Shown: positions 1 through 64,000 of the stretch, piece by piece | How the letters are laid out: every line of letters starts with the position of its first letter | How positions within the stretch are numbered: the first letter of the stretch is position 1 | Assembly (NCBI GenBank): GCA_030613025.1 | Contig: JAUWMT010000006.1 | Coordinates: forward strand, 4,512-68,511 | Direction: 5' to 3' | DNA length: 64,000 nucleotides | Source of the DNA: Candidatus Cloacimonadota bacterium | GTDB lineage: Bacteria; Cloacimonadota; Cloacimonadia; JGIOTU-2 | Position numbers and translations under genes: made by a program | The notes under the pieces: model-generated | What the model was told of the DNA's origin: nothing | The model's database searches: none | The model's input: the letters and a program-made list of their open reading frames with translations, nothing else

Positions 1-245
1 GTATAGGAAAAAGCAGCTGGATTAATGACCATGCCGTCAGCCCATTCAAAATTATTCTGAATATAATCAATAATTTCGCCTTCACTATTGCTCTGGAAAA
101 ACCGTGCTAGCCACTCCTGCTTTGTTATCCATTGATAGATAATTGAATGGAGGTCAGCCAGCGATTCTTTGCAGTAAATGCTCATTTCCGGTCTTCCCAG
201 AAAGTTAAGATTTGGTCCGTTAATGATCAGTATATTTTTGCTCAT
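1..245 (-). CDS. aroQ: 3-dehydroquinate dehydratase, type II; N-terminal 81 codons only, gene continues past the left edge
   Basis: Minus-strand ATG at 245-243 opens MSKNILIINGPNLNFLGRPE...ARFFQSNSEGEIIDYIQ...ADGMVINPAAFSY. This carries the INGPNLN, QSNxEGE and INPxA signatures of type II dehydroquinases. It is missing from the ORF track because the window edge truncates it. Confidence 0.75.
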   Translation of the reverse strand, partial: MSKNILIINGPNLNFLGRPEMSIYCKESLADLHSIIYQWITKQEWLARFFQSNSEGEIIDYIQNNFEWADGMVINPAAFSY

Positions 246-302
246 AGGGATTGACGTCAAATTGAATTCATTTTGTGTCAAGATTTTGAAGATTTGTTCT
301 TA

Positions 303-593
303 CATACCCCCAAAAAATTTTAGAGACACGACACTTCCGGATTAAATCACAGAATATTACCCATGCTAATAGTAAGAAATAGGATGTAGACATAATAGCT
401 AAAAGTACTGTCACACTGAGGTTCTCGAAGTGCGACAACCCATTCAATAGACCATTCGACAAGCTCAGGGTGACAATAGGGAAGATGGATAAAATTCAAC
501 AATTTTCCAAAGGTAATTTTCCGCAACTGATTCTCCGCAAACTCCTTATTCATGCACTATCCAGAGAATCTTCATCGAATTTTTGGGGGTATG
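303..593. mobile_element. MITE-like non-autonomous element (alternative: invertible segment)
   Basis: catacccccaaaaaatt (303-319) is the reverse complement of aatttttgggggtatg (578-593), apart from one A/T-run length difference. The identical 16-mer tttgaagatttgttct lies just outside both arms (285-300, 598-613). The interior has only implausible ORFs and a REP-like hairpin at 452-474. Confidence 0.4.
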
Positions 594-1030
594 CCTGTTT
601 GAAGATTTGTTCTATTGTTAATGCCACACCGTAGGTTCATTTGCCCCCAATGACCGCTTTTGTCTTCATTTACAATCCAACTTGTATTTATGGCTGAATA
701 TATTCAGCCCCTACAGGTTGCTTTATTCTGCGCAACGGGATAAAACCGTGTCTCTCCGCTAGCTAGCGGGTTGGTGCAGGTTCATCCTGCACGCAATAAC
801 ACACTTCAACCGATAAATCGGGGACTCCTCTTCAGTCTTCGTCTGACAAGTCGGAATACGCCGCGAAAATCAAGAGGAGATTTTCCTAATTCTCTTACGA
901 CTTGAAACCACACTGTACAACGAGCCGGATCTGCCACGGCGCAATGCAACGAAGCCGGATTTATCACTCCAGAGTGAAACATAGGAGGACCACTTTTCAT
1001 TTTTCATTTTACATTTTTCATTGCGAAGCG

Positions 1031-3385
1031 TCAGCGAAGCCGAACCATCTTCCTCACCACAGCAGTGTCCTCAAACTCCAGCGAATAAAAATACACACCG
1101 GGTGCAGTATCATTGCCATACATATCTCTGCCATCCCACACTATTTCGTTTATTGCCCAGAAATGCTCATCGGGTCCATAAAATCTTCGCACAAGCTGTC
1201 CTCGCGAATTATAAATAGATAAGGTATACTCCCGCACTCTGTCATAATCCAATGAGGTAAAAGAAATCGTTGTTTGATCTTTAAAGGGATTTGGTGAGTT
1301 TTTGAAAAAATATAAGTTATTCACCATGTTCGTGTCCGGATCAACACTGTATCCCTGCCACTCCAATGCTCCCATATCTATTCTTCCTCCATATACTCTC
1401 GGATTTCCAGCAAGATCTAACCATGGCAGAAACAATCCTGTCGTGTCCGGTGTGCCGGCATCGATGCAGGGAGAGGTATTTGATAATGCGTATGGAAAAT
1501 CCCCTGTTCCTGTAAATTGTGGATCAGCATTTATATTCCCTTCCAGCCAGTTTACAATGTTGGCATTGTTCTGATTCCAGATTCCATCTTCTCCATTTTT
1601 TATATTGCAATGATCTATATTTAGAGTGTCGACTATTCCATACCAAGTACAATCCGGTAATCGTATCTCATAATCTGTGTTATCATACATAATTGTATTT
1701 GTAATATTGACTTTTTCGCCAATTAATAATAACGTTGAGTGTGATGATGAGTTATCTGCAAATGTGCAATTTATGATATTTGTTTCACCAATTTCCCCGG
1801 CACCATCCCCGCATATCCCGATTGCTGCAACACCTGGAGTACTGTTGTTATAAAAGAGAGTGTTTTTAATATTTTTAACAACCTCACAAAATTGCCACTC
1901 TCCAATTATAAAAGTAGTAAAATCCGGTTCTTGAGTGCTGGAATTAGAAAATATACAATTCTCAATAGTAATGTAATCTGTCCCAAGAAAATAGAAATTT
2001 GAATAATTTGCATAAGAAGATGGGTATGTTCCTGTAGAATGATTGTTGTCTAATATGCAATTTCGTAATATTGCATTGTTTGTATCATGCAATATTCCCG
2101 CACATTTATCTGCTGTATTATTCCTGAATATCACATTTTCATAGAGAATATTCGCATCATATATGAAAGAAATATAACTATCAATACTTATACAATCTTC
2201 AATAATTATATTTCTAATAATGATATCATTCCCTTCCCAGATAGATAGCACTTTATTAATCTCATCATTAGAACTATGCAAAGTAAAATTTTCAATGGAA
2301 AAATTTTTCTTATTATATCTAGCACTAATAAACATTGTGACATTAGTATCATTTAATAAGATTGTATTTATATCTTCTCCAATTAGAGAGATATTAGATT
2401 TTAATCCAAGAGGGAATATCTGTCCATTTGATCCGGAATAGGTTCCTTCTGCCACAAATACAGTTTTAGGGTAAAGACTATCCGATTCGATCTTATGCAA
2501 TGCCCAGGCAATTGTTCTTAATGGTTCATCAGGACTTAAACCACTGTTATTATCATCACCATCTGTTGCAACATATAGATCATGATTTACTGTTTCTAAC
2601 CAATAATTCTGAATATCAAAAGTAAATTCACCGGTATTATGTACATTTAGGGAATATTCTGCAAAATAACCCATCGGTTCTAAGACAGTAAAAGTATCTA
2701 CAATCACATCAATATCTCCAGTATCAATACCTAACATATCGCTTCCTGCTCCTGCATAATTATTGTAGATATTACAACGATTAGTTTCGTCAAAAGTTAC
2801 ATTACTATCATATGTTATAGCAATACCACCACCGCTATTGCTGAAGTTTTTAGTAATATATACCCCAGATAGGGTTAGATTTGATCCACTAACATAAATA
2901 CCACCCCCAACTCCTCCATAATTATTAAATATCTTACAATTTATCAGATTTACAACAATTTCCTCACAATACCAGTTTAATATTAATATTCCACCACCAA
3001 CAGATGTTACATTACTATTTATATAATCACCGAATCCATTTGTTATTGAAAGTCCCCTGATAACAGCGGTTTCTTCATTATCAAGTCTGATACAACTTCC
3101 AGCTTGGTTTCCGTCAATTACAGTAGAATCAATATAACTTTCACCACCAGTTGTTAATTCCAGACTGGCAAGAGTAATGCTTTTACCGTTAAAATTTACA
3201 TTCTCATAGTAAGTTCCTGGATAGACGAGAACAGTATCTCCATTTGTTGAAGCGTCTATTCCTTCTTGAATGGTAGTGTAATTACCTACTCCGTTTACAT
3301 TAACGATAATTGTGTTTGAAAAAAGTATGGAAAATGAGAAGATGGATAGAATAAAAAATATAAATAATAATTTTATTTTTAACAT
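1031..3385 (-). CDS. secreted right-handed beta-helix (Pmp-like GGGI repeat) protein with T9SS C-terminal sorting domain
   Basis: 784-aa ORF with an N-terminal signal peptide (MLKIKLLFIFFILSIFSFSILFS) and repeated GGGI/NxxG beta-helix strands. It has an SPCIDAGTPDTTGL...DLAGNPR...GRIDMGALE module. The C-terminus NSPNPFKDQTTISF...IYNSRGQLV...GVYFYSLE...VRLR matches the T9SS type A (Por tail/FlgD-Ig-like) sorting domain. Clear paralog of 5147..7381. Confidence 0.85.
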   Translation of the reverse strand: MLKIKLLFIFFILSIFSFSILFSNTIIVNVNGVGNYTTIQEGIDASTNGDTVLVYPGTYYENVNFNGKSITLASLELTTGGESYIDSTVIDGNQAGSCIRLDNEETAVIRGLSITNGFGDYINSNVTSVGGGILILNWYCEEIVVNLINCKIFNNYGGVGGGIYVSGSNLTLSGVYITKNFSNSGGGIAITYDSNVTFDETNRCNIYNNYAGAGSDMLGIDTGDIDVIVDTFTVLEPMGYFAEYSLNVHNTGEFTFDIQNYWLETVNHDLYVATDGDDNNSGLSPDEPLRTIAWALHKIESDSLYPKTVFVAEGTYSGSNGQIFPLGLKSNISLIGEDINTILLNDTNVTMFISARYNKKNFSIENFTLHSSNDEINKVLSIWEGNDIIIRNIIIEDCISIDSYISFIYDANILYENVIFRNNTADKCAGILHDTNNAILRNCILDNNHSTGTYPSSYANYSNFYFLGTDYITIENCIFSNSSTQEPDFTTFIIGEWQFCEVVKNIKNTLFYNNSTPGVAAIGICGDGAGEIGETNIINCTFADNSSSHSTLLLIGEKVNITNTIMYDNTDYEIRLPDCTWYGIVDTLNIDHCNIKNGEDGIWNQNNANIVNWLEGNINADPQFTGTGDFPYALSNTSPCIDAGTPDTTGLFLPWLDLAGNPRVYGGRIDMGALEWQGYSVDPDTNMVNNLYFFKNSPNPFKDQTTISFTSLDYDRVREYTLSIYNSRGQLVRRFYGPDEHFWAINEIVWDGRDMYGNDTAPGVYFYSLEFEDTAVVRKMVRLR

Positions 3386-3603
3386 ATTATACCTGCCTGT
3401 TAAAAGTAAACAACGGATTTCCGTCCCCGATATCTCGAGGACAAGCTTTCACTGGAATGATAGTTGAAAGGTGATTTATTCTTAACGTGAAAATATGTAT
3501 AATAAATTGAAATCATTGATAATATACTCCAGCATTTACGTTTTGAAACCCGACTCGAATGTAAAGAATCCGAGCCGAGTTTCATTCTTTCTATTAAGTT
3601 ACA

Positions 3604-5112
3604 TTAGCGCACCAGAAGCATTTTCTTTAAGATCGTTTTATTCTTTGTGGAAAGCTGATAGAAATAAATTCCATTGGAAATACTATTTCCTGTTTCATCT
3701 TTTCCGTTCCAAATTACATTGTATATTCCTGGTGATTGCATTCCTTTCACTATTCTTTTAACTAACTGTCCTTTGATGTTATAGATAGTTATCGTTACAT
3801 CTGTTTCTTGTGGAAGTGAGTATTGAACAGTAGTCCCGATTATGTCAGGATTAAATGGATTTGGAAAATTCTGAATACTGAGATGTTTGGGTACAGTTTC
3901 ACTTTCATTAGCTTTAAAGGATACCAGGTAATAATCCTTGTTCTCATCAACTTTAATAGTCATTTTCTCCTTCAGTTTGGTTTCCGGATTATAGACAAAG
4001 TAATCCTTTATATTGAGATTGCTTCCGGTTCCTTTATTATCGTAATACAATTCAAATTCAAGTTCACCATTACAACCAATTATATAAACACAAATCTGGC
4101 TTAAAGTATCTTCAACAACTGATGCTCCCTTACATTCACCATCAACCGATACACCGATTTCATCAGGTAAATTTTCCGGATCAAATTCTACAAATATTGG
4201 CACATAATCTGCTTGTTCTGTAAATGTAAAGTAACTTGTTTCCTTTTCTTCATGTGGTGGTACACTTCCATTGTTATTCCATTGGAAATCCATCTCTTCA
4301 AAACATTTAACAATGAGCATATCTCCATATTGTACGGTTTGTTCCTCTTCTGTTTTCGGTATGATCCAGGGTGCTCCCGGCTCCATTTCCTGCATTCTCA
4401 TCTCCCAGTGCTGCATCTGTATGGAATATATATTATCCATCGCAGAACCAAAGGCATCTTCTATGGATTGGGTTTCTTCAAGAAAATAACCGATCCAGTT
4501 CTCTTCCATGTTACCCCATAAGTGTATTTCAGTATTTTTATTCTCCAGAAATCCAGAAATCTCAAGATCAACATAATCCTGCAAATCATCACTCATTTTG
4601 AATTTGTAACCCTGCGGACTGGTGAAGATGTGATTTAAATGGGTTCAATCTCCTTCTACATATTGAATATATTCCAAACCTGCACCTTGTGGATCCAAGG
4701 GTTTCCAGACAACATAGTCTAAATAAATAGGTGGATATAGAATATCATACAGCATATATTCAGCCATGTCACCTACGTAATCTTGTGAGTTTGTAACCGT
4801 ATCTATTACAGGGAAACACATCCATTTCCATCCGCGGTCTGTATTGATATCAGGCATTTCCCAGTTGTCATAGGCGTGTTTTACTGCTCTGAGTCTGCCC
4901 ATGTCCGGAGGTGTATCGTCTCCATCCCATTCAGTATTCTGGTCACCTGTATCTATGCATGGGGAAAAGTAATTATTCGCTAAAGTTATGACATAATGTG
5001 CATCTGAATATTCTTCAAAGGGTGTGTCATCCAATTGAATTTCAATCCCAAATAGTACAGTGCTTATGAAGATGAGAATTACAAAAATAATATTAAATAT
5101 CGTTTTATTCAT
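3604..5112 (-). pseudogene. T9SS cargo gene (paralog of the C-terminal half of 7449..10130) interrupted by one in-frame TGA
   Basis: ORFs 4645..5112 (signal peptide, SPCIDTG...DDTPPDMG module) and 3604..4596 (ends in NFPNPFNP...IYNIKGQLV...GIYFYQL T9SS tail) are in the same frame. Only TGA at 4647-4645 separates them. The 48 nt between them translate to THLNHIFTSPQGYKFK, which continues the homology to ...DGWHTNLTDGEFDSKQGYKVEI of the 903-aa paralog. Confidence 0.55.
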
Positions 5113-5146
5113 TTTTTATACCTTTTCCCTTTTATCTTTTCACCTT

Positions 5147-7381
5147 TCACCTTATTTTCACCATCTTCCTCACCACTGCATGTCCGTTATACTCTAATTT
5201 ATATAAATAGGCGCCTGGCGCGACCTGCCGGCCCTGCTCGTTTGTACCATCCCACACAATCTTTGTCTTTACCCAGAAATTATTCGTTCTTCCGTCGAAC
5301 CTGCGGACTAACTGCCCTTTGGCATTGTATATGGAAAGTGTGTAATCTTCTACTCTTTCGTAATCTGCTGTTATGAAAAGTATTTCCGTCTCATTTATAA
5401 AAGGATTGGGGGTATTCTGGAAAAGGTACAGGTTATGAATAAATGTAGTATCCGGCTGGTCAATACTTACCGTGTCCTGGCATTCATAAGCACCGATATC
5501 TATCCTTCCGTTGAATATTCTTGGATTACCCGCTAAATCCGTTGCGGGAAGATGCAGCCCAGTTGTGTCCGGTGTGCCGGCATCGATGCAGGGAGAGTAT
5601 TTTGTTAATTCATAACTGAAGGGATCTCCGCCGACAAAAAGCGGATCTTCGTCTATGTTTCCTTCTCCCCAGTAAACAGTGCCATTATTATTCGTATTTA
5701 TTGCATCTATCCCACCCTCGATATTGCAGTACTCGACAGAAGCAGAATTAGGCTCATCATAAGGAGCAAACCATATTTCTGTTGTAGGATCATTCCTGAG
5801 AATGGTATTGATAAGTGTTATGTGACTATTACCAACTAAGTTTATGGTACCCTCAGAACAATCCTTATTATCGACAATAGTTGAATTTATAACATACATT
5901 TGTTTATATCCCCAGAGTATGCTTATACCACTTGAAATGGGTCCACTATTTTCTGCAATTAATGTATTTATAAAAACAGGTGAACAATTGTTCGCAAAAA
6001 AACAAGCACCAAAATTACAAGTAGATGGTTCTACTACATTGCCAATGATCTTACATTTATTTAATAATAATGAAGTATTATTACATACTTGTAACGCAAC
6101 TCCATTAGTTTCAAATGTAGAGATTACTTCGACATTGTGGAATGATGAAGTACAATCTGAATATAGTTCTATTTGTGAAACTCCATCATCCATACAATTA
6201 TTATTTTTTAATATAATGTCATCGAAATGTGTTGAAGAATGAGACTCGATACTCACACCTCCATCATAGCAATTTTGTCCATTTTTTAGTGTTACATTTT
6301 TTACTAAAAGATCCGAAACGTTTCTTATTTCAAACAGATTAGCCGTCTGCTCTGCATCAAGAATGGTAAATTCTTTACCTGTACCGATGAAAGAGATATT
6401 ATCTTTCCCCCCAAGAGCAAAGAATTCACCGGTTACAGAGGGTGAATACGTGCCCTCATCAATATATATAGTATTCGGATGTGTGCTGTCCGATTGAATC
6501 ATGATAAGAGCATGGTAGATGTTCTGAAATGATTCATTCCAGTTCAATCCGCTATTTGCATTATTGCCATCAGGAGAGATATATACATCCTGATTAATCG
6601 TCTCAATTTTATGATTTTGATTGTCAACAGTAACCTCACCCTGATATAATCCACTGTCTGGTGCTGTTGCGTAAAATTTATTCGGTTCCTGAACTGTAAA
6701 AGTATCGACTATCACATGGAGTGTTCCTAATTGGTTATATATATCAGATCCATACGCAGCATAGTTGAGATATATATTGCACTTATCTGATTCTGAGAAA
6801 GAAGCATTCCCTTCACCTGAAAAATACATTCCACCACCAATCTGAGAAAAATTGTTAATAATAGTAACATTTGTAAATTGTAATGTATTCCATGAACTTG
6901 AATATATACATATTCCACCTCCGTAATCAGCTTCATTATTTTCTACTATTATGTGTGATAGATGAACCGAAATATTTGACAAGAAAAACCCTCCTCCAGC
7001 ATAGTAATTATGGTTACTAATAAAGTATCCGCTTCCATTTGTTATTGTAAAACCAAATATCTCTGCATCTGTTTCTTCATTATTTAATGTCACACAACTT
7101 CCATTATTATTGCCATCAATTATTGTACAGTTTATATAAACTTCATCTCCTGTAGTGTAATACTTACTTGCAACGGTAATGTTCTTCCCAGTGTAATCAA
7201 TATTCTCATAATAAGTTCCGGGATACACAAGAATAATATCTCCGTCTGCAGCATTATCGATCCCTTCCTGTATGCTCGTGTAGTCTCCAGTGCCGTTTAT
7301 GTCAACAATGATTGTTGATGACCAGATAGATGAAAGCGGGAGAAATGCTGTAATTAAGCAAAAGAGAAAAAAATGTTTCAT
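5147..7381 (-). CDS. secreted beta-helix (Pmp-like repeat) protein with T9SS C-terminal sorting domain
   Basis: 744-aa ORF with a signal peptide and beta-helix repeats. It has the same SPCIDAGTPDTTGLHLP..DLAGNPR..GRIDIGAYE module and an NTPNPF...IYNAKGQLV...GAYLYKLE...VKIR tail. It shares a 33-nt identical DNA stretch with 1031..3385 (gtgtccggtgtgccggcatcgatgcagggagag). Confidence 0.85.
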   Translation of the reverse strand: MKHFFLFCLITAFLPLSSIWSSTIIVDINGTGDYTSIQEGIDNAADGDIILVYPGTYYENIDYTGKNITVASKYYTTGDEVYINCTIIDGNNNGSCVTLNNEETDAEIFGFTITNGSGYFISNHNYYAGGGFFLSNISVHLSHIIVENNEADYGGGICIYSSSWNTLQFTNVTIINNFSQIGGGMYFSGEGNASFSESDKCNIYLNYAAYGSDIYNQLGTLHVIVDTFTVQEPNKFYATAPDSGLYQGEVTVDNQNHKIETINQDVYISPDGNNANSGLNWNESFQNIYHALIMIQSDSTHPNTIYIDEGTYSPSVTGEFFALGGKDNISFIGTGKEFTILDAEQTANLFEIRNVSDLLVKNVTLKNGQNCYDGGVSIESHSSTHFDDIILKNNNCMDDGVSQIELYSDCTSSFHNVEVISTFETNGVALQVCNNTSLLLNKCKIIGNVVEPSTCNFGACFFANNCSPVFINTLIAENSGPISSGISILWGYKQMYVINSTIVDNKDCSEGTINLVGNSHITLINTILRNDPTTEIWFAPYDEPNSASVEYCNIEGGIDAINTNNNGTVYWGEGNIDEDPLFVGGDPFSYELTKYSPCIDAGTPDTTGLHLPATDLAGNPRIFNGRIDIGAYECQDTVSIDQPDTTFIHNLYLFQNTPNPFINETEILFITADYERVEDYTLSIYNAKGQLVRRFDGRTNNFWVKTKIVWDGTNEQGRQVAPGAYLYKLEYNGHAVVRKMVKIR

Positions 7382-7448
7382 GGTTTACCTCTCCCCCGTG
7401 CCCCCTCTCCGAAAAATCAGAGAGGGGGTAAATGGGGGATTAATATTT

Positions 7449-10130
7449 CTATTTCATAATTAACATTTTGTGAACAGCACTCTTGTCACCCGAAATGAGT
7501 TTATAGAAATAGATGCCGTTCTTCACGTCTCTGCCATGCCTGTCACAGCAGTCCCATGTAAGTGTGTAATATCCGTTCTTAGTTCCTGAGGATATAATTC
7601 CGTTACAGTCGATCGTTTTGATCAATTGTCCTCGCAGGTTATAGATATTCAATTCCGTATGTTGTGCTTTCTGTTCCGGCATAAAGCTTATCGTTGTCGT
7701 GTTTGCCCTTACAGGATTGGGGTAATTCTGCATCAGTTGTAATTGAGGAATATAAGAATAATTATTAGTATTAAGCTGGACTGTTACAAAGTTGTTACGC
7801 TTATAGAATAATGATTGCTCTACATAAGCTTGAACTTCTTTACTATACATCACATAAGGAATTGACTGGGGTGATTGACCTTTTTGCCCTTCGAAATATA
7901 ATCTGAACTCCAATCCGTTATTTCCATTCTTCAGAGTTTCGGGTGTGTATGCAAGGATTTGAACAGGATAACCATCTGTCACTTTACTTGCACCAATACA
8001 TTGATCATCGTTATATACAGCTATCTCCGCAACGATTGTATCAGTATAGACTGTATCGATCATTATCGGCATGTAATCGAGTTCCTCGTTATACGTAAAG
8101 TAATCTGTCATTTCCTTGGTCTTTGGTGGAACAGGGGGTGATGACTCATTCCATACTAGTTCACATTCTTCATACACTTCAATTATGTACAACTCTCCCG
8201 GATTAACAGTAAGAAGACTAACTATTCCCGGAGTCGTTCCCGGCTCGGGACGTTCAACAGCCCAGTGCTCAGAATACACAGAACTCCATTCATCCCATAT
8301 CGAATCAAAAGCATCGGTAAAAGCAGCAGGTTCTTCTAAAAAACACCCGACCCAATTTTCCTGGTTTGTGAGGAGTGTTATCGGTGTGCTTACATCCTCC
8401 CATGAACCGGAGATTCCCTTTACGGGTATGTTATCGTATTGTTCTTTAATTTCTACCTTGTATCCCTGCTTGCTGTCAAATTCACCATCGGTTAAGTTCG
8501 TGTGCCAACCATCATCAAACCATACTGCATTTAAATTATTATACACGACCCGATAAAGGATGTCATCGTTTGGATATCCAGGGAATATTAATTCCTGTCG
8601 TTCAAGAACATTGAGAGCTTCCATCCAGTTGTTGGTTGTTCTGTTCAGTACGGGAAATGATATCCAGTCCACGTTATCAAACTCTTCATTATCATAGTCA
8701 TCTTTGAAGTAGTCATGTGCTATTGCCGGTAATGCCCCCATGTCTGCGGGAGTGCCGTCATCATCCTCGAATTGCTCATAAGGATGTCCGGTGTCTATGC
8801 ATGGGGAGAAGTCGGTTCCATCCCAGCCGAGTGAGTAATCATCGTTTTCGGGATCGGTAAAAACTGGATCAACATGAATACAGTTTAATTCCTGTGTCGG
8901 TGGTGAATCATAGTTACCCGAACTATTTTCAAAGAGATCTGAAAATTTAACAACCAATCGTTCTGTTCCTGTATCCCAGTAAATACCATATCCATCATTG
9001 TAAGCAATAATATTATTGTTGATACCGTAATAATATCCAGAATCTAGTAACAATATAGCAGCTCCAGGGGGATTAAGCACTTCATCAAAATCATTATCTA
9101 CAATAGTATTGTTGTCAATTATATAAGAATCTGAACTTGAATAGGATGGGCAATGTCCAATACATATGGCTGAACTTGAATATATACAAGTATTTTCATA
9201 TATAAGATTATCACAAATAGTAATTTCAGCATTGTCTGTAAGATATATTAAATTCTGTGGTTCATTGTTATAAATTCTGTTATTCGTAATCTCAATTGGA
9301 TCATCATTATAGTTCCAAGATATATCAAACTCAGCATAGATTAACGAACCTTCTCCAACTGATATAGGACCATTATCATCTTGATAATTATTATAAATTG
9401 AATTATTATCAATAGTGGGAGAATTATTTTCATCGGCGAGTATATAAATTGCAATTCCTTGACGATCTACTGTCGTAGTATATCCAAGGTAGGACATTAT
9501 TGTGTTACCATATATTGCGTTGTTTTGTATAGTAACATCACCCTTGCATGCTATCGCAACACCACCTTCGACATCAATACCTTCATTATTCCTGATTATA
9601 CAATCCTCAACAATAGTATTGCCTTCACAATATATTGCTATTCCTAAGCCATAATGATTTGGTCCAGTTGTATTGTAGAAAGTACAGTCCTCAATTATAC
9701 AGTTACTAATCGTTGGAGAGGCACCATTGTCACATAAAATTACAGCACCTTTGTTTATTCCGGAATATTGGTTAAATCCGAAATCCCTAATTGTAAATCC
9801 GTAAATCAAGTCGTCGTTATTGATTGAAGAGTCAGTTAAATTGAACGCCCTATAATAATCGCCGTAACCTTCACCTTCAATAATACAGTCATCAGGACCA
9901 TAAACCGATCTTACTGTAATGTGTTTATTTTGCCAGTGAAGATCTCGATCTTCATAGTCTGAATATACACCATCAAGAACGAAGACTACATCTCCATCTT
10001 CAGCAGCATCAATACCGTCCTGTATCGTAAGAAAATCTCCACCACCATTACAATCAACAACTATCGTATCAGCAAGACACAGTGTTACTGTGAATAGCAC
10101 TAATCCTGCTGTGCAAATTATTTTTTTCAT
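7449..10130 (-). CDS. secreted beta-helix protein with a long C-terminal extension and T9SS sorting domain
   Basis: The ORF track gives 7449..10160. The start at 10130 (MKKIICTAGLVLFTVTLCLA, preceded by agagg) is more likely. It has N-terminal beta-helix repeats, an SPCIDTGHP...DDDGTPADMG module and a YPNPVRANTTTISF...IYNLRGQLI...GIYFYKL tail. Confidence 0.85.
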   Translation of the reverse strand: MKKIICTAGLVLFTVTLCLADTIVVDCNGGGDFLTIQDGIDAAEDGDVVFVLDGVYSDYEDRDLHWQNKHITVRSVYGPDDCIIEGEGYGDYYRAFNLTDSSINNDDLIYGFTIRDFGFNQYSGINKGAVILCDNGASPTISNCIIEDCTFYNTTGPNHYGLGIAIYCEGNTIVEDCIIRNNEGIDVEGGVAIACKGDVTIQNNAIYGNTIMSYLGYTTTVDRQGIAIYILADENNSPTIDNNSIYNNYQDDNGPISVGEGSLIYAEFDISWNYNDDPIEITNNRIYNNEPQNLIYLTDNAEITICDNLIYENTCIYSSSAICIGHCPSYSSSDSYIIDNNTIVDNDFDEVLNPPGAAILLLDSGYYYGINNNIIAYNDGYGIYWDTGTERLVVKFSDLFENSSGNYDSPPTQELNCIHVDPVFTDPENDDYSLGWDGTDFSPCIDTGHPYEQFEDDDGTPADMGALPAIAHDYFKDDYDNEEFDNVDWISFPVLNRTTNNWMEALNVLERQELIFPGYPNDDILYRVVYNNLNAVWFDDGWHTNLTDGEFDSKQGYKVEIKEQYDNIPVKGISGSWEDVSTPITLLTNQENWVGCFLEEPAAFTDAFDSIWDEWSSVYSEHWAVERPEPGTTPGIVSLLTVNPGELYIIEVYEECELVWNESSPPVPPKTKEMTDYFTYNEELDYMPIMIDTVYTDTIVAEIAVYNDDQCIGASKVTDGYPVQILAYTPETLKNGNNGLEFRLYFEGQKGQSPQSIPYVMYSKEVQAYVEQSLFYKRNNFVTVQLNTNNYSYIPQLQLMQNYPNPVRANTTTISFMPEQKAQHTELNIYNLRGQLIKTIDCNGIISSGTKNGYYTLTWDCCDRHGRDVKNGIYFYKLISGDKSAVHKMLIMK

Positions 10131-10554
10131 TTTAACCTCTATAATTTTTTTAGTTAACACATTAGCTCATTTAAAAGAGTGACTAAAAATTTATCCCTCA
10201 ATTTCAAAATCAACTCATATGTTACCAATTCAATTCTCATAATCTAAATACCTCACTATGCCGGGATAAGATTAGAGATGTTTTCATAAAATAAACTTAT
10301 TTCTTTCCTTGCAATTGGTATTAAAGATGTCAATATTAAATCTCAGATATTCTACATCTCTTTGTTTATAAGAAACTAAAATTTTTCTTAATATCTTCAC
10401 TGTTTCCAAATTAAATCTTTCATCTTTTACTTGCACAATCCACCTCAGCAGTACCACTTAACGATACTTATTAATTTTACCCCGACTCATCTTTTAAGCT
10501 GAGTCGTGTTGCTGATTATCAACACTCTAAAATCTTCAACGTTTCAGGTAGTTT

Positions 10555-10573
10555 CAAAAAAAGCTCCCGCTTT
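10555..10573 (-). terminator. weak intrinsic-terminator-like hairpin directly after the receiver gene
   Basis: The minus strand reads TGA-AAAGC-GGGA-GCTTT-TTTT: a 5-bp stem, a 4-nt loop and a T run. The stem is short and A/U-rich, so support is low. Confidence 0.25.
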
Positions 10574-11056
10574 TCATTCCTCGGGATGAAGAACGAATCG
10601 CGGGAGTGCCATGATTTGGGTCTCTAAAATACCTCCGTACTCTTTTGTACTCACATTCTGCACCTCATAACTTGCTGAAAAATGTTCCTCTTCTTGCAAG
10701 AGTGCAGTCAGTGTTTTTTCAACTGCATGAGCATAAATAGGTTTTGTAAGATATCCTGCAGGATTTGTTAGTTTGGCTTCTTCAATAGTGTCTTCGTCAG
10801 TGTATGCAGAAACGAACACAACAGGCACATCTTTCTCAGTGCGGATCTGTCTTGCAGCTTCGATGCCATCGATCTGTCCACTCAGGTTGATATCCATGAA
10901 TATGAGATCTGGCTCAAAGGACTTCGAGAGTTCGACAGCATGTTCCCCGCTGGAAACAGAAGTGCATTCATATTTTCCGAGACGCTGTATCAGATTTTTC
11001 AAGTGCAGTGCAATAATAACTTCATCTTCAACGATCAATATTTTTTGCTTTTTCAT
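10574..11056 (-). CDS. stand-alone response-regulator receiver (CheY-like) protein with a short C-terminal tail
   Basis: KILIVEDEVIIA...DLIFMDINLSG.IDG...VPVVFVSAY...GYLTKP are the canonical receiver-domain motifs. The likely start is MKKQKILIVEDE at 11056, not the longer track ORF start at 11131. Confidence 0.8.
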   Translation of the reverse strand: MKKQKILIVEDEVIIALHLKNLIQRLGKYECTSVSSGEHAVELSKSFEPDLIFMDINLSGQIDGIEAARQIRTEKDVPVVFVSAYTDEDTIEEAKLTNPAGYLTKPIYAHAVEKTLTALLQEEEHFSASYEVQNVSTKEYGGILETQIMALPRFVLHPEE

Positions 11057-11078
11057 AAAAATCAGATGTTTTGTATTC

Positions 11079-11189
11079 TCACGCTTTTCCTTCGGCTGAT
11101 TTCTTTTCATGCCCCAGGAATACTTTTCCATCTGAGATTATTACTACATACTCTCCGCCGTTGCCATCATAAATTCTTTTAATAGTCAT
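11079..11189 (-). CDS. 36-aa small ORF (MTIKRIYDGNGGEYVVIISDGKVFLGHEKKSAEGKA), PepSY-like fragment family
   Basis: A strong Shine-Dalgarno precedes it (aaaggagaacaacaATG). It resembles the C-terminus of the adjacent 94-aa protein (GPNGEEYIIIIVNGVIH). Degenerate copies lie at about 17140-17199 and about 11636-11690. It is below the ORF-track length cutoff. Confidence 0.35.
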   Translation of the reverse strand: MTIKRIYDGNGGEYVVIISDGKVFLGHEKKSAEGKA

Positions 11190-11207
11190 TGTTGTTCTCC
11201 TTTCTTA

Positions 11208-11492
11208 TTATACTTTCATGATGTGTATAACACCATTAACTATAATAATAATGTACTCTTCACCATTTGGTCCTACGATGACCGCTTTATAGATAATTTC
11301 ATCGCCACTTTGCAGGGAGAGATCTGTTATAAGAGGATAATCTACATTGTCATCTAAATATTGTGCGATGATCTCTGCATCTTCCGGCTGGCATAAAGCC
11401 AGTAATTCGTTTCCTGTCATTGCATAGGCAATTGTATTGCCGATTAACATAATGATGATAACTCCAATTAGAGTTAATGTTTTCTTTTTCAT
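11208..11492 (-). CDS. small secreted/membrane-anchored protein (PepSY-like C-terminus), function unknown
   Basis: 94-aa ORF with an N-terminal hydrophobic signal/anchor (LTLIGVIIIMLIGNTIAYA), an SD-like gaaagg upstream and a promoter-like sequence in the upstream repeat. Confidence 0.6.
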   Translation of the reverse strand: MKKKTLTLIGVIIIMLIGNTIAYAMTGNELLALCQPEDAEIIAQYLDDNVDYPLITDLSLQSGDEIIYKAVIVGPNGEEYIIIIVNGVIHIMKV

Positions 11493-11504
11493 TGTAACCG
11501 CCTT

Positions 11505-11640
11505 TCAAGGTATTTATATATATATCATGAAAAGTGCCAAATTGTGACGCCATAAGACGAAAAAAATTAAAAAAGTGAAAAAAAGTTTAAAATGATTGGT
11601 CTAAATTCTCATAAATTCCCAATAATTTACTCTTTGTGTC
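11505..11640. repeat. copy A of a ~130-bp promoter-bearing intergenic repeat
   Basis: About 79 nt (ttatatatatatcatgaaaagtgccaaattgtgacgccataagacgaaaaaaattaaaaaagtgaaaaaaagtttaaaa) are identical to 16997-17076. The next ~45 nt are similar. A third, diverged copy lies at 17405-17467. Confidence 0.85.
11513..11540 (-). promoter_or_regulatory. sigma70-like promoter candidate (TTGGCA-N16-TATAAA) for the 94-aa gene
   Basis: The minus strand reads TTGGCA (11540-11535), a 16-nt spacer, then TATAAA (11518-11513). This lies about 20 nt upstream of the ATG at 11492. The same sequence is preserved in the repeat copy at about 17000-17030. Confidence 0.3.
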
Positions 11641-11749
11641 CGAGAAATACTTCTATTCACTCATTCCTAAGTTGTACTTGGAGACGAAGCATATAATATA
11701 TACGCGTGTTGTTTATACAAGGTACGGGCAAAGGCAAAATGTTGAAGCG

Positions 11750-14017
11750 TTAGCGAAGGCGAACCACCTTCCCAACAAATCCATCTTCATCATCTATTTT
11801 ATAAAAATACACGCCCGTGCCAACTTCTTTCCCCTTTTCATCTCTCCCATCCCAAACCGCACTAAATCCCAAATCCCCTGTCACGCCGTAGTCTTTACGA
11901 AGGCGGAGAAATCCGAATTCTCTCACAAGTTGTCCTTTTACATTATAGATTTTAATTTGTGAAGATCCGTGTGGATTTATTTTTCCCGCAAACGAAATGG
12001 TGGTTGAGGTTGAGAAGGGGTTGGGATAGCTGGTGAGATAGTGCTCATTAGCTTCCGGTTCGTCATCGATTCCATAACTGTAGCTAAATTCATACACTCC
12101 AATACTCGATTGCTCTGTTACAAAAAGATAATGCGTGTCTCCTACATCATAGAAATCAAAACCATACATCATAAAAAGTCCTTCAAAATAATCTATATGT
12201 TGTAATGTATCTCCATTACACTCATCCAGATCATATACAAAAGACAAATTATGGGTCTTTGTAAAAAGAAGATTGTCATAAACATTTGGCCATGAATTTG
12301 TAGAAGGTCTATCCAGAATGCACGCCAGTTCAGGATTTAAAGGATCATCAAGTGAATATAATTTAGTGTTTTCGATAAATGACGAAGACCGCAAGCAAAG
12401 GTATTCACCACATCGTCTTAAAAATGGCGTATAATCCACAAATTGTGTAAAATTGTTAATTGTATTTACTATCTCCGGTTCATTGTTATATAATCCACCG
12501 ACCACATATAAATGCTGAGGATATGTATAGGGGGTAAATATATAACCAAATCCATCTCGTACAATAAAATCGCTATTTGTATTTATTATGTTGTAAGTAA
12601 AGAGAATAGGACAATCACCCGGTTCTGAAATATCGCACTTAATAATATTTCCATTTGTTTCATTAAATAGATACATCACTTGTGGCTCTGAATCATCAAA
12701 GTGTATTGTGCTGTAACACCATTCTATAAAAGTAAGATAATCAATAGTATTTCGTAAAATTGGATTAGTAGGATCGGTTATGTTGTATATCTTAATAATA
12801 ATTTCATCATAATCATATACTACAATAAGTGAATCGTATCCAACAAGGGATCTTAATGGAGCATTATTTAAGCACGTTGGCAACTCTATTGGTTGGAATG
12901 GATCCGTAATATCAAATAAATATATACCTTGTGAACTTTGAAGAAAAAGATAATTTGAAAATATATGAGATGATAATAAGGATGGGTATTCATAATAATT
13001 CTCAACGAATGATATTTCTTCATTTTCCAGATAATATATTCCTATGCCAGACATCCCTGCACCAATGTAAATATATTCATTGTTATTAACAATATAGTAT
13101 TCAACGTCACTATCATTATCGAATTCGCAAAAATAGAGTGATTGCGGATTATGTATGTCGGTAATATCGATTAATTCAAGCCCATCAAATCGAGAGAGTA
13201 TGATATAATTCTCATACATTGAGAAATTTGTGCCAATTTGAAGATGCACATCAGGCACATAATGACTGACATATTCCCACTGTCCGGGATTGCTTATATT
13301 CCAAAAAGATACTGCCGTTTGTCCTGATACACAAATTATTGTATCGTTTATGCTTTTAAATTGCTTTGGGCTATATCCGCCATGAACATAATACATATTG
13401 ACAGTTGTCATATACTGAAGGTTTGTAATATCTGTGTTATCATATAGATCAAAGATGCTTGCTTCAATGAAATTAATACACAGTGTGTCATTTAGAGGTT
13501 GTAAATACATATTCCACTCTTCGATTATTCCATAAAGCCCTAGTTCCGGTAATGTATAAATATAATCAGCACCCCAATGTGTTTCTGCGATAAAATAATT
13601 ACCTACTATTTGGGGGATTATAGCTTCAGAGAAATTGTCATATTCTAAAGTCTGTGTTATAGATGGATTATACTTATCGCTCACATCAACTTGATATACA
13701 TATAATGGGGCAGGATCAAAATGTGATATCGCGATTGAGCCAACATATAGGAAATTATCCCTTTTTACAAATTCCCAAGACTTCTTTATTGGCAGCTCTG
13801 ATATTTTTTGTAATTGTCCGTTGTTCTGTATCTCATATATCTCAAGTCCATAGCTTGTGAGTGCATACAGATAGGGTGGTTCTACAACCATTGTGGTATT
13901 TGAAAAATAATTCTGGCAGAAGGCAAAAGTGTTTACCTTTTCTATACTAAAATCTATTGAAGCAGAGAGGGATGAAGTGAGACTAAGAAATAAAATTATG
14001 AATATAAATTTTTTCAT
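11750..14017 (-). CDS. secreted LVIVD-repeat-like beta-propeller protein with T9SS C-terminal sorting domain
   Basis: 755-aa ORF with a signal peptide. It has recurring motifs of the LVIVD type: GLEIYEI, GLELIDITDIHNPQ, GIYLFDITDPFQP, IKIYNITDPTNP and YSLDDPLNPE. The tail is YPNPFSTSTTISFAGKINPHGSSQIKIYNVKGQLV...GVYFYKI...VRLR. Confidence 0.85.
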   Translation of the reverse strand: MKKFIFIILFLSLTSSLSASIDFSIEKVNTFAFCQNYFSNTTMVVEPPYLYALTSYGLEIYEIQNNGQLQKISELPIKKSWEFVKRDNFLYVGSIAISHFDPAPLYVYQVDVSDKYNPSITQTLEYDNFSEAIIPQIVGNYFIAETHWGADYIYTLPELGLYGIIEEWNMYLQPLNDTLCINFIEASIFDLYDNTDITNLQYMTTVNMYYVHGGYSPKQFKSINDTIICVSGQTAVSFWNISNPGQWEYVSHYVPDVHLQIGTNFSMYENYIILSRFDGLELIDITDIHNPQSLYFCEFDNDSDVEYYIVNNNEYIYIGAGMSGIGIYYLENEEISFVENYYEYPSLLSSHIFSNYLFLQSSQGIYLFDITDPFQPIELPTCLNNAPLRSLVGYDSLIVVYDYDEIIIKIYNITDPTNPILRNTIDYLTFIEWCYSTIHFDDSEPQVMYLFNETNGNIIKCDISEPGDCPILFTYNIINTNSDFIVRDGFGYIFTPYTYPQHLYVVGGLYNNEPEIVNTINNFTQFVDYTPFLRRCGEYLCLRSSSFIENTKLYSLDDPLNPELACILDRPSTNSWPNVYDNLLFTKTHNLSFVYDLDECNGDTLQHIDYFEGLFMMYGFDFYDVGDTHYLFVTEQSSIGVYEFSYSYGIDDEPEANEHYLTSYPNPFSTSTTISFAGKINPHGSSQIKIYNVKGQLVREFGFLRLRKDYGVTGDLGFSAVWDGRDEKGKEVGTGVYFYKIDDEDGFVGKVVRLR

Positions 14018-14035
14018 GATTATCCTTTCAATCCC

Positions 14036-16288
14036 TTATTGCAGTTTTACTAATTTTCCTGCATAATCATCTTTGTTGCTGATCTTATACAAATACACAC
14101 CAGCACACACGTCTTTCCCGTTCTCATCTTTTCCATCCCAAACCACTCCTTCAATTTTTAATTTTAAATTTTGAATTTTTAATTCCCTGACGAGTTGTCC
14201 TTTTACATTATAGATTTTAATTTGTGAAGATTCGTGTGGATTTATTTTTCCCGCAAACGAAATTATAGTTGAGGTGGAGAAGGGGTTGGGGCTGCAGGTA
14301 ATCATTGTTGAATTTTGGGCCGGTTCATCATCTACTCCGTAACCTAGAATCTCATATATTGAAAACGCTGTACTTTGAAAATGATAGAGGTATTTATTCC
14401 CATTACTTTCATCAATTACACAATACAGAGATCGACCATAGTCCTGATAATCTGCTATTGGTTCTGTCAGGCCTGATGCAGTTTCCAAATCATAGATATC
14501 AATATGTGAAAACACTCCACTCGTGAAAAGATAATTTTCATCAATACAAAAATAACTATGGCACCTGTGATGTGTACTAAATTTGTAACTAATTTCTGTA
14601 GGATTCCCAATTTCAAAGAATCTCACCGAATCCCGAACATCCTCCCATGCACCAAGATAAAATATATTACCGCAGTTTTGTATAAAAGCATTTGGAGGAT
14701 CCATGTAACCTTCAGCGAAATCCTCAATAGTCATAATAAGCTCGGGATTATTGTCTTCGATACCTCCATAAATTTGCATATCTGGTCCATTTGGGTTATC
14801 ACCTGCTAAATAATAGAAATGATCATTATAAATGAATCCTTTTCCATCACAATTGAAATCGTATTGAAAATCAAGTGTATGATTGCCCGGTTCTGGTATA
14901 CTATACTTGTACAATCTATCGTCGGGATTATCTTCTTTGTAAAACAAAAAATCTGAAGTATTAGTAAGTAAAATCGTTCCGCTTGAAGGTGGTATATTTA
15001 TTTCATTACGAATAATCGGCTCTTCGGGATTTGAAAGATCGAGTACGATAATTGTATAGTCAGTATAATCTATAAAAAACAACAGGTTGCCAACACTTTG
15101 TAATGAAGATAAAGGGTGGTCTTCAAAAATTGTATTAACATGATAAACATTTGGAAGTGATGAAACATTATATATCTTCAATCCATTACGAAAAGACACA
15201 TATAAATAATTATTATGAACAATGCCACCCTTTTGTTGATAATTTTCATATATATCAAATTGCTCTTCAAAATAACCGTTATCAAAAACAAATTGATGCA
15301 TCTGATGATAATTACCCAGGAATACAGAATTTCCTATTCCGTCTATATCATTACATGTCGAACAATCACAATATGATAGAGACATTTCATCAACTATATA
15401 AGGCGAATAGATATCTGATATATCAATGGATTTTACACCAGGATAACCAGAACCAGAAGTAGGTATGTAAATAACAAATACAAAATCACCAAATGTATAA
15501 AGATACCTTCCCCAGTCTTCATCTGAGGGTGAATAGACCGTTGAGAGATATTGCCAGTTTCTATTGTCTGAATAATTCCAGAAAGCAATTCCTTCAAAAC
15601 CAAGACATGCAAGTATCGAATCATTCACCGGCTGTATATGGTCGATAGGAATTCCTCCAGCACTAAAGTCAACTTGTCCGATCTCAGTAATATTTTCAAG
15701 ATCACTAAAGTCATAGAGAGTGAATATGTTTCCACTGTATCGCTTTAGAGCCAAAGAATCAGTTAATTTCCAGAAAACATAATTACAATAATAATTCTGT
15801 ACAAATTCAAGTTCAGGTATTCTATAAATGCTGTAATAGAAGTTGTATCCTTCATCCCAATTTTTAAGAATAATAAAATCGTTGTATATATCTCCTTGTG
15901 CATATCCATTTTCATTATCTGTATAAATGCTATCTGTAACATAAGGGTTATTAACATCGGTTATATTAATTTTATATAACATTGTATGATCTTCATACCA
16001 TGATATTGCTTGGACATAGGCATAATCGTCTTTTACTTCAGCAACTCGAGTATCATCTTTCAAGGGCAACCTGCTTATCAATTGCGCAGGTGTGTTTGGT
16101 TCAACCTCATATATCTCGAGTCCATAGCTCGAAGCAGCAAATAGATATTGTTCATGTACACAGAGATAATCCTTTTCAAAATACCCTCCGCTTGTAGGAT
16201 ACTCAACGAGCTTTTCGAGTGTTACATCGGAATAACAGATACTAAACAAAACAATCATAATTGAAGATATTAATATTCTCTTTTTCAT
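14036..16288 (-). CDS. secreted LVIVD-repeat-like beta-propeller protein with T9SS C-terminal sorting domain (paralog of 11750..14017)
   Basis: 750-aa ORF with a signal peptide and the same repeat style (GLEIYEVEPNTP, VKSIDISDIYSP, LKIYNVSSLPN, IIVLDLSNPEEP). Its tail SPNPFSTSTIISFAGKINPHESSQIKIYNVKGQLV is nearly identical to that of the neighbour. Confidence 0.85.
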   Translation of the reverse strand: MKKRILISSIMIVLFSICYSDVTLEKLVEYPTSGGYFEKDYLCVHEQYLFAASSYGLEIYEVEPNTPAQLISRLPLKDDTRVAEVKDDYAYVQAISWYEDHTMLYKINITDVNNPYVTDSIYTDNENGYAQGDIYNDFIILKNWDEGYNFYYSIYRIPELEFVQNYYCNYVFWKLTDSLALKRYSGNIFTLYDFSDLENITEIGQVDFSAGGIPIDHIQPVNDSILACLGFEGIAFWNYSDNRNWQYLSTVYSPSDEDWGRYLYTFGDFVFVIYIPTSGSGYPGVKSIDISDIYSPYIVDEMSLSYCDCSTCNDIDGIGNSVFLGNYHQMHQFVFDNGYFEEQFDIYENYQQKGGIVHNNYLYVSFRNGLKIYNVSSLPNVYHVNTIFEDHPLSSLQSVGNLLFFIDYTDYTIIVLDLSNPEEPIIRNEINIPPSSGTILLTNTSDFLFYKEDNPDDRLYKYSIPEPGNHTLDFQYDFNCDGKGFIYNDHFYYLAGDNPNGPDMQIYGGIEDNNPELIMTIEDFAEGYMDPPNAFIQNCGNIFYLGAWEDVRDSVRFFEIGNPTEISYKFSTHHRCHSYFCIDENYLFTSGVFSHIDIYDLETASGLTEPIADYQDYGRSLYCVIDESNGNKYLYHFQSTAFSIYEILGYGVDDEPAQNSTMITCSPNPFSTSTIISFAGKINPHESSQIKIYNVKGQLVRELKIQNLKLKIEGVVWDGKDENGKDVCAGVYLYKISNKDDYAGKLVKLQ

Positions 16289-16291
16289 TTA

Positions 16292-16612
16292 TCACTCTTC
16301 GGGATCTTCGTCACCAGGAATGATTATTGTAATTTCTATGTCATAATTACCGGACCATGGGAATGTACCTGATTTATGTAAATCACCTAACACCCATACT
16401 TCATAATCACAAAATGCCCATTCATTTTTTATTTCATTCCAATTACCTGTATGTATCTCAGGTGTGAAACCCTCAACATCAAGTGTCCATTCCAGTTGAT
16501 CTTGTGCCCATACCCAAACATGAAGATCGGGTGTAGGTTCATCGCCGGCAAATAAATTCCCGACAATGAGAATTGTTGCTAAGATTGCTATTAGTGCAAT
16601 TTTTTTAATCAT
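16292..16612 (-). CDS. small secreted protein, function unknown
   Basis: 106-aa ORF with a signal peptide (MIKKIALIAILATILIVGNLFAG). It ends 4 nt before the start of the downstream LVIVD gene, so the two are probably co-transcribed. Confidence 0.6.
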   Translation of the reverse strand: MIKKIALIAILATILIVGNLFAGDEPTPDLHVWVWAQDQLEWTLDVEGFTPEIHTGNWNEIKNEWAFCDYEVWVLGDLHKSGTFPWSGNYDIEITIIIPGDEDPEE

Positions 16613-16996
16613 TTTTCTTTCCTCTTTTATTTTTTTTTACCCGTCTTATTTTCCTGTTATCGGGAAACCAACAGTTCCTTCTCTATATCTACCCCTCTAC
16701 TATGGAAGGTGAAAGTAGAGAGGCATCTCCGAATGAATTTATTCTTACCGGTATTAATATCGAGGGAAACGATATATCTTTCACTTCTATTATTTATTTT
16801 TGTTATTAAGTCAGCACCTAAAATAAACCAATTACATGCAATATGTAACTGCACAATAATGTAAAAAACAATTTTAATGGCAATAATTCTATCAAATAAC
16901 ACGTCAATACCTAACTATAACTTACAAAATATAAAACTATACATCAGCCAGTAGGCAGACAAGTTCTTTCATTTTTACACCTTTCAAAACTATCTC

Positions 16997-17130
16997 TTTA
17001 TATATATATCATGAAAAGTGCCAAATTGTGACGCCATAAGACGAAAAAAATTAAAAAAGTGAAAAAAAGTTTAAAAATATTGGTCTAAATCTTCATAAAT
17101 TCCCAATAATTTTCTTTTTATGCCCGGGGA
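16997..17130. repeat. copy B of the ~130-bp promoter-bearing repeat
   Basis: See copy A. On the minus strand it is followed by a decayed start of the 94-aa gene (gaaaggtgtaaaaATGaaagaacttgtc...tag) and preceded by a decayed copy of the 36-aa ORF (MTIKRISGRSGVKYIVIIF*). Confidence 0.85.
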
Positions 17131-17467
17131 ATATTTTTCCTAAAAGATTATTACGATGTACTTTACCCCGCTTCTGCCAGAAATTCTTTTAATGGTCATG
17201 TCGTTTTAATAACCGATTTATTGTAATTACTATTATCGTTGAGATATTTACTAAATATTGACAGTTATTTTTGGTTTTAGTTGCTACACATAAAACTTTA
17301 AATTCATTACCTAGTAATTCAAAAATAAGTAACGTACGATAACGCAAGAATGAGAACAGACAAAGAGGTCTTTTTTTATTGATCAACATGAACGCTTTTC
17401 AGGTTATTTACTTATATCATGAAAAGTACTGTTTTGTGATTCCATTAGACAAAAGAAATTAAAAATT

Positions 17468-18439
17468 ATGAAAAAAAATGAGGATGAACTATTAAAAAAT
17501 CTTCACGAGCTTTCATACAATTATGCCTTATACAAAGTTAAGAGTCTTGAGGTGGCAGAAGATATCGCATCGCAAACAATCTATTCTTATTTATTAAAAC
17601 GGGACCGCATTCCTTCTGAAAATCATGAGGGATGGATCATAAATACAAGTAAAAATTATTGCAGCCAGTATTTCGATCTTATAAAACATGAAAGAGAATT
17701 ACACAGCTCATTAAAAAGGAATATTGCTGATGAATTGCATCATAAGATCAACAATAGCTTGGATTTTCTCGAACAGGAAAAATTAACATTATCCGGTGCG
17801 GTTGATGACGTCAAGGATGCACTATCCGAAAATGAGCTTGAAACATATATTTTTTATCTTCAATGTGACAGAAATATCCAGGAAATGCAGAAAATATCAG
17901 GAGAATCTTATTCTGCGCTCAGGCAAAAAGTATCTCGAATAAACAGAAAAATAAAGGCAGAGACTTTTCGAAAGTTAGGAGTTATTGCTACTAAAAAGAT
18001 TATTACACCTCAGATAAATAATATCATTACGAAATTTCTTCTAAGATTCAAGGATAATCTCGAAAATAATACGCTTGAAAAAATGTATGTTTATTTCACA
18101 AAAGAAGATTTGCAAAGATATAATCCGGATTTTCATATAGCGGAAGTCCTTGATTTTGAAGTGCTTTATAAAGATAACAATTATTCAATACACGTAGTAT
18201 TTAAGAATAAACAAGGAAATAATGAATCCTTTTATTTTTCATTTCTCGTTGTTAATAATTATTTGAAAATTGTAGTACCACCTACCCCACATAAAACACA
18301 TTACCAGATTAGCGAGGAAGAGGGGAAAAGGATATTGGAATTATTAGAGAAATTTCCTGAAGATAGTAGCGGAGTTCACTCATTTCCAGAAGATGAACTA
18401 CAATTATTAAAGAAACTTTTAGGAGAAGAGGATGAATGA
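17468..18439 (+). CDS. ECF-type sigma-70 family protein with ~160-aa C-terminal extension
   Basis: The region 2-like segment is VAEDIASQTIYSYLL...EGWIINTSKNYCSQYFDLIKHERE. The region 4.2-like HTH is LSENELETYIFYLQCDRNIQEMQKISGESYSALRQKVSRINRKIK. About 160 residues follow with no motif I recognise. Confidence 0.6.
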   Translation: MKKNEDELLKNLHELSYNYALYKVKSLEVAEDIASQTIYSYLLKRDRIPSENHEGWIINTSKNYCSQYFDLIKHERELHSSLKRNIADELHHKINNSLDFLEQEKLTLSGAVDDVKDALSENELETYIFYLQCDRNIQEMQKISGESYSALRQKVSRINRKIKAETFRKLGVIATKKIITPQINNIITKFLLRFKDNLENNTLEKMYVYFTKEDLQRYNPDFHIAEVLDFEVLYKDNNYSIHVVFKNKQGNNESFYFSFLVVNNYLKIVVPPTPHKTHYQISEEEGKRILELLEKFPEDSSGVHSFPEDELQLLKKLLGEEDE

Positions 18440-18795
18440 GTAATTTCTAATTACAAATATCTAATTTCTAATGATCCGCCAGTCGGCGAACAAATGACAT
18501 TACTTGTCTGCCCACTGGCTGATTCCAAATAAATAGAGATTCGATTTAGAGGAAAGAACCACAAAATTTGGTGAGGATATTATCGAATTTAAAAAATATT
18601 ATGAACCACGAAATACACCCGTCTCCATTACATTACGCCGAGGCAGGCGAAAAACGAGAAAAAATTAATATGAAGCTTTATAGAATATTTTTCTTAAAAA
18701 CCATTTTCGTGCTTTTAGTGCCTTTCGTGGTTAAAAGTATTTATTCTAAAGAATCAATAAATTGGTTGAGAATTATTTCAAAAGCAGTTCTAAAA

Positions 18796-21432
18796 TTACA
18801 GTTTTTCTTTTAATTTCGATAGAAAAGTAAGAGCTTCTATCGGGGTGAGGGAATTCACATCCAAGTTTTTAAGCTCCTCGATGAGTGCCCGTTCCTTACT
18901 TGTTTTCTGAGAGAGCACTTCTATAAATGATGTTTGATTGATCTCAGCTTTTTTCCTTTTTGTCTTTTCCAGAATGCTGGATTCATTGAATTCACTTTTT
19001 TCCAGCTCTTCCAGAATTTCCTGAGCACGTTCAATTACCTTTTGCGGGATGCCTGCAAGTTTTGCCACCTGAATTCCGTAACTCTGATCCGCACTGCCGG
19101 GTACTACTTTTCGCAGAAAAATAATCCTATCCTTATACTCTTTTGCAGTGATGTTATAATTTTTTACACCTTTATATACATTGGAAAGTTCTGTGAGTTC
19201 ATGGTAATGTGTTGCAAAGAGTGTTTTCGCAGCGATCTTTTTATTTTCATGAAGATATTCTACCACTGCCCACGCAATGCTCAGTCCGTCAAACGTGCTG
19301 GTGCCACGCCCGATCTCGTCGAGCAGAACGACACTTCTCGGTGTTGCGTTGTGCAGTATGTTCGCTGTCTCGATCATCTCCACCAGGAATGTGCTCTGCC
19401 CAAGTGCCAGGTTGTCCGAGGCGCCAACTCTGGTAAAAATCTTATCAACAATACCGATCTTTGCAGCAGCAGCAGGAATGAATGAGCCCATTTGCGCCAT
19501 GATTATGATCAAACCGATCTGTCTTAAATAGGTAGATTTACCTGCCATATTCGGGCCCGTAATAAGCAGGATCCTATCTGAGGAACTATTCAGAAAAGTA
19601 TCATTTGGTATGAACTCGTTTTCCGCAATAAGCTTTTCTATAACAGGATGCCTTCCTTCTTCAATATGGATTTCATGACCATCATGAATTTCAGGTCGTA
19701 CATAATGATTATAAAAGGCAATTTGTGAGAGATTCGTGAGCACATCGAGGGTGGAAATGACCTCCGAGAATTGCTGAAATCGGGGAATAAAATTTTTCAA
19801 ATTATCTCGAATTTCAATGAAAAGGGAATATTCTAATTGTGTGCTGCGTTCTTCAGCGCCAAGTACCTGATTCTCAAATTCCTTCAGCTCAGGAGTTATG
19901 AAGCGCTCTGCATTCACCAGTGTCTGCTTTCGAATATAATCTTCCGGCACCTTGTCGAAATAGGATTTTGTTACTTCGATGTAATAGCCGAACACGCTGT
20001 TGTAACGGACTTTCAGCTTGGGAATGTTGGTTCTTTCGATCTCTTTTTGCTCGAGTTCAGCGATCCATTTTTTGCCGGTTTTGCTCTTACCTCTCAGTTC
20101 ATCCAGTTCTTTATTATAGCCCTCTTTGATTATCCCACCATCCTGCAAGGTGATGGGTGCATCTTCTAAAAGTGTATTTTCGATAATAAGTATAACTTCA
20201 TCAAAATTTTGAATTGATGCGTATAAAGATTTGAGTAATTCGGAGTCACAATCCGAAATGTATTCAGCTAATGGTTTAGCTAACGAGAGGTAATTTTTCA
20301 AAGCGATCAAATCGCGCGGGTATGCCTTATTTGTTCCCAGTTTGCTGATGATACGTTCGATGTCACCAATTTCAGAAAGAATTTCAATGATGCTATTACG
20401 CACATGACTTTTATCGAGCAGCTCATCTACGCTATCGAGGCGCTGGATGATGAGCTCTTTTTTCATCAAGGGATTTAGCATCCAATTAACGAGTTTTCTT
20501 CCGCCCATCGGTGTTTTCGTTTCATCCATAACCTCAAGAAGCGTGCCGTGCTGCGAGCGAGTACGCATGGTTTCTGTGAGCTCAAGATTGTGTCTGGAAA
20601 GCGCATCAACCTGCATGAACTGCCCTTCTGAATAGAAGCTGAGTGTATTGATATGGGAAAGATCGCATTCTTTCAGATCTTTTATATATGACAGAATTGC
20701 TGCAGATGCACACACCGCAGTGTTTTTTCCGGAAAGACCGAATCCTTCGAGGGAGAGCACGTCAAAATGTTTTTTTAGGATGTCTTCAGCTTCAGGAAAT
20801 TCGTATCGCCATGTTTCATATTCTGTAAATGCAGGGTTATAGAAGACACTGATCTTTTCCTTAAGATTAGATTCTACTGTTTCTGGAAGTAAAATTTCAG
20901 TAGGATGAATTCGTGCGATCTCATCGACAACTCGCGTAAATGGAACTTCCGTGCAGGAAAATTCCCCAGTTGAAATATCTATGGAAGCGATTCCACAGTT
21001 TGCTTTGCCTTCATACACTGCACTGAGATAATTATTTCCTTTTCCATGAAGGTAGTTTTCTTCAAGAATAGTGCCCGGAGTTATGACTTCGACAATTTTT
21101 CTTTTAACGAGTTTTTTTGCCTTTTTGGGGTCTTCGACCTGTTCGCATATTGCCACTTTCACGCCTTGGTCTAAAAGTTTTTTCAGATAGTTTTCCAGGG
21201 CATGATAGGGGAATCCGGCAAGTGGAACAGGATTCTTTTTTTTCTTATCTCTTGTAGTTAAGGTTATTCCCAGCAGTTTTGAAGCTCTCTTGGCATCATC
21301 AAAGAAGGTTTCATAAAAATCTCCCATTCGGAAAAGCAAAAGTGCATCCGGCTGTCCCTTTTTGATAGAAAGGAACTGCTGTATAAGAGGAGTGTGTTCC
21401 TGCGGGGTTTCAGGAGATTTCTTATTTGTCAT
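18796..21432 (-). CDS. mutS: DNA mismatch repair protein MutS
   Basis: 878 aa. The N-terminus is TPLIQQFLSIKKGQPDALLLFRMGDFYETFFDDA. The Walker A is GPNMAGKSTYLRQ, followed by DEIGRGTSTFDG and ATHYHEL. Confidence 0.97.
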   Translation of the reverse strand: MTNKKSPETPQEHTPLIQQFLSIKKGQPDALLLFRMGDFYETFFDDAKRASKLLGITLTTRDKKKKNPVPLAGFPYHALENYLKKLLDQGVKVAICEQVEDPKKAKKLVKRKIVEVITPGTILEENYLHGKGNNYLSAVYEGKANCGIASIDISTGEFSCTEVPFTRVVDEIARIHPTEILLPETVESNLKEKISVFYNPAFTEYETWRYEFPEAEDILKKHFDVLSLEGFGLSGKNTAVCASAAILSYIKDLKECDLSHINTLSFYSEGQFMQVDALSRHNLELTETMRTRSQHGTLLEVMDETKTPMGGRKLVNWMLNPLMKKELIIQRLDSVDELLDKSHVRNSIIEILSEIGDIERIISKLGTNKAYPRDLIALKNYLSLAKPLAEYISDCDSELLKSLYASIQNFDEVILIIENTLLEDAPITLQDGGIIKEGYNKELDELRGKSKTGKKWIAELEQKEIERTNIPKLKVRYNSVFGYYIEVTKSYFDKVPEDYIRKQTLVNAERFITPELKEFENQVLGAEERSTQLEYSLFIEIRDNLKNFIPRFQQFSEVISTLDVLTNLSQIAFYNHYVRPEIHDGHEIHIEEGRHPVIEKLIAENEFIPNDTFLNSSSDRILLITGPNMAGKSTYLRQIGLIIIMAQMGSFIPAAAAKIGIVDKIFTRVGASDNLALGQSTFLVEMIETANILHNATPRSVVLLDEIGRGTSTFDGLSIAWAVVEYLHENKKIAAKTLFATHYHELTELSNVYKGVKNYNITAKEYKDRIIFLRKVVPGSADQSYGIQVAKLAGIPQKVIERAQEILEELEKSEFNESSILEKTKRKKAEINQTSFIEVLSQKTSKERALIEELKNLDVNSLTPIEALTFLSKLKEKL

Positions 21433-22463
21433 GGTTTTTTATACACGTATGAGTTGATATTTTTCTCTTCAAGCCGGTTTTTTTTGTAGAGTGCCTCATC
21501 TTCAGTTGAATAGGGACCTACACCGACAGCGTAGTAAATTTTTCCATTAACTGATTTTGTAAAGATAAAGGTGTTTTTTACACCCATATCCTGAAAGTTT
21601 TCCTGTGCTTTGTGGGCTTTGGTAGAGCTTTCCAGGGCTGCAAGCTGAACAATGTATTTTTTGTTGAGGAGTTCATCGATCTGGGGAAGGGTCGTGAGAG
21701 ACGATGAATAATGTCCCTGCTCGATCAAGGATACAAGCAGTTGCTCTGCAAGGGGTGAATATTGGGAATAGGGATAGTCATTTGTGAGCTTTTTGTAATG
21801 TGTGATCGCATCAGCATATTCGGCTCTGTTTTCATGGCATAAACCCAATGAATAGAGCATGTAGGGATTGAAATTACTGTTTGGATTTTCTTCCTGCATT
21901 TGTGAGAACTGCTCAATTGCTTTCGAGTACTGCCCGAGCTCATAATATGCAGTTCCGCAATTCAGCATAGTTAGTTCACGCTGGGATGAATCGAGAGAGA
22001 TGTTGATGAATTCTTTATATGAAGTGATCGCAGGAAAATATTCTGCATTACAGAAATGTGCCTGAGCATCGATGAAAAGAGCTTCTGCATAATATAAGGA
22101 AAAGGACTTTTTTAGCAGCTTGTTTGAATATCCGAGTGCACCCTTCCAATCTTCATGTGTCAGACCGATCTTTGCAAGATTGATGAAAGCTCTATCAGTA
22201 TAGGCATTTTCCTTTTCCTTCAAGATTTCTTTATAATAAAAGGATGCATCATTTGCATTATCTGCACATTGCCCTAAAAGATAGAGGATTTCAACTTTTT
22301 CTTCGTCCTTTCTGCACTGTGGCAGCATGGATTTTAATATTTGAAAAGCAGTGATATATTCACTTTTAGCGATATGGCTATATACTACCGAAAGAGATTG
22401 CCCCCATAAAGGTATCGCGCAGAGTAAGAAAAAGACTATAATCAGATAGATAGTTTTTTTCAT
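21429..22463 (-). CDS. TPR-repeat protein with C-terminal SPOR (peptidoglycan-binding) domain
   Basis: It has a signal peptide and TPR-like helices. The C-terminal KYIVQLAALESSTKAHKAQENF...IFTKSVNGKIYYAVGVGPYSTEDEA is SPOR-like. It overlaps the mutS start by 4 nt. Confidence 0.7.
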   Translation of the reverse strand: MKKTIYLIIVFFLLCAIPLWGQSLSVVYSHIAKSEYITAFQILKSMLPQCRKDEEKVEILYLLGQCADNANDASFYYKEILKEKENAYTDRAFINLAKIGLTHEDWKGALGYSNKLLKKSFSLYYAEALFIDAQAHFCNAEYFPAITSYKEFINISLDSSQRELTMLNCGTAYYELGQYSKAIEQFSQMQEENPNSNFNPYMLYSLGLCHENRAEYADAITHYKKLTNDYPYSQYSPLAEQLLVSLIEQGHYSSSLTTLPQIDELLNKKYIVQLAALESSTKAHKAQENFQDMGVKNTFIFTKSVNGKIYYAVGVGPYSTEDEALYKKNRLEEKNINSYVYKKP

Positions 22464-22473
22464 AAATGAACTT

Positions 22474-23742
22474 TTAACTGCTCATTAATTTCAGGAATTC
22501 AAGATTATTCTTTGTTCCTTTCATCTTGTTTTTCAGAAGTTCGATCGCATCGTAGGGATTTTGGTTTTTGAGGATCTTACGAAGAATGAATACACGATTT
22601 CTAACCTCTTCGGGAAGAAGAAGTTCTTCGCGGCGCGTTCCGGAAGTGATAAGGTCGATTGCCGGATACATGCGTAGGTCGCTGATAGAGCGGTCGAGCA
22701 CCAGTTCCATGTTACCTGTACCTTTGAACTCTTCAAAGATAACCGTATCCATTTTGCTCCCTGTGTGAATAAGTGCAGTTGCCATGATTGTCAGACTGCC
22801 ACTTTCCGAAGTGTTACGAGCAGCTCCGAAAAAGCGTTTTGGTTTGTGAAGTGCATTTGCATCGACACCACCGGAAAGGACTTTTCCGCTAGAAGGCATG
22901 AGTGTGTTATATGCTCTGGCAAGGCGGGTGATACTATCAAGTAGAATTACTACATCGCGTCCGTATTCGACCATTCTTTTTGCTTTTGCCATGACCATTT
23001 CCGCAAGGCGTACATGATGATGAGCAGTCTCGTCAAAAGTAGAACTCACGACTTCGGAATTCTCGGGATTTACGATACGTTTCATCTCTGTAACTTCTTC
23101 AGGACGTTCATCAATAAGGAGAATGATAACATATACTTCCGGATGGTTAGTAAGAATTGCATTTGCAAGCTTTTGCAGAAGCACTGTTTTTCCTGTGCGC
23201 GGTGCCGAAACAATAAGCCCTCTTTGTCCCTTTCCAATGGGTGTAAAGAGGTCGATGATACGCATGGAAAGCTCTTCCTGGGTGGTTTCCAGGTTGAGTT
23301 TTTCTTCGGGATAAAGTGGTGTGAGAGAATCGAAATTTGGGGTTTGATAGGCACGGAGGGGTGGTTCATCATTGATCGCATCAATCCGGATGAGTGCGAA
23401 ATATTTCTCATCTTCTTTTGGTGAACGTACAGGTCCCGAGATGATATTTCCCTGTTTGATGTGGAATTTTTTCACCTGGGCTTTGGATACGTAGATGTCA
23501 CTGGGTCCGCTTATGTAATTGGAATTTGGCGAACGCAGAAAACCATATCCGTCTGGGGTAAGATCGATCACACCTGTGGTGAAGACCAATCCTTCATTTG
23601 CTGCCTGGGCATCGAGGATCGAGAACATCAAAGCTTCTTTATTCATAGTTTTGAATTTCTTTATCTCGTAACTTTTTGCGATCTTATGAAGTTCAGGCAA
23701 GTTCATTTTTTGCATTTCTTTCAAGTCAATTAGATCTTCCAT
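22474..23742 (-). CDS. rho: transcription termination factor Rho
   Basis: 422 aa with an N-terminal Rho_N segment ([13 protein letters not shown]), an RNA-binding [15 protein letters not shown] segment, the P-loop [13 protein letters not shown] and the [12 protein letters not shown] segment. Confidence 0.97.
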
Positions 23743-23764
23743 AATACTCCTAAATATTTATGAA

Positions 23765-24466
23765 TTATTTATTTATTTTCTTTCTTTTTTTTTGTTTAAA
23801 ATTTTCTTCAGCCGCTGATTTTCTGATGTACAAGGGTTCGATTTTTGCGATGTCATCAGCTTTATACACTTCGCAGCCCTTTTTGTTTTCTATGATATCG
23901 ATCAGGGATGATGCTTTTGGATAACAATCAATAGCTCTTGCAAAGTTCAATTTTGTATCAATATCCAAAAATGCCTGTTTTGTTTTTGATGTAACAGGTC
24001 CGATTAAAAGTGTTTCAGTATTTATGGTTTGCGCTATTTGCTCTATCTTTGCGAAGGATGGCTTTTGTATTTCTGTGAGATCCGGTGAATACACAGCATA
24101 GTAGAATTCACATCGTCCGGCGTCCATGAGTGCACAAATATATGGTGAAACCGCTGAAGCATTGTTCGCAAGAGATCTCAAAGTCGATGTTACGTAAAGC
24201 GGAATCTTCAAACCAAAACAGAGACCTTTTGCAGTAGAGAGTCCGATGCGAAGTCCTGTAAAAGAACCGGGACCTATGGAAACAGCAATTCCCGAGATAT
24301 TTTCCAGCTTCATGTCAGTTTGGGCAAGCAGGTTTTTTACAGTGGGCAACAGGCGTTCCGAGTGAGTCCTTTTTGCATTCAGGGTCACATCCGCAATGAT
24401 CTGCCCGTTGTGTGAAAGTGCTATACTTTCGTAGGATGTAGAGGTGTCAAAAGCAAGAATGTTCAT
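23765..24466 (-). CDS. tsaB: tRNA threonylcarbamoyladenosine biosynthesis protein TsaB (YeaZ)
   Basis: MNILAFDTSTS...SHSERLLP...IAVSIGPGSFTGLRIGLSTAKGL. The start at 24466 is chosen over the track start 24568, which overlaps the upstream cupin gene. Confidence 0.85.
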   Translation of the reverse strand: MNILAFDTSTSYESIALSHNGQIIADVTLNAKRTHSERLLPTVKNLLAQTDMKLENISGIAVSIGPGSFTGLRIGLSTAKGLCFGLKIPLYVTSTLRSLANNASAVSPYICALMDAGRCEFYYAVYSPDLTEIQKPSFAKIEQIAQTINTETLLIGPVTSKTKQAFLDIDTKLNFARAIDCYPKASSLIDIIENKKGCEVYKADDIAKIEPLYIRKSAAEENFKQKKRKKINK

Positions 24467-24467
24467 A

Positions 24468-24863
24468 TCAGCAGTTGTTTGCGGGTTTGTCTCCCAGAGG
24501 ATTGCTTGAGACTTTTGCAGGTTGTGTAGAGTGGGGAACGATGCAGAGAAAGCGCAATAATGTATCATCAGTATTTTTGAATTGGTGTTTTAAATGCGGT
24601 TCTACAAAGATCACATCCCACTGCTGAAAGGGTTTTTCTCCTTCTTCCGTGACCAATACCCCGGTTCCTTGAAGCACGAATACTTCATGTTCCCAATCAT
24701 GAGAGTGAAATGGAGTGTGTCCGCCGGATTCGACTTCGAACATACGCATAGCAAAATTAGGAGCGTTATCATTTTTTGAAATAAGCCATCTGATCTTGGT
24801 TTTGTCTGCACCTTCGATATTCACGTCTTCCAAAAGGACATCGTTGAAGTGGTCGATTTTCAT
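24468..24863 (-). CDS. cupin-domain protein
   Basis: GGHTPFHSHDWEHEVFVLQG...G...VIFVEPHLKHQF is a two-motif cupin signature. The start MKIDHF at 24863 is preceded by ggaggt. Confidence 0.7.
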   Translation of the reverse strand: MKIDHFNDVLLEDVNIEGADKTKIRWLISKNDNAPNFAMRMFEVESGGHTPFHSHDWEHEVFVLQGTGVLVTEEGEKPFQQWDVIFVEPHLKHQFKNTDDTLLRFLCIVPHSTQPAKVSSNPLGDKPANNC

Positions 24864-24983
24864 GGTTACCTCCAGATTTTTGAGCACCATTTAATTGTGA
24901 TGTATCTATTAATTTAATTATATTTCGAAACAAAAACTACAAACTGTGTGACAGGACGTCAAATTTTATAGAATTTTGTATGA

Positions 24984-25715
24984 CTAAAAGGTAACTTCAA
25001 ATAGATAAAGCCCTTGAGGTGGAGCGGTCATGCCAAGTAGTCTATAATCCTGAGTAGATAAAATTTTACTTATATAATCCATTTCAAGCCCCTCATGGGA
25101 AATATGCAAAAGAGTGCCGACTATCCTTCGAACCATATTATGCATAAACCTGTTCGCGCTTATCTTAAATATGAAATGAGAGTCTGTTTCGCTCCACTGG
25201 GCACTATCAACCGTGCACTGCGTTGAATGAAGCTGCGAAGTGTCTTGGGCAAAGACATTGAAATCATGTGTACCGATCAAATATTCAGACGCCTTTTGCA
25301 GGAGCAGCAAAGAGATCTTTTTTTGCGGAAAATATGAAGCATAGAATCGTTCAAAGGGGGAGAATTCTTTCATGATCTTATACATATATGTTCTTCTTTT
25401 TGCAGAAAATCTTGCATGAAAATCATCATCCGCAACAGTGCATTCTTTGATGTAGATCGCTTTAGGAATAATGCTATTGATCGCAGCTACAATGTTCTCC
25501 GGTTCCATTCTCGTTTCTATAGTAAAATGAGCATACTGGTTGAGTGCATGTACACCTGCATCGGTTCTGCCGGACACGGTCAAGGGAGTTTCTGTCTTGA
25601 AGATTTGACCAAACGCTTTTTCCATAACCTGCTGGATGGTGAGAGCGTCTTTCTGTATCTGCCAGCCATGAAAAGGATGACCATCATAACAGAAGCGAAT
25701 TAGAAATTTTCTCAT
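24984..25715 (-). CDS. truA: tRNA pseudouridine(38-40) synthase TruA
   Basis: MRKFLIRFCYDGHPFHGWQIQ...VSGRTDAGVHA...HNMVRRIVGTL. The likely start is at 25715. Confidence 0.9.
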   Translation of the reverse strand: MRKFLIRFCYDGHPFHGWQIQKDALTIQQVMEKAFGQIFKTETPLTVSGRTDAGVHALNQYAHFTIETRMEPENIVAAINSIIPKAIYIKECTVADDDFHARFSAKRRTYMYKIMKEFSPFERFYASYFPQKKISLLLLQKASEYLIGTHDFNVFAQDTSQLHSTQCTVDSAQWSETDSHFIFKISANRFMHNMVRRIVGTLLHISHEGLEMDYISKILSTQDYRLLGMTAPPQGLYLFEVTF

Positions 25716-26353
25716 AATAAGATCAGTCCTATTTGCATAAGCAGCAGAGCCGGTAATATAAGATCGCAGGCATGAAAAGAGCATGCAAGTTCGCTATTGA
25801 AAAGTACTTCTGCAGTTGCTGAGCATCCATGCACTTTTTTTAGTGACCTGTTCACAATAAGAGGGAAAAGTTCGGATATCTCATTCAGCCCTATCTTTCC
25901 TTTTACATGATACTTATACAATCTTATTGTGTGCGAATATTCATGATAAATAATTGGAAGAAATCGAATAATGCCATAGAGAAAGAGGGTTGTTGAATTG
26001 CGTATTTTCTGAGGTGTGAACTGATGCAATTGTGCCAGAAATGAGAATGCAGAAGTTGATCTCACAAGCACGACAGTATAACTTATCATTATTGAGACGG
26101 AACCAATTATCATTAGATCCTTCTGCCAGGGATTGCCTAATATATATCCCATAAGAAAAATTGAAAGTAAAAGGGGAGATATGCGCAAGATCGTGTTTGC
26201 AACGGCGAGAAGATATTTTGGATACGTCGTCAGAGACAAAGTCAGAATAATGAGTACAGAAATCAATAAGAGATCATTGTGTAAAAAGAAAAGAAAAACG
26301 ATCTGTAAGATAACAAATAATATTTTAATGAGTGGATTAAGATGGTAAAGCAT
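25712..26353 (-). CDS. EcfT/CbiQ-like transmembrane protein (energy-coupling-factor transporter T-component-like)
   Basis: Polytopic hydrophobic 213-aa ORF. The segment LFLYGIIRFLPIIYHEYSHTIRLYKYH resembles the EcfT coupling-helix region (ALRFIPTL..E...I....R). It lies immediately upstream of truA, as in the Firmicute ecfA-ecfA-ecfT-truA arrangement. Confidence 0.45.
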   Translation of the reverse strand: MLYHLNPLIKILFVILQIVFLFFLHNDLLLISVLIILTLSLTTYPKYLLAVANTILRISPLLLSIFLMGYILGNPWQKDLMIIGSVSIMISYTVVLVRSTSAFSFLAQLHQFTPQKIRNSTTLFLYGIIRFLPIIYHEYSHTIRLYKYHVKGKIGLNEISELFPLIVNRSLKKVHGCSATAEVLFNSELACSFHACDLILPALLLMQIGLILL

Positions 26354-26467
26354 TAGAGAAAAAGTTCATTTTATTTTTAAGTGAGTCTACATACTTAAAA
26401 TCTGAATATCCAATAACCAACACGGAATATCCAATATCCAACTATTTTTGTCGCTATTGCTCATTTA

Positions 26468-26677
26468 TTAATTGCCGTATCCGCCAGCTGATGAAGTACC
26501 ACTTCTTAGTATTTGAGAAGAGGTATGTTTCTCTGCTTTTGTGCCAGGTAGTTGTTCAGGAATTTTAATAATTTGAACCGCATAATGGTTGTATGCATAT
26601 ACCACGTAATCAATAAGCCGTTTCTGCAAATTGCACTTCTTTTGATTATTTCTTCTATTCTTTTCTTTCTCACTCAT
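26468..26677 (-). CDS. hypothetical 69-aa basic protein (doubtful)
   Basis: ORF with aagga upstream, no recognisable motif, and short inverted repeats on both sides (aatatccaatatc at about 26427 / gatattggatatt at about 26745). Confidence 0.2.
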   Translation of the reverse strand: MSEKEKNRRNNQKKCNLQKRLIDYVVYAYNHYAVQIIKIPEQLPGTKAEKHTSSQILRSGTSSAGGYGN

Positions 26678-26800
26678 TTATTTTTTTCCTTCATAGTTGG
26701 GAATTCCGTGCCTGCCGAGCCATAGCCTAAGCGACGGCTGGTTCGATATTGGATATTATTTTCAACTAACCCACTTATTTCTTCAAAGAGCCCAAAAAAT

Positions 26801-29056
26801 TTATTGTTTGATGTCCTCCACTTTTTCTTCCGGTTCTGGTACTATTGAAACGCTGTCTTCTTCGGTTATGATCTGGATGGAATCTATGATCGAAGTGGTA
26901 TCCTGAATTGTAAATAATGAATCCGTAATAAAAGTGCTGTCCTGCACTATAATTATTGAATCAATTATCACTGTGGTATCTTCCTCTGTTTCAAAATAAA
27001 AGAAATGTGTTCCATCAAAGTAATCAGAAACCTCGGTCTTCAATTCGTGTTGAGGATAATCTGTGAAAAGTTCTTCAAGATAGGGTCTGGCAGAAGTGGT
27101 GTCTTTGCTCTCTTTTACAAAGAGATAAGACTTCAAATATAATGCCTGTGGATATACTTCTGTGGAATCGTACTCATTGAGAATTGTATCTAAGTACGCA
27201 TGGCTTTGCTCAAGTGTAACCGAATCAAAGTAAAAATCCAGCGCCTTATACAAATACTGCTGGGCATAGTGCTCTTCCGGATCAACCAACTCAAAGGGTT
27301 CGTTATTGATAAACTTTTTTCCGGCAATCGTATATTTTGATGCTGGATAGTCGGTCTCGAGAAGCAGGAATATCTCTGAAGCTTTATCGGTATCCTGAAA
27401 TTTTTCCTGATAAGTCCAAAGCTTCATAAAAAGCACTTTTGCTATGATCTCCTTTTCAAATTCCTGAATTGTGTTGTGAAGATTCTCTATTTTTACGAGA
27501 AGTTGCTGCTTGGTAGGGAGGATAACTTTATCGGGCTCGGCAACAGTGCTGTCTGTCATCGTGGAATCAACAAGAAGACTGTCTGCAAAAAAAGTAGTAT
27601 CAATAATAGATAATCCCCTGAGACTATCTGCAAGTGATGAGTCCGGTAAAACGATGGAGATCGAGTCATCTTCGACCTGAATAATCGAGACAGTATCAAT
27701 AACTGCTGAAACAGAATCTTCAGTTACTGAAACAGAATCTTCTATCTGAACTGGGATCTCTATTTCCATAGAATCTGAAATATAGAGGGAGTCGTTCTCA
27801 GTATCAACCGAGTCTTGTTCCGGATAGTACAGCATCATATTGGTAAGTGAATCGAGCTCCTGCCTGAGTAATGGGAGGCGTTCAAGGATATCATCATACA
27901 TTGCCAGTGCTGAGTCCGGTTGGTTCAGATCGAAATTATAATATTCAGCGAGCTGGAATTGGAACTCAACGATCTGGCTTATCTGACTGGTGCTTTGAAT
28001 AGTCTGATAGCTGATAAGTTCCTGGGCAATTTTCAATTTGTTTGTTGCCTGTTTAACCATCTTTTCATCGAGGTGTTTTACGGTGACAGCATTGAATTTT
28101 TCTTCAGTTTGTTCATAATCCTGCAACACATCAAAATAGATATCAGCCCAGTAATAATATATTTCCGAGACGATTTTCTTTCCCTTGTTATCTTTGATGA
28201 TCTTATCAAAAAGGGCAAATGCTTTTTCCGTATTCCCCAGATTAGCTTCACAGATAGCTATGTGCATTCTAATCTCAGGCAGTTTATCATAATCAACTTC
28301 AGTATCATTGAGATTTTCAAAAACCAGGAGCGCTTCTTGGTATTTTTGGGTTTCTATAAATATTTTACCTATGTAAAGCAGGGCATCAAGTTGGTATCTT
28401 TTGGTCGGTTTTTCCGCAAGCAGATTTCGGAAAGCAAGCTCCGCATTTCGATATTCATCATTTTTGAACTCTATTTCACCATAGAGGAACATTGCTTTGA
28501 GGTGAGGTTTTCTTTTCAGACCAGTATTCAGCAGCTCCAGAATTGTGTTCTTTGCATCGTTATATTTATCCCTCTCGATATAATAATCTGAAAGATCAAA
28601 GTATGCTTCTGTGCGAACTTCCTGGAATCTTGGATTGGTAAAGATTGCAGAAAACTGCTTCATCGCATCATCGTATTCCTTCATTGCAAGATAGGTCTTT
28701 GCAAGATAGAGTTTTGCTATAGGATAGAGTTCGTATTTATTGTAATATCTCTCATATTCCTGAAATTTACGAAGTGCTTTTATATAATATTCCTGTTCAT
28801 AAAAGCATTGTCCCATCAGCAGGATCGCATCATCGACCCATTTATTTGTGGGATATTCCTGAATTATATATGCACATTTGCCGATAGATGTTTCGAATTT
28901 TGTTTGAATATTTGGCGTTAACTTACCGTTGTTTTTCTCTTTTGCATTCAGTGCTTCTGCATAGTATTTTCGCGCATTATAAAAGATATTATAATAGACA
29001 CAACCTGCGAGCAAAAGCAGGATTGAAAGAATTAAGAGAAATGTACGTGTTTTCAC
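26801..29056 (-). CDS. TPR-repeat lipoprotein with acidic D-S/T-[IV]-rich repeats (possibly PorW/SprE-like)
   Basis: It has a lipobox (LLLLAGC), then YYNIFYNARKYYAEA and multiple TPR helices. Low-complexity runs include DSVSVTEDSVSAVIDTVSII and IIDSIIIVQDSTFITDSLFTIQDTTSIIDSIQII. Confidence 0.75.
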   Translation of the reverse strand: MKTRTFLLILSILLLLAGCVYYNIFYNARKYYAEALNAKEKNNGKLTPNIQTKFETSIGKCAYIIQEYPTNKWVDDAILLMGQCFYEQEYYIKALRKFQEYERYYNKYELYPIAKLYLAKTYLAMKEYDDAMKQFSAIFTNPRFQEVRTEAYFDLSDYYIERDKYNDAKNTILELLNTGLKRKPHLKAMFLYGEIEFKNDEYRNAELAFRNLLAEKPTKRYQLDALLYIGKIFIETQKYQEALLVFENLNDTEVDYDKLPEIRMHIAICEANLGNTEKAFALFDKIIKDNKGKKIVSEIYYYWADIYFDVLQDYEQTEEKFNAVTVKHLDEKMVKQATNKLKIAQELISYQTIQSTSQISQIVEFQFQLAEYYNFDLNQPDSALAMYDDILERLPLLRQELDSLTNMMLYYPEQDSVDTENDSLYISDSMEIEIPVQIEDSVSVTEDSVSAVIDTVSIIQVEDDSISIVLPDSSLADSLRGLSIIDTTFFADSLLVDSTMTDSTVAEPDKVILPTKQQLLVKIENLHNTIQEFEKEIIAKVLFMKLWTYQEKFQDTDKASEIFLLLETDYPASKYTIAGKKFINNEPFELVDPEEHYAQQYLYKALDFYFDSVTLEQSHAYLDTILNEYDSTEVYPQALYLKSYLFVKESKDTTSARPYLEELFTDYPQHELKTEVSDYFDGTHFFYFETEEDTTVIIDSIIIVQDSTFITDSLFTIQDTTSIIDSIQIITEEDSVSIVPEPEEKVEDIKQ

Positions 29057-29065
29057 TTTTTGATA

Positions 29066-30595
29066 TTACTCTAAGCTGCCAACTACGTTCTCTACTTCTT
29101 CAAGTATTTCGCAAGTTCTCACGAGCTCTTTCATATTTGTGTGGTCAGGATAGAGGGGTCTGTCAATATCGAGGAACTCAACATATCTTCGTATAACCTC
29201 TTTAGCTTTTGTGACACCGACGCCAAATTTGTATTCCTCTTCTCGGAAATCAAGCGCCTGAGCTGCAGCCATGAATTCAATACCAAGAATGCCATAAGCA
29301 TTATCCATGATCTGGAAATTCTTGATAGCAGTATTCATTCCCATAGAGACAAAATCTTCCTGATCGGCAGCAGCAGGAATGGATTGAATTGAAGCTGGAG
29401 CACAAAGAATTCTCTGTTCAACAATTTGCGTGCCCGCAGTGTATTGGCTGAGCATCAAGCCGGAGAACATACCTGCGCCTTTTGTAAGGAATGCAGGTAG
29501 TCCAACACTTAATGCCGGGTTGTTCAGTCTGTTCATGCGGCGTTCGGACATTACGGAAACCATTGTGATCGCAGCGCTTATCATATCCATTGGTAATGAA
29601 ACCGGTGAGCCCTGAAAATTTGCACCGGAAAGTTGAATTTTTTTATCAGGAAAGAATACAGGATTATCACCCACGCCGTTGAGTTCGATCTCAACTTGTG
29701 AACGAGCATAAATAATTGCATCGTGAGCAGCGCCAATGACCTGCGGGGTGGAGCGCATAGAATAGGCATCCTGAACTTTACATTTTACTCTTCCTTCTGC
29801 AAGGTCGCCGCCTTTGACGAGCTTACCAATAGACTTTGCACAACGTACGGCACCCTTGAATCCGCGGATCTCGTGAAGCAGTGGGGTGTATGGCTTCATG
29901 TTTGCTTTGAGTGCTTCGAGTGACATTGCTGCTGCAATTTCTGCCTGTTTGAGCCATCGGTTTGCATCATAGAGAAGTATTGCGCTCATTGCAGTTAAAA
30001 GATTGGAACCATTGATCGCAGAGAGTCCATCACGAGCTTTTAGTCCGGGAATTGGAATGCCTGCTCTGTCCATTGCTTCTTTGCCGTCAAGAAGTTCTCC
30101 CTGATAGTATGCTTTTCCCTCTCCAAGAAGAAGAAGAGCGATCTGTGACATTGGAGCAAGATCTCCCGATGCACCCACAGAACCTTTCTGGCAAACAAAG
30201 GGCGTTACGCCTTTATTCAACATTGCAGCAAGTGTAAGCGGAATTTCGGGACGGCAGCCGGAGTTACCTTTTACCAATACAGTAATTCTGCCTGCCATAG
30301 CTCCGCGCACATATTCAATAGGAGCAGGATCGCCGATTCCTGCAGCATGATTGTATATCAAATAACGCTGAAAATCTTCCATTTGATCGTCGGTTAGTAC
30401 AACTTCAGAAAATTCACCGATACCTGTATTTACTCCATACATGATCTCGTGAGCTTTGATCTTTTCTTCCAGCATTGCACGGCACGCTTTGACTCGTTCG
30501 ATACTTTCCTGAGGAATCTCAATTTTTTCATTTTCCCGAGCGATTTTCACGACCTTTTCAATAGTTAAATCATATCCATTCAAAACAATTGCCAT
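29066..30595 (-). CDS. hutH: histidine ammonia-lyase (MIO-dependent)
   Basis: 509 aa. GSVGASGDLAPMSQIALLLLGEGKAYYQGELL contains the Ala-Ser-Gly MIO triad in HutH-like context. Also present: YNHAAGIG, AYSMRSTPQV, GANFQG and EDFVSMG. Confidence 0.85.
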   Translation of the reverse strand: MAIVLNGYDLTIEKVVKIARENEKIEIPQESIERVKACRAMLEEKIKAHEIMYGVNTGIGEFSEVVLTDDQMEDFQRYLIYNHAAGIGDPAPIEYVRGAMAGRITVLVKGNSGCRPEIPLTLAAMLNKGVTPFVCQKGSVGASGDLAPMSQIALLLLGEGKAYYQGELLDGKEAMDRAGIPIPGLKARDGLSAINGSNLLTAMSAILLYDANRWLKQAEIAAAMSLEALKANMKPYTPLLHEIRGFKGAVRCAKSIGKLVKGGDLAEGRVKCKVQDAYSMRSTPQVIGAAHDAIIYARSQVEIELNGVGDNPVFFPDKKIQLSGANFQGSPVSLPMDMISAAITMVSVMSERRMNRLNNPALSVGLPAFLTKGAGMFSGLMLSQYTAGTQIVEQRILCAPASIQSIPAAADQEDFVSMGMNTAIKNFQIMDNAYGILGIEFMAAAQALDFREEEYKFGVGVTKAKEVIRRYVEFLDIDRPLYPDHTNMKELVRTCEILEEVENVVGSLE

Positions 30596-30611
30596 GGTAG
30601 GCTCCTTTATA

Positions 30612-32198
30612 TTATAATTCAGTTGTTATTAATCGAAGTGTCTTTTCTATGTCAATATATGCAACTTTATCTCGGTCCCAGAAATCTACACCCGCATTAC
30701 GAAGTTTGGTATAGATACCATAAGTTTTTTTTCCAAAGGTATGTTCCGGGGATTCATTCACGAAATCAGTATCGATGCGCAATCGCAAATCCAATGCCTG
30801 GCAAGCAGTGATATATTCGATTGCAATTATCTTGCGAACATTTTCCAGGATTTCTCTGAACTGACGTGCAGCGATAGTGCCCATGGATACGTGGTCTTCG
30901 ACATCTTCACTTGTAGGAATTGAATCCACACTCGCAGGATGTGCAAGTACTTTATTTTCCGAAACCAATGCCGCAGCAGTGTATTGTAGGATCATGATAC
31001 CGCTTTGCAATCCGGGCTCTGTTGTGAGCATACTTGGCAGTCCATGACTCAGAAATTGAGATGTAAGTTTAAAGATCCTTCTCTCCGAGATATTTCCAAG
31101 TTCAGCAATAGTAATTTTTAAAAAATCGCAGACTTGAGCAATGGGTTCTCCATGAAAATTTCCACCTGAAAATGCTTTGATCGGTCTGTCTGCTTCAGGA
31201 ATTATAAGTGGGTTGTCAGTAACTGCATTTGCTTCCCGCTCAATAATATTTGCAGCAAAATCGAGTGTTTCTTTTATCGGACCGACAACTTGCGGAAAAC
31301 ATCGTAGAGAGTAGCTGTCCTGTACCTCTGATTTTCTGGAATCGATGAGCTTGCTGCCTTGAATGTATTGCATGACTTTTTTTGCAATCTCGATCTGACC
31401 TTTTTGCCTGCGTAATTCATGAATCTTCGGTTGGAACGCATCGGACACACCTCGTAATGCTTCCAGAGATGCAGTAAAAATTTTAATCGAATTTTTTAGA
31501 AGGACTTGTGCATCGACAAGCGCCAATGCAGCGATCGCAGTCATTACATTGGTGCCGTTGTTTAGTGCAAGCCCTTCTTTAGCGTCAAGCACAACACGCT
31601 CAATACCTGCGTCGTGCATTGCTTTCAATCCAGAAATGGTCTTTATAGTATAGTTATCACGATCGGTATTTTCTTCGATGATCACTCGTCCGCTGTACTC
31701 TTCCAACTCCTGATCTTCTCCGCGAGAAAGCACGAGGATAATATGAGATATTGGCGCCAGATCCCCGCTTGCACCAACCGAACCTTGAGCCGGCACCGCA
31801 GGATGGACGCCCTTGTTCAGCATTTCTATGAGCGTTTCAAGAGTTTTCAATTTGATGCCCGAGTAACCGCTTGCAAGTGAATTGATCCTCAGCAGCATAC
31901 TTGCTCTCACCACTTTGACTGGAAGATAATTTCCTACACCCGTTGAATGGCTGATGATCAAATTTCGTTGTAATTCTTTTAATTTTTCTGGAGCAATTAG
32001 TTTGTCTTTGAAAGCACCAAAGCCGGTATTTACACCATAGACAATTTGATTGTTTTTGATAATATCATCTACACATGCGCGGCACTCTTGTATCTTCTTC
32101 TTTGCTTTCTCAGTAAGAGCGACCTTTGCTTTTTGCTCAGCTACTTTGTAAATTTGTTTAAGGGTTAAGGAAGTTCCATCAACGAAAATTGTTTCCAT
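30612..32198 (-). CDS. HAL/PAL-family MIO-dependent ammonia-lyase or aminomutase (second paralog, substrate unassigned)
   Basis: 528 aa with GSVGASGDLAPISHI, ISHSTGVG, SYSLRCFPQV, GGNFHGEPIA and EDHVSMG. Compared with the neighbour it carries an insertion after the MIO loop (RGEDQELEEYSGRVIIEENTDRDNYTIKT). Confidence 0.75.
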   Translation of the reverse strand: METIFVDGTSLTLKQIYKVAEQKAKVALTEKAKKKIQECRACVDDIIKNNQIVYGVNTGFGAFKDKLIAPEKLKELQRNLIISHSTGVGNYLPVKVVRASMLLRINSLASGYSGIKLKTLETLIEMLNKGVHPAVPAQGSVGASGDLAPISHIILVLSRGEDQELEEYSGRVIIEENTDRDNYTIKTISGLKAMHDAGIERVVLDAKEGLALNNGTNVMTAIAALALVDAQVLLKNSIKIFTASLEALRGVSDAFQPKIHELRRQKGQIEIAKKVMQYIQGSKLIDSRKSEVQDSYSLRCFPQVVGPIKETLDFAANIIEREANAVTDNPLIIPEADRPIKAFSGGNFHGEPIAQVCDFLKITIAELGNISERRIFKLTSQFLSHGLPSMLTTEPGLQSGIMILQYTAAALVSENKVLAHPASVDSIPTSEDVEDHVSMGTIAARQFREILENVRKIIAIEYITACQALDLRLRIDTDFVNESPEHTFGKKTYGIYTKLRNAGVDFWDRDKVAYIDIEKTLRLITTEL

Positions 32199-32199
32199 A

Positions 32200-32892
32200 T
32201 CAAAATCGTTTTTCTAAAGACAGGGAAAAACGCTGAAGCAGGTGGTCGTAACCACAATTCAAGGAGACAGTATTTTCCTTTGTGATCCCTTTATTATAGA
32301 GATGCACGGAATGAACAGCTTTTACCATGCTGACAAGCCGGTTCACGAGCATACCAGCAATGGTGAATTTCGAGATTATCTTATATTTATTCTTCTCACG
32401 ACGAAGTTCACCATAACGATACCAGACATCTTTTGAACCCCAATCCCATGCTTCGTCTCCTTCATATTTATATTCGGCAAGAAACTGGTTATACTCTTCC
32501 TCTGTCCAGCCACCATACCAAAGCCCATTTCGAGCATAAATCTCTACAAAGTTATTGTACTCTGTACTTGAATAATAACCCTGTAGAAGCGTGTAATAAT
32601 CTTCATCTGCTTCAGTGAGATGAGTATTGGAGTATGCGAGAGCATATTTTTTATAATCGTTCTCAGCCCATTTTGCCTGTTGCAGAAAACCGAAATAACC
32701 CAACCACAATAAAGTCTCGGCAGCAATACTTGCCATACCAGAAGCTGTATTTTTTGCGTATAACTCGCCAGTACCGGGAACTGCAAAGGACATCAGTGCA
32801 GCGAGAGCTTTTGATTTGGGCTTTTCTGCATGAAGTATAGAAGTGCCTAACAATATGAGAATAAGGATGATGATTAAAAATTTATATTTCAT
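32200..32892 (-). CDS. membrane/secreted protein, function unknown
   Basis: 230-aa ORF with a signal peptide and the hydrophobic segment ALAALMSFAVPGTGELYAK...LLWLGYFGF. It abuts both neighbouring genes. Confidence 0.6.
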   Translation of the reverse strand: MKYKFLIIILILILLGTSILHAEKPKSKALAALMSFAVPGTGELYAKNTASGMASIAAETLLWLGYFGFLQQAKWAENDYKKYALAYSNTHLTEADEDYYTLLQGYYSSTEYNNFVEIYARNGLWYGGWTEEEYNQFLAEYKYEGDEAWDWGSKDVWYRYGELRREKNKYKIISKFTIAGMLVNRLVSMVKAVHSVHLYNKGITKENTVSLNCGYDHLLQRFSLSLEKRF

Positions 32893-35800
32893 TTTGTGAT
32901 TCCAATCTTTACTAATTCGCTTTTTCCGCCAACCTTGACCATCGCGAAGTACACGCCGGATGAAACATTATCAATGGGCCACACATATTCATTATTAATA
33001 TAAGCAGTAATTTTCTGCTCATCACTGAATAGAATGTCCGCGGCGAGGTTATAAATTTTTATTGAGGAAGCAGTATCCTGGTTTGAACGAATTCTTATCC
33101 TAACCTCGCCGGATTCAGCCGGGTTGGGATAGGTAAGGATCGTGAAGGTTGATGTTGAGTCAGGATTTCCATCTGAGAGAGTTGTTACACAAGCTGTTCT
33201 TTGAGGTCCATTTTTATATCCGTTCCAATAGACTTCTACAGGGGAATTATCAATATGAGTAAACGAATACATCTGAACAATAGAATCGGAGATAGGCAGA
33301 TACAACATCGAGGATGATCCATCGAGAGAAATTGAGGGAGATGCAAGAGCAAGACCGTTTGCAAAACTATACATATCCTGAACTGCACAGTTGTTATCGA
33401 TTGCCTGAGTCCAGTTCGAGGAGGTGGGAAGATAGAGTGAGATATTCTCAGCCAAATAATTCTGCCCGATAATTGGAGAAACGTATTCTGAATAGGATAC
33501 ATCATAAGGCATGATAGGGGTTTTATTCAAAAATGAACCGTTGGGCTGGAGGATGAAAATCCTATCATCGCAGGTGAAAACCAAGTCGTGTGAGCCATCA
33601 TTATTCACATCACCAAGGGAGATATTGGAAGGATTTAAGACAGGATAGGTGGCAGAATCAAATATCTGAGTTACAATGCCATCTGCAATGACATGTATCG
33701 AACCGGAATTATCTTGAACATATATTCGCTGTTCATGAACAAAATCTTTCATTAAGCTCTCAATAACCGGATAGTAATTGCCGATCTGAGCTGTTAAAGG
33801 AAATTCTTCACACATTGTAAGAGAAGTATCATAAATTGCTACAGTGTTTTCATGAGTAAGTGCAACAAGCTCATTTATAATTGAATCAAAAGCGATCTTC
33901 CCAATATGCGTATTTTCCTGAGCAATAATAGATGGGGTATCTTCATCAAATCTTATTTTCCTCAATCCAAAATCAGTTGGAACGATAATATCATTTTTCG
34001 AGATCTGAATTGGAGAATCAGTGATCCATCTATCGAGCTTGATGCCGTAAGATGAAATAGGTGGATAGCTCATAATGTCATATCGTATAAAAGCAAGAGA
34101 ATCTTCGAGTGACAGGATTACATATTTCTTTTGTTCAAATTCTCCGAGAGAAAGAGGTTGTGTGATAGGTTTAGTAAAAGCAATTAAGGTATCTCCAAAT
34201 AGCTCTTCTTCATAAAATACTAACAAAGAATCTGAAGCAATTGCAAGGACATGAGTATTGAATATATCATTTTTATAATGAATAAGCTCATGGGCTGGAT
34301 TGAATTTCTGAACCGGTTTGTACGATGTGATCTCGTCATAGGTTTGATACTGAAAAGTGAAGGACATTTCAACACCGTAATTGCTTATGTTTGTGATTTC
34401 AAGCAGAGAATTTATACCTTCGTTGCTGAAGGAATTCGGTCTTGTTTTTGGTGAGAGTTTATAGTTATGATATCTATTCGTATCACTGGGTGTCCATGTG
34501 CCGGGTTTGGTTTGGAAAAATGGCTCATAACAGGTGCCGTAGGGGAAATAGGAATAGGGATTTCCAATGTCTTCGATGCCGTCTGCCTCGACGAGCTTCA
34601 CTCCGCGACGTGAAGATTTGGCGTTTACCATGTTTGCATCAAAGCGGTTATACCACCCATCATCAACTTCGACAAGCTCATCATAAATAACATAATCGTC
34701 GATGTGCCAGATGCATAATCCGCCATTTGTTTCTGCTTCGAGATGAATATCATAAGTTGGAAGAAAATAATCAAATTCGTAATTAATAAGTTCGGTTACA
34801 GGATTCATCGGATAAAGGGGTACTCGTCCGGTAATGTCATCAACTTTAATGACCGGCGCTCCCTGATTGTCCAGCTCGACTGCGCGGTTCTCAATAAGAA
34901 AATATTCTTTATTATTGATTGGAATTTTTACAAATTGAGGATGAACAGCATCGGGAAGTTCAGCAGCAGAAACAGTGATGTCCGAAGGTGAATCTACAGT
35001 GATAAATTTTCCTGAAGCTTCGAACTCGTTTCCCCAGATCAAAGTACGTGACCACGCGGACGGAAGGGTCGGGAGCACTGCTTCGATGACGAGAGAATCA
35101 GGTGGAGTTTGCATGGTGTCTATCAGAACTGCGGAACCAAAACCGCCGCTGTCCATAATATCCCAATACCCAACTGCGGGAAACATATTGGATGTGTTAT
35201 ACAAGTCAACAAAGCCAAGTCCATGACCGAATTCGTGAAAAAATTCAGCATTAATAGAACCAAATCCGTAAATGAAATGTCTGCTTTTATAAAAATCCTG
35301 AGAAATGGTTTCGGGAGTGTTACCACCTGCTTTTACGAAATAGGTGCTGTCATTGACTGCAATAGAATCATCTCTCAGATGGAAATAGCAGGATGGAATA
35401 TCACAGGGAGTATCCCAGAAAACATCGTGCTGCCAGTCCGAGCCGGCATGGATGATCATAATGTGATTGTGTTCTGAAAATATGATGTCTGGAGTATGTT
35501 CAAATTCTGTTGTATCAGCAGTAGTGACGGCATCCTTGAAATACTGGATTAGCCGGTCTGATTTAAGATTCCAATCCTCGGTATCGGGCCAGTAATACGA
35601 TATCTGCTGTGGCATTTGATAGGCAGTGTCAGCTTGATGGGGGAATATCTTAAAATGGAAATTCTTTTCCTGAAGAGGATTAAAGGTATTCAACTCGCCA
35701 AGACTTGCAGTCTGGTAATAATATTGCATTGCCTTAACGGTTTGATGGAAGAAGGTTGAGTCGTGGGGGGGAGAACCGATAGTGCTTATCGAATCTGGAA

Positions 35801-36134
35801 CTCCATTGATCTCGAAATAATCATATTCTCCAAAATCGAATTTGCCGTTTCCTGTTGTCTTCGGGTCATCATCAGGAATGAAATCCACGAGAATGACAAG
35901 TAAATTCACTCCTTCAAAACCATCTTTAGTTAAACCGGTGAATTTATCAGATAATCCCTGAGTGTTGTAGATTTTCCGATGAACTTCAGGAGGAAGTTTC
36001 TTCAATTTCTCATATCTCTTCTGCATTTCATGAGCAGGAAGCCGCTTGAATGTATAGGAGGGAGATTTGGCAAAAAGAAAGAGAGGGATCATAAGAAAGA
36101 GCAATATATATGTGAGAGTTTTTAAATTTTTCAT
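32889..36134 (-). CDS. M6 (immune inhibitor A)-like zinc metallopeptidase with FG-GAP-like segment and T9SS sorting domain
   Basis: 1081 aa with a signal peptide and the HExxH motif in FHEFGHGLGFVDLY. It has GDVNNDGSHDLVF. The tail is YPNPAESGEVRIRI...IKIYNLAADIL...GVYFAMVKV...IGITK. Confidence 0.8.
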   Translation of the reverse strand: MKNLKTLTYILLFLMIPLFLFAKSPSYTFKRLPAHEMQKRYEKLKKLPPEVHRKIYNTQGLSDKFTGLTKDGFEGVNLLVILVDFIPDDDPKTTGNGKFDFGEYDYFEINGVPDSISTIGSPPHDSTFFHQTVKAMQYYYQTASLGELNTFNPLQEKNFHFKIFPHQADTAYQMPQQISYYWPDTEDWNLKSDRLIQYFKDAVTTADTTEFEHTPDIIFSEHNHIMIIHAGSDWQHDVFWDTPCDIPSCYFHLRDDSIAVNDSTYFVKAGGNTPETISQDFYKSRHFIYGFGSINAEFFHEFGHGLGFVDLYNTSNMFPAVGYWDIMDSGGFGSAVLIDTMQTPPDSLVIEAVLPTLPSAWSRTLIWGNEFEASGKFITVDSPSDITVSAAELPDAVHPQFVKIPINNKEYFLIENRAVELDNQGAPVIKVDDITGRVPLYPMNPVTELINYEFDYFLPTYDIHLEAETNGGLCIWHIDDYVIYDELVEVDDGWYNRFDANMVNAKSSRRGVKLVEADGIEDIGNPYSYFPYGTCYEPFFQTKPGTWTPSDTNRYHNYKLSPKTRPNSFSNEGINSLLEITNISNYGVEMSFTFQYQTYDEITSYKPVQKFNPAHELIHYKNDIFNTHVLAIASDSLLVFYEEELFGDTLIAFTKPITQPLSLGEFEQKKYVILSLEDSLAFIRYDIMSYPPISSYGIKLDRWITDSPIQISKNDIIVPTDFGLRKIRFDEDTPSIIAQENTHIGKIAFDSIINELVALTHENTVAIYDTSLTMCEEFPLTAQIGNYYPVIESLMKDFVHEQRIYVQDNSGSIHVIADGIVTQIFDSATYPVLNPSNISLGDVNNDGSHDLVFTCDDRIFILQPNGSFLNKTPIMPYDVSYSEYVSPIIGQNYLAENISLYLPTSSNWTQAIDNNCAVQDMYSFANGLALASPSISLDGSSSMLYLPISDSIVQMYSFTHIDNSPVEVYWNGYKNGPQRTACVTTLSDGNPDSTSTFTILTYPNPAESGEVRIRIRSNQDTASSIKIYNLAADILFSDEQKITAYINNEYVWPIDNVSSGVYFAMVKVGGKSELVKIGITK

Positions 36135-36206
36135 ACGTGACGTTCCACTATTATTTCTACTCTGTGATGTAGAATCAATTTATACTTAATGTAGATTATA
36201 CTTAGT

Positions 36207-37262
36207 TTAGAATGTAACACCTATTGAGAAGGTTTTATTATTAGAAGTCAGTTCACCTGCCGGTTGAAGGGCAAAGTCAAAATAGAGATCTTTTCCTTTT
36301 GAGAATTCATAACTGATACCGCCACCGAAAGAAAAATCTTGAATATGACCGGCTACATCATTTACATATCCGACACGAAGAGAAATAAGGTTGTAGTATT
36401 TGTACTCAACACCAATATTTTCGATCATCGAATCGAGTTCATTTTTGAACCCATCATCACCCCAGGACGTGAAAATACGTTTCCAGAGCGGGTCATTATT
36501 GACCATCATTTTATTGATGTCACCAGTGACAGTGAGTTTATTGTATTTGTCATCAAGAATTCTATAGGAAAGACCAAGTTTTAGATTAAGAGGCATGGGT
36601 TGTTTTGATTCTGAATTTTGGTAGCTCATATCCGGACCGAAATTCTGAATGTTCACACCAAAGTCGAGTCTGGGAATAAAGAAATTCTTCTTGAGAAGTC
36701 CAAGGTCAACGACAAAGGTGTAACCTATTCCTGCTGCAGTCATACCAACTCCTTCGATAAGTGGTGCCAGATTACTGATAATACCCTTGAGGTTGATACC
36801 AACACCAAGTTCGTCATTCAGCTTCGTTCCATAAGAACCGCCTGCAGCAATTTCATAACTATTAAAGCTTCCACGATAGTCTCCATCATGGTCATATGCT
36901 TCCTGTTCGCCGTATGTCATATAGGTAATATTCAAACCAAGTGTTCCAATACCCTCAAAGTATTGAGAATAACCGAGATATTCATAATACATGTCAGGAA
37001 TGACGTCACCAAACCAGTTTGAGTGCATAAGACCGAGTTCCGAGTTATCCTGGAAAGCCAGTCCGCCCGGATTCCACCAGGATGCGAAGCCACCTTCTGC
37101 AATAGAAACATAGGATTGTCCCAAACCGTTTGGGCGTGAGCCGGGGTCAATAAGAAGGAAAATACATGTTGCTTCTGAGCCCGCAAAAGCAAACTGAGTA
37201 AAAGTTACTGTAAAAATAACGATTAAAAGAAGCGAGGTACTGAGTTTATTTTTTATTTTCAT
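36207..37262 (-). CDS. outer-membrane beta-barrel protein, PorV/PorQ-family-like
   Basis: It has a signal peptide. The N-terminal FLLIDPGSRPNGLGQSYVSIAEGGFASWWNPGGLAF matches the PorV/PorQ pattern (FL.I..gaR..g.G...va......wNPagLa). Beta strands alternate to the end, and the C-terminal residue is F. Confidence 0.6.
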   Translation of the reverse strand: MKIKNKLSTSLLLIVIFTVTFTQFAFAGSEATCIFLLIDPGSRPNGLGQSYVSIAEGGFASWWNPGGLAFQDNSELGLMHSNWFGDVIPDMYYEYLGYSQYFEGIGTLGLNITYMTYGEQEAYDHDGDYRGSFNSYEIAAGGSYGTKLNDELGVGINLKGIISNLAPLIEGVGMTAAGIGYTFVVDLGLLKKNFFIPRLDFGVNIQNFGPDMSYQNSESKQPMPLNLKLGLSYRILDDKYNKLTVTGDINKMMVNNDPLWKRIFTSWGDDGFKNELDSMIENIGVEYKYYNLISLRVGYVNDVAGHIQDFSFGGGISYEFSKGKDLYFDFALQPAGELTSNNKTFSIGVTF

Positions 37263-37396
37263 GATTAAAACTCCTTTTTATAATTTGATATTCATGGGAA
37301 AATACCTCAAAGCGTAGAACATTCGTGTGAGGGGCACGAGTTATGTTATGGCCTAACAAATAACAATATATGTTACTCCTTTTTAAATATTTTATC

Positions 37397-37483
37397 TGGT
37401 GCCGAAGGCCGGACTCGAACCGGCACGAACCAAGGTTCGCTGGATTTTGAGTCCAGTGCGTCTACCAATTTCGCCACTTCGGC
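37397..37483 (-). tRNA. tRNA-Leu (anticodon CAA), CCA encoded
   Basis: The reverse complement is GCCGAAGTGGCGAAATTGGTAGACGCACTGGACTCAAAATCCAGCGAACCTTGGTTCGTGCCGGTTCGAGTCCGGCCTTCGGCACCA. The acceptor stem GCCGAAG/CTTCGGC pairs perfectly. The anticodon stem is CTGGA/TCCAG with loop CTCAAAA. It has a long variable arm and the T arm GCCGG-TTCGAGT-CCGGC. Confidence 0.95.
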
Positions 37484-37526
37484 ATGGCTAAAAGCTAAGA
37501 TGGGCATAATGGATGTCAATTTTTTT

Positions 37527-38621
37527 CTATCTATCCAATTCATGGTCGATTGGTTTTAGAGTATCTTCGTCAGTGCCCGTTTTTGCTTTGATCAATTCAA
37601 GTTTCAGTCGCAATAATGCAGCGGTTTCTGCATCGGTTTCATTCTGAATCATAATCTGATATATATAGACAAGCTCCTTATTTAGTCCAAGCTCTTCATA
37701 TATCTGAGCCAGTAATTGATAATATTTATTTTTCTCTTCTTGTGGAGCAGCTTCAATGATATAATTAAGTGTATCAATGGCTTGAAGGAATTGGTGATTT
37801 GCTACAAGTCCGTTAATGAATAACTCATAGGAATCCGATTTAAGTTCTGAATTCGGGAAACGATTTAAAAGGGCTATAGTAGTTTCGACCGTCTTATCCC
37901 ATTTGTTCTGTGTTTTATATACAATTGAGAGATTATAATACACAGAATCCAGCCACGTGCTGTGAGGGTAGGTTTCAATTAAAAAAATATATTCTTTTAT
38001 TGCTTCATCATAGTTTTGTATGGTTACATGGTAGTTTGCAAGCTCGAATTGGAGCTTTGGCATCTTTGAACTTTTTGGGTATTTTTTTATAAACTGGATA
38101 TATATCTCGGTAGGATCCTCATAAATTCCAAGATAATAATTACATTTTTCGATCTGCAGGAATGCATGATCCTTGTCCTTTAAAGGGCTGTTGAAATATA
38201 TGAAATTTGTGTAGTATAATTTTGCTTTTTCATAATCCATTAAAGAAAAATAAATATTCCCAATCTCCATCAGAGACAGAATTCCGCAGTCATCCAATGT
38301 ATAATCTTCATAATTTTTCTCAAGTACGGAAATCGCTGTGTTTAAGCTGTCCAAAGCGACATAGGATTTGCCGACATAGTACATTGCTTCAGCAGAAAAA
38401 AGCCCGTCAGTATTACCATGAACATAATTTTCTAGTTCCTGAATTGCTTGATCATAAAGTTCATTATCAAAATGTAATTTGCCTGAAAAGAACACGAGCA
38501 GTGAATCGTGGGTTTGTGTAACTTCATCATCAATTGGAATTGACTCATACTGAGCATAAAGGGAGGCAGCGGATATGAGGAAGAGCAAAACGAATATGAT
38601 TTTTTTCATGGATCTAATCAA
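37527..38621 (-). CDS. TPR-repeat protein, secreted
   Basis: 364-aa ORF with a signal peptide (KKIIFVLLFLISAASLYAQ) and repeated TPR-like A..Y..G...Y helices. It overlaps the smc stop by a few nt. Confidence 0.75.
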   Translation of the reverse strand: MIRSMKKIIFVLLFLISAASLYAQYESIPIDDEVTQTHDSLLVFFSGKLHFDNELYDQAIQELENYVHGNTDGLFSAEAMYYVGKSYVALDSLNTAISVLEKNYEDYTLDDCGILSLMEIGNIYFSLMDYEKAKLYYTNFIYFNSPLKDKDHAFLQIEKCNYYLGIYEDPTEIYIQFIKKYPKSSKMPKLQFELANYHVTIQNYDEAIKEYIFLIETYPHSTWLDSVYYNLSIVYKTQNKWDKTVETTIALLNRFPNSELKSDSYELFINGLVANHQFLQAIDTLNYIIEAAPQEEKNKYYQLLAQIYEELGLNKELVYIYQIMIQNETDAETAALLRLKLELIKAKTGTDEDTLKPIDHELDR

Positions 38622-41600
38622 GCTTCACAGAGACTATTTTGGACACGCCTTCTTCTTCCATTGTGATGCCATAAAGGTAGTCAACAGCTTCGATAGTTCG
38701 TTTATTATGTGTAATGATAAGGAATTGCGTATTGGTTGAAAATTTATTCAACAGTTTGAGAAATCTCCCGACGTTTGAATCATCGAGGGGTGCGTCGATC
38801 TCATCGAGAATACAAAAGGGACTCGGCTTAACTAGGTAGATGGAGAAAAGAAGTGCGATCGCAGTAAGTGCTTTCTCTCCGCTTGACAACAGATTGATAT
38901 TCGTGATTTTTTTTCCTTTTGGATTGGAGAAGATCTCAATTTTTGAATTAAGCGGATTTGACTGATTTTCCAGTTTGAGCACACCTTTGCCGCCATTAAA
39001 GATCTCTTTGTATATCGTATCAAAATTTTTCTGAATAATAGTGAAAGTTTTCATGAACATCTTTTCTGCAGTTTCGTTGAGTTGGGAGATCGCTTCCTTG
39101 AGATTGGTTTTGGAATCAACCAGGTCTTTTCGCTGCTCATTAAGAAACTCCAAACGCTTTTTCTGAGTCTCATAATCACTGATCGCTGCGAGGTTTATGG
39201 GTCCCAGATTTTCGAGAAGCGTTTCCTGTTTTTCTCTACCTGTTCTCAGCTCAGCCGGGTCAAGCTCTTCATAATCTTCAGTTTTGTCGTGGGATAGGTC
39301 ATGATGATAATGCTGTATAACATCCTCTTTCAGATGCTCGACCGTTAGCTTTGTCTCCTGGATTTTAAGCTCGATCTCGTTCTTATCATTGGAAAAAACT
39401 CCTTTCTTGAATTCGAGGTCATGCAGTTTCATCTTTAAAGTATCGAGTTCTTTTCTCAACTCGTGGAATTCGTTTTCAATGCTTACATTTTTTTCTTTGA
39501 AAGTACTCAATTCATCCACTTTTTTCTTGAATGAGCTCTCAAACTTCTCAGTTTCTTTCTGCAGATGTTCAATCTCATTTTTTAGAGGTTCGATAGAATT
39601 CTGTAAATTTTCGAGCTCCTGTTCATTTGCAAGTGCAGTGTCCTTTATTCTGATAATATTCTGTTTTATATAGGCAATATCTTTTTCGAGTTTGGTGATC
39701 TCAATTTTTTGATCATTCACCAATCCCTCATAACGGTACTGTTCTCTACGGGTTGTTTTCAGTGTTGCCTGAACAGATTCCAGCTTCTGTTGAAGGGCTT
39801 TCTCGTCTTCTTCAGGGATTTCATTGAGCTTCACATAAACTAATTTCAGATTATTTAAGATCTCGGTTTGCTGGGTGTCAATTTCTGCCAGTTGCTGCTT
39901 ATTATCTTTCACAAGCTCCTGAAAATTATCTCTCTGAACAGAAATATTGATGAGCTGTTTCTGCTCCTTTTCGAGAAGTACAGATGTGTCGTTAAGTTCT
40001 TTATTTAGCAACTGAACTTTCTTAATAAGCTCGGATTTTTCTGATGATGTCTCCTCGATTGCGTGTGTTATTTGTGAGTGCTTTTCTTGTAAAGCGGCAA
40101 TATTTTTCTCAGTATTTTGCAATTCAGCTTTGCGGCTGAGAAGCCCTTTTGAAGATGTCTCGATCCAGTGTGTGGTTACTACTCCACGGTTGGAATATAT
40201 TTCTCCATCTTTTGTAATAAAATGGAACACATTATTATCTTCTTGATACTGATCAACAAGTGAGAGAGCAATATCTCGGTTCTCAACAATATAGTAATTT
40301 TCAAGAAGTTTCGGATGTACGATCTCGTTCTTGAAAGTAAGAATTTCTGCAAGAGGAACGGCATTTTCGATCTTTATGAACGCAGTATTTTTTTTATGAT
40401 TTGTATGCTTTATGATGAGCTGGGAGGTTAGCTTCTTCTCTTGCAAGAAGGAGATGATCTCCCTAATATCCTGCTCTTCACAAATTGCCGAAAGAAGGAT
40501 ATTTCTTAGTGCCTGTTCAACGAGACCAATAAACTTATCCTTCACTGAAATATTTTCTGCGAGAGTAGTAATGTTTGTATTTCCAAATTTTTCTAAAAGT
40601 GCTTTTGTGCCATCAGAATATCCTGCGAAATTTTTCTCCCATTCTTTGAGTTGCTGTTTTTCGTTTTCGAGAGCTTTTATTTGGAGAAGAATATCATGAG
40701 ATTCATCAAGCAGTTTTTGCTCTTTTGCTTTGATATCTTCAATGTTTTTCTCCTGGGCAAGTTTCTTTTCACGAAGTGTATGAAGCGATTGTGTGCTTTG
40801 CTTTTGCTTCTCTTCATGCTCTTTTACGAGTTCGCAAAACTTTTCATATTTTGTTGTATAATCATTAATTTTATTCTTGATACGGTCGATCTGTTCTGTG
40901 ATGAGACGCTGGTGTGTTTCCAGCTCATTTTTTTCATTAAGTATTTTTTGTTTTTTGTACTGGAATTCATTTATTTTATGATAGATCTCATCATTTTCTT
41001 TATAAAATTTACTTACATTTTCTTTGATCTCTGTGAGTTTTTTCTCGTATTTTTCAGTTTGCTCTTTTTGGAGAGTAAGAGATTCTTTTGTTTCTTCGAG
41101 TTTTTTGTGTTCTTTTTCAAGAACATCCGAGCCGGATTCTTTTTGCAGTTTTATCGCATTTATGCGCCCGTGAGTGTCCTCGAGTTTATTATTGTTATTG
41201 GTTATCTGCTGTTTGTTCAGAAGTATCTGTTTTTCAAATGAATTGATCGCATCTTCGATCTCACGCTGCTTTGTCTGCTCCTTTTTGAGCTTATTCTCGA
41301 TTGCAAGAAGGGTTTGTTCTTTTTTTGTAGTTTCAGCTTCATATTGGGCGAGTTCTTTGCTGTTTTGTGTGATCTTTTTTTCAAGATCGAGGAATTTCTC
41401 GTTCATCGGGGCAAGCTGCTTATGCATTTTGAAAAACTCGATTCCAGCCAACTGTATCTTAATCATATTTATCTTATTGTTAAGATTTTGATATCGTTTA
41501 GCTTTTCCAACCTGATGTCGAAGTGAGCCAACCTGATATTTTACTTCAGAAATAATATCATCGAGCCGGATAAGGTCATTTTCCACGGAATGAAGTTTGT

Positions 41601-42135
41601 TCTCACATGTACGCTGGCTCTGGTTATACTTCATGATGCCGGCAGCTTCTTCAAACAGATAACGCTTGTCCTCATCCGAGCTGTTGAGCAGGTCATCGAT
41701 CATTTTTTGCTCTATGAAGGAATATGCTCTGCGTCCCATACCTGTATCATAAAAGAGATTGAGAATGTCTTTCAGGCGGCAGGACTGTCCATTGATCATA
41801 TACTCACTCTCGCCATCAATATAGAGTTTTCGCGTAACCTTAACCTCTTCGTATTCAACAGGCAGGATCTTCTTGTCATTTTCGATAATGATAGAGACTT
41901 CTGTGAAACTGTGCGCACTTCGCTTTTTTGTTCCTTGAAAAATAACATCGCGCATGGTTCCGCCGCGGAGCCGACGCGCATTCTGTTCGCCCAGCACCCA
42001 GTGGATCGCATCAGAAATGTTTGATTTTCCGCATCCATTAGGACCGACTATGCCTGTAAGTCCCTTTGAAAAACTAAATTTTATTGGTTCGCCAAATGAT
42101 TTGAATCCGACAATTTCAAGTTGAGATAATTTCAA
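38614..42135 (-). CDS. smc: chromosome segregation protein SMC
   Basis: 1173 aa. The N-terminal Walker A is FKSF...GIVGPNGCGKSNISDAI. It has long coiled coils, a hinge, and C-terminal LSGGEKALTAIALLFS...PFCILDEIDAPLD. Confidence 0.95.
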   Translation of the reverse strand: MKLSQLEIVGFKSFGEPIKFSFSKGLTGIVGPNGCGKSNISDAIHWVLGEQNARRLRGGTMRDVIFQGTKKRSAHSFTEVSIIIENDKKILPVEYEEVKVTRKLYIDGESEYMINGQSCRLKDILNLFYDTGMGRRAYSFIEQKMIDDLLNSSDEDKRYLFEEAAGIMKYNQSQRTCENKLHSVENDLIRLDDIISEVKYQVGSLRHQVGKAKRYQNLNNKINMIKIQLAGIEFFKMHKQLAPMNEKFLDLEKKITQNSKELAQYEAETTKKEQTLLAIENKLKKEQTKQREIEDAINSFEKQILLNKQQITNNNNKLEDTHGRINAIKLQKESGSDVLEKEHKKLEETKESLTLQKEQTEKYEKKLTEIKENVSKFYKENDEIYHKINEFQYKKQKILNEKNELETHQRLITEQIDRIKNKINDYTTKYEKFCELVKEHEEKQKQSTQSLHTLREKKLAQEKNIEDIKAKEQKLLDESHDILLQIKALENEKQQLKEWEKNFAGYSDGTKALLEKFGNTNITTLAENISVKDKFIGLVEQALRNILLSAICEEQDIREIISFLQEKKLTSQLIIKHTNHKKNTAFIKIENAVPLAEILTFKNEIVHPKLLENYYIVENRDIALSLVDQYQEDNNVFHFITKDGEIYSNRGVVTTHWIETSSKGLLSRKAELQNTEKNIAALQEKHSQITHAIEETSSEKSELIKKVQLLNKELNDTSVLLEKEQKQLINISVQRDNFQELVKDNKQQLAEIDTQQTEILNNLKLVYVKLNEIPEEDEKALQQKLESVQATLKTTRREQYRYEGLVNDQKIEITKLEKDIAYIKQNIIRIKDTALANEQELENLQNSIEPLKNEIEHLQKETEKFESSFKKKVDELSTFKEKNVSIENEFHELRKELDTLKMKLHDLEFKKGVFSNDKNEIELKIQETKLTVEHLKEDVIQHYHHDLSHDKTEDYEELDPAELRTGREKQETLLENLGPINLAAISDYETQKKRLEFLNEQRKDLVDSKTNLKEAISQLNETAEKMFMKTFTIIQKNFDTIYKEIFNGGKGVLKLENQSNPLNSKIEIFSNPKGKKITNINLLSSGEKALTAIALLFSIYLVKPSPFCILDEIDAPLDDSNVGRFLKLLNKFSTNTQFLIITHNKRTIEAVDYLYGITMEEEGVSKIVSVKLD

Positions 42136-42155
42136 TGAAACTCCTTATAAAAAGT

Positions 42156-43865
42156 TTAAAATCCTGTTTCCAATCCAAAATGCACCGTGCCCTGCAAAGG
42201 ATTTGTCCATGTGCCGTCCTGATAGCCGATTCCGTAATCTATCTTAATAATACCGATTTTGCTTTTGAGACGAACTCCAAAACCAACTCCGATCAGACTT
42301 TTATATTCTTCACAATAGCCGTAATCCACAAATGCAAAAGCACGTGAATCCCGTGATAGCAGGTATCTGTATTCAAAACTGATGATACCGAATTTGGAAG
42401 CTATGAATTGGTTGTCAACAAATCCTCTTAAGCTTTCATACCCACCAAAGGAATACTTATCATAAGTTGAAATGGTGTCATTTTTGGTAAAGATGAGTTT
42501 AGTGAGACCTTTCATATAAAAAACATTATAATAATTTAAGGGTATCACGACTTCCAATTCCTCAGAAATGAGCTGATCATAGGATTTTTTCGAGCGCCAA
42601 CGGATCGTGTAATTAGTCGTATTTTTATATCCTTTTCTCGGGTTGATAGGATAATCGAGTTTATTGATCTCAACGATTGCCCCCACTCCATTTCTGTCTA
42701 TGTTGAGAGTATCTTCAAGCGAGCTGCTGTATGTATATTGGAGCCCAATTTTGTTGTAATTTTTCATAGTGAAGAAAGATGCGATCTGAAGATCAGTATT
42801 CACGTAGGTTGTATCCACAGTTTTTCTTCGCAGAGAGCCCTCTGCTGAGATCTGTTGAGCAAGAATAAATGGCTCGCGGTAGGATATATAAAATTCCGAT
42901 GATTTGGAAGTGAGCTTATTCCATTTGAACTGTACTTCTCTGTCAGTCCCGAGAATATTGAGGAAGGAAAAATCAATAAATCCGGTTAAACGCTCTGCAA
43001 ATGGGATATCCTTTTTTGAAGAAGCAAGCCCGAGCACACCCTGGAAATGACTCATGCTTTTCTCTTTAATGGTGACCATTATCTGCCAGTTATTCAAAGG
43101 CACTATTTCAACCGATTCGATATATTTTTTATGAAGCAGATTCTGCTTTGCTCGCCCTATCTTTCTGGAATCATATATCTCATTCTCTTGAAAGTTCAGA
43201 AGAAGTTCGAGTGCTTTTTCTTTCGTGACCGTGTTACCTTTGAAGATGATGTCAGAGATGCGCACCAGCTCGTTTTCCTGAATATCGTAATTGAGAAAGA
43301 GTGAATCCTTTTTAATTCTCATGCTATCCAGAAAAACTTTGCAGAAGGGATAGCCCTTTTCGGAATATATGGCAGTGATAATCTTCATGTCACTATTGGC
43401 TTTTTGAATGGAGAAAGGGGAATTTATGTGCATGGAAAGGTAGGTTCTGAGTTTTTCTCGGGAGAAATATTTATTGCCTTTGAATGTAATGTCTGCAATA
43501 AGAAGTCGCTGCCCTTCATCAATGTGCAGTTTGATAAAGACACCATTTCCATAGTCGGAGGGTATTACTTCCGGAGTAGAGAGCTTTGTGAGATAGAATC
43601 CGTGTGAGAAATAAAGCTGGAGTATGTTTTCGATGTTGCGGTTCAATTTTTCGTAGGAGAATTCCACTCCCGGATGAAGACCAAGAGCTTGTACGATCTC
43701 GGTGTCAGTAAAATGGGAATTGCCGGAGATTTCGATTGTTTTTATGGTTAATTCATTTGCTAGCATGAGGGATTTGAAAAATAAAAGTGAAACACTTAAA
43801 ATGATAATACAGAATATTGTCTTATTTATTTTTCTTATCATAAAGAATTTAACAATTCCTCGCAA
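42156..43865 (-). CDS. BamA/Omp85-family outer-membrane protein (POTRA + surface-antigen barrel)
   Basis: It has POTRA-like segments (IKTIEISGNSHFTDTEIVQALGL...YEKL..NIENILQLYFSHGFY) and a C-terminal barrel ending ...TVHFGLETGF. The true start may be the internal MIRKINK at 43841. Confidence 0.85.
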   Translation of the reverse strand: MRGIVKFFMIRKINKTIFCIIILSVSLLFFKSLMLANELTIKTIEISGNSHFTDTEIVQALGLHPGVEFSYEKLNRNIENILQLYFSHGFYLTKLSTPEVIPSDYGNGVFIKLHIDEGQRLLIADITFKGNKYFSREKLRTYLSMHINSPFSIQKANSDMKIITAIYSEKGYPFCKVFLDSMRIKKDSLFLNYDIQENELVRISDIIFKGNTVTKEKALELLLNFQENEIYDSRKIGRAKQNLLHKKYIESVEIVPLNNWQIMVTIKEKSMSHFQGVLGLASSKKDIPFAERLTGFIDFSFLNILGTDREVQFKWNKLTSKSSEFYISYREPFILAQQISAEGSLRRKTVDTTYVNTDLQIASFFTMKNYNKIGLQYTYSSSLEDTLNIDRNGVGAIVEINKLDYPINPRKGYKNTTNYTIRWRSKKSYDQLISEELEVVIPLNYYNVFYMKGLTKLIFTKNDTISTYDKYSFGGYESLRGFVDNQFIASKFGIISFEYRYLLSRDSRAFAFVDYGYCEEYKSLIGVGFGVRLKSKIGIIKIDYGIGYQDGTWTNPLQGTVHFGLETGF

Positions 43866-43954
43866 TAAAAAATAATGGAACGGGTAAATGCAGAATAGTA
43901 TTCATTTCCGTCTTAGTTTTTCCTGTCATCATGTTGAATCTAATAAAAATCGAT

Positions 43955-44052
43955 GTCATTCCTCCCGATTTGTCGGGAGGAATCCAGTATTCTCTTTTTG
44001 GAAACTTATGTAATGAGCATTTTATATGCATAATATGGCATTTAATTTTCAT
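43955..44052. repeat. REP/MITE-like repeat R1 (hairpin gtcattcctcccga-tttg-tcgggaggaat + ccagtatt... tail)
   Basis: It shares the architecture and about three quarters of its positions (by eye) with 44293-44400. Track ORFs 43849..44052 and 44203..44400 (both starting MKIK.HIMHIK.SLH) are translations of this repeat. Confidence 0.7.
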
Positions 44053-44122
44053 TTTCGTTTGCTTGCGAGGATGTAGACATAATAATTTTTATCCATATGA
44101 TGAGACTAGCTATATAACATTT

Positions 44123-44159
44123 CTGGATTCCCAATTCCCGATACATCGGGAGGAATGAC
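44123..44159. repeat. inverted copy of the REP-like hairpin core
   Basis: The reverse complement is gtcattcctcccgatgtatcgggaattgggaatccag, which matches the core of R1. Confidence 0.6.
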
Positions 44160-44292
44160 AGATGGGGTAGAATTTTACTTTCATGAGTATCATTAAATGA
44201 AGTTACGGAGTGTCACAAATAATGAATATCGAAACACAATACGATGACACTTTGCAAAACAATTCAACATAACCAAATGAAAAAAAGCACGT

Positions 44293-44400
44293 GCCATTCC
44301 CGAGCGTGCCCAACTTGATTGGGTATCGGGAATCCAGTATTTTCATTAGATAATGATGCAGTGAGTGTTTTATATGCATGATATGACTTTTAATTTTCAT
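44293..44400. repeat. REP/MITE-like repeat R2
   Basis: gccattcccgagcg...tatcgggaatccagtattttc...ttttatatgcatgatatgacttttaattttcat is parallel to R1. Confidence 0.7.
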
Positions 44401-44566
44401 TCATCAAACCATTCTTCAGATAAATCTTTCCATTCGGGATTCTCTTTTAAAAAAAACCATAACTTTTTCAAAAACCGTTTTAAAAAAGTCTATACTATTT
44501 CTAAAAAACTTAAAATTAAAATAGCTGTTACAATCATGGACTCCAATTTATCGGAGCGTTATAACC

Positions 44567-45919
44567 TCAATACTTATACAACACCGTAAAATTGAAGTTG
44601 ACTTTATCTTCAGCAGGAACCGTCACCTGGAATTCTATTGTATAGGCATCTTTCTTTGTATAATCAATATCCGATTTCGTGATCGTCCAATTCGTGCCAA
44701 GACTTCGTGTTACTTCAATGGTAACCGATTCCTTCTTTTGATTCCTGATCTCACACTCGTATTTTTCTTCACGGGATTTCTGGCTTGGGCGATTGCTCTC
44801 TGCAAGGATGCATTCACCTTTTATATCAAAGGCAGTACCGATCATGATCTCAACTTCTTCATTTCTTGGAGTGTGCTCGATGCGATCCTCACCCACAAAT
44901 TCAGCAGCATCGTTATCCTGAGTTTTAAAGATGCGTATTTTTCCCATTGGCAGGGGAATGCCCAGTCCGGACTTCTCATCATTCTTGAAGCTGATGAGCA
45001 CAGAAATATCATTTCCGTAATTAGTATTGTATCGATATATCTTTGTGACATTCACATCAGCTGGATCAAAGAGTGAGAGTTGCTTTTGCTGGTGGTTATT
45101 TATGTCCACAGTTTTATTTTCAAGCGTGTAGAGGTGATATTCAAAAAATTCCTTTTCTGTGATCTGCGGTTTTGCATATCCGCCGAGACCATCTGCTTTG
45201 AAGGACATCTCACGCGTCATTGTCGGATAGTCAGGCGCCAAATGCACATCACCAGCCATGAGTTTGAGTGTTACATCTTTGAATGCTTTTCCGGAATTAT
45301 TCTTCAAAGAAATCCAAGATGAAAGGTTCAATTTCTCGTCTTTATTATCAAGAATGCCGACATACTGCGCATCCCAGGAAATATTGTTGGTAATGTAGCT
45401 TAGTTTACAGCAAGTATCGCCGGTTTTATTGGATAGCAGTTCCCAGTTCAAAGTAGGTTTTGTGAAGAAGTTCTCAGGCATTTTCTCAAGTGTAATATTC
45501 TGCAATTCGGCGGTGCTTATCATATTAATACCATTATCTGCTTTTTGAATAACAATGGTTTTATAATCGAAAGATTTGAGAATACCAGAGAAAAGTTCGC
45601 CGCTTTTTACGACAACATCGATGCTCTTATCGAGATATTTTTCAAGAATTTTTTCAGTGTTTGCCAGATCATACTCGAAATTTTGAAGTGTGATAACCAC
45701 TTTATCTGACGACTTAACCGGCTCAAGATGAACCGAAGTGGGCTGTATCGCTGCTGGGATATCATCATAGCTATACAGGTTCATTCCTTTTTGCAGCACA
45801 ATTGAAAGTTCACTTCGCACAGTGGCAAAGTTTTGGTTGTACACGGTCATATCTGTCGAAGCAAATACAAGAGTGCTCAATAAGAAAAATCCAATCAGGG
45901 TTAGGGTAATTTTTTTCAT
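44567..45919 (-). CDS. secreted protein, DUF4139 (MuiA-like) family candidate
   Basis: 450-aa ORF with a signal peptide. The N-terminal TVYNQNFATVRSE... and the overall beta-rich pattern resemble DUF4140/DUF4139 proteins. The assignment is from memory of the family only. Confidence 0.5.
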   Translation of the reverse strand: MKKITLTLIGFFLLSTLVFASTDMTVYNQNFATVRSELSIVLQKGMNLYSYDDIPAAIQPTSVHLEPVKSSDKVVITLQNFEYDLANTEKILEKYLDKSIDVVVKSGELFSGILKSFDYKTIVIQKADNGINMISTAELQNITLEKMPENFFTKPTLNWELLSNKTGDTCCKLSYITNNISWDAQYVGILDNKDEKLNLSSWISLKNNSGKAFKDVTLKLMAGDVHLAPDYPTMTREMSFKADGLGGYAKPQITEKEFFEYHLYTLENKTVDINNHQQKQLSLFDPADVNVTKIYRYNTNYGNDISVLISFKNDEKSGLGIPLPMGKIRIFKTQDNDAAEFVGEDRIEHTPRNEEVEIMIGTAFDIKGECILAESNRPSQKSREEKYECEIRNQKKESVTIEVTRSLGTNWTITKSDIDYTKKDAYTIEFQVTVPAEDKVNFNFTVLYKY

Positions 45920-46548
45920 TATTCCTCGCTTTCTTGTAAAATTTGTTTTATTTTTGAAACGATCATATCGATCGCGATAATGTTCATACCGCCTTCGGGC
46001 ACGATAATATCAGCATATTTTTTTGATGGTTCCACGAACTCAAGATGCATGGGGCGTACAGTCTTCATATATTGATTATACACAGATTCAAAGGTGCGGT
46101 CGCGTTCTTGAATATCGCGTTTGATCCTTCTAAGAATTCGGACATCAGCATCGGTATCAACGAAAATTTTAATATCGAGAAGATTGCGTAGTTCTTTGTT
46201 TTCAAAAATGAGAATTCCTTCAAGCATGAGCACTTTGTGAGGTGAGATCGGAATAGTTTCTTTTTTTCTCAAGTGTGTTGTGAAGTCATACTGAGGTAAA
46301 TCGATGGGGACATCATTTTTTAGATTTCTAAGATGTTTCATGAGAAGCGGTGTGTCAAAGGCATCGGGATGGTCAAAATTGATGTTTTTGCGCTCATCAA
46401 AACTAAGTGCTGAATAAGATTTATAATAAGCATCCTGCTTGATGATGAGTATATTCGGTTCATTAAGTTCTTCAATGATCCTCTCTGCGAGAGTCGTTTT
46501 TCCCGAGCCCGTACCGCCTGCGATTCCTATAATAATATTTTTGCTCAT
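45919..46548 (-). CDS. udk: uridine kinase
   Basis: IIGIAGGTGSGKTTLAERI...IIKQDAYYK...NFDHPDAFD...LPQYDFTTHLR...VLMLEGIL. Confidence 0.93.
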   Translation of the reverse strand: MSKNIIIGIAGGTGSGKTTLAERIIEELNEPNILIIKQDAYYKSYSALSFDERKNINFDHPDAFDTPLLMKHLRNLKNDVPIDLPQYDFTTHLRKKETIPISPHKVLMLEGILIFENKELRNLLDIKIFVDTDADVRILRRIKRDIQERDRTFESVYNQYMKTVRPMHLEFVEPSKKYADIIVPEGGMNIIAIDMIVSKIKQILQESEE

Positions 46549-46596
46549 AGTACTTTCAAGTTAGCTTTTTGTTATTTTATTTTGTCAATTTTCAGA

Positions 46597-47496
46597 TTAT
46601 TTTCTGTCGCCATGTGGGTGCGCTGTTTTGTATACTTCTTTTAATTTCTGCATGGAAGTATGGGTATATATTTCTGTTGATGTCAAGCTGCTATGCCCGA
46701 GAAGTTCCTGCACAGAACGTAGATCAGCGCCGTGATTGAGCAGGTGGGTTGCAAAGGTGTGCCGAAGGGTGTGAGGACTGTAATTCTTGGATTTTTCAAT
46801 AACTTTCAGATATTTATTCACAATATATCTGAGCTCGTCAGCTGAGAGGGGATTGCCATTTTTAGATACAAAAATTTGAGGAACATCTATTGCTTTAATA
46901 AAAGATCCACGAATTTTCAGATATTTTTGCAAAGCAGCAATTGCATAACTTCCCATCGGAATGATCCTTGTTTTTGAGCGTTTACCAAGTACTTTTATCT
47001 GATCCTGTCTGAAATCCACATCCTTGATCTTGAGTCCCGCAAGCTCTCCGATACGAATTCCTGTGCTATACAGCAGCTCAAGAATGGCGATATTCCGAAT
47101 CCCAAGTGCATCTTCTTTGTCAGGAATTTGCAGAACGAAACGCATGTCGTTTTCAGTAAGAAAGGTAGCAGCATGTTTTTCAAATTTTGGGATCTTAATT
47201 TCGATGAGAGGATTATGTGTTGTAAGATCATTCTGTATCAGGTACGAAAAGAATGCTTTGACAGAGATGACCTTTCTGGCGAGGGTTCTGTTGCCGTCCT
47301 TTTGCTCGCTGAGATGCTGAAGGAAATCTCGAAACATGGATTTATTTATCTCTTCAACAATAATGATCTCATCAGGAAAAAATTTCTTAATAAACTCAAA
47401 AAATTGCTCAACATCTCCAAGATATGCACGAAGAGTGTGATTAGAATAATTTTGTGAAACGAGATATTCTTTATATTTTTGAATTAACTTTTCCAT
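46597..47496 (-). CDS. tyrosine site-specific recombinase, XerC/XerD family
   Basis: The N-terminal SAM-like domain has TLRAYLGDVEQF. The catalytic region is GIRIGEL...RIIPMG...HTLRHTFATHLLNHGADLRSVQELLGHSSLTSTEIYTH. Confidence 0.9.
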   Translation of the reverse strand: MEKLIQKYKEYLVSQNYSNHTLRAYLGDVEQFFEFIKKFFPDEIIIVEEINKSMFRDFLQHLSEQKDGNRTLARKVISVKAFFSYLIQNDLTTHNPLIEIKIPKFEKHAATFLTENDMRFVLQIPDKEDALGIRNIAILELLYSTGIRIGELAGLKIKDVDFRQDQIKVLGKRSKTRIIPMGSYAIAALQKYLKIRGSFIKAIDVPQIFVSKNGNPLSADELRYIVNKYLKVIEKSKNYSPHTLRHTFATHLLNHGADLRSVQELLGHSSLTSTEIYTHTSMQKLKEVYKTAHPHGDRK

Positions 47497-48170
47497 AAGA
47501 TTGGAATTAAATAGGGGATTGTGTCAGGGTAACCGGCTTGGCAGAAGGCAGTTATCCGAAGTTTACAGCTTTCGCATACCCCGCATGCCTTGTCTTCGTT
47601 TTGATAGCATGACCATGTGAGATGGAGCGGGGCTTTTAATTCTATGCCTAATTGAACAACTTCGGCTTTTGTCTTATGCAAAATAGGAGTTTCGATTTCA
47701 ATGTTTGTGCTCGGTTTTGTGCCTTCTTTTATGGTTTTATTAAAACTTTTGAAAAAACTTTCTCTGCAATCCGGGTAACCGCTGCTGTCCTCCTCCATAG
47801 CGCCGATAAAAATTTTGGATGCACCGATCACTTCTGCCCAAGCTGTTGCGATTGAGAGTAAGTTGGCATTACGGAAAGGAACGTAAGTCGATGGGATCGA
47901 ATCACCCGTTTTATTTTCAGGAATTGGTATATCTTCATCGGTCAAGCTCGAACCGCCGATCTTTTGCAGATAGCTGATGTCAACATTCAGAATGTCTTTT
48001 ATCTTATAAAATTCAGCAATATCCTTAAATGCCTGTTCTTCGCGGGTGACAGTTCGCTGTCCATAATTCACATGCAGCAGGCAAATCTGAAAATCCTTCT
48101 GTGCAATCGAAGCAACTACACAGCTATCCAGACCTCCGCTTAGTAGTACGATCGCTTTTTCTTTTTTCAT
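47484..48170 (-). CDS. queC: 7-cyano-7-deazaguanine synthase QueC
   Basis: AIVLLSGGLDS...VNYGQR...YVPFRNANLL...WSCYQNEDKACGVCESCKLR contains the Zn-binding Cys cluster. Confidence 0.93.
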   Translation of the reverse strand: MKKEKAIVLLSGGLDSCVVASIAQKDFQICLLHVNYGQRTVTREEQAFKDIAEFYKIKDILNVDISYLQKIGGSSLTDEDIPIPENKTGDSIPSTYVPFRNANLLSIATAWAEVIGASKIFIGAMEEDSSGYPDCRESFFKSFNKTIKEGTKPSTNIEIETPILHKTKAEVVQLGIELKAPLHLTWSCYQNEDKACGVCESCKLRITAFCQAGYPDTIPYLIPILWKS

Positions 48171-48328
48171 GATGTACCAAGTGTTCTAATGTTCCCAGGA
48201 TTGACAAGATATTTATGTCAGGAAGGAATTTTAACCACGAAAAAACACGAAATATCACGAAAAGTTTTGATACTTGTTATGAAATAAATCCAACTGATTA
48301 TCAATAATGAAAAGAAAATTCCTCCAAG

Positions 48329-49176
48329 TTAGACTTTATTCGCAGTGAACGCAGAGAGCGTGAATCGAGAATTGCGCAATTAAATCATCCTCGCTTCATG
48401 CTTCGCCACGAAGCAAGTCTGTGCACGATCTTCTTCTTAAATCATCATTTGTTAATCTTTTTTTGATTTAAGAACACCGAACACCGATTTTAGATTTTAG
48501 AAGTGTCATATTTTTTCATCTTCTTAGATCTCAAATCGTTAATCGATATTCGACATTCAGCATAACCCGAGTCGTTCCCTTCACGACCGACTCGTGTAGT
48601 CTTAGTAATTGGAGACTTGAGACATATCGGAGAGCATGTTTTAAGTTGTAATATGTTACCAGAATTACTTATCACGAGCTCTGCGACTTGTGACAAGGTA
48701 ATTCTGTTAGACTTTATTCGCAGTGAACGCAGAGAGCGTGAATCGAGAATTGCGTCATATTCATCATCCTCGCTTCATGCTTCGCCACGAAGCAAGTCTG
48801 TGCATGATCTCCTTCTTAAATCATCATTCGATAATCTTTTTTTGATTTAAGAACACCGAACACCGATTTCAGATTTTAGAAGTGTCATATTTTTTCATCT
48901 TCTTAGATCTCAAATCGTTAATCGATATTCGACATTCAGCATAACCCGAGTCGTTCCCTTCACGACCGACTCGTGTAGTCTTAGTAATTGGAGACTTGAG
49001 ACATGTCGGAGAGCATGTTTTAAGTTGTAATATGTTACCAGAATTACTTATCACAAGCTCTGCGACTTGTGACAAGGTAATTCTGTAAGACTTGATTCGC
49101 AGTGAACGCAGAGAGCGTGAATCGAGAATTGCGCAATTAAATCATCCTCGCTTCATGCTTCGCCACGAAGCAAGTC
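48329..49176. repeat. tandem repeat, 378/379-bp unit, about 2.2 copies
   Basis: Units start at 48329, 48707 and 49086 (ttagac/taagac...). The last ~213 nt of the two full units differ at only 2 positions. The first ~165 nt, which carry REP-like hairpins such as gcttcgccacgaagc, differ at ~10 positions plus an indel. A solo fragment lies at 49801-49852. Confidence 0.9.
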
Positions 49177-49185
49177 ATGAAGTCT

Positions 49186-49219
49186 GTCATTCTCGCGAAT
49201 GCGGGAATCCAGTATTTTT
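49186..49219. repeat. REP-like hairpin of the gtcattc...ggaatccagtattt family
   Basis: gtcattctcgcgaatgcgggaatccagtattttt has the same termini as the copies at 43955 and 44293. Confidence 0.5.
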
Positions 49220-49428
49220 GTTATTGTATTCCCAAAGGGGCTTTGGGAACGAGGGGCGGTAGTGTGAAAAAGTTGACAGGGAAACAATATTACATTTTTT
49301 CGCAACGTAGTTTTTTAATTAATCAGTATGGAAGTATGTTATGAAGATTGGATATAAGGATGGGACGGGGCTGGTCCTGCTTTCAGTTTAATGTAAAATT
49401 TATTAAAAATTAGAAACGGAGAAACATT

Positions 49429-49773
49429 ATGAAAAAAAGTATCAAGTTCACTCTTTGGCTTGCTGGGATTTCCGGTATTTTATATTGGTGCTATTGGATT
49501 TATAAGGTAACGAAGGCGGAAAAAGAACTTACAAAAGCAGCTCCGAAATATATCGAAAATATTTTCGGTGAAAAACCCGCTTATTTCTGGAATATTGTTG
49601 TAACTTTCCCGAAGGTTATCAAAATATCACTAACCCTAAAAAAATGTTCTAAAATATTTTTGGAAAAGGAATCTGAAGTTGAATCGGTAATCTGTGATTA
49701 CATCAAAGAGTATTATCCCTTACTTCGAAAAGCAAAAGTGGAGATTAAATTTGAAGAAATGGAATCTGAATAA
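49429..49773 (+). CDS. small membrane protein, function unknown
   Basis: 114-aa ORF preceded by ggagaaacattATG, with an N-terminal TM segment (FTLWLAGISGILYWCYWIY). Confidence 0.5.
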   Translation: MKKSIKFTLWLAGISGILYWCYWIYKVTKAEKELTKAAPKYIENIFGEKPAYFWNIVVTFPKVIKISLTLKKCSKIFLEKESEVESVICDYIKEYYPLLRKAKVEIKFEEMESE

Positions 49774-49984
49774 TTCACCTTCATAAAAAAAAATTATTTG
49801 AGAATTGCGTACATCATCATCCTCGCTTCATACTTCGCCACGAAGCAAGTCTGATGACAAAATCATAAATCTACAAAAATTTGACATTTAGATTTTGGCA
49901 TTTCATTTGACATTAGTTATTTGGATTTAGAAATTTTAAAATAGTTGCCACACCCATTAAGGTCTTTATCTTATTAGTGTAAAT

Positions 49985-50950
49985 ATGAAAACACAAGATC
50001 TCTTTAGCAAAAAACTCTGGCTTGCTCCCCTTGCGGGCTATACAGATTATGTATATCGTAAGATTTGCAAGCAGTTTGGTGCAGATGTTTTGCTCTCCGA
50101 AATGATCAGCGCAGATGCACTAATACACAAGAATAAGAAAACCGAAGTCTTAGCTGAATTTGATGATGCAGACAGACCAATCGGCTTGCAGGTTTTCAGT
50201 AATACCGCCGATAAGATCGTAAAAGGAATTCAAATTCTTCAAAAATTCAATCCCGATTTCTTTGATATAAATATGGGCTGCCCCATCAAGAAAGTGGTAA
50301 AAAACTGTGCTGGTGCAGCTCTCTTAAAAACACCCAATGAAATTGCTGCAATCGTTCGTCAAACAAGGGAATTACTAAAAGATAATCTCTTCACAGTAAA
50401 GATCAGGATCGGGTGGGATTCCGATGAACATTTCGAGGAAATAGTAAAAATAATTGAAAATGAAGGTGCATCAGCAATCATCATTCATCCCCGTACCCGC
50501 AGCCAGTTATTTTCAGGAAAAAGCGAGTGGAACTATATTAAGAAAGCAAAAGAAATTGTAAAAATTCCCATAATCGGGAATGGAGATATTCTTACTTGTG
50601 AAGATGGCGTGAGGATGTTCCGGGAAACCGGTTGTGATTCCATAATGGTTGGCAGAGGATCGCTTGGGAATCCCTGGCTGTTCTCGCAGATCAATGATAA
50701 AATGAAAAATAAAGAAAGTTTGCAGGTCACAACGAAAGAGCGAATTAAAGTGATGAAAGAACACCTGATGGCAAGTGTGGATTTTTATGGAGAAACAACT
50801 GCGATCAAATTATTCAGAAAGTTCGTTCCTTTATACACAAAAGGTTTGCACGGCTCATCACATCTGCGTGATAAGATAAATCATCTCATAACAAAAAACG
50901 AGATTATTGACGTGATTAATTCATTTGAACAGAGTGTAATCAATGAATAA
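49985..50950 (+). CDS. dus: tRNA-dihydrouridine synthase
   Basis: LAPLAGYTD..YR.....GAD...SEMISA...QVF......DINMGCP..KV...GAGAALL...HPRTR motifs of the Dus family. Confidence 0.9.
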   Translation: MKTQDLFSKKLWLAPLAGYTDYVYRKICKQFGADVLLSEMISADALIHKNKKTEVLAEFDDADRPIGLQVFSNTADKIVKGIQILQKFNPDFFDINMGCPIKKVVKNCAGAALLKTPNEIAAIVRQTRELLKDNLFTVKIRIGWDSDEHFEEIVKIIENEGASAIIIHPRTRSQLFSGKSEWNYIKKAKEIVKIPIIGNGDILTCEDGVRMFRETGCDSIMVGRGSLGNPWLFSQINDKMKNKESLQVTTKERIKVMKEHLMASVDFYGETTAIKLFRKFVPLYTKGLHGSSHLRDKINHLITKNEIIDVINSFEQSVINE

Positions 50951-51821
50951 TCATATTAAAGCAAAGCTCCTCGAAGCAGAGCATCATATCGATAAAAACT
51001 GGCTTCTTGCAGAAGAGATCCTGCAAGGGATTATTGCTGAATATCCGGACATCTTAAAAGCGTATGAGATGCTGTATCTTATCTATATGAAGTATGCACT
51101 TTTCAAAAAAGCTGAGAAGATCATTGCAAAAGCTCTCAATGTTTTTCCAGACAGCAACCAGCTATATTTTCTTATGGGAAATGTGTATCTTACTCAAAAA
51201 GGGAAAGCCCACAAGGCGTTGGAATGGTACTCAAAGATACGTGTTGAAACTCCTGAAATGCTTTTTAATAAATCCGTTGCCCTTGTATATTTAAACCGAA
51301 GAAAAGAAGCTATCATCTTTTTCAAAGAGATCATGCCCTACTTCAATAATCTTGTTTCTACCTATACCTTTCTTGCAGAGCAGTATGTTGCACTCAAAGA
51401 GTATGACAACGCAATTTCTGTTTTGAAAAGTGCGGAGAAGAAATTTCCCGCAAACAAGGGACTAGCACATCTTATCGCCAAATGCTTTGATTATAAAAAA
51501 AATTGGATACAGGCATTTGTGTGTTATGATAAAGCAGCGCGGCTGGGTTGTGACAGTGCGGACTTTTTCAATGCTTTTGCAAATTGCTGCTACAATATGG
51601 GGGATATAGAAAAAGCAGTTGAAAACTACAAGGCAAGTATTCAAAAAAATATATTTTACATCAAATCCTATATCGATCTGAGCAAGATATACATTGCGGA
51701 AAGAGATTTTAACAACGCAAAGAAATATCTCAGCATTGCTCATAAGATCGATCCGCTGAATATTTATATCATCCTTGCTTCAGAACGATTGAGAAGGATT
51801 TTTAATAAGGATGAGAAATAA
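50943..51821 (+). CDS. TPR-repeat protein
   Basis: 292-aa ORF with repeated A..Y.KA....P....A...LG..Y helices. It overlaps the dus stop. Confidence 0.7.
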   Translation: MNNHIKAKLLEAEHHIDKNWLLAEEILQGIIAEYPDILKAYEMLYLIYMKYALFKKAEKIIAKALNVFPDSNQLYFLMGNVYLTQKGKAHKALEWYSKIRVETPEMLFNKSVALVYLNRRKEAIIFFKEIMPYFNNLVSTYTFLAEQYVALKEYDNAISVLKSAEKKFPANKGLAHLIAKCFDYKKNWIQAFVCYDKAARLGCDSADFFNAFANCCYNMGDIEKAVENYKASIQKNIFYIKSYIDLSKIYIAERDFNNAKKYLSIAHKIDPLNIYIILASERLRRIFNKDEK

Positions 51822-51823
51822 TA

Positions 51824-52717
51824 ATGAATAAGAAGATATGGATTTTTATTTTTGCACTTTCGCTCTCAGCTTTTATATGGTTTGAGATCAATATCATGAA
51901 GATTCAGAAGGTCGATATACAGATACCGATAACGATTTCAAGCGCCCCTTCTGCGCTTGTGCCCATCACTATCGAGCCGGAAACGATTGATATTACCGTA
52001 GAAGGCAAAGGACAGGGTATCATGGGGTACAATCTGAAGAAATTCGTCTATCATATAGACCTTAAGGACGTGCATTACGGAAGAAATTACCTGCCCATAG
52101 CTTATGAAAATCTTGATGGACTTGAGGAATTCAACCTCACTGTTGTGTACAAGCCCCCGATGAAAGATGTGCTCATAGTCATGGATAATATGAATACAAT
52201 GATCGTGCCTGTGGAACTTGCCTTTGCAGACGATGAGAGCAAGCAATATTTTGAAGAAAATGAACTTGATGTCAAACCCGAAGAGATTCAGATAACCGGT
52301 CCTCAATCCATGATCACTCAAATTGAAGGAATCATTACAATACCATATAACAAGGACATCCATGTTGACGATCCGCACTTGAGTGTTATCCAGCCACAAG
52401 ACCCAATGGTATCATATGATACTTATACACTGGATATCACAAAGATGGAGCCGAAGATCATTCAAAAAACCATCTCGCTTATTCCAATTGATACACCTGA
52501 TGGAATTGAGATTTTCCCATCATCGGTGAGTATAAAAGTATCAGGCGAGCAGGAAATTGTAAGTATTCTGGAAGAGAAGGATATTTTTACAAAAGTAGAA
52601 TTTCCCGATTCTTTCAAAGTTGATGATGAAATATCAATAAGCGTGGAATTACCAACCGGAATCGATCTTCTTGGACAAACTCCTACAAAAGTACGGATCA
52701 AGTCGATTCCTGAATAA
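51824..52717 (+). CDS. YbbR-like domain protein (membrane anchored)
   Basis: It has an N-terminal TM segment and repeated ~80-aa beta-rich modules of the form v.i.v....P.....v.i.P..i.itveG, as in YbbR/CdaR-type proteins. Weak, pattern-level call. Confidence 0.45.
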   Translation: MNKKIWIFIFALSLSAFIWFEINIMKIQKVDIQIPITISSAPSALVPITIEPETIDITVEGKGQGIMGYNLKKFVYHIDLKDVHYGRNYLPIAYENLDGLEEFNLTVVYKPPMKDVLIVMDNMNTMIVPVELAFADDESKQYFEENELDVKPEEIQITGPQSMITQIEGIITIPYNKDIHVDDPHLSVIQPQDPMVSYDTYTLDITKMEPKIIQKTISLIPIDTPDGIEIFPSSVSIKVSGEQEIVSILEEKDIFTKVEFPDSFKVDDEISISVELPTGIDLLGQTPTKVRIKSIPE

Positions 52718-52720
52718 TTC

Positions 52721-53737
52721 ATGAAGAAACCTCTCATTCTTGCGATAGAAACCTCCTGTGACGATACCTCCGCAGCACTAATCGATGGAAATTGTAATGT
52801 GCTCTCCAATGTGATTTCTTCTCAGGAAGAAGTGCATCTGAAGTATGGAGGAATTGTGCCGGAGCTTGCATCCCGTGAGCATATTCGTACACTGATCCCA
52901 ATCGTGGAAATGGCTCTTGAAAAAGCAGAAATGGGCTTGAAGAATATCGATGCTGTCTCAGTTTCTGCAAATCCCGGACTGATCGGTTCTTTGCTTGTCG
53001 GCGTGTCTTTTGCGAAAGGATTGGCTTTCAGTTTAAGGAAACCACTTATCGCAGTGAATCATATTTTCGGGCATGTGTTCGCTAATTTTTTGGAGAATAA
53101 AGATATTGAGTTCCCTTTTTTATCGCTCATTGTTTCCGGCGGGCATACAGAACTGGTGATCTTTTCTTCATCACTTGAATATACTATTCTTGGAAAAACC
53201 GTGGATGATGCAGCTGGTGAGGCATTTGATAAGATCGGAAAGCTGCTTGGTTTGCCCTACCCGGGTGGACCTCATATTGATTCCCTTGCTGTAGGTGGAA
53301 ACAAGCTTGCTATTGAATTCCCGCTTCCAATGCTCAAGCATAATAATTTTGATTTCAGTTTCAGCGGATTGAAAACTGCCGGCATGCTCTATCTCAAAAA
53401 AAAAGGGATACTCGATGAAGCTCAAACTCATGATTTTGCTGCGAGTTTCCAGCATGCGATCGTTGAAGTGCTCTTCCTGAAAACGATCAAAGCGCTGAAA
53501 GAACACTCATTGAAAACACTTTTACTTGCAGGTGGGGTTGCTGCGAATTCCGAGTTGAGAAGCGTGTTTGCAAACTATTGCAAAGAACACGACATCAAAC
53601 TTTATTATCCTTCAGAAAAGTACTGCACAGATAATGCAGCGATGATCGGGGCAGCTGCTCAATTCAAATATAGAAATAAAAAATTCGCATCCCTCGAACT
53701 GAATGCATCTTCTGTGAAGGGCATGAAACTGCTATGA
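52721..53737 (+). CDS. tsaD: tRNA N6-adenosine threonylcarbamoyltransferase TsaD
   Basis: ILAIETSCDDTSAALI...GGIVPELASREH...VSANPGLIGSLLVG...VNHIFGH...VSGGHTEL...GEAFDKIGKLLGLPYPGGP. Confidence 0.95.
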   Translation: MKKPLILAIETSCDDTSAALIDGNCNVLSNVISSQEEVHLKYGGIVPELASREHIRTLIPIVEMALEKAEMGLKNIDAVSVSANPGLIGSLLVGVSFAKGLAFSLRKPLIAVNHIFGHVFANFLENKDIEFPFLSLIVSGGHTELVIFSSSLEYTILGKTVDDAAGEAFDKIGKLLGLPYPGGPHIDSLAVGGNKLAIEFPLPMLKHNNFDFSFSGLKTAGMLYLKKKGILDEAQTHDFAASFQHAIVEVLFLKTIKALKEHSLKTLLLAGGVAANSELRSVFANYCKEHDIKLYYPSEKYCTDNAAMIGAAAQFKYRNKKFASLELNASSVKGMKLL

Positions 53738-54858
53738 TCTTTTTCTATATTCTGTATGGGCTGACTGCACTGTACAGTTTGTTCCTCTTATTTCTCATTG
53801 TGGGAACTTTCAGGGTCAACAGAAGTATTTCTTCAGTGAAGAAAAATCATAACATTTCAGTTATTGTTGCTGCCCGGAATGAGGATAAGCATTTATCTGC
53901 ATTACTGAACGATCTGCTGAAGCAGGAATATCCTCAAGACAAATTTGAAATCATAATTACGAATGACCGCTCGACAGATAAAACCGATTATATCCTTAAT
54001 AATTTTTCCCGAAAATATCCTCAGATAAAATATATTTCTATTCAAGACGAATTAACTGAACTGATCGGGAAGAAGCGTGCACTTACTGAAGGGATCAAGC
54101 ATGCACAAGGTGAAGTCCTGCTCTTCACAGATGCGGATTGCAGGCCCGGGAAATTCTGGCTGCGTTCCATGAATAGGGTGTTTTCACGGGGATTTGATGT
54201 TGTGGTTGGCTACTCTCCTCTCAAATGTCAGAGCAAAGGTTTTGGCAAAAGGATCATCTGCATACTGAAAAAACTTGAGCGGCTTGCAATATTTACATTA
54301 TCTGCCGGCAGCATTGGTTGGAATTGGGGAATTACCGCAACAGGCAGGAATTTTGCCTACAAAAAGAAGGTGTTCGAATCTATCAACGGATTTGAAGGAA
54401 TTGGACATATCCCGTCCGGCGACGACGATCTCTTTCTTCAAAAGATCAGCAAAAGCCATTCTTACAAAATCGGATTTGCTACTCATCCGGACAGTTATGT
54501 TCCTTCAATTGAGGAGAAATCTCATTCCCAGACATTTCAGCAGGAAAAGCGGCGCGGTTCGAAATGGCAATACTACCCGGTGCTCATAAAAAGTGTCTCT
54601 CTCCTTGCCTTCATTTTTCTTTTATTATTATTGATAACTTTCGTCCTTGCATTAGCAGGGGTCGTGACATGGAGATCCTTCCTTATTGTATTTCTCGTAA
54701 AAAGCTTACTCGACTTCCTCATTCTTCTGCGTGGTGCAACTATCTTCAGAGAATATATTTCATTGCTTGTCTTTCCATTTGTGGAAGTGCTGTATGCTCC
54801 CTATTTTATCATTTTTGGATTGCTGGGCACGTTAAGTAAATATAAATGGAAAATGTAA
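53734..54858 (+). CDS. family 2 glycosyltransferase, membrane-bound
   Basis: ISVIVAARNEDKHLSALLNDLLKQEYP..FEIIITNDRSTDKT, then FTDADC (DxD-type), then C-terminal TM helices. Confidence 0.85.
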   Translation: MIFFYILYGLTALYSLFLLFLIVGTFRVNRSISSVKKNHNISVIVAARNEDKHLSALLNDLLKQEYPQDKFEIIITNDRSTDKTDYILNNFSRKYPQIKYISIQDELTELIGKKRALTEGIKHAQGEVLLFTDADCRPGKFWLRSMNRVFSRGFDVVVGYSPLKCQSKGFGKRIICILKKLERLAIFTLSAGSIGWNWGITATGRNFAYKKKVFESINGFEGIGHIPSGDDDLFLQKISKSHSYKIGFATHPDSYVPSIEEKSHSQTFQQEKRRGSKWQYYPVLIKSVSLLAFIFLLLLLITFVLALAGVVTWRSFLIVFLVKSLLDFLILLRGATIFREYISLLVFPFVEVLYAPYFIIFGLLGTLSKYKWKM

Positions 54859-54911
54859 AATTATTCGATTGGCTGGATCACCAGTTTACCAGTTTACTAA
54901 TTCACCAATGA

Positions 54912-54988
54912 CCAGCTCTTTTTCATTGACAATGAATTAAGTAAATTATTTATAGAGCCATCGGCTGAGGATAAAAAATGGAAAATTT
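54912..54988. repeat. island junction repeat a (promoter-like: TTGACA-N17-TTTATA / N19-TATAGA)
   Basis: ccagctctttttcattgacaatgaattaagtaaattatttatagagccatcggctgaggataaaaaatggaaaattt closely matches 57115-57190. Its left part (actaattcaccaatgaccagctctttttcattgaca, from 54896) matches 61898-61933. Confidence 0.8.
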
Positions 54989-55104
54989 GATATGTATTTA
55001 AAAAAAGACAGAGGTTTAAAATAAAGATGATTTATTTTTATAACCCCACAAAAAAAACGAAAAATAAGCTACAATAAGTAACTAAACATAAATAAAGAGA
55101 ATTT

Positions 55105-55947
55105 ATGAACGATATTGGAAAATATGAAATAAATAAGGTTTATTGTGGTGATTGCGTTGAAATGATGAAATTAATACCTGAATCAACTATAGATTTAGTA
55201 GTTACTTCACCACCATACGATAAAATTCGATTTTATAAGGGAAATTTAGAGTTTGACCTTCATAAAACGGGTCAAGAAGTATTTAGAGTTTTAAAAAAAG
55301 GTGGTATAGCAGTAATGGTTATTCAAGATCAAACAAAAAATTTTGGAAAATCATTAACTTCGTTCAAAACAATAATTGATTGGTGTGACAATATTGGCTT
55401 CAAATTATTTGAAACAGTAATTTATCGAAAACATGGATCAGAAGGAGCGTGGTGGACAAAGAGATTTCGAGTTGATCATGAATATATGCCGATATTTTTA
55501 AAGGGATATAAACCAAATTATTTTAATAAAGAACCATTAAAAATTCCTTCAAAGCATGGGGGTAAAGTAATGACGGGTAGTGGGTCGAGAAAAACTAATG
55601 GAGAAACGCAACACACCGTCACAAGACAAATAAATTTTAAAAAATGTAGAGGTACAATATGGGAATATTTAATGGCTGGTGATAAAAATCCATTAAAGAG
55701 AAAACATCCAGCAGTTTTTCCAGACAAGATACCGTATGATTTTATACAGTGTTTTTGTCCTGAAGAAGGTATCGTATTAGATCCATTTGCTGGAAGTGGA
55801 TCAACTCTAGTAATGGCAAAAAAACTAAGACGTAATTTTATTGGGTTTGATGTTGTCCCAGAATATTGTGAATTAGCAAGAGAACGCTTGAAAAAAGAAA
55901 CTAATGAAGATCAAACAAACATCTTTTCAAATATAATAAAAAAGTAA
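55105..55947 (+). CDS. DNA methyltransferase, beta class (N4-cytosine or N6-adenine; SPPY suggests m4C)
   Basis: Motif IV is DLVVTSPPYD (residues 30-39), near the N-terminus. It also has HPAVFP, and motif I is LDPFAGSGST near the C-terminus. This is the circular permutation of the N-4/N-6 MTase family. Confidence 0.9.
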   Translation: MNDIGKYEINKVYCGDCVEMMKLIPESTIDLVVTSPPYDKIRFYKGNLEFDLHKTGQEVFRVLKKGGIAVMVIQDQTKNFGKSLTSFKTIIDWCDNIGFKLFETVIYRKHGSEGAWWTKRFRVDHEYMPIFLKGYKPNYFNKEPLKIPSKHGGKVMTGSGSRKTNGETQHTVTRQINFKKCRGTIWEYLMAGDKNPLKRKHPAVFPDKIPYDFIQCFCPEEGIVLDPFAGSGSTLVMAKKLRRNFIGFDVVPEYCELARERLKKETNEDQTNIFSNIIKK

Positions 55948-55957
55948 AGGCGATTGT

Positions 55958-56587
55958 ATGGCTATTCAAGATTTATTAAAAGATAAGACTGATCAAATTG
56001 ATTATGATTCTATTTGTAAAAAGTATAGTTGGATTTTGGAAGAGAATCACTGTTGCGTTTTAAGTCCTGATAGTGACGGATTTCTTTGTGGCTTATTTAT
56101 GTCAATGATCCTTAAATGGAAAATTGTGGGTTTTTATGACGGAAAAGTATCGGTGGTGAAAAAGAAGTATCTAAATAAAAATCCAATATTTTTAGATATT
56201 GAAATATTCAGAAAAGAAATCCGTAGTATGGGACACCACATGTTATTAGTTAATAAAAGACATGTACCAGAAGAATGGAAAAATTTTGATAACTGTATTC
56301 AACCAAATAATCTACGAAACTACGATGGAAGGAATAATTTTAGATTAAAATACCCCTTGGCAACAATTCATATGCTAATAAGTATTGTTACTTATAAATG
56401 CAAAGAAATTAAAATTCCTGAATCTGCAATTCCTCCATTGTTTTTTACAGATGGTGTATTTAATATTTTATTCCGTTATCCAGAAAATGTGTTAAATTGG
56501 TTAAATTATTTAAGAATCAATGAAAGCTGGAATCCTCTGAAAACCATTTTTGAAAATGATAAATATAGTGTTTTTACTTTACTTTAA
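55958..56587 (+). CDS. unknown protein, candidate restriction/effector partner of the methyltransferase (part 1)
   Basis: 209-aa ORF starting 11 nt after the MTase stop. I recognise no family. It contains acidic/His clusters (SPDSDG, FLDIEIF, MGHHML). Confidence 0.5.
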   Translation: MAIQDLLKDKTDQIDYDSICKKYSWILEENHCCVLSPDSDGFLCGLFMSMILKWKIVGFYDGKVSVVKKKYLNKNPIFLDIEIFRKEIRSMGHHMLLVNKRHVPEEWKNFDNCIQPNNLRNYDGRNNFRLKYPLATIHMLISIVTYKCKEIKIPESAIPPLFFTDGVFNILFRYPENVLNWLNYLRINESWNPLKTIFENDKYSVFTLL

Positions 56588-56988
56588 TGAAAGAAATGGA
56601 CAGTTTTTTTCGTAGAAGGGACGCTATAAGTATTAGTAAAGAGCGTGGTGATAGATTAAGGATTTCAAATAAAGATGGTACACCTACAAATATTGAAAAC
56701 ATCCCAAGTGGAAATTGTATTATTAATTCAGAAGCAAAAAAAAGAATTGTTGATTTTATGAAAATTCTATCAGATTTAACAGAATGGGAATATGAAGAGA
56801 ACGACTGGTTGTGTTGGGAAGATATGAAATTCTTCCAATTTAAAAAAGGTGATTTCAAAGGTGATAGAAAAACGATTACAATTCAAACTTTTAAAGAATT
56901 TATTGAAAAAAAACCACTATCATGGGCGATGACAAGTGGTGATAATATTGAATATACATTAGAGGAGCCGGATAAACTTCTAAAATAA
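56587..56988 (+). CDS. unknown protein, candidate restriction/effector partner (part 2)
   Basis: 133-aa ORF whose ATG overlaps the upstream stop (TAATG). This indicates translational coupling or a frameshifted single gene. No motif recognised. Confidence 0.5.
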   Translation: MKEMDSFFRRRDAISISKERGDRLRISNKDGTPTNIENIPSGNCIINSEAKKRIVDFMKILSDLTEWEYEENDWLCWEDMKFFQFKKGDFKGDRKTITIQTFKEFIEKKPLSWAMTSGDNIEYTLEEPDKLLK

Positions 56989-57114
56989 TCTTCATCAAAT
57001 GGATAGTAAATAAGAATGATAGGTTTAATTTCAGACTGAGCACACCTTTCTCCTTATCCGAATACAGCATGCTTATTTCTATACTCGACTCGAGTGAGAA
57101 CGGTTTTGGAATAG

Positions 57115-57190
57115 CCAGCTTATTTTATTGACAATGGATTAAGTAAATTATTTATAGAGCCATTGACTGAAGGATAAAAATGGAAATATT
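57115..57190. repeat. island junction repeat b
   Basis: ccagcttattttattgacaatggattaagtaaattatttatagagccattgactgaaggataaaaatggaaatatt is a direct repeat of 54912-54988, 2.2 kb away. Confidence 0.8.
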
Positions 57191-57334
57191 TATTTGCGAA
57201 ATACGCGCAATATTGCGTGAAACCTACCGAATTTGGAGGTATTCATGCAATAAATTGCAGGGATATAAACGTTAGGCGAAATGCAATAGCATTATGTTAT
57301 CAGACAATATTCGACAAATTATAGGTGTATAAAT

Positions 57335-60049
57335 ATGAAAAAACAAATCAAAATAATACTTGATCCCGAAATATCAGATTCTCAAAAGGGAGATTTCTTT
57401 GAGGATCTGGTTCGTAGTATTTTTGAGACCCAAAGGTATGATATTACACAACGGGTTAATTTTACAGGAATGGAAATTGACTTAATCGCTAAACATAAAG
57501 ATATATCGGAAACTGCTTATATAGAGTGTAAGGCAAGAGAGAGACTTAATTCTGATGATATAAGAACATTTGCTTTTAATGTAGGACATCGGGAAGCAAA
57601 TCATGGATATTTTATATCAACCACAGAATTTGAACACCAGGTAGCCGGTTTGATTGAAGAAATGAAAGGGAAAGAGAAATATGCAAATCTATATTTCTGG
57701 AAGCCAGATAAAATATTTGAGCTACTTGAAAGTGCAAAAGTAATAACTCCATTAGCACTCAGTAAAATAAAACATACCATCACTAAAACCATTCTCTCGT
57801 ATACATATTTTGGAACTTTTTATATATTGATTTTAATGAAAAATACAATCCCCTCTCAATTCTGTGTCTACAATGCTATGAAAGCCTCTCTAATTGAAGA
57901 TAATAATATAATCGAAAAACTAAAGAATGCTATATCGGAAATTAGAGATCTAAACTATCTCTCCATCCCAACAGCCGTTAAAGAAACACCAGAGGAGGAA
58001 TTTCGTGAGACCGTTGCTGAAGTACATGAGAGTGAAAATTGGTACGATTATCTTCCCGCTTCAACGAAACATTTCATTGGTAGGAAGGATTTAAAAACAA
58101 ATTTATTTGATTTCATTGATCAAGCAAGTTCAAAGAAAACGTCCCGTAGGATCTTTTATATTGATGGAAAGTCTGGTTGGGGCAAGAGTTCTTTAATCAC
58201 TGACTTAAGAGGGAGAAGTAAAAATAAGTTTTATCGTAAGCGTTATTTTGTCCTTGCGGTAGATGCCCGAAGTGTTTCGTCGAGTAACTTCGTAGCATTA
58301 GCATTCAATAAACTTATTGAAAATGCAACAGAGGCTGGTTTTTTAAAAACGACTCTTTTTTTTCATCCAAACGTGGATATCATTTCCAGCTTTGATATAT
58401 TGGGTTCGGAATCGGTGCGTCAGTTATTCAAGGGCTTAGAGAGCCAAAATAAAACTTTAATATTAATATTTGACCAATTTGAAGATGTATTCAGAAAACC
58501 GGGCCTCTTCAAGGCCTTTCATAAATTTTTGCTTGATGTCGATGAGGTTAAATCTAATCTCATTCTGGGATTTTCATGGAAATCTGAAATAAATATACCA
58601 ATCGACCATGAAGCCTATCATCTATGGCAGCAAGCAAAAAATTTTGCTTTTTGCATTTCAATGAGAGAATTTAATCCACCTGAAATAAATGGAGTTATTA
58701 AACAATTAGAAAAATCTATTAGTAAACCAATAGATTTGGATCTTAAAAGGCGTTTGATTGAAAGTTCTCAAGGATTCCCTTGGTTAATCAAAAAACTGTG
58801 TATTCATACTTATAAGCAATTGAAAGCAGGAAAGACAATTGAAAACTTAGTTGAACAAGATTTAAACTGCGAAGTTTTGTTTAAAGATGACGAGGAAGGA
58901 TTGTCTCCTGAAGAGATCAAAGCACTAAACTATATTGCAAACCGTTCTTTTGACGGTAATTTCTTTGATGCAACCGAAGTGGATGAAAAAATTGATGAAT
59001 CTGTTATAACTGCACTTATTTATAATCGTCTCGTTGTAAAATCAGGTACAAAGTATAACGTATATTGGGATATTTTTAGAGACTATTTAGTAACTGGGAA
59101 AGTCCCTCCAATCGGTGAGAGTTATATCCTTCGGCAGTATGTAAGCGTTTGCTTTTATGTATATAAGCTATTTAAAGATCAAGAGAAACTTAATTTGGAT
59201 GAAATTAAGAAACTGCACCCAAGGCATCCGGGAATACGAACACTTGATAATATTCTACGTGAATTAAGAAGTATAGGTTTAATACGGAAATCAGGTGAAA
59301 ACTTCCAGAGGAGTAGGAAGGATATACCAGCAACAGATGATGGTTTTAGAGAATATATTAAGGAAAAATTTATGCGATATACCCCTTATTTAAAATTGAA
59401 TAATTTAAAAAACAAAGAAATTGGTATTTCAGAAATAGTCTCTACTTTGAAGGACATTTTCAGAGGGATATCATTCACAGAAAAAACATGGATTACTTAT
59501 TCAAAATACCTTATTAGTTGGTTCCAATTTGCAAATTTAGATATTCAAGATAGATTGGTAGTATTAAAAAAAGGAAGGCATGTCGGAATTAGTAGAATAC
59601 AACAATTTGATAATAGAGAAACCTTTACTCCTCAAAGTCGCCCCAAGAAAGATATTGAGGTTTTTCGCAACCTTACAGATCAAGTGAAAATTAGTAACTT
59701 TAGTAAGTTATATAAGTCCTTCTATGATTTAAACTCGATTGGCTTAATTAAATATTCTAGGAAAAAAGTACGCCTGACAGAAAAGGGTAAGCTAATTTTG
59801 AAAAAAGTTGGCAAAAAGGAATTTGAAAAATTAATTGCAATTGCAACCCTAAAAACCAAAAAATTAAAGCAATCTGCAAAGTATTTTTTTGAACATCCAG
59901 AATGCACAAGAAAAGAATTTGGTAAAGCATTATCAAATTTAACATCTAATATAAATTCGGAAGCATATAAAAAACAAGTAAATCATGTACTTTACGTCTG
60001 GGCAAAGTTTATTTATGATCATTTAAAGAACTCAAATTGGATTCAGTAA
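57335..60049 (+). CDS. Mrr-like PD-(D/E)xK nuclease fused to STAND/AAA-type P-loop NTPase and C-terminal winged-helix-like repeats (NLR/Avs-like defence candidate)
   Basis: The N-terminus is GDFFEDLVRSIF...GMEIDLIA...AYIECKAR..L....IR.F (Mrr-cat pattern; D49, E64, K66). FIGRKDLKTNLFDFI then precedes the Walker A IDGKSGWGKSS (G278-S285). The Walker B is LILIFDQFED (about 375-384) and the GxP-type motif is SSQGFPWLIKKL (about 478-489). Residues ~520-904 contain several wHTH-like units (e.g. LRELRSIGLIRKSGENF, LNSIGLIKYSRKKVRLTEKGK). Confidence 0.8.
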   Translation: MKKQIKIILDPEISDSQKGDFFEDLVRSIFETQRYDITQRVNFTGMEIDLIAKHKDISETAYIECKARERLNSDDIRTFAFNVGHREANHGYFISTTEFEHQVAGLIEEMKGKEKYANLYFWKPDKIFELLESAKVITPLALSKIKHTITKTILSYTYFGTFYILILMKNTIPSQFCVYNAMKASLIEDNNIIEKLKNAISEIRDLNYLSIPTAVKETPEEEFRETVAEVHESENWYDYLPASTKHFIGRKDLKTNLFDFIDQASSKKTSRRIFYIDGKSGWGKSSLITDLRGRSKNKFYRKRYFVLAVDARSVSSSNFVALAFNKLIENATEAGFLKTTLFFHPNVDIISSFDILGSESVRQLFKGLESQNKTLILIFDQFEDVFRKPGLFKAFHKFLLDVDEVKSNLILGFSWKSEINIPIDHEAYHLWQQAKNFAFCISMREFNPPEINGVIKQLEKSISKPIDLDLKRRLIESSQGFPWLIKKLCIHTYKQLKAGKTIENLVEQDLNCEVLFKDDEEGLSPEEIKALNYIANRSFDGNFFDATEVDEKIDESVITALIYNRLVVKSGTKYNVYWDIFRDYLVTGKVPPIGESYILRQYVSVCFYVYKLFKDQEKLNLDEIKKLHPRHPGIRTLDNILRELRSIGLIRKSGENFQRSRKDIPATDDGFREYIKEKFMRYTPYLKLNNLKNKEIGISEIVSTLKDIFRGISFTEKTWITYSKYLISWFQFANLDIQDRLVVLKKGRHVGISRIQQFDNRETFTPQSRPKKDIEVFRNLTDQVKISNFSKLYKSFYDLNSIGLIKYSRKKVRLTEKGKLILKKVGKKEFEKLIAIATLKTKKLKQSAKYFFEHPECTRKEFGKALSNLTSNINSEAYKKQVNHVLYVWAKFIYDHLKNSNWIQ

Positions 60050-60455
60050 GTAGTAGGAAACAGGTGGTAGATACGAGTGCACTATGCCTAACAGCGGATA
60101 AAAGGCTCAATTTGTTCGCCCAAATTGCCTTCTGCAACTTCATTTATCCACAAAACATTATATGCCTTTGAATATCAACTAACTTATTTACACATTTATC
60201 TCACCCAAGTCGGGTTTTGTACCTTAAAATTTAACATCAGTCATTATTTTGCAGAAAAATTTCATCCATTTCTTGAAGTCTATAATTAATAAATACACAT
60301 TAACTAAAAACGATAGTTGTTTTTCGCGATTTTTCATTTTTCTCTGTGTCCTCCGCCTGCCAAGGCGTAGTGGAACGTAGACTGGTGGTGAATTATCTTT
60401 TATAACGGTTTGTCCGGGTTTGGTTTTGTAATGAATAGCGGAGAATTATCCAATA

Positions 60456-60576
60456 CCCAACTTCTTTTTATTGACAACCATCCCCTCATCAGGGAAACCA
60501 TCTATCAATCATTATGAAAGTACGAGTTTTAGCAAGCGGAAGCAAAGGAAACTGTATTCTGGTTTCCGGTCAGGGA
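60456..60576. repeat. island junction repeat c (promoter + first 21 codons of the MBL-fold gene)
   Basis: cccaacttctttttattgacaacc...ATGaaagtacgagttttagcaagcggaagcaaaggaaactgtattctggtttccggtcaggga is parallel to 61913-62031. The 63 nt from the ATG differ at 5 positions. Confidence 0.85.
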
Positions 60577-60789
60577 GACAAATCAAAAACAGAGATTTCA
60601 ATTGATACGCTTCTTAAAAAACATTATCCAAAAGCTAAATTCATTGGCTTTGTTGATGGGATCGGCTGGTATGTTAGGAAAAATGATTTGAAGAGAATGG
60701 TAACAGCTTATGAAGATGTTTTCACTTTTCATCAGGATGAATTGCAACGATTCAGAGAATTAGTAAAGGAAGTTTTAACAAATGATTGA
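60514..60789 (+). CDS. chimeric ORF: MBL-fold N-terminus (MKVRVLASGSKGNCILVS) fused to the C-terminal remnant of another gene (probably the restriction partner of the downstream MTase)
   Basis: The first ~19 codons duplicate the start of 61970..62212. The rest (…KFIGFVDGIGWYVRKNDLKRMV…) is unrelated and overlaps the MTase start by 8 nt (ATGATTGA), as in an R-M operon. Confidence 0.4.
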   Translation: MKVRVLASGSKGNCILVSGQGDKSKTEISIDTLLKKHYPKAKFIGFVDGIGWYVRKNDLKRMVTAYEDVFTFHQDELQRFRELVKEVLTND

Positions 60790-61757
60790 AAAATATATTA
60801 ACCAGATAATTCAGGGAGATTGTTTAGATTTATTCAAAAAAATCCCCGATAACTCAATCGATATGACTTTCGCTGATCCTCCTTTTAATCTAAAAAAGAA
60901 ATATAACAGTTATAAAGATTCATTAGAGTTTAAAGAATATCTTGATTGGTGCAAAAAATGGATTTCCGAAATGGTGCGAGTAACAAAACCGACCGGTTCG
61001 ATTCTTGTTCATAATATACCCAAATGGCTTACTTATTTTGCAGAAATTTTTAAATAAAAAAGCAGATTTCAAACATTAGATTTCCTGGGATGCTCCGACT
61101 GCTCCAATGGGAAAAACCTTACAACCTTCACATTATGGTATTTTATTTTATGCAAAAAATCAAAAGGAACTAAAATATTACGAAATAAGGTATCCTCATA
61201 AAAGAGATAGAAAAACAGGTTATTTACTAAAAGATTATGGTGGGGAAAAAGCTCTTTTACATCCTTTCGGTCCATTAGTTTCCGATGTATGGACGGATAT
61301 TCACAGGATCAAACATAATAAAAGACGTGATCCTCATCCTTGTCAGCTTCCCATCCATTTGCTCGAAAGACTAATATTAATGACTACCAATGAGGGTGAT
61401 ATTGTCCTTGATCCTTTTATAGGAACAGGAACTACTGCAATTGCCGCTAAAAAATTGAGTAGAAAATATATCGGATTTGAAATAGACAAGCAGTATGTTA
61501 AAATTGCTAATAATAAACTTATTAGAATTCAGAACAACTCAAGGATAGGCGATAGTTGGGTAAGTTTTTATTTAGAGGAACCTCGAACTATAAGAAATTC
61601 AGACTGGGAACTAATCAAAGATTATTTCTCAATACCAATAGACTTAAGGGATATTGATAAAGAGAAAATTACATTGAAAAAACATAGAAAATTAGTCAAA
61701 ACCGAGCAAATCAAAGTTTTGGAAATTTTCAATAAAGTAGCAGCCAACAGTAGATAG
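60782..61757 (+). pseudogene. beta-class DNA methyltransferase disrupted by a frameshift and an in-frame TAG
   Basis: ORF 60782..61057 carries IIQGDCLDLFKKIPDNSIDMTFADPPFN (motif IV DPPF). ORF 61107..61757 carries HPCQLP and LDPFIGTGTTAIAAKKL (motif I). The second frame extends upstream as NKKADFKH-TAG(61077-61079)-ISWDAPTAPMGK. The reading frame shifts by +1 in the A/T run around 61041-61060. Confidence 0.75.
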
Positions 61758-61912
61758 ATAATGTTGTATGATTTCAGTGAAGTGTCATGAATCAATCCAT
61801 AACGTATTTTCCCAGAGGCATTAAGTTTATATTAATTCATTATTAAAATTCATACATCAGTTCCGAGTTAAAATTCTGCATACCAATTCACATATATACT
61901 AATTCACCATTG

Positions 61913-62031
61913 ACAACCTCTTTTTATTGACATTCATCCCATTTGTCATGAATTCATCTCTCAATTAATATGAAAGTACGAGTTTTAGCAAGCGGAAGTA
62001 AAGGAAACTGCATACTGGTTTCCAGCCAGGG
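61913..62031. repeat. island junction repeat d (native promoter and start of the MBL-fold gene)
   Basis: See repeat c. The upstream part shares actaattcaccattgacaacctctttttattgaca with junction a. Confidence 0.85.
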
Positions 62032-62212
62032 ATCTGCCCTTTTGGTGGATGCGGGATTGAGCTTGAAGCGTCTAAGAGAGATACTTTTTGACATTGATTT
62101 CCCAATTAAGGATATTCAAGCCATCGTTATTTCTCATTTAGGTGGAATCTTCCGAATCCGCCGCAGCACGCATGATCGTTATACCCCATGCAAAACAGTA
62201 AAAATATTTTAA
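61970..62212 (+). pseudogene. truncated MBL-fold metallo-hydrolase gene
   Basis: MKVRVLASGSKGNCILVSSQGSALLVDAGLS...IQAIVISH follows the MBL-fold N-terminus up to where the HxHxDH motif should begin. It then diverges (LGGIFRIRRSTHDR...) and stops after 80 codons. Confidence 0.65.
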
Positions 62213-62215
62213 AAA

Positions 62216-63022
62216 ATGGATAAAGCTATGAAAGTAAATAGGTGTTCCCGCCGGAAAATTCTTAATCCTTGTGGCTTAGAAATGCACAATTATCAAATAG
62301 ATACTTACATCGGCTGTGAACATTTGTGTCGTTACTGTTATGGATTAAACGATGCTGAGACTGACTGGCACAAAGAAATTATGATTCATGAAGACATTCT
62401 TGAACAATTGGCTCAGGAGATGAACTCTCTGGAACCGCAGTCTATTTACATAGGAATGAATAGTGATCCTTATCAACCTTCTGAGAGAAATTTCAAGCAG
62501 ACTGGAAAAGTATTGGAATTATTAGCAGAAAGAGGTTTCTCAGTTTGCATCTTGACCAAATCGGAACTGGTAACAAGAGACATCGATCTTCTTAGGAAAA
62601 TGCCAGATTCCTCCGTAGGTTTTTCTATCGCTTTCCATGACGAACAAACTCGTCAACTGTTCGAAAAACAAGCACCTTCGAACAAGGAAAGGTTAGAAGC
62701 TCTTGGAAAATTGAAAAGTTCCGGCATCAAAACATACGCTTTAATCTGCCCGATAATGCCCTTTATCACAGATATCGACTCAGTAATAGAACTGGTATCT
62801 CCATATTCAGATACAATTTGGGTATATAAACTACACATGGAGTCAGAGAATGATAAAAACTGGCTTAATGTAAAATCCATTTTAGACCAGCACTTCCCTG
62901 AATTAACTGAGCAATATCAGAAAATCGCCTTCTCGAAAAATCATTCATACTGGAAAGGAATTCGACATAAACTAGAAGAAATTAAAAGTAAGAAATGCTT
63001 AAATTTAAAAATAGAATTATAA
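62216..63022 (+). CDS. radical SAM protein, SplB/DNA-photolyase-like (COG1533-type)
   Basis: IDTYIGCEHLCRYCYG is a CxxxCxxC cluster in the N.Y.GC.H.C.YCY context typical of the SplB-like family. The size is 268 aa. Confidence 0.8.
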   Translation: MDKAMKVNRCSRRKILNPCGLEMHNYQIDTYIGCEHLCRYCYGLNDAETDWHKEIMIHEDILEQLAQEMNSLEPQSIYIGMNSDPYQPSERNFKQTGKVLELLAERGFSVCILTKSELVTRDIDLLRKMPDSSVGFSIAFHDEQTRQLFEKQAPSNKERLEALGKLKSSGIKTYALICPIMPFITDIDSVIELVSPYSDTIWVYKLHMESENDKNWLNVKSILDQHFPELTEQYQKIAFSKNHSYWKGIRHKLEEIKSKKCLNLKIEL

Positions 63023-63177
63023 AAAATCAGCAATATACTGCACGGTGTATAACAATGTATGCACAAACTCCGCAAGCTCCGTTCGTGGCACACACCAACC
63101 GTTATACGACAAACATCGCTCTAAAAAGGCAAATCATCAATGGTTGGTAAAATATTTATTTAACGGAGTATTTAACA

Positions 63178-63690
63178 GTGTTTGAACTGAAAACTGAAAG
63201 ATTGAGAGTAATACCTTTAAATTTGGAAAACTTAAGATTACTTATTGAAGATCGGCAAAGGATGGAGAGAAATTTAGGATTACAAATTACTGGCAATATG
63301 CTTGATGAACATGTTAAAAAAGCTGTGGAGATTTCGCTCAAATATGCTATTGAGGATGAAAAAAATTATCTGTGGCACACTAATTGGCAAATAGTATTAA
63401 AAGAAGAAAAATGTAGTATAGGTAGTTTAGGTTTCAAAAATTGCCCCAATGAAAATGGTGAAGTTGAAGTTGGTTATGACCTACAACCTGAATATCAAGG
63501 AAAAGGGTATATGACCGAAGCATTAAAAGAGATAGTTAAATGGGCTTTCGAGCAACCGCATATTTCATCTGTGATTTCTGAAACAGAAAAAACAAATAAA
63601 CCATCTTACAGAGTATTAGAAAAAGTTGGAATGATAAAATATAGAGAAACCGAACAATGTTTTTGGTGGAAAATTACAAGAACAAAATGA
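63178..63690 (+). CDS. GNAT-family N-acetyltransferase (RimJ/RimL-like)
   Basis: GTG start. TERLRVIPLNLENL...VGYDLQPEYQGKGYMTEALKEIVKWAF......ISETEKTNKPSYRVLEKVGM contains the acetyl-CoA binding Q/RxxGxG/A motif. Confidence 0.85.
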   Translation: MFELKTERLRVIPLNLENLRLLIEDRQRMERNLGLQITGNMLDEHVKKAVEISLKYAIEDEKNYLWHTNWQIVLKEEKCSIGSLGFKNCPNENGEVEVGYDLQPEYQGKGYMTEALKEIVKWAFEQPHISSVISETEKTNKPSYRVLEKVGMIKYRETEQCFWWKITRTK

Positions 63691-63870
63691 AACTGAGATT
63701 ACAAAAAGGACTAACATCAATCATTCTGATTATATCTTGACATCGATTAAAGAGCGCAGTCCTCGTATAAAAAGCGTACTAGCTCCTTACGGCGGCTCGC
63801 ACGCAAAACATTATATGAAATTGTTAAAACCTAATACCGAAAACCTAATACCTAATAAAGGAATGTATAG

Positions 63871-64000
63871 ATGAAGAAAGTAGGAATTCAACTTTTATTA
63901 ATAGCTGGATTATTTTTATTAATTGGACAGGTCTTTGCTGATGAACCATCACAAGCAGCAATTAAGCAAATACGCTCCTCAAATGGATCCCATTCTACTA
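63871..64000 (+). CDS. secreted protein, N-terminal fragment (runs off the right edge)
   Basis: MKKVGIQLLLIAGLFLLIGQVFADEPSQAAIKQIRSSNGSHST is a classical signal peptide. It is preceded by aaaggaatgtatagATG. Confidence 0.5.
   Translation, partial: MKKVGIQLLLIAGLFLLIGQVFADEPSQAAIKQIRSSNGSHST

Follow-up and report, generated by a model that had tools for sequence, protein, structure and literature searches.

The locus downstream of a GT2 glycosyltransferase gene in a Cloacimonadota genome raises the question of how an island of restriction-modification (R-M) and nuclease-NTPase genes was assembled, and of what produced the direct repeats of promoter-like sequence at its junctions. A sequence-only reading of the window (the whole stretch of 64,000 nucleotides that was analysed) had proposed that one ancestral GT2-MBL promoter was duplicated repeatedly as cassettes entered at the same point. 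The explanation favoured here, with a probability of roughly two in three, is a different one: the island would be a strain-variable hotspot, a patchwork of integron-type cassettes and type II R-M operons, and the repeats would be diverged copies of boundary units. The host belongs to a Cloacimonadota lineage and is represented by a cold-seep MAG.

A variable hotspot next to a conserved gene

The left anchor of the hotspot is the GT2 gene (53734..54858, forward strand, as are all features below unless stated; Pfam PF00535), whose orthologues are 79-97% identical and show the same synteny (Dus-TPR-YbbR-TsaD-GT2) in all relatives. Downstream of it, every relative checked differs, mostly in defence genes: L003 has a 236-aa DpnII/MboI-like nuclease gene and other cassettes, L004 has OLD-DUF2130-390aa-UPF0158-M1-R-M2, L010 an AbiE pair, L011, L014 and L018 a Tsp45I R-M system, L024 cassette 1 (described below) alone and then an intact MBL gene, and L017 and L021 other genes. 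The locus is therefore a hotspot of variable defence and accessory content, as had been suspected. Differently filled sites were thus found among the relatives checked, but an empty GT2-MBL site was not, L024 holding a single cassette.

The greater A/T content of the island was borne out (GC 0.32 across 54859-62215 versus 0.377 upstream), as was the lack of mobility genes, a domain search having detected no integrase or transposase domain in any island ORF. The proposed end of the island at the radical-SAM gene did not hold: the radical-SAM, GNAT and 390-aa genes are cassettes as well, a further junction (e) lies beyond the window, and the hotspot spans 54.9 kb to at least 65.3 kb, past the window end. 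The window contains no integron integrase. Its only tyrosine recombinase, a XerC/XerD-like one (46597..47496, reverse strand; NCBIfam XerC 308 bits) that has no paralogue in the window, scores 128 bits against the integron integrase model TIGR02249 (cut-off 265) and is 89-94% identical in all relatives, including L017, which has no array, and 80% identical in L021, again without an array; it is probably a housekeeping enzyme and therefore not part of the island.

Two gene-start units repeated at the junctions

Local alignment of junction pairs, compared with 200 shuffles, confirmed the repeats that had been seen by eye. Junctions a and b (54912-54988 and 57115-57191) score 105 over 77 bp (null 20.9 +/- 2.6), c and d (60458-60576 and 61914-62032) score 141 over 119 bp (null 21.4 +/- 2.7), and the left parts of a and d (54873-54931 and 61876-61932) score 54 (null 20.6 +/- 2.4), all of them significant similarities; a repeat search recovered the same junction pairs (D1 88%, D2 84%, D5 80%, D11 89%). 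In the same test, the pairs a/c, b/c and b/d are non-significant, with a core of about 15-25 nt as their only common element. This core, a T-run followed by TTGACA, is confined to the junctions: the pattern TTTT.?ATTGACA matches all four and no other site in 64 kb, and CTYTTTTNATTGACA with at most one mismatch matches b, c and d alone (0.27 matches expected), junction a having a 1-nt insertion. The resemblance between the left halves of a and d stands as a similarity, but not as a distinct module, being a variable tandem array of 8-bp units (AATTCACC/AGTTTACC).

The repeats are diverged copies not of one ancestral promoter but of two gene-start (promoter-like) boundary units, U and V. Unit U lies 3' of GT2. 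Its T-run and TTGACA-17-TTTATA are accompanied by a ribosome-binding site and by codons 1-3 of the M1 methylase gene; because the unit continues directly into the M1 start codon in L039 and L004, it is the native upstream region of M1. Unit V combines U's T-run/TTGACA core with a 5' UTR and between 9 and 56 initial codons of an MBL-fold gene, and its copies correspond to the upstream region of the MBL gene at the far side of the hotspot.

Junction a (54873..54988) is a truncated U, with an 8-bp array (54880-54916), the T-run, TTGACA (54926-54931), a 17-nt spacer, TTTATA (54949-54954), a ribosome-binding site and ATGGAAAAT (54978-54986); its similarity to b stops just past the third codon. Junction b (57098..57271) is a full U, with a CGGTTTTGG..CCAGC tail, TTGACA (57128-57133), TTTATA (57151-57156), ATGGAAAT (57180-57187) and a hairpin-rich attI-like leader (57189-57271; folding z = -3.4) that ends in ...ATAAACG|. 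Junction c (60458..60576) is a V consisting of the core, TTGACA (60471-60476), 5' UTR and MBL codons 1-21 (60514-60576), and junction d (61876..62137) is a V with an 8-bp array, the core, TTGACA (61927-61932), 5' UTR and MBL codons 1-56 (61970-62137), so that c and d do share TTGACA, about 40 nt of 5' UTR and 21 MBL codons in the same register. Junction d matches, at 88% identity, the beginning of the full-length MBL genes (258 aa) in L003, L018 and L024; this homology ends at TCTCAT, and the MBL stub runs into the middle of an attC. A further V forms junction e, at about 65240-65345 on the continuing contig L002, past the window end.

Most U copies continue into an attI-like leader whose end coincides exactly with a crossover point, so that U would provide the first cassette with a promoter and a docking platform. 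Six U copies in five genomes lose homology at the identical nucleotide, ahead of six different genes, two of which (STAND and the 236-aa gene of L003) were verified as attC cassettes. In L010, AbiE directly abuts the next U with no attC between them, and the AbiE pair has 263-bp repeats on both sides; gene-start units thus recur at cassette seams in relatives as well.

It should be noted that the junction sites are absent from the list of a consensus promoter scan, because the second hexamer TTTATA fails the A2/T6 rule, and promoter activity of U and V is therefore putative. A perfect TTGACA with its upstream T-run is kept in all copies and genomes, and 8-bp tandem arrays lie upstream, as would be expected if the repeats were a shared promoter and operator, with the 8-bp repeats as binding sites, selected for co-regulating the defence cassettes; in a lake metatranscriptome, the R-M contig behind U is also about threefold deeper than the GT2 contig, a weak indication. 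However, c and d drive stubs or broken genes only, no regulator gene is present, conservation reaches into coding stubs that have no regulatory reason to persist, and U and V are not alike in their second hexamer and spacer. Selection for co-regulation is thus a very improbable origin of the repeats.

Integron-type cassettes

The repeats had been taken to delimit the cassettes. Judged from motifs and folding, the true, site-specific delimiters, which the earlier reading had not noticed, are instead attC-like palindromes with (G/A)|TTA crossover points, and the STAND, radical-SAM, GNAT and 390-aa genes are integron-type cassettes, each a single gene with an attC-like imperfect palindrome behind it. 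These sites were recognised by hand, from motifs, folding and complementarity rather than by a covariance-model score, and the seven attC seed sequences align poorly with one another.

The STAND cassette (57272..60157) carries a 904-aa Mrr-nuclease/STAND NTPase gene (57335-60049; Pfam Mrr_cat and nSTAND1) that has no PADLOC match and a putative defence role. It starts with TTAGGC, complementary to its own R'' (TTAGGC/GCCTAA), and its attC-like end has R'' GCCTAAC at 60086-60092 and AAAACA| at 60157. It is followed by an ORF-less remnant (60158..60457), in which the inverted TAATTCACCA noticed earlier is indeed present at 60381-60397 and the 5' half of an attC (TTTTATAAC GGTTTGTCCGGGTTTGG) begins at 60398; L003 mirrors this layout of 5' half of attC, core and V. 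The 3' half of an attC (62138..62178; GGAATC..CCGCCGCAGCACGC ATGATCG|) is joined to the MBL stub of junction d and matches the 3' halves of attC sites of L003 and L004.

The radical-SAM cassette (62179..63101; start TTATACCCC) contains a SplB-like radical-SAM gene (62216-63022), whose NCBIfam rSAM_mob_pairB score is under the cut-off, and an attC (63044-63101) with R'' GTATAAC at 63047-63053 and R' ..ACCG|; the bottom strand has the textbook fold of R box, spacer, L box and loop, and TTATACCCC and GGTGTATAA are complementary at 8/9 positions. The GNAT cassette (63102..63810; start TTATACGA) contains a GNAT acetyltransferase gene (63178-63690) and an attC-like site (63763-63810; TCGTATAA ... 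AAAACA|), start and R'' again being complementary (TTATACGA/TCGTATAA). The 390-aa-gene cassette (TTATATGAAATTG... at its start) occupies 63811..64000 and continues to about 65068 on L002, where junction e follows. In L003 there are three attC sites of about 125 nt with the form R''-AAGCGTGTCG...CGCACACGC-NAAACA|TTA. Over 8-11 nt, the start of a cassette and the R'' of that cassette are exact reverse complements (TTATGCAC/GTGCATAA, TTAGGGGCAA/TTGCCCCTAA, TTATGCGT/ACGCATAA, TTATGCCTATT/AATAGGCATAA).

Three of the cassettes recur elsewhere with matching boundaries and other neighbours. The STAND cassette, with 83-84% protein identity across these genomes, is found in a lake relative between tamB and bamA (L041/L051), in L041 with both ends as in the window, and in an Acidobacteriota MAG (L047), where the right (attC) end is that of the window and the left boundary lies 27 nt further in, at a second crossover-like site, TTATCAG (window position 57299). 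The radical-SAM cassette of L041 has the ends seen in the window and different neighbours, and the 390-aa cassette has one left boundary behind three different upstream neighbours (window, L004, L014). No integron integrase lies nearby or in the window, and the array is therefore CALIN-like.

Restriction-modification modules and the origin of the repeats

Two further modules are type II R-M operons without attC. Cassette 1 (55073..56992) comprises a type II N6/N4 DNA methylase gene (55105-55947; Pfam PF01555; PADLOC MTase_II) and a frameshifted second gene (55958-56587 and 56587-56988); its counterpart, L024 11349-13268, is 88% identical and has the second gene as a single 341-aa ORF. The decayed DpnII-like M1-R-M2 remnant (60564..61757; 87% identity to L004 16836-17184) consists of a C-terminal R gene fragment, to 60789, and a frameshifted M2 methylase gene (60782-61057 and 61107-61757). 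Junction c is joined to this restriction-enzyme gene fragment via a 9-bp microhomology, GGTCAGGGA (60568-60576). The whole chimera of junction c and M2 is 89% identical to L014 13417-14727, in which M2 is intact (323 aa), and since it stands there in a different context, it moved as a block.

That R-M units lie between 77-bp and 119-bp direct repeats without a mobility gene, and that the repeat unit is single-copy at the matching place in relatives (V in L003, L018 and L024, U in L004 and L019), recalls classical insertion with long target duplication, a process on record for R-M systems of every type, the repeats measuring 46-423 bp (PMC2853133). The R-M units would then have inserted themselves, duplicating a 77-263-bp target in situ, and the attC cassettes would be neighbours of unrelated origin. 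However, the repeats are far from identical, non-R-M cargo is bracketed alike (AbiE in L010), and so are attC cassettes (d-e around the radical-SAM, GNAT and 390-aa genes). Furthermore, the left repeat of cassette 3 is chimeric with the R gene itself and therefore arose after the R-M unit had arrived, none of the relatives checked has an exactly empty allele, and cassette 1 has no flanking repeats in L024. Duplication in situ is thus unlikely.

Alternatively, the core could be a dedicated insertion point, used by an unknown site-specific mechanism, and the repeats target duplications of the resident promoter made in place. The core is the sole element common to all junctions, occurs nowhere else in the 64 kb, and is the point around which left and right modules assort independently; cassettes of relatives are likewise bracketed by such units (L010). 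Entry at one point nevertheless fails to account for right ends that differ (3, 9, 21 and 56 codons), for c being a microhomology joint and d being joined to the middle of an attC, and for copies within one genome that are 12-16% diverged, about the between-genome level, c being nearer to the copy of L014 than to d. The divergence and the unequal end points, one of them at the 9-bp microhomology, are therefore a poor fit to site-specific duplication at the core. No recombinase is present, and a recent exchange avoided the core: the near-identical strains L029 and L033 share an identical GT2 gene and remain 99% identical up to a point 60 nt short of the Tsp45I methylase stop codon, with an abrupt joint on the right, a one-sided homologous swap with its left breakpoint inside the methylase gene. 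A dedicated insertion point is accordingly quite improbable.

The favoured patchwork of cassettes and R-M operons could have arisen if DNA was imported from diverged relatives, one side being anchored by homology and the other joined illegitimately, possibly by homology-facilitated illegitimate recombination or by Campbell-type integration of a circularised fragment. Every imported segment would carry its own copy of the boundary unit, and subsequent microhomology deletions would cut displaced genes down to stubs. The analysis shows directly the repeats, the attC cassettes with their exact boundaries, the variability of the hotspot, the microhomology joint and the one recent one-sided swap, whereas the recombinase and the order of events we infer; this route to the duplications is deduced from one clear swap and two joints, none of them at a/b. 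The patchwork explains only in part why left and right modules repeatedly part at the shared 20-26-nt core.

Relation to known elements

The island belongs to known kinds: CALIN, defence hotspots, and R-M units between long direct repeats. In CALIN and SALIN, attC sites occur as clusters or singly and no integron integrase accompanies them (Cury et al. 2016, PMC4889954); cassettes have also been found inserted away from integron platforms, close to resident promoters (Loot et al., bioRxiv 10.1101/2022.09.11.507474). The island resembles these elements in its co-oriented single-gene cassettes followed by an imperfect palindrome with R'' (..YTAAC) and R' ((G/A)|TTA..), in cassette starts complementary to their own R'', in cassettes that recur in different arrays with exact ends (the left end of STAND in L047 differs) in having no integrase near, and in a first cassette that lies behind a resident promoter-like unit. 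It differs in that R' is often ATTA, not GTTA, at sites recognised by hand and not scored by IntegronFinder, that a conserved attI-like leader, fused to the start of a methylase gene and lacking an adjacent intI, is the docking point, and that one cassette, with the 904-aa STAND gene, is unusually large.

Integron cassettes are known to encode anti-phage defence (Kieffer et al., bioRxiv 10.1101/2024.07.02.601719), and PMC12614218 cites sedentary chromosomal integrons as defence biobanks; natural transformation and homologous recombination reportedly shuffle cassettes. The island likewise has defence genes as attC cassettes, but neither an integrase nor a canonical platform, and the defence role of its STAND gene is putative. 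As in the core defence hotspots between conserved genes, for example the cDHS of Pseudomonas aeruginosa (PMC10250203), it has conserved flanking genes, relative-specific defence systems and no mobile-element markers, whereas its seams carry attC sites and repeated gene-start stubs.

The island shares with R-M insertions its R-M units without a mobility gene, direct repeats of more than 30 bp and a unit that is single-copy in relatives. Besides the study cited next, work by Nobusato from 2000 reportedly also concerns R-M insertion with long target duplication. Unlike the R-M gene complexes inserted with long target duplication that were described by Furuta, Abe & Kobayashi (2010, PMC2853133), the island has repeats that are 12-16% diverged, contain gene starts, flank non-R-M cargo too and are stacked in tandem at one hotspot. 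Integron-type gene cassettes are a known kind of element and had not yet been described in Cloacimonadota in the literature searched. The attC sites and gene-start stubs at the seams are a visible record of how the content of the hotspot was exchanged.

Gene content downstream of GT2 in the window and in relatives

The gene content of the island (54859-62215) proved to be as described in the sequence-only reading: the GT2 gene is followed by an N6/N4 methylase gene with two ORFs (cassette 1, 55073-56992), a gene for a 904-aa Mrr-nuclease/STAND NTPase, a chimeric 91-aa ORF, a methylase gene in two pieces, an 80-aa MBL-fold stub and a radical-SAM gene, and the island is indeed richer in A/T (GC 0.32 versus 0.377 upstream). 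The radical-SAM gene had been taken as its end, but the variable region extends farther. A fifth junction (junction e), composed of an 8-bp array, the core described below and the 5' end of the MBL gene, lies about 1.3 kb beyond the window end on the continuation of the same contig (L002, ~65240-65345), and thus the radical-SAM gene, a GNAT gene and a gene for a 390-aa protein belong to the variable region.

The MAG was obtained from a cold-seep metagenome. The gene order Dus-TPR-YbbR-TsaD-GT2 is found in about 30 public contigs, with GT2 orthologues that are 79-97% identical. The variability of the site, which had been proposed from the sequence, is borne out by more than ten distinct fillings downstream of GT2, which differ by lineage, for example: a gene for a 236-aa DpnII/MboI-like nuclease followed by 207-aa and 154-aa genes, LNT and Rce1 (contigs L003, L009 and L006), an OLD nuclease, DUF2130, a 390-aa gene, UPF0158 and an M1-R-M2 restriction-modification operon (L004), an AbiE toxin-antitoxin pair (L010), a Tsp45I restriction-modification system (L011, L013, L014, L015 and L018), cassette 1 of the window as the sole filling before an intact 258-aa MBL gene (L024), or unrelated genes (L017 and L021). 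Conserved flanks with different defence content in relatives characterize the locus as a core defence hotspot. The empty GT2-MBL site that the sequence-only reading had called for was present in none of the relatives compared.

Two genes of the island are pseudogenes, each split by a frameshift, namely, the partner of the cassette-1 methylase (55958-56988), which is a single 341-aa ORF in L024, and the M2 methylase (60782-61757), which is intact with 323 aa in L014. The flanking MBL-fold gene is intact, with 258 aa, in L003 (8680-9456), L018 (14197-14973) and L024 (13436-14212), where the next gene always encodes a Na/Ca exchanger; precomputed matches link its product to the Anti-Pycsar Apyc1 family and to Lactamase_B.

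Two distinct units at the junctions

The four junctions that had been recognized by eye are present at the proposed places, and three pairwise similarities are far above those of shuffled sequences (local alignment versus 200 shuffles): junction a (54912-54988) and junction b (57115-57191) align with a score of 105 (null 21 +/- 2.6), junction c (60458-60576) and junction d (61914-62032) with 141 (null 21 +/- 2.7), and the left parts of a (54873-54931) and d (61876-61932) with 54 (null 21 +/- 2.4). The same pairs were recovered by a repeat search. The remaining pairs have only a core of ~15-25 nt in common (T-run plus ATTGACA), which has no copy in the 64-kb window outside the junctions. The left half that a and d have in common is made up of 8-bp units, arranged as a tandem array of variable extent that adjoins the T-run on its 5' side.

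Alignment of all junction copies revealed two distinct units, U and V, that share only the core. Unit U, located 3' of GT2, comprises a hairpin with a CGGTTTTGG tail, the T-run, TTGACA, 17 nt, TTTATA/TTTTTA, a ribosome-binding site and ATGG(C/A)AAAT. The copy of U in L039 and the second one in L004 continue directly into the M1 methylase gene (MANNKKFYN...), and thus U represents the native upstream region and the first three codons of M1. In unit V, the core precedes a 5' UTR and the first part of the MBL gene. Of the five junctions, c, d and e contain V, whereas U is present in full at b and in truncated form at a. The perfect -35 hexamer, the 17-nt spacer, the T-rich second hexamer and the position directly 5' of the M1 and MBL start codons suggest that both units would act as promoters. 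The junction sites were not listed by a sigma-70 consensus scan, and metatranscriptome contigs break at the repeats and thus yield no transcription start sites.

Only two GTDB genomes were retrieved by an exact-pattern scan for the promoter part of U. Each has one or two copies, none of them away from this hotspot, and viral contigs gave no match; the sequence is thus not a repeat dispersed over the genome. The idea that the left side of junction b contains a stub of the 3' end of GT2 was dropped, because the alignment score was barely above shuffles beyond the last ~40 nt.

attC-like sites and cassette boundaries

In six copies from five genomes, U loses homology at one identical nucleotide, ...GGGATAYANAC(G/A)|TTA, and six different genes follow. 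The leader preceding this point ends at AAC(G/A)|TTA in 6/6 copies and has no R'' partner. It may be a counterpart of attI, which would be a fixed docking site heading the array, with platform homology that stops at the crossover point. In L003, three genes past the crossover point each carry a 3' site of ~125 nt with the form R''(..YTAAC)-AAGCGTGTCG ... CGCACACGC-NAAAC-A|TTA. Read as reverse complement, the first 8-11 nt of four cassettes of this contig are identical to the beginning of their own downstream sites (cassette start and site start: TTATGCAC and GTGCATAA, TTAGGGGCAA and TTGCCCCTAA, TTATGCGT and ACGCATAA, TTATGCCTATT and AATAGGCATAA). Such complementarity is the mark of a cassette that recombined as a circle at G|TT, and identifies the sites as attC sites of integrons.

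The same organization is found in the window, where the complementarity between cassette start and R'' amounts to 6 nt for the STAND, 8 nt for the GNAT and 8 of 9 nt for the radical-SAM cassette. The STAND cassette starts with TTAGGC (57272) and has a site reading GCCTAAC (60086) ... AAAACA| (60157), the radical-SAM cassette extends from G|TTATACCCC (62179) to GGTGTATAAC...ACCG| (63101), with a bottom-strand fold that displays R box, spacer, L box and loop, the GNAT cassette extends from TTATACGA (63102) to TCGTATAA...AAAACA| (63810), and the 390-aa cassette starts at 63811. The attC-like sites of the window are thus located at 60086-60157 (72 nt), 63044-63101 (58 nt) and 63763-63810 (48 nt), in addition to a 3' half at 62138-62178. 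The features applied were at least two sites on one strand, R'' (RYYYAAC) and R' (GTTRRRY) boxes, an imperfect palindrome with R and L boxes, and a length of 57-141 nt. It should be noted that the sites were identified by hand and by folding and not with the IntegronFinder model, that the 48-nt site is below the usual 57-141 nt of the family, that R' is frequently ATTA, and that the alignment of seven attC seeds (60-134 nt) is poor in their 5' portion.

In several cases, only the 5' portion of an attC site (R'' and L'') is present, namely, at 7627 and 8558 in L003, at 60398 in the window and at approximately the window-equivalent positions 65061-65068 in L002; either unrelated sequence or the core with V follows. 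The homology between the 390-aa cassettes of the window and L004 stops exactly at R'' (TCTAAC), and such a boundary at R'' instead of R' is contrary to the prediction for an integrase crossover. A leader of ~90 nt precedes the crossover point (window 57189-57271, L010 3075-3164, L041 3865-3950), and its hairpins (three small ones or one long one) are retained by compensatory changes between genomes, with z = -3.4 for the window copy. An Rfam scan of 50-64 kb, leader included, gave no match. The leader may function at the DNA level, as an attI-like site, or at the RNA level, as a structured 5' leader.

Mobility of the cassettes

Comparison of contigs indicates that the STAND, radical-SAM and 390-aa cassettes are mobile independently of their neighbours. 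Homologues of the STAND protein (large, Mrr-STAND, Avs-like) with 75-87% identity are spread across several phyla, including an Acidobacteriota MAG (83%) and an Eremiobacterota MAG (78%). In lake Cloacimonadota (L041 and L051), the STAND cassette is located between tamB and bamA, with the same leader-type site on its 5' side and the same attC on its 3' side, and homology ends at AAAACA|TTA. In the Acidobacteriota MAG (L047), it resides within another co-oriented array, its attC again starts with GCCTAAC, and its left boundary lies 27 nt further in, at another crossover-like site (TTATCAG). Both ends of the radical-SAM cassette in L041 are identical to those in the window while the neighbours are different, and the 390-aa cassette start, (G/A)|TTATATGAAATTG, is found behind three different upstream sequences (window, L004 and L014).

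The place between tamB and bamA in the lake relative (L051 10001-18500, the same place as in L041) harbours a second integrase-less array with 439-aa, 535-aa, STAND, 172-aa and radical-SAM genes. Contigs from a marine-sediment metagenome pile up at 59840-60156, the 3' end of the STAND gene with its attC (summed contig depth 383 versus 4-56 in other bins), suggesting that multiple copies of the site or of the cassette end are present in that community. The radical-SAM protein (62216-63022) is closest to the NCBIfam entry 'radical SAM mobile pair protein B' (151 bits, cut-off 410), and no gene for a partner A adjoins it.

Recombinases and class of the array

The absence of integrases and transposases from the island was confirmed, as no such domain was found in any island ORF. 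The sole tyrosine recombinase in the 64-kb window (46597-47496, minus strand) scores as XerC/XerD, reaches 128 bits against the integron integrase model TIGR02249 (cut-off 265) and has a 20-residue offset consistent with the absence of the extra domain. It was rejected as the integrase of the array, because it is more conserved than GT2 and is also present in the array-less L017 and L021, and it is probably a housekeeping gene. The window contains no intI, and the arrays in L003, L024 and L051 have no integrase up to a distance of 10 kb.

A complete integron consists of intI with the IntI-specific domain, attI and Pc, and thus the array differs from it by the lack of intI in the window. On sequence criteria it is instead CALIN-like, i.e., composed of integron-type cassettes without a nearby integrase as defined by Cury et al. 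(PMC4889954), which it matches in attC sites, start/R'' complementarity, cassette mobility and absence of a nearby integrase. Loot et al. have shown that cassettes can insert outside integron platforms and are expressed near resident promoters (10.1101/2022.09.11.507474). Xer-dependent modules (pdif/IMEX) are bounded by 28-bp XerC/XerD sites (two 11-bp arms, 6-bp spacer); no such sites were found at the junctions, and a 7-1-7 palindrome is present in junction a only and is not conserved in b, c and d. IS200/IS605 or REP/RAYT elements are characterized by an HUH transposase, conserved hairpin ends on both sides and many genomic copies; they were rejected because no transposase domain is present and the inter-cassette sequences are single-copy in the window and the loci, which also argues against REP/MITE families. 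A literature search retrieved no report on integrons in Cloacimonadota.

Origin of the repeats

The repeat copies within the genome of the window are 84-88% alike, about the same as copies between genomes. Their right ends vary, with three codons retained at a, 21 at c, 56 at d and nine in L029. Junction c is a joint at a 9-bp microhomology, GGTCAGGGA, that connects MBL codon 21 to the region of an M1-R-M2 operon that encodes the C-terminal part of R; its first ~95 nt 3' of TTGACA are identical to the copy in L014. The chimera of c and M2 recurs with 89% identity in L014 and L033, there behind the Tsp45I system and with an intact M2, and therefore had a single origin and moved as a block. At junction d, the MBL stub is fused to the middle of a recombination site; an integrase-made secondary-site event was rejected here, because neither GWT nor GTT occurs at this position of the native MBL sequence.

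Insertion with long target duplication, known for restriction-modification units with long direct repeats and no mobility genes (PMC2853133), would generate the repeats in situ. Its hallmarks (an insert below 20 kb with R and M genes, direct repeats above 30 bp, no mobility genes) are matched by cassette 1 (77-bp repeats), the R partner of which is only presumed (a 341-aa gene without family match), and by cassette 3, the decayed M1-R-M2 remnant between c and d (119-bp repeats). A related genome with the empty site would be expected to carry one copy of the repeat; V is single-copy in L003, L018 and L024, and U in L004 and L019, but none of these is an otherwise identical empty allele. Duplication in situ fits less well with the 12-16% divergence between copies.

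A different process is exemplified by L029 and L033, which have identical GT2 proteins and 99% identical flanks but different segments. Their identity falls in the Tsp45I methylase gene, ~60 nt short of its stop codon, whereas the right joint is abrupt and lies between unrelated genes; therefore, a homologous crossover on one side was combined with an illegitimate joint on the other. We infer from such comparisons that the repeated gene-start units may stem from one-sided imports, or from Campbell-type integration of a circularised fragment via the shared unit, whereby a copy of U or V from the donor would be gained in addition to the one that the recipient retains. Addition of a donor copy would account for diverged repeats, a variable right edge and microhomology joints, and the left edge would be fixed because the homology between donor and recipient begins there. 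The recurrent breakpoint just 3' of TTGACA is accounted for incompletely by this mechanism. In L010, 263-bp copies of U lie on both sides of AbiE without any attC. Logan contigs of the source sample contain no excision joints, although contigs cannot show their absence. The view of the locus as a variable hotspot thus holds, but the repeats, previously regarded as the product of repeated promoter duplication upon cassette entry, would be scars and not insertion machinery.

Implications

The island is a hotspot made of integron-type cassettes and restriction-modification operons, and belongs to already known kinds of element. A more far-reaching possibility is that U is a conserved integrase-less docking platform (promoter and attI-like site) beside GT2 across a clade of Cloacimonadota, serviced in trans by a non-canonical recombinase, e.g., a Xer-sized enzyme without the IntI extra domain, and that promoter-plus-stub repeats are a systematic by-product of DNA capture at the chromosomal edge of the arrays. 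We regard this as unlikely, with perhaps one chance in seven; if true, it would mean that the FCB group has a variant of the integron system that has not been described before, and the finding would gain weight if the recombinase proves to be non-canonical.

The locus offers a worked example of a chromosomal defence hotspot built without integrase or transposase, in which the traffic of integron-type cassettes, the exchange of homologous DNA with relatives and deletions at microhomologies have all left scars that can be read. It adds Cloacimonadota to the groups with attC cassettes, among them one with the large Mrr-STAND (Avs-like) gene, and it suggests that a resident promoter-like unit can offer cassettes a permanent platform for docking and expression.

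Follow-up and report, generated by a model that had tools for sequence, protein, structure and literature searches.

A putative NLR-like anti-phage sensor of the nSTAND1 clade, carried as an integron-type cassette in a Cloacimonadota genome

The window analysed here, a whole stretch of 64,000 nt from a Cloacimonadota genome, contains an ATG-initiated open reading frame (57335 to 60049, plus strand) for a protein of 904 residues. The reading we favour, and consider rather probable, is that this protein is by itself an NLR-like anti-phage sensor (STAND, nSTAND1 clade) and that its gene is carried as an integron-type cassette. A preliminary description made from the letters of the DNA had placed the reading frame at exactly these coordinates and had read it as a single-gene combination of an Mrr nuclease, a STAND NTPase and a winged-helix tail, an architecture on which Pfam, alignment and AF2 models agree. 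The features of the locus, with the evidence for each in brackets, are as follows.

55105 to 56988 (+): N6/N4 DNA methyltransferase and two ORFs without a family match, upstream (Pfam)
57199 to 57271 (+): imperfect hairpin, about 60 nt long, directly before the cassette start (DNA fold, copy comparison)
57272 to 57334 (+): cassette 5' end and leader, with core heptamer GTTAGGC of the GTTRRRY type (shared left border)
57335 to 60049 (+): ORF for Mrr nuclease, nSTAND1 NTPase and winged-helix tail (profiles, alignment, AF2 model)
57335 to 57733 (+): Mrr_cat PD-(D/E)xK nuclease, predicted effector, residues 1 to 133 (Pfam, alignment, AF2 pLDDT of about 90)
57734 to 57946 (+): small domain of three beta strands and a helix, residues 134 to 204 (AF2 model)
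57947 to 58069 (+): acidic flexible linker, residues 205 to 245 (low pLDDT, charge)
58070 to 58669 (+): nucleotide-binding domain (NBD), residues 246 to 445 (nSTAND1 profile, invariant motifs, fold matches)
58670 to 58900 (+): helical domain HD1 with GxP motif, residues 446 to 522 (alignment, AF2 model)
58901 to 59110 (+): canonical STAND winged-helix domain (WHD), residues 523 to 592, NRLVVKSGTKYNVYWDIFRDYL (AF2 model, alignment)
59111 to 60046 (+): candidate sensor tail, residues 593 to 904 (separate AF2 model, charge, family search)
60086 to 60163 (+): attC-type site with R'' GCCTAAC, L'' AGCGGATAAAAGG, loop with GCCCAAAT, L' CTTCATTTATCCAC and R' ATTATAT (covariation, covariance model R1)
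60514 to 61757 (+): decayed restriction-modification (R-M) remnant, downstream (ORF and profile search)

The attC cassette did not figure in the preliminary description, and it is the most informative feature at the locus. Homology to the window starts exactly at GTTAGGC, GTTAGAT, GTTAAGC or ATTAGGC in about 20 independent contigs, which come from different phyla and have unrelated sequence to the left of this border. At the other end, the attC site lies 3' of the stop codon of the gene, and its R'' box (60087 to 60093) is the exact reverse complement of the first heptamer of the cassette. Across 13 aligned sites the stems are 90.4% paired, against 74% in shuffles, none of the 500 shuffles matching the observed value; pairing falls to 31 to 45% when slid, and compensatory changes are present in 8 of the 12 pairs of the L stem. 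Covariance model R1 scores the window site at 68.5 bits, this site having been among the training sequences, and it also matches sites off the training set, including arrays. It gave zero matches in 1.5 Mb of control loci and none near the distant homologs. Canonical copies of the site fold with z scores of -4.4 to -4.8, while the window copy is weak (z = -1.24) and has a degenerate R' box.

Several of the homologous loci carry more than one such site. Co-oriented arrays contain three sites in L102 and two each in L089, L112, L091, L093 and L090, all on the strand of the gene and right after stop codons. Arrays of 3 to 5 sites of the attC family occur in L192, L211, L196 and L237. The attC family is widespread and is present in anaerobic candidate phyla and archaeal genomes. 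Genome matches to a 17-mer from the attC arm were rescored with the covariance model before being interpreted, as the raw count is meaningless given that about 70 chance matches are expected. In L237, a 369-aa IntI-like recombinase is found upstream of three attC sites. Its best NCBIfam match is the integron integrase family TIGR02249 (236 bits, cutoff 265), with 231 bits for NF040815 (cutoff 220) and 190 bits for XerD, and recombinase fragments with its box II motif are present in L192 and L194. No integron integrase was found in the window or in the fetched loci of the close clade, and the window has one attC site only. The tyrosine recombinase at 46597 to 47496 of the window was rejected as an integron integrase, being XerC/D-like (308 bits, compared with 128 for IntI), and a homolog in Vibrio rotiferianus was rejected as a superintegron cassette, as no attC array surrounds it. 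In the close clade, the window copy included, the gene travels in an integron-type cassette and has moved between phyla. The window cassette stands alone, in a variable, low-GC hotspot of the Cloacimonadota genome.

The cassette border also changes how the DNA upstream of the gene is read. The preliminary description had assigned the gene a long leader of its own, but the 346-nt leader is composite: only 57272 to 57334, which includes a Shine-Dalgarno AGGTG 8 nt upstream of the ATG, moves with the gene, and the remainder is the junction with a neighbouring cassette. The hairpin in this junction is unusually stable as DNA (z = -3.75; 0 of 200 shuffles as stable) and is kept, with pairing-preserving changes in its stem, in the Cloacimonadota copies L113, L122 and L088. 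Copies from other phyla have no hairpin and carry a canonical attC in its place. Model R1 does not detect the hairpin, which is probably the remnant recombination site of a preceding cassette. The 12-bp palindrome that had been singled out in the leader, cgcaatattgcg, is indeed present at 57206 to 57217, inside the hairpin, but it is no special feature of the gene. The window holds 22 perfect 12-bp palindromes where 23.6 +/- 5.2 are expected, and a role as operator or leader element was rejected on account of this chance frequency and of its absence from the copies in other phyla. Rfam matched only a tRNA-Leu in the whole window, and a scan of the island for sigma-70 promoters and terminators found fewer sites than in shuffles.

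The gene was found in 76 of about 185,000 species representatives, covering at least 15 phyla, a figure that is a lower bound as the scan was pattern-based. DNA identity between phyla is 81 to 87%, and the exchange across phyla includes Cloacimonadota, Aminicenantes, Chloroflexi and other uncultivated anaerobes. Further copies are ICE cargo, are found on plasmids, or lie beside integrases and transposases. Sequence comparison indicates that the gene has moved horizontally between phyla. Members of the family are deposited at NCBI (e.g., WP_126996185.1, WP_439185429.1, MCD4783820.1 and MEA2006419.1) under the label "restriction endonuclease" and are also found in UniRef; the family is thus already annotated, yet uncharacterised. 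The earlier suggestion of an undescribed variant therefore holds as far as function is concerned but not for the family itself, whose clade, nSTAND1, was defined in 2021 within predicted counter-invader systems (Kaur, Burroughs, Iyer and Aravind; PMC8195603).

The full-length AF2 model of the protein (pLDDT 85.6) is made up of the Mrr nuclease, a small beta domain, the NBD, HD1 with its GxP motif, the STAND winged helix and a basic tail, in this order. The N-terminal domain is a predicted Mrr-type PD-(D/E)xK nuclease with an intact D...(D/E)xK triad, matched by Pfam Mrr_cat at 39.5 bits (cutoff 21, E 6.8e-10) and with D49, E64 and K66 as the predicted catalytic residues. In a conservation alignment of 74 homologous sequences, with identity down to 40%, no substitution occurs at E47, D49, E64 or C65, and conservation of K66 exceeds 90%. 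The motifs quoted in the preliminary description all lie at the residues given there, and each is invariant or at least 90% conserved in this alignment. What had been taken for a linker of about 130 residues is, for the most part, a folded domain of pLDDT about 90 (residues 134 to 204), with strands at 148 to 157, 160 to 169 and 172 to 180, a helix at 190 to 199, pLDDT values of 82 to 94 and a weak Pfam match to DUF7226. The linker is limited to residues 205 to 245, which carry a net charge of -7 and fall below pLDDT 50 at residues 214 to 223.

The NTPase that follows fits the nSTAND1 clade best. The Pfam profile PF20703 matches residues 241 to 403 at 28.5 bits against a cutoff of 27.1, exceeds the cutoff in all 7 further members tested (30.5 to 37.7 bits) and is precomputed in nearly all of 120 listed homologs. 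The score of the window protein itself barely exceeds the cutoff. Among the 74 sequences, G249 and R250 of the FIGR motif are conserved, Walker A (GKSGWGKSS, residues 278 to 286) is invariant, and so is F379-D-Q-F-E-D384 of Walker B (LILIFDQFED, residues 375 to 384). This Walker B has no catalytic Glu at +1 and places acidic residues at +3 and +4, giving D-Q-x-E-D rather than the D-E of AAA+ proteins. The NACHT Walker B motif, DGxDE, likewise has downstream acidic residues. In the GxP motif, G480-F-P482-W, P482 and W483 do not vary, while Q479 and G480 are conserved in at least 90% of the sequences. The WHD is the most conserved part of the protein (conservation 0.73), with a helix-helix-helix-hairpin fold in the AF2 model and invariant residues G571, Y574, N575, Y577, W578, D579 and D583.

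A different account of this ATPase would make it a housekeeping AAA+ protein like ORC/Cdc6 or RuvB, with a role in replication or repair and a nuclease fused to it; assignment to a housekeeping family such as ORC/Cdc6 had been named in the preliminary description as an outcome that would count against its reading. Structure comparison gives it some footing. With the full model, Foldseek matches the NBD fold to 2qen and 2fna and, with like E-values, to ORC/Cdc6, RuvB, SSO1545, CED-4 and NLRP3. CED-4 and NLRP3 come a little below ORC/Cdc6, RuvB and archaeal ATPases in the ranking, which does not separate the classes; there is also a weak NCBIfam match to RuvB (20 bits, cutoff 282). STAND proteins are, however, expected to share their fold with ORC/Cdc6 (PMC4599002). 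The protein is placed with STAND rather than AAA+ because of its D-Q-x-E-D Walker B, its GxP motif and its profile matches, with nSTAND1 above the cutoff and the Cdc6/ORC family absent from the Pfam and NCBIfam results for the window protein and the further members. A profile search of PDB sequences with the window protein found no relatives. The low number of carrier species, their patchy distribution over phyla and the high inter-phylum DNA identity are incompatible with a housekeeping role, and we consider this account extremely improbable.

The preliminary description had counted three or four winged-helix units towards the C-terminus. There are three, and the first is the STAND WHD, so that the sensor proper is confined to residues 593 to 904 and has two. 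This tail is made up of wH2 (593 to 662), a helical bundle (663 to 742), a disordered loop (743 to 768), wH3 (769 to 824) and a C-terminal helical bundle (825 to 904). Residues 521 to 904 were modelled alone (pLDDT 86.7) because the Foldseek results of the full model are dominated by the ATPase. The PDB fold search with this model gave no match below E 0.03, the best weak matches being tandem winged-helix arrays such as SelB WH2-4. Neither TPR nor WD40 repeats are matched in the tail by profile or fold, as the preliminary description had proposed. The tail has a net charge of +30 and a pI of 9.9; it is the least conserved region of the protein and is basic throughout the family, with a mean charge of +12.5. 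A search of 1.84 billion representatives returned only 81 clusters, all with the same architecture or fragments of it, which indicates that the tail is exclusive to the Mrr-nSTAND1 family. One subclade (L057, L071) has HA repeats appended.

Given the tandem winged helices, the conserved positive charge and the HA repeats of the subclade, DNA or RNA must be taken seriously as a candidate ligand of the tail. Nucleic-acid sensing is plausible, and we put DNA or RNA as the ligand at somewhat short of even, with a phage protein as the default alternative. Charge and fold are no proof of nucleic-acid binding, since winged helices also make protein-protein contacts. Alternatively, the tail may read a feature of foreign DNA (modification, structure or ends) as part of a type IV-like, NTP-regulated restriction enzyme, in which the STAND module would license the Mrr domain to cut the invader. 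Such an enzyme would share its Mrr_cat core, with the D...E-x-K triad, and its winged helices with the modification-dependent Mrr/type IV enzymes, and a basic tail built from winged helices, the HA repeats in a subclade, the co-location of the gene with R-M and GmrSD genes and the NCBI family label all fit with it. Its architecture is nevertheless unlike that of Mrr, which starts with a winged helix, ends with a nuclease and has no NTPase; the window protein has the opposite order, with a STAND switch of 300 residues between nuclease and winged helices. STAND modules are switches and not translocases, the gene has no conserved methyltransferase partner and is a lone gene at every locus, and the sequence data contain neither a discriminator of self from non-self nor a sign of modification dependence. 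A restriction enzyme of this kind is unlikely in our view, as is the direct immunity without cell death that it implies.

The surroundings of the gene point to defence more broadly. It had been described as sitting between two R-M cassettes, but the flanks differ from that account. Upstream, a methyltransferase (55105 to 55947; Pfam N6_N4_Mtase, E 5.7e-38) is followed by ORFs at 55958 to 56587 and 56587 to 56988 that match no family and are possibly its cognate endonuclease. The downstream remnant consists of a 91-aa ORF, in which a duplicated MBL start is fused to a DpnII-like fragment, and a methyltransferase broken into two ORFs (60782 to 61057 and 61107 to 61757). At L089 the gene is found with XRE, KAP NTPase, type I R-M and GmrSD genes. 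Adjacent cassettes encode type ISP R-M, GmrSD-HNH, an AAA_15 ATPase, methyltransferases and a type III Res subunit, and arrays of the attC family hold R-M, GmrSD, KAP and OLD-like genes. Close neighbours at homolog loci include AbiE, ThsB and type IIG R-M; L002 and L086/L011 have housekeeping neighbours only. A PADLOC scan set 150 ORFs near the gene against 150 more distant ones from the same loci; the distant set, 6 kb or more away, matches defence models too, and redundant models inflate the counts. That the gene acts like a defence gene is supported by its horizontal transfer, by its carriage on plasmids, ICEs and integron cassettes, and by the arrays that it shares with R-M, GmrSD, KAP and OLD-like genes.

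Constant association with mobile or variable DNA (integron cassettes, ICEs and plasmids) would also suit a selfish function, in which nuclease addiction, exclusion or competition between elements stabilises arrays or ICEs; the window copy, within a hotspot of decaying R-M genes, would fit as well. This we regard as quite improbable. No antitoxin or immunity gene is conserved alongside, the neighbours are varied defence genes and not one type of element, and an effector-STAND-sensor layout is the hallmark of immunity that a ligand sets off.

To our knowledge, the triggers of bacterial NLR and Avs proteins have so far been phage proteins, read by large repeat sensors. Avs4 has an Mrr-like effector. 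The NLR-like sensor proposed here resembles the Avs proteins with nuclease effectors (Avs3 and Avs4; Gao et al. 2020/2022) in having an N-terminal nuclease, a STAND NBD-HD1-WHD module and a C-terminal sensor in one polypeptide, as well as in its horizontal mobility and its apparent presence in defence islands, and ligand-induced oligomerisation that activates the nuclease is an expected further likeness. Avs sensors, however, comprise at least 400 residues of TPR-like repeats, whereas winged helices and helical bundles make up the tail of the window protein, which at about 310 residues falls short of the typical Avs sensor in length and exceeds it in conservation. Of the checks that the preliminary description had suggested, Foldseek places STAND and ORC/Cdc6 alike, as set out above, and PADLOC gave no significant match: the scan with PADLOC-DB v2 (2023) found no AVAST/NLR match, with WH_III-A (E 0.0038) and PDC-S02 (E 0.029) as the best matches, so the protein is not an Avs1-5 or bNACHT protein as modelled in that database. 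A 2026 census lists 589 STAND clades, 198 of them defence-associated, and all Avs triggers characterised to date are proteins (Lee et al. 2026, PMC13581612); the Mrr-nSTAND1 family is probably contained in this census.

Also close are the nSTAND1 conflict systems, with which the window protein and all tested relatives share PF20703 above the cutoff. In the accessible part of their description, these proteins have death-like/EAD adaptors, TIR, caspase or trypsin effectors, and FGE/C-lectin sensors, some of them DGR-diversified, and an Mrr nuclease with a winged-helix tail was not found there (PMC8195603). Anti-phage integron cassettes have been reported from Vibrio and Enterobacteria, mostly as small, streamlined systems (Darracq et al. 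2024, 10.1101/2024.07.02.601686; 10.1101/2024.07.02.601719). The cassettes described here are like these in having a promoter-proximal, predicted defence ORF followed by attC and in forming co-oriented defence arrays. They differ in that their STAND gene is 2.85 kb long and travels with an attC family which archaea share with anaerobic candidate phyla; in the window, the cassette also stands alone and has no integrase close by. A precedent for a STAND/NLR immune protein touching DNA is the plant NLR Rx1, whose NB-ARC region is reported to contact DNA once the protein has been activated (Fenyk et al. 2015, PMC4599002). Its homology to the window protein is limited to the STAND core, and the window protein has a dedicated winged-helix tail as its candidate sensor.

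The mechanism that we propose for the NLR-like sensor is modelled on Avs and NLR proteins that have been characterised. At rest, it would be a nucleotide-bound, autoinhibited monomer. A ligand derived from the infection may dock on the C-terminal tail and bring about ATP-dependent oligomerisation through NBD-WHD contacts. The oligomer would gather the N-terminal Mrr domains into an active multimer, and this multimer would cut DNA without sequence selectivity, thereby aborting the infection.

A bolder and tentative possibility is that the tandem winged-helix sensor detects invader nucleic acid directly and has been spread across bacterial phyla by an integron whose attC family reaches archaea. 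If so, the protein would read out a structure, end or modification of DNA or RNA directly, instead of a phage protein. With its compact size and its basic tail of winged helices, it would provide a test of nucleic-acid sensing by a prokaryotic STAND switch. The covariance model of the attC family can be used to mine nearby cassettes for new defence genes. A full-size, NLR-like gene can travel packaged as an integron cassette, which extends the idea of integrons as defence biobanks far beyond Vibrio and Enterobacteria.

The STAND gene (57335-60049, + strand) encodes a protein of 904 amino acids, the same coordinates and length that the preliminary description gave. Across 74 aligned full-length members of the family, with identities as low as 40%, each motif named there is either invariant or conserved in at least 90%. 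These motifs are the nuclease residues E47, D49, E64, C65, and K66; G249 and R250 upstream of the P-loop; Walker A (G278-K-S-G-W-G-K-S-S286); Walker B (F379-D-Q-F-E-D384); and the GxP motif (Q479, G480, P482, and W483). Pfam recognises an Mrr_cat domain (residues 17-109, 39.5 bits over a cutoff of 21, E 6.8e-10) and an nSTAND1 domain (residues 241-403, 28.5 bits over a cutoff of 27.1, E 1.5e-6), while AAA_16, AAA_assoc_C (791-892), and HTH_45 match below cutoff. A search with the protein returned 610 homologs, almost all of about 900 residues and carrying both Mrr_cat and nSTAND1. Conservation and Pfam matches together confirm the protein part of the first observation: the nuclease triad is intact, and the STAND switch retains conserved nucleotide-binding motifs. 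Modelling with AlphaFold2 from the 74-sequence alignment gave a confident structure (mean pLDDT 85.6, pTM 0.71) made up of the following parts.

Residues 1-133, Mrr nuclease
Residues 134-204, three-stranded sheet plus helix (pLDDT ~90)
Residues 205-245, acidic linker of low confidence
Residues 246-445, NBD
Residues 446-522, HD1 bearing the GxP motif
Residues 523-592, winged helix, the canonical STAND WHD by position and conservation (most conserved segment)
Residues 593-662, second winged helix (wH2)
Residues 663-742, helical bundle
Residues 743-768, disordered loop
Residues 769-824, third winged helix (wH3)
Residues 825-904, C-terminal helical bundle

The linker originally drawn between nuclease and NTPase therefore shrinks to residues 205-245, since 134-204 is folded. 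Three or four winged-helix units had been expected in the C-terminal part; three are present, but the first is the WHD of the NTPase module, so the candidate sensor is restricted to residues 593-904. A profile of the whole family found no relative among PDB sequences.

An ORC/Cdc6-like replication protein was the counter-case named in the preliminary description, and the fold does not separate this class from STAND. Foldseek with the full model returned the archaeal Walker ATPases 2qen and 2fna (SSO1545), ORC/Cdc6, RuvB, and RFC at E 1e-7 to 1e-5, with CED-4 and NLRP3 ranking next at E ~1e-5; this ranking does not discriminate because Cdc6/Orc1, SSO1545, RuvB, Apaf-1, CED-4, and NLRC4 form one structural-homologue family with an NB-ARC1-ARC2 arrangement (PMC4599002). 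The Walker B of the protein, D-Q-F-E-D, lacks the AAA+ catalytic Glu at +1 and is acidic at +3 and +4. This acidic pattern resembles the NACHT Walker B motif, DGxDE. The GxP motif within HD1 is invariant across the 74-member alignment. nSTAND1 is the sole curated profile over its cutoff for the NTPase, matches all seven further members tested at 30-38 bits, and is precomputed in almost all homologs; no Cdc6/ORC family is among the profile matches. Judged from sequence, these features discriminate STAND from ORC/Cdc6 where the fold does not, and the ORC/Cdc6 assignment falls away. nSTAND1 itself was defined within predicted counter-invader systems by Kaur et al. 2021 (PMC8195603). A housekeeping AAA+ role is effectively excluded by a rare and scattered distribution: a pattern-based scan, whose count is a lower bound, found the gene in at least 76 of ~185,000 species-representative genomes, the carriers being spread across 15 or more phyla, with Archaea and CPR bacteria among them.

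The tail (593-904) is the least conserved part of the protein, with a mean identity of 42% to the window protein, against 61-66% for Mrr, NBD, and WHD. Residues 521-904 modelled separately gave a confident fold (pLDDT 86.7) that matched no PDB structure below E 0.035. Its weak matches are tandem winged-helix arrays or winged-helix regulators throughout (SelB WH2-WH4 bound to SECIS RNA, Stn1, UFL1/DDRGK1, MAGE-NSE1, and MarR/Rrf2 regulators). The tail carries a net charge of +30 (pI 9.9) in the window protein and a mean of +12.5 +/- 6.9 (pI 9.2) across the family. An exhaustive phmmer search against 1.84 billion representative proteins returned only 81 clusters, and since each is either matched at ~590-900 of an 890-1,140-aa protein or is a fragment, the tail is exclusive to this family. 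Distant relatives of 725-795 aa have nSTAND1 and an AAA_assoc_C-type tail without Mrr, which argues for NTPase plus tail as the stable core, with an effector that can be exchanged. Pfam-confirmed helicase-associated (HA, PF03457) repeats (E ~1e-40) follow the complete architecture in a Bacteroidota subclade (L057 and L071, 1,147-1,197 aa), three in L057 and four in L071. The HA domain is a putative nucleic-acid binder according to Pfam. In further Bacteroidota members (L058, L060, L062, and L081, which with L057 are ~1,133-1,147 aa; L072, which with L071 is ~1,197 aa), HA domains are presumed from length, and a 1,023-1,036-aa group (L026, L029, and L045) has a C-terminal extension without Pfam match. 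The predicted winged-helix build, the conserved positive charge, and the added HA repeats are consistent with nucleic-acid recognition, and nucleic acid is held here as a tentative, somewhat doubtful candidate for the ligand.

The window comes from a Candidatus Cloacimonadota genome, whose TsaD is 86-92% identical to that of Cloacimonadota MAGs, GC around the STAND gene is 31-33% compared with ~38% elsewhere, and the gene with short flanks shares 81-87% DNA identity with loci assigned to Aminicenantes, Chloroflexi, Vulcanimicrobiota, and others. In the loci examined it is always a lone gene, and in some of them its neighbours are all housekeeping genes. Homologs are found as cargo of a CTnDOT-like ICE in Carboxylicivirga, next to an integrase (L005), close to DUF4145 and JetD fragments in Paenibacillus, and on a Chryseobacterium plasmid among a PD-(D/E)XK nuclease, a WYL protein, a JAB/zincin pair, and an HNH gene. 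Cultivable hosts of a homolog include Paenibacillus lutimineralis, Carboxylicivirga taeanensis, Vibrio rotiferianus, and Chryseobacterium oryzae, in the last on a plasmid; no sequenced phage carries the gene. Among 150 ORFs lying at most two genes away in 40 distant-clade loci, PADLOC matched AbiEi/Eii, ThsB, type IIG R-M, PsyrA, PDC candidates, and a cytosine MTase with an NgoPII-type endonuclease, and Pfam matched five integrases and three IS91-type transposases; this enrichment is given qualitatively only, as control ORFs at least 6 kb away also match defence models. A selfish-element function is a lesser rival reading of such a mobile gene. Its mobility is seen alongside defence genes, and a defence gene is what we take it very probably to be.

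In the window, the vehicle is an integron-type cassette. Across ~20 independent contigs, the left border of the homologous block lies exactly at GTTAGGC, GTTAGAT, GTTAAGC, or ATTAGGC (window 57272), and the sequence to its left differs from contig to contig. About 38 nt past the STAND stop codon stands GCCTAAC (60087-60093), which reverse-complements the first heptamer exactly. Next come one arm, a variable hairpin with a CACCCAAAT-like core inside, the second arm complementary to the first, 4-5 nt of spacer, and GTTAxxx. An integron attC site has just this layout, R''-L''...L'-R' with conserved AAC/GTT, and recombines as a folded bottom strand (PMC12614218). In an alignment of 13 sites (8 downstream of the STAND gene, 5 of preceding cassettes), the proposed pairs are 90.4% paired, compared with 74.0% in column shuffles (0/500 reach this value) and 31-45% when the partner is slid, a control somewhat favoured because the structure was derived from the same 13 sequences. 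The covariation score is 0.417 versus 0.123. The compensatory changes in the L-stem, where both sides changed in 8 of 12 pairs, are unaffected by this derivation.

The covariance model built from this alignment, R1, matched sites outside its training set, all on the strand of the gene and right after stop codons (79 bits in L106; 63 bits in L107; three sites in L102; two each in L089, L112, and L091). At E <=0.01 it found no site in 1.5 Mb of loci around distant homologs, which serves as a specificity control and as evidence that only the close clade (from ~75% protein identity upwards) is in the cassette state. The sole good site in the window is the training member at 60086-60163 (68.5 bits), and the STAND gene is here the cargo of a lone cassette. 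The site has a degenerate R' box (ATTATAT) and a weak fold (z = -1.24), consistent with an old insertion into a secondary site of the genome; cassettes are known to integrate at genomic attG sites (PMC12614218). The radical-SAM gene has a marginal match (63047-63107, + strand, 16 bits, E 0.035) right after its stop codon, which may be a decayed attC or no more than a terminator-like hairpin. NCBIfam places this gene closest to 'radical SAM mobile pair protein B', although the 150 bits stay under the cutoff of 410. The window recombinase at 46597-47496 was considered as an IntI and is XerC/D-like instead (308 bits versus 128 for IntI).

The gene had been credited with its own long leader, which does not hold: the 346-nt intergenic region is a composite, of which the cassette owns only the last part.

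56989-57122, unique sequence
57123-57196, 84% copy of 54921-54994, upstream of the first R-M gene
57199-57271, imperfect hairpin of ~60 nt containing the palindrome (fold z -3.75; 0/200 shuffles as stable)
57272-57334, start of the STAND cassette

The 12-bp palindrome at 57206-57217 is present as described but is no signal by itself, because the window holds 22 perfect ones where a first-order Markov model predicts 23.6 +/- 5.2. The hairpin is kept in the Cloacimonadota copies L113, L122, and L088, where stem changes preserve pairing; in L010, L092, L093, and L097 the canonical attC of a preceding cassette replaces it. The unit 57199-60160 is common to L113, L122, and L088 in differing upstream contexts (IS110-like remnant, TamB, unknown ORFs), and the same radical-SAM gene (92% identity) lies downstream in L122/L007 and L088, which together mark the region as a variable hotspot. 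Ahead of each gene block in the low-GC island stand mosaic direct repeats (54880-54994, 57123-57196, 60458-60576, and 61882-62032), 27-83 nt long and with 80-89% identity, which share the core CTCTTTTTATTGACAA with a -35-like TTGACA; they are not attC sites of the R1 family. These repeats suggest repeated recombination at one hotspot between a GT2 gene (53734-54858) and the radical-SAM gene (62216-63022).

The first ~20 codons of a metallo-beta-lactamase (MBL)-fold gene (MKVRVLASGSKGNCILVS) are duplicated 1,456 bp apart with 88% DNA identity (60494-60576 and 61950-62032; ORFs 60514-60789 and 61970-62212), one copy being fused to a DpnII-like endonuclease fragment and the other heading a truncated 80-aa MBL ORF; this gene was apparently the target of insertion by, or recombination with, an R-M unit. 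An N6/N4 DNA methyltransferase is split into ORFs 60782-61057 and 61107-61757 (covering positions 1-60 and 93-220 of the profile) and is probably the pseudogene left by a decayed R-M system. Downstream of an MTase, ORFs 55958-56587 (209 aa) and 56587-56988 (133 aa) overlap by one base, match neither Pfam nor NCBIfam, and are candidates for an uncharacterised restriction endonuclease, possibly two-subunit or frameshifted. The ORF-poor 48.2-50.0 kb (elements at 48328-49178 and 49814-49853) holds a ~379-bp tandem repeat (~2.3 copies, 98% identical) whose units start with GTTAGAC or GTAAGAC, and a 40-nt hairpin element (…CTCGCTTCATGCTTCGCCACGAAGCAAGTC…) four times. Rfam gave no match on this repeat region. 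Pieces of it, ~62 nt long, have counterparts ahead of the STAND gene in L113, L122, and L088.

Elsewhere, neighbouring cassettes carry type ISP R-M, GmrSD-HNH, an AAA_15/AAA_21 (OLD/AbiEii-like) ATPase, N6/N4 MTases, a type III Res subunit, and an aminoglycoside adenylyltransferase. The order in L089 is XRE, STAND gene, attC, KAP NTPase, attC, then type I R-M with GmrSD; the KAP-family NTPase gene (4110-6379, 721 aa), which comes straight after the STAND cassette, carries an R1-type attC of its own (6289-6379, 46 bits) and is another large defence-type gene in integron-cassette form. In L102 (245-3614), whose array includes the STAND cassette, a streptomycin/aminoglycoside adenylyltransferase (Adenyl_transf, E 1.7e-78) and a lipocalin-like gene lie between the first two attC sites, placing a resistance-type gene among sites of an environmental attC family. 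Genomes were scanned for a 17-mer of the L'' arm, a raw count that is uninformative since ~70 chance matches are expected, and the matches were rescored with R1. This left 92 hits in 80 loci (L177-L256), ~60 of them with full-length sites at 50-96 bits, highly conserved in sequence (e.g., L192, L211, L196, L237, L249, L221, and L209), often in arrays of 3-5 co-oriented sites. They lie on long contigs (some of 190-400 kb) and in one complete genome (CP054675.1), in many bacterial phyla and in the archaea Methanoperedens, Methanoliparum, Altarchaeum, and Nanoarchaeia. The family looks like a cross-phylum, cross-domain cassette pool of anoxic habitats. Three arrays adjoin tyrosine recombinases whose box II motifs (LLGHKSSK[T/I]TEIYTH) are almost the same.

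L237, 2243-3349 (- strand), Edwardsbacteria MAG
L192, 6326-6940 (- strand), Atribacteria MAG
L194, 3190-3453 (+ strand), Caldiserica MAG

The full-length L237 enzyme (369 aa) has the integron integrase TIGR02249 as its best model (236 bits, below the 265 cutoff), scores 190 for XerD and 188 for XerC, and passes NF040815 (231 bits, cutoff 220). Its gene and the cassettes are read in one direction, the arrangement known as an 'inverted' integron.

On the model of Avs3, Avs4, Avs7, and eukaryotic NLRs, the STAND protein would be autoinhibited at rest until a ligand binds the tail (593-904). ATP-dependent oligomerisation would then bring the Mrr domains close enough to activate, and these would degrade DNA and abort the infection. 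We lean modestly towards this Avs-like course; in the main rival, the protein would restrict directly in a type IV-like mode. The protein has no significant match in PADLOC-DB v2 and so falls outside Avs1-5 and bNACHT in their 2023 models. Lee et al. 2026 catalogued 589 STAND clades, 198 of them defence-associated, with Mrr-containing seeds and coverage of nSTAND clades; sensors were clustered only if at least 400 aa long, and every reported trigger was a phage protein (PMC13581612). The present family is probably listed there. The idea of an undescribed variant stands only in part: the NTPase clade already has a name, and public databases annotate the family, which is nonetheless uncharacterised and missed by PADLOC v2; no description of the Mrr-nSTAND1-winged-helix architecture was found in the literature consulted. 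Single-gene STAND-based defence with a nuclease effector is a known kind. New relative to the literature consulted are a compact, basic sensor of winged helices and helical bundles, which has no solved analogue and is exclusive to this family, and the carriage of a 2.85-kb NLR-like gene as a cross-phylum integron cassette, with an attC family that extends to archaea.
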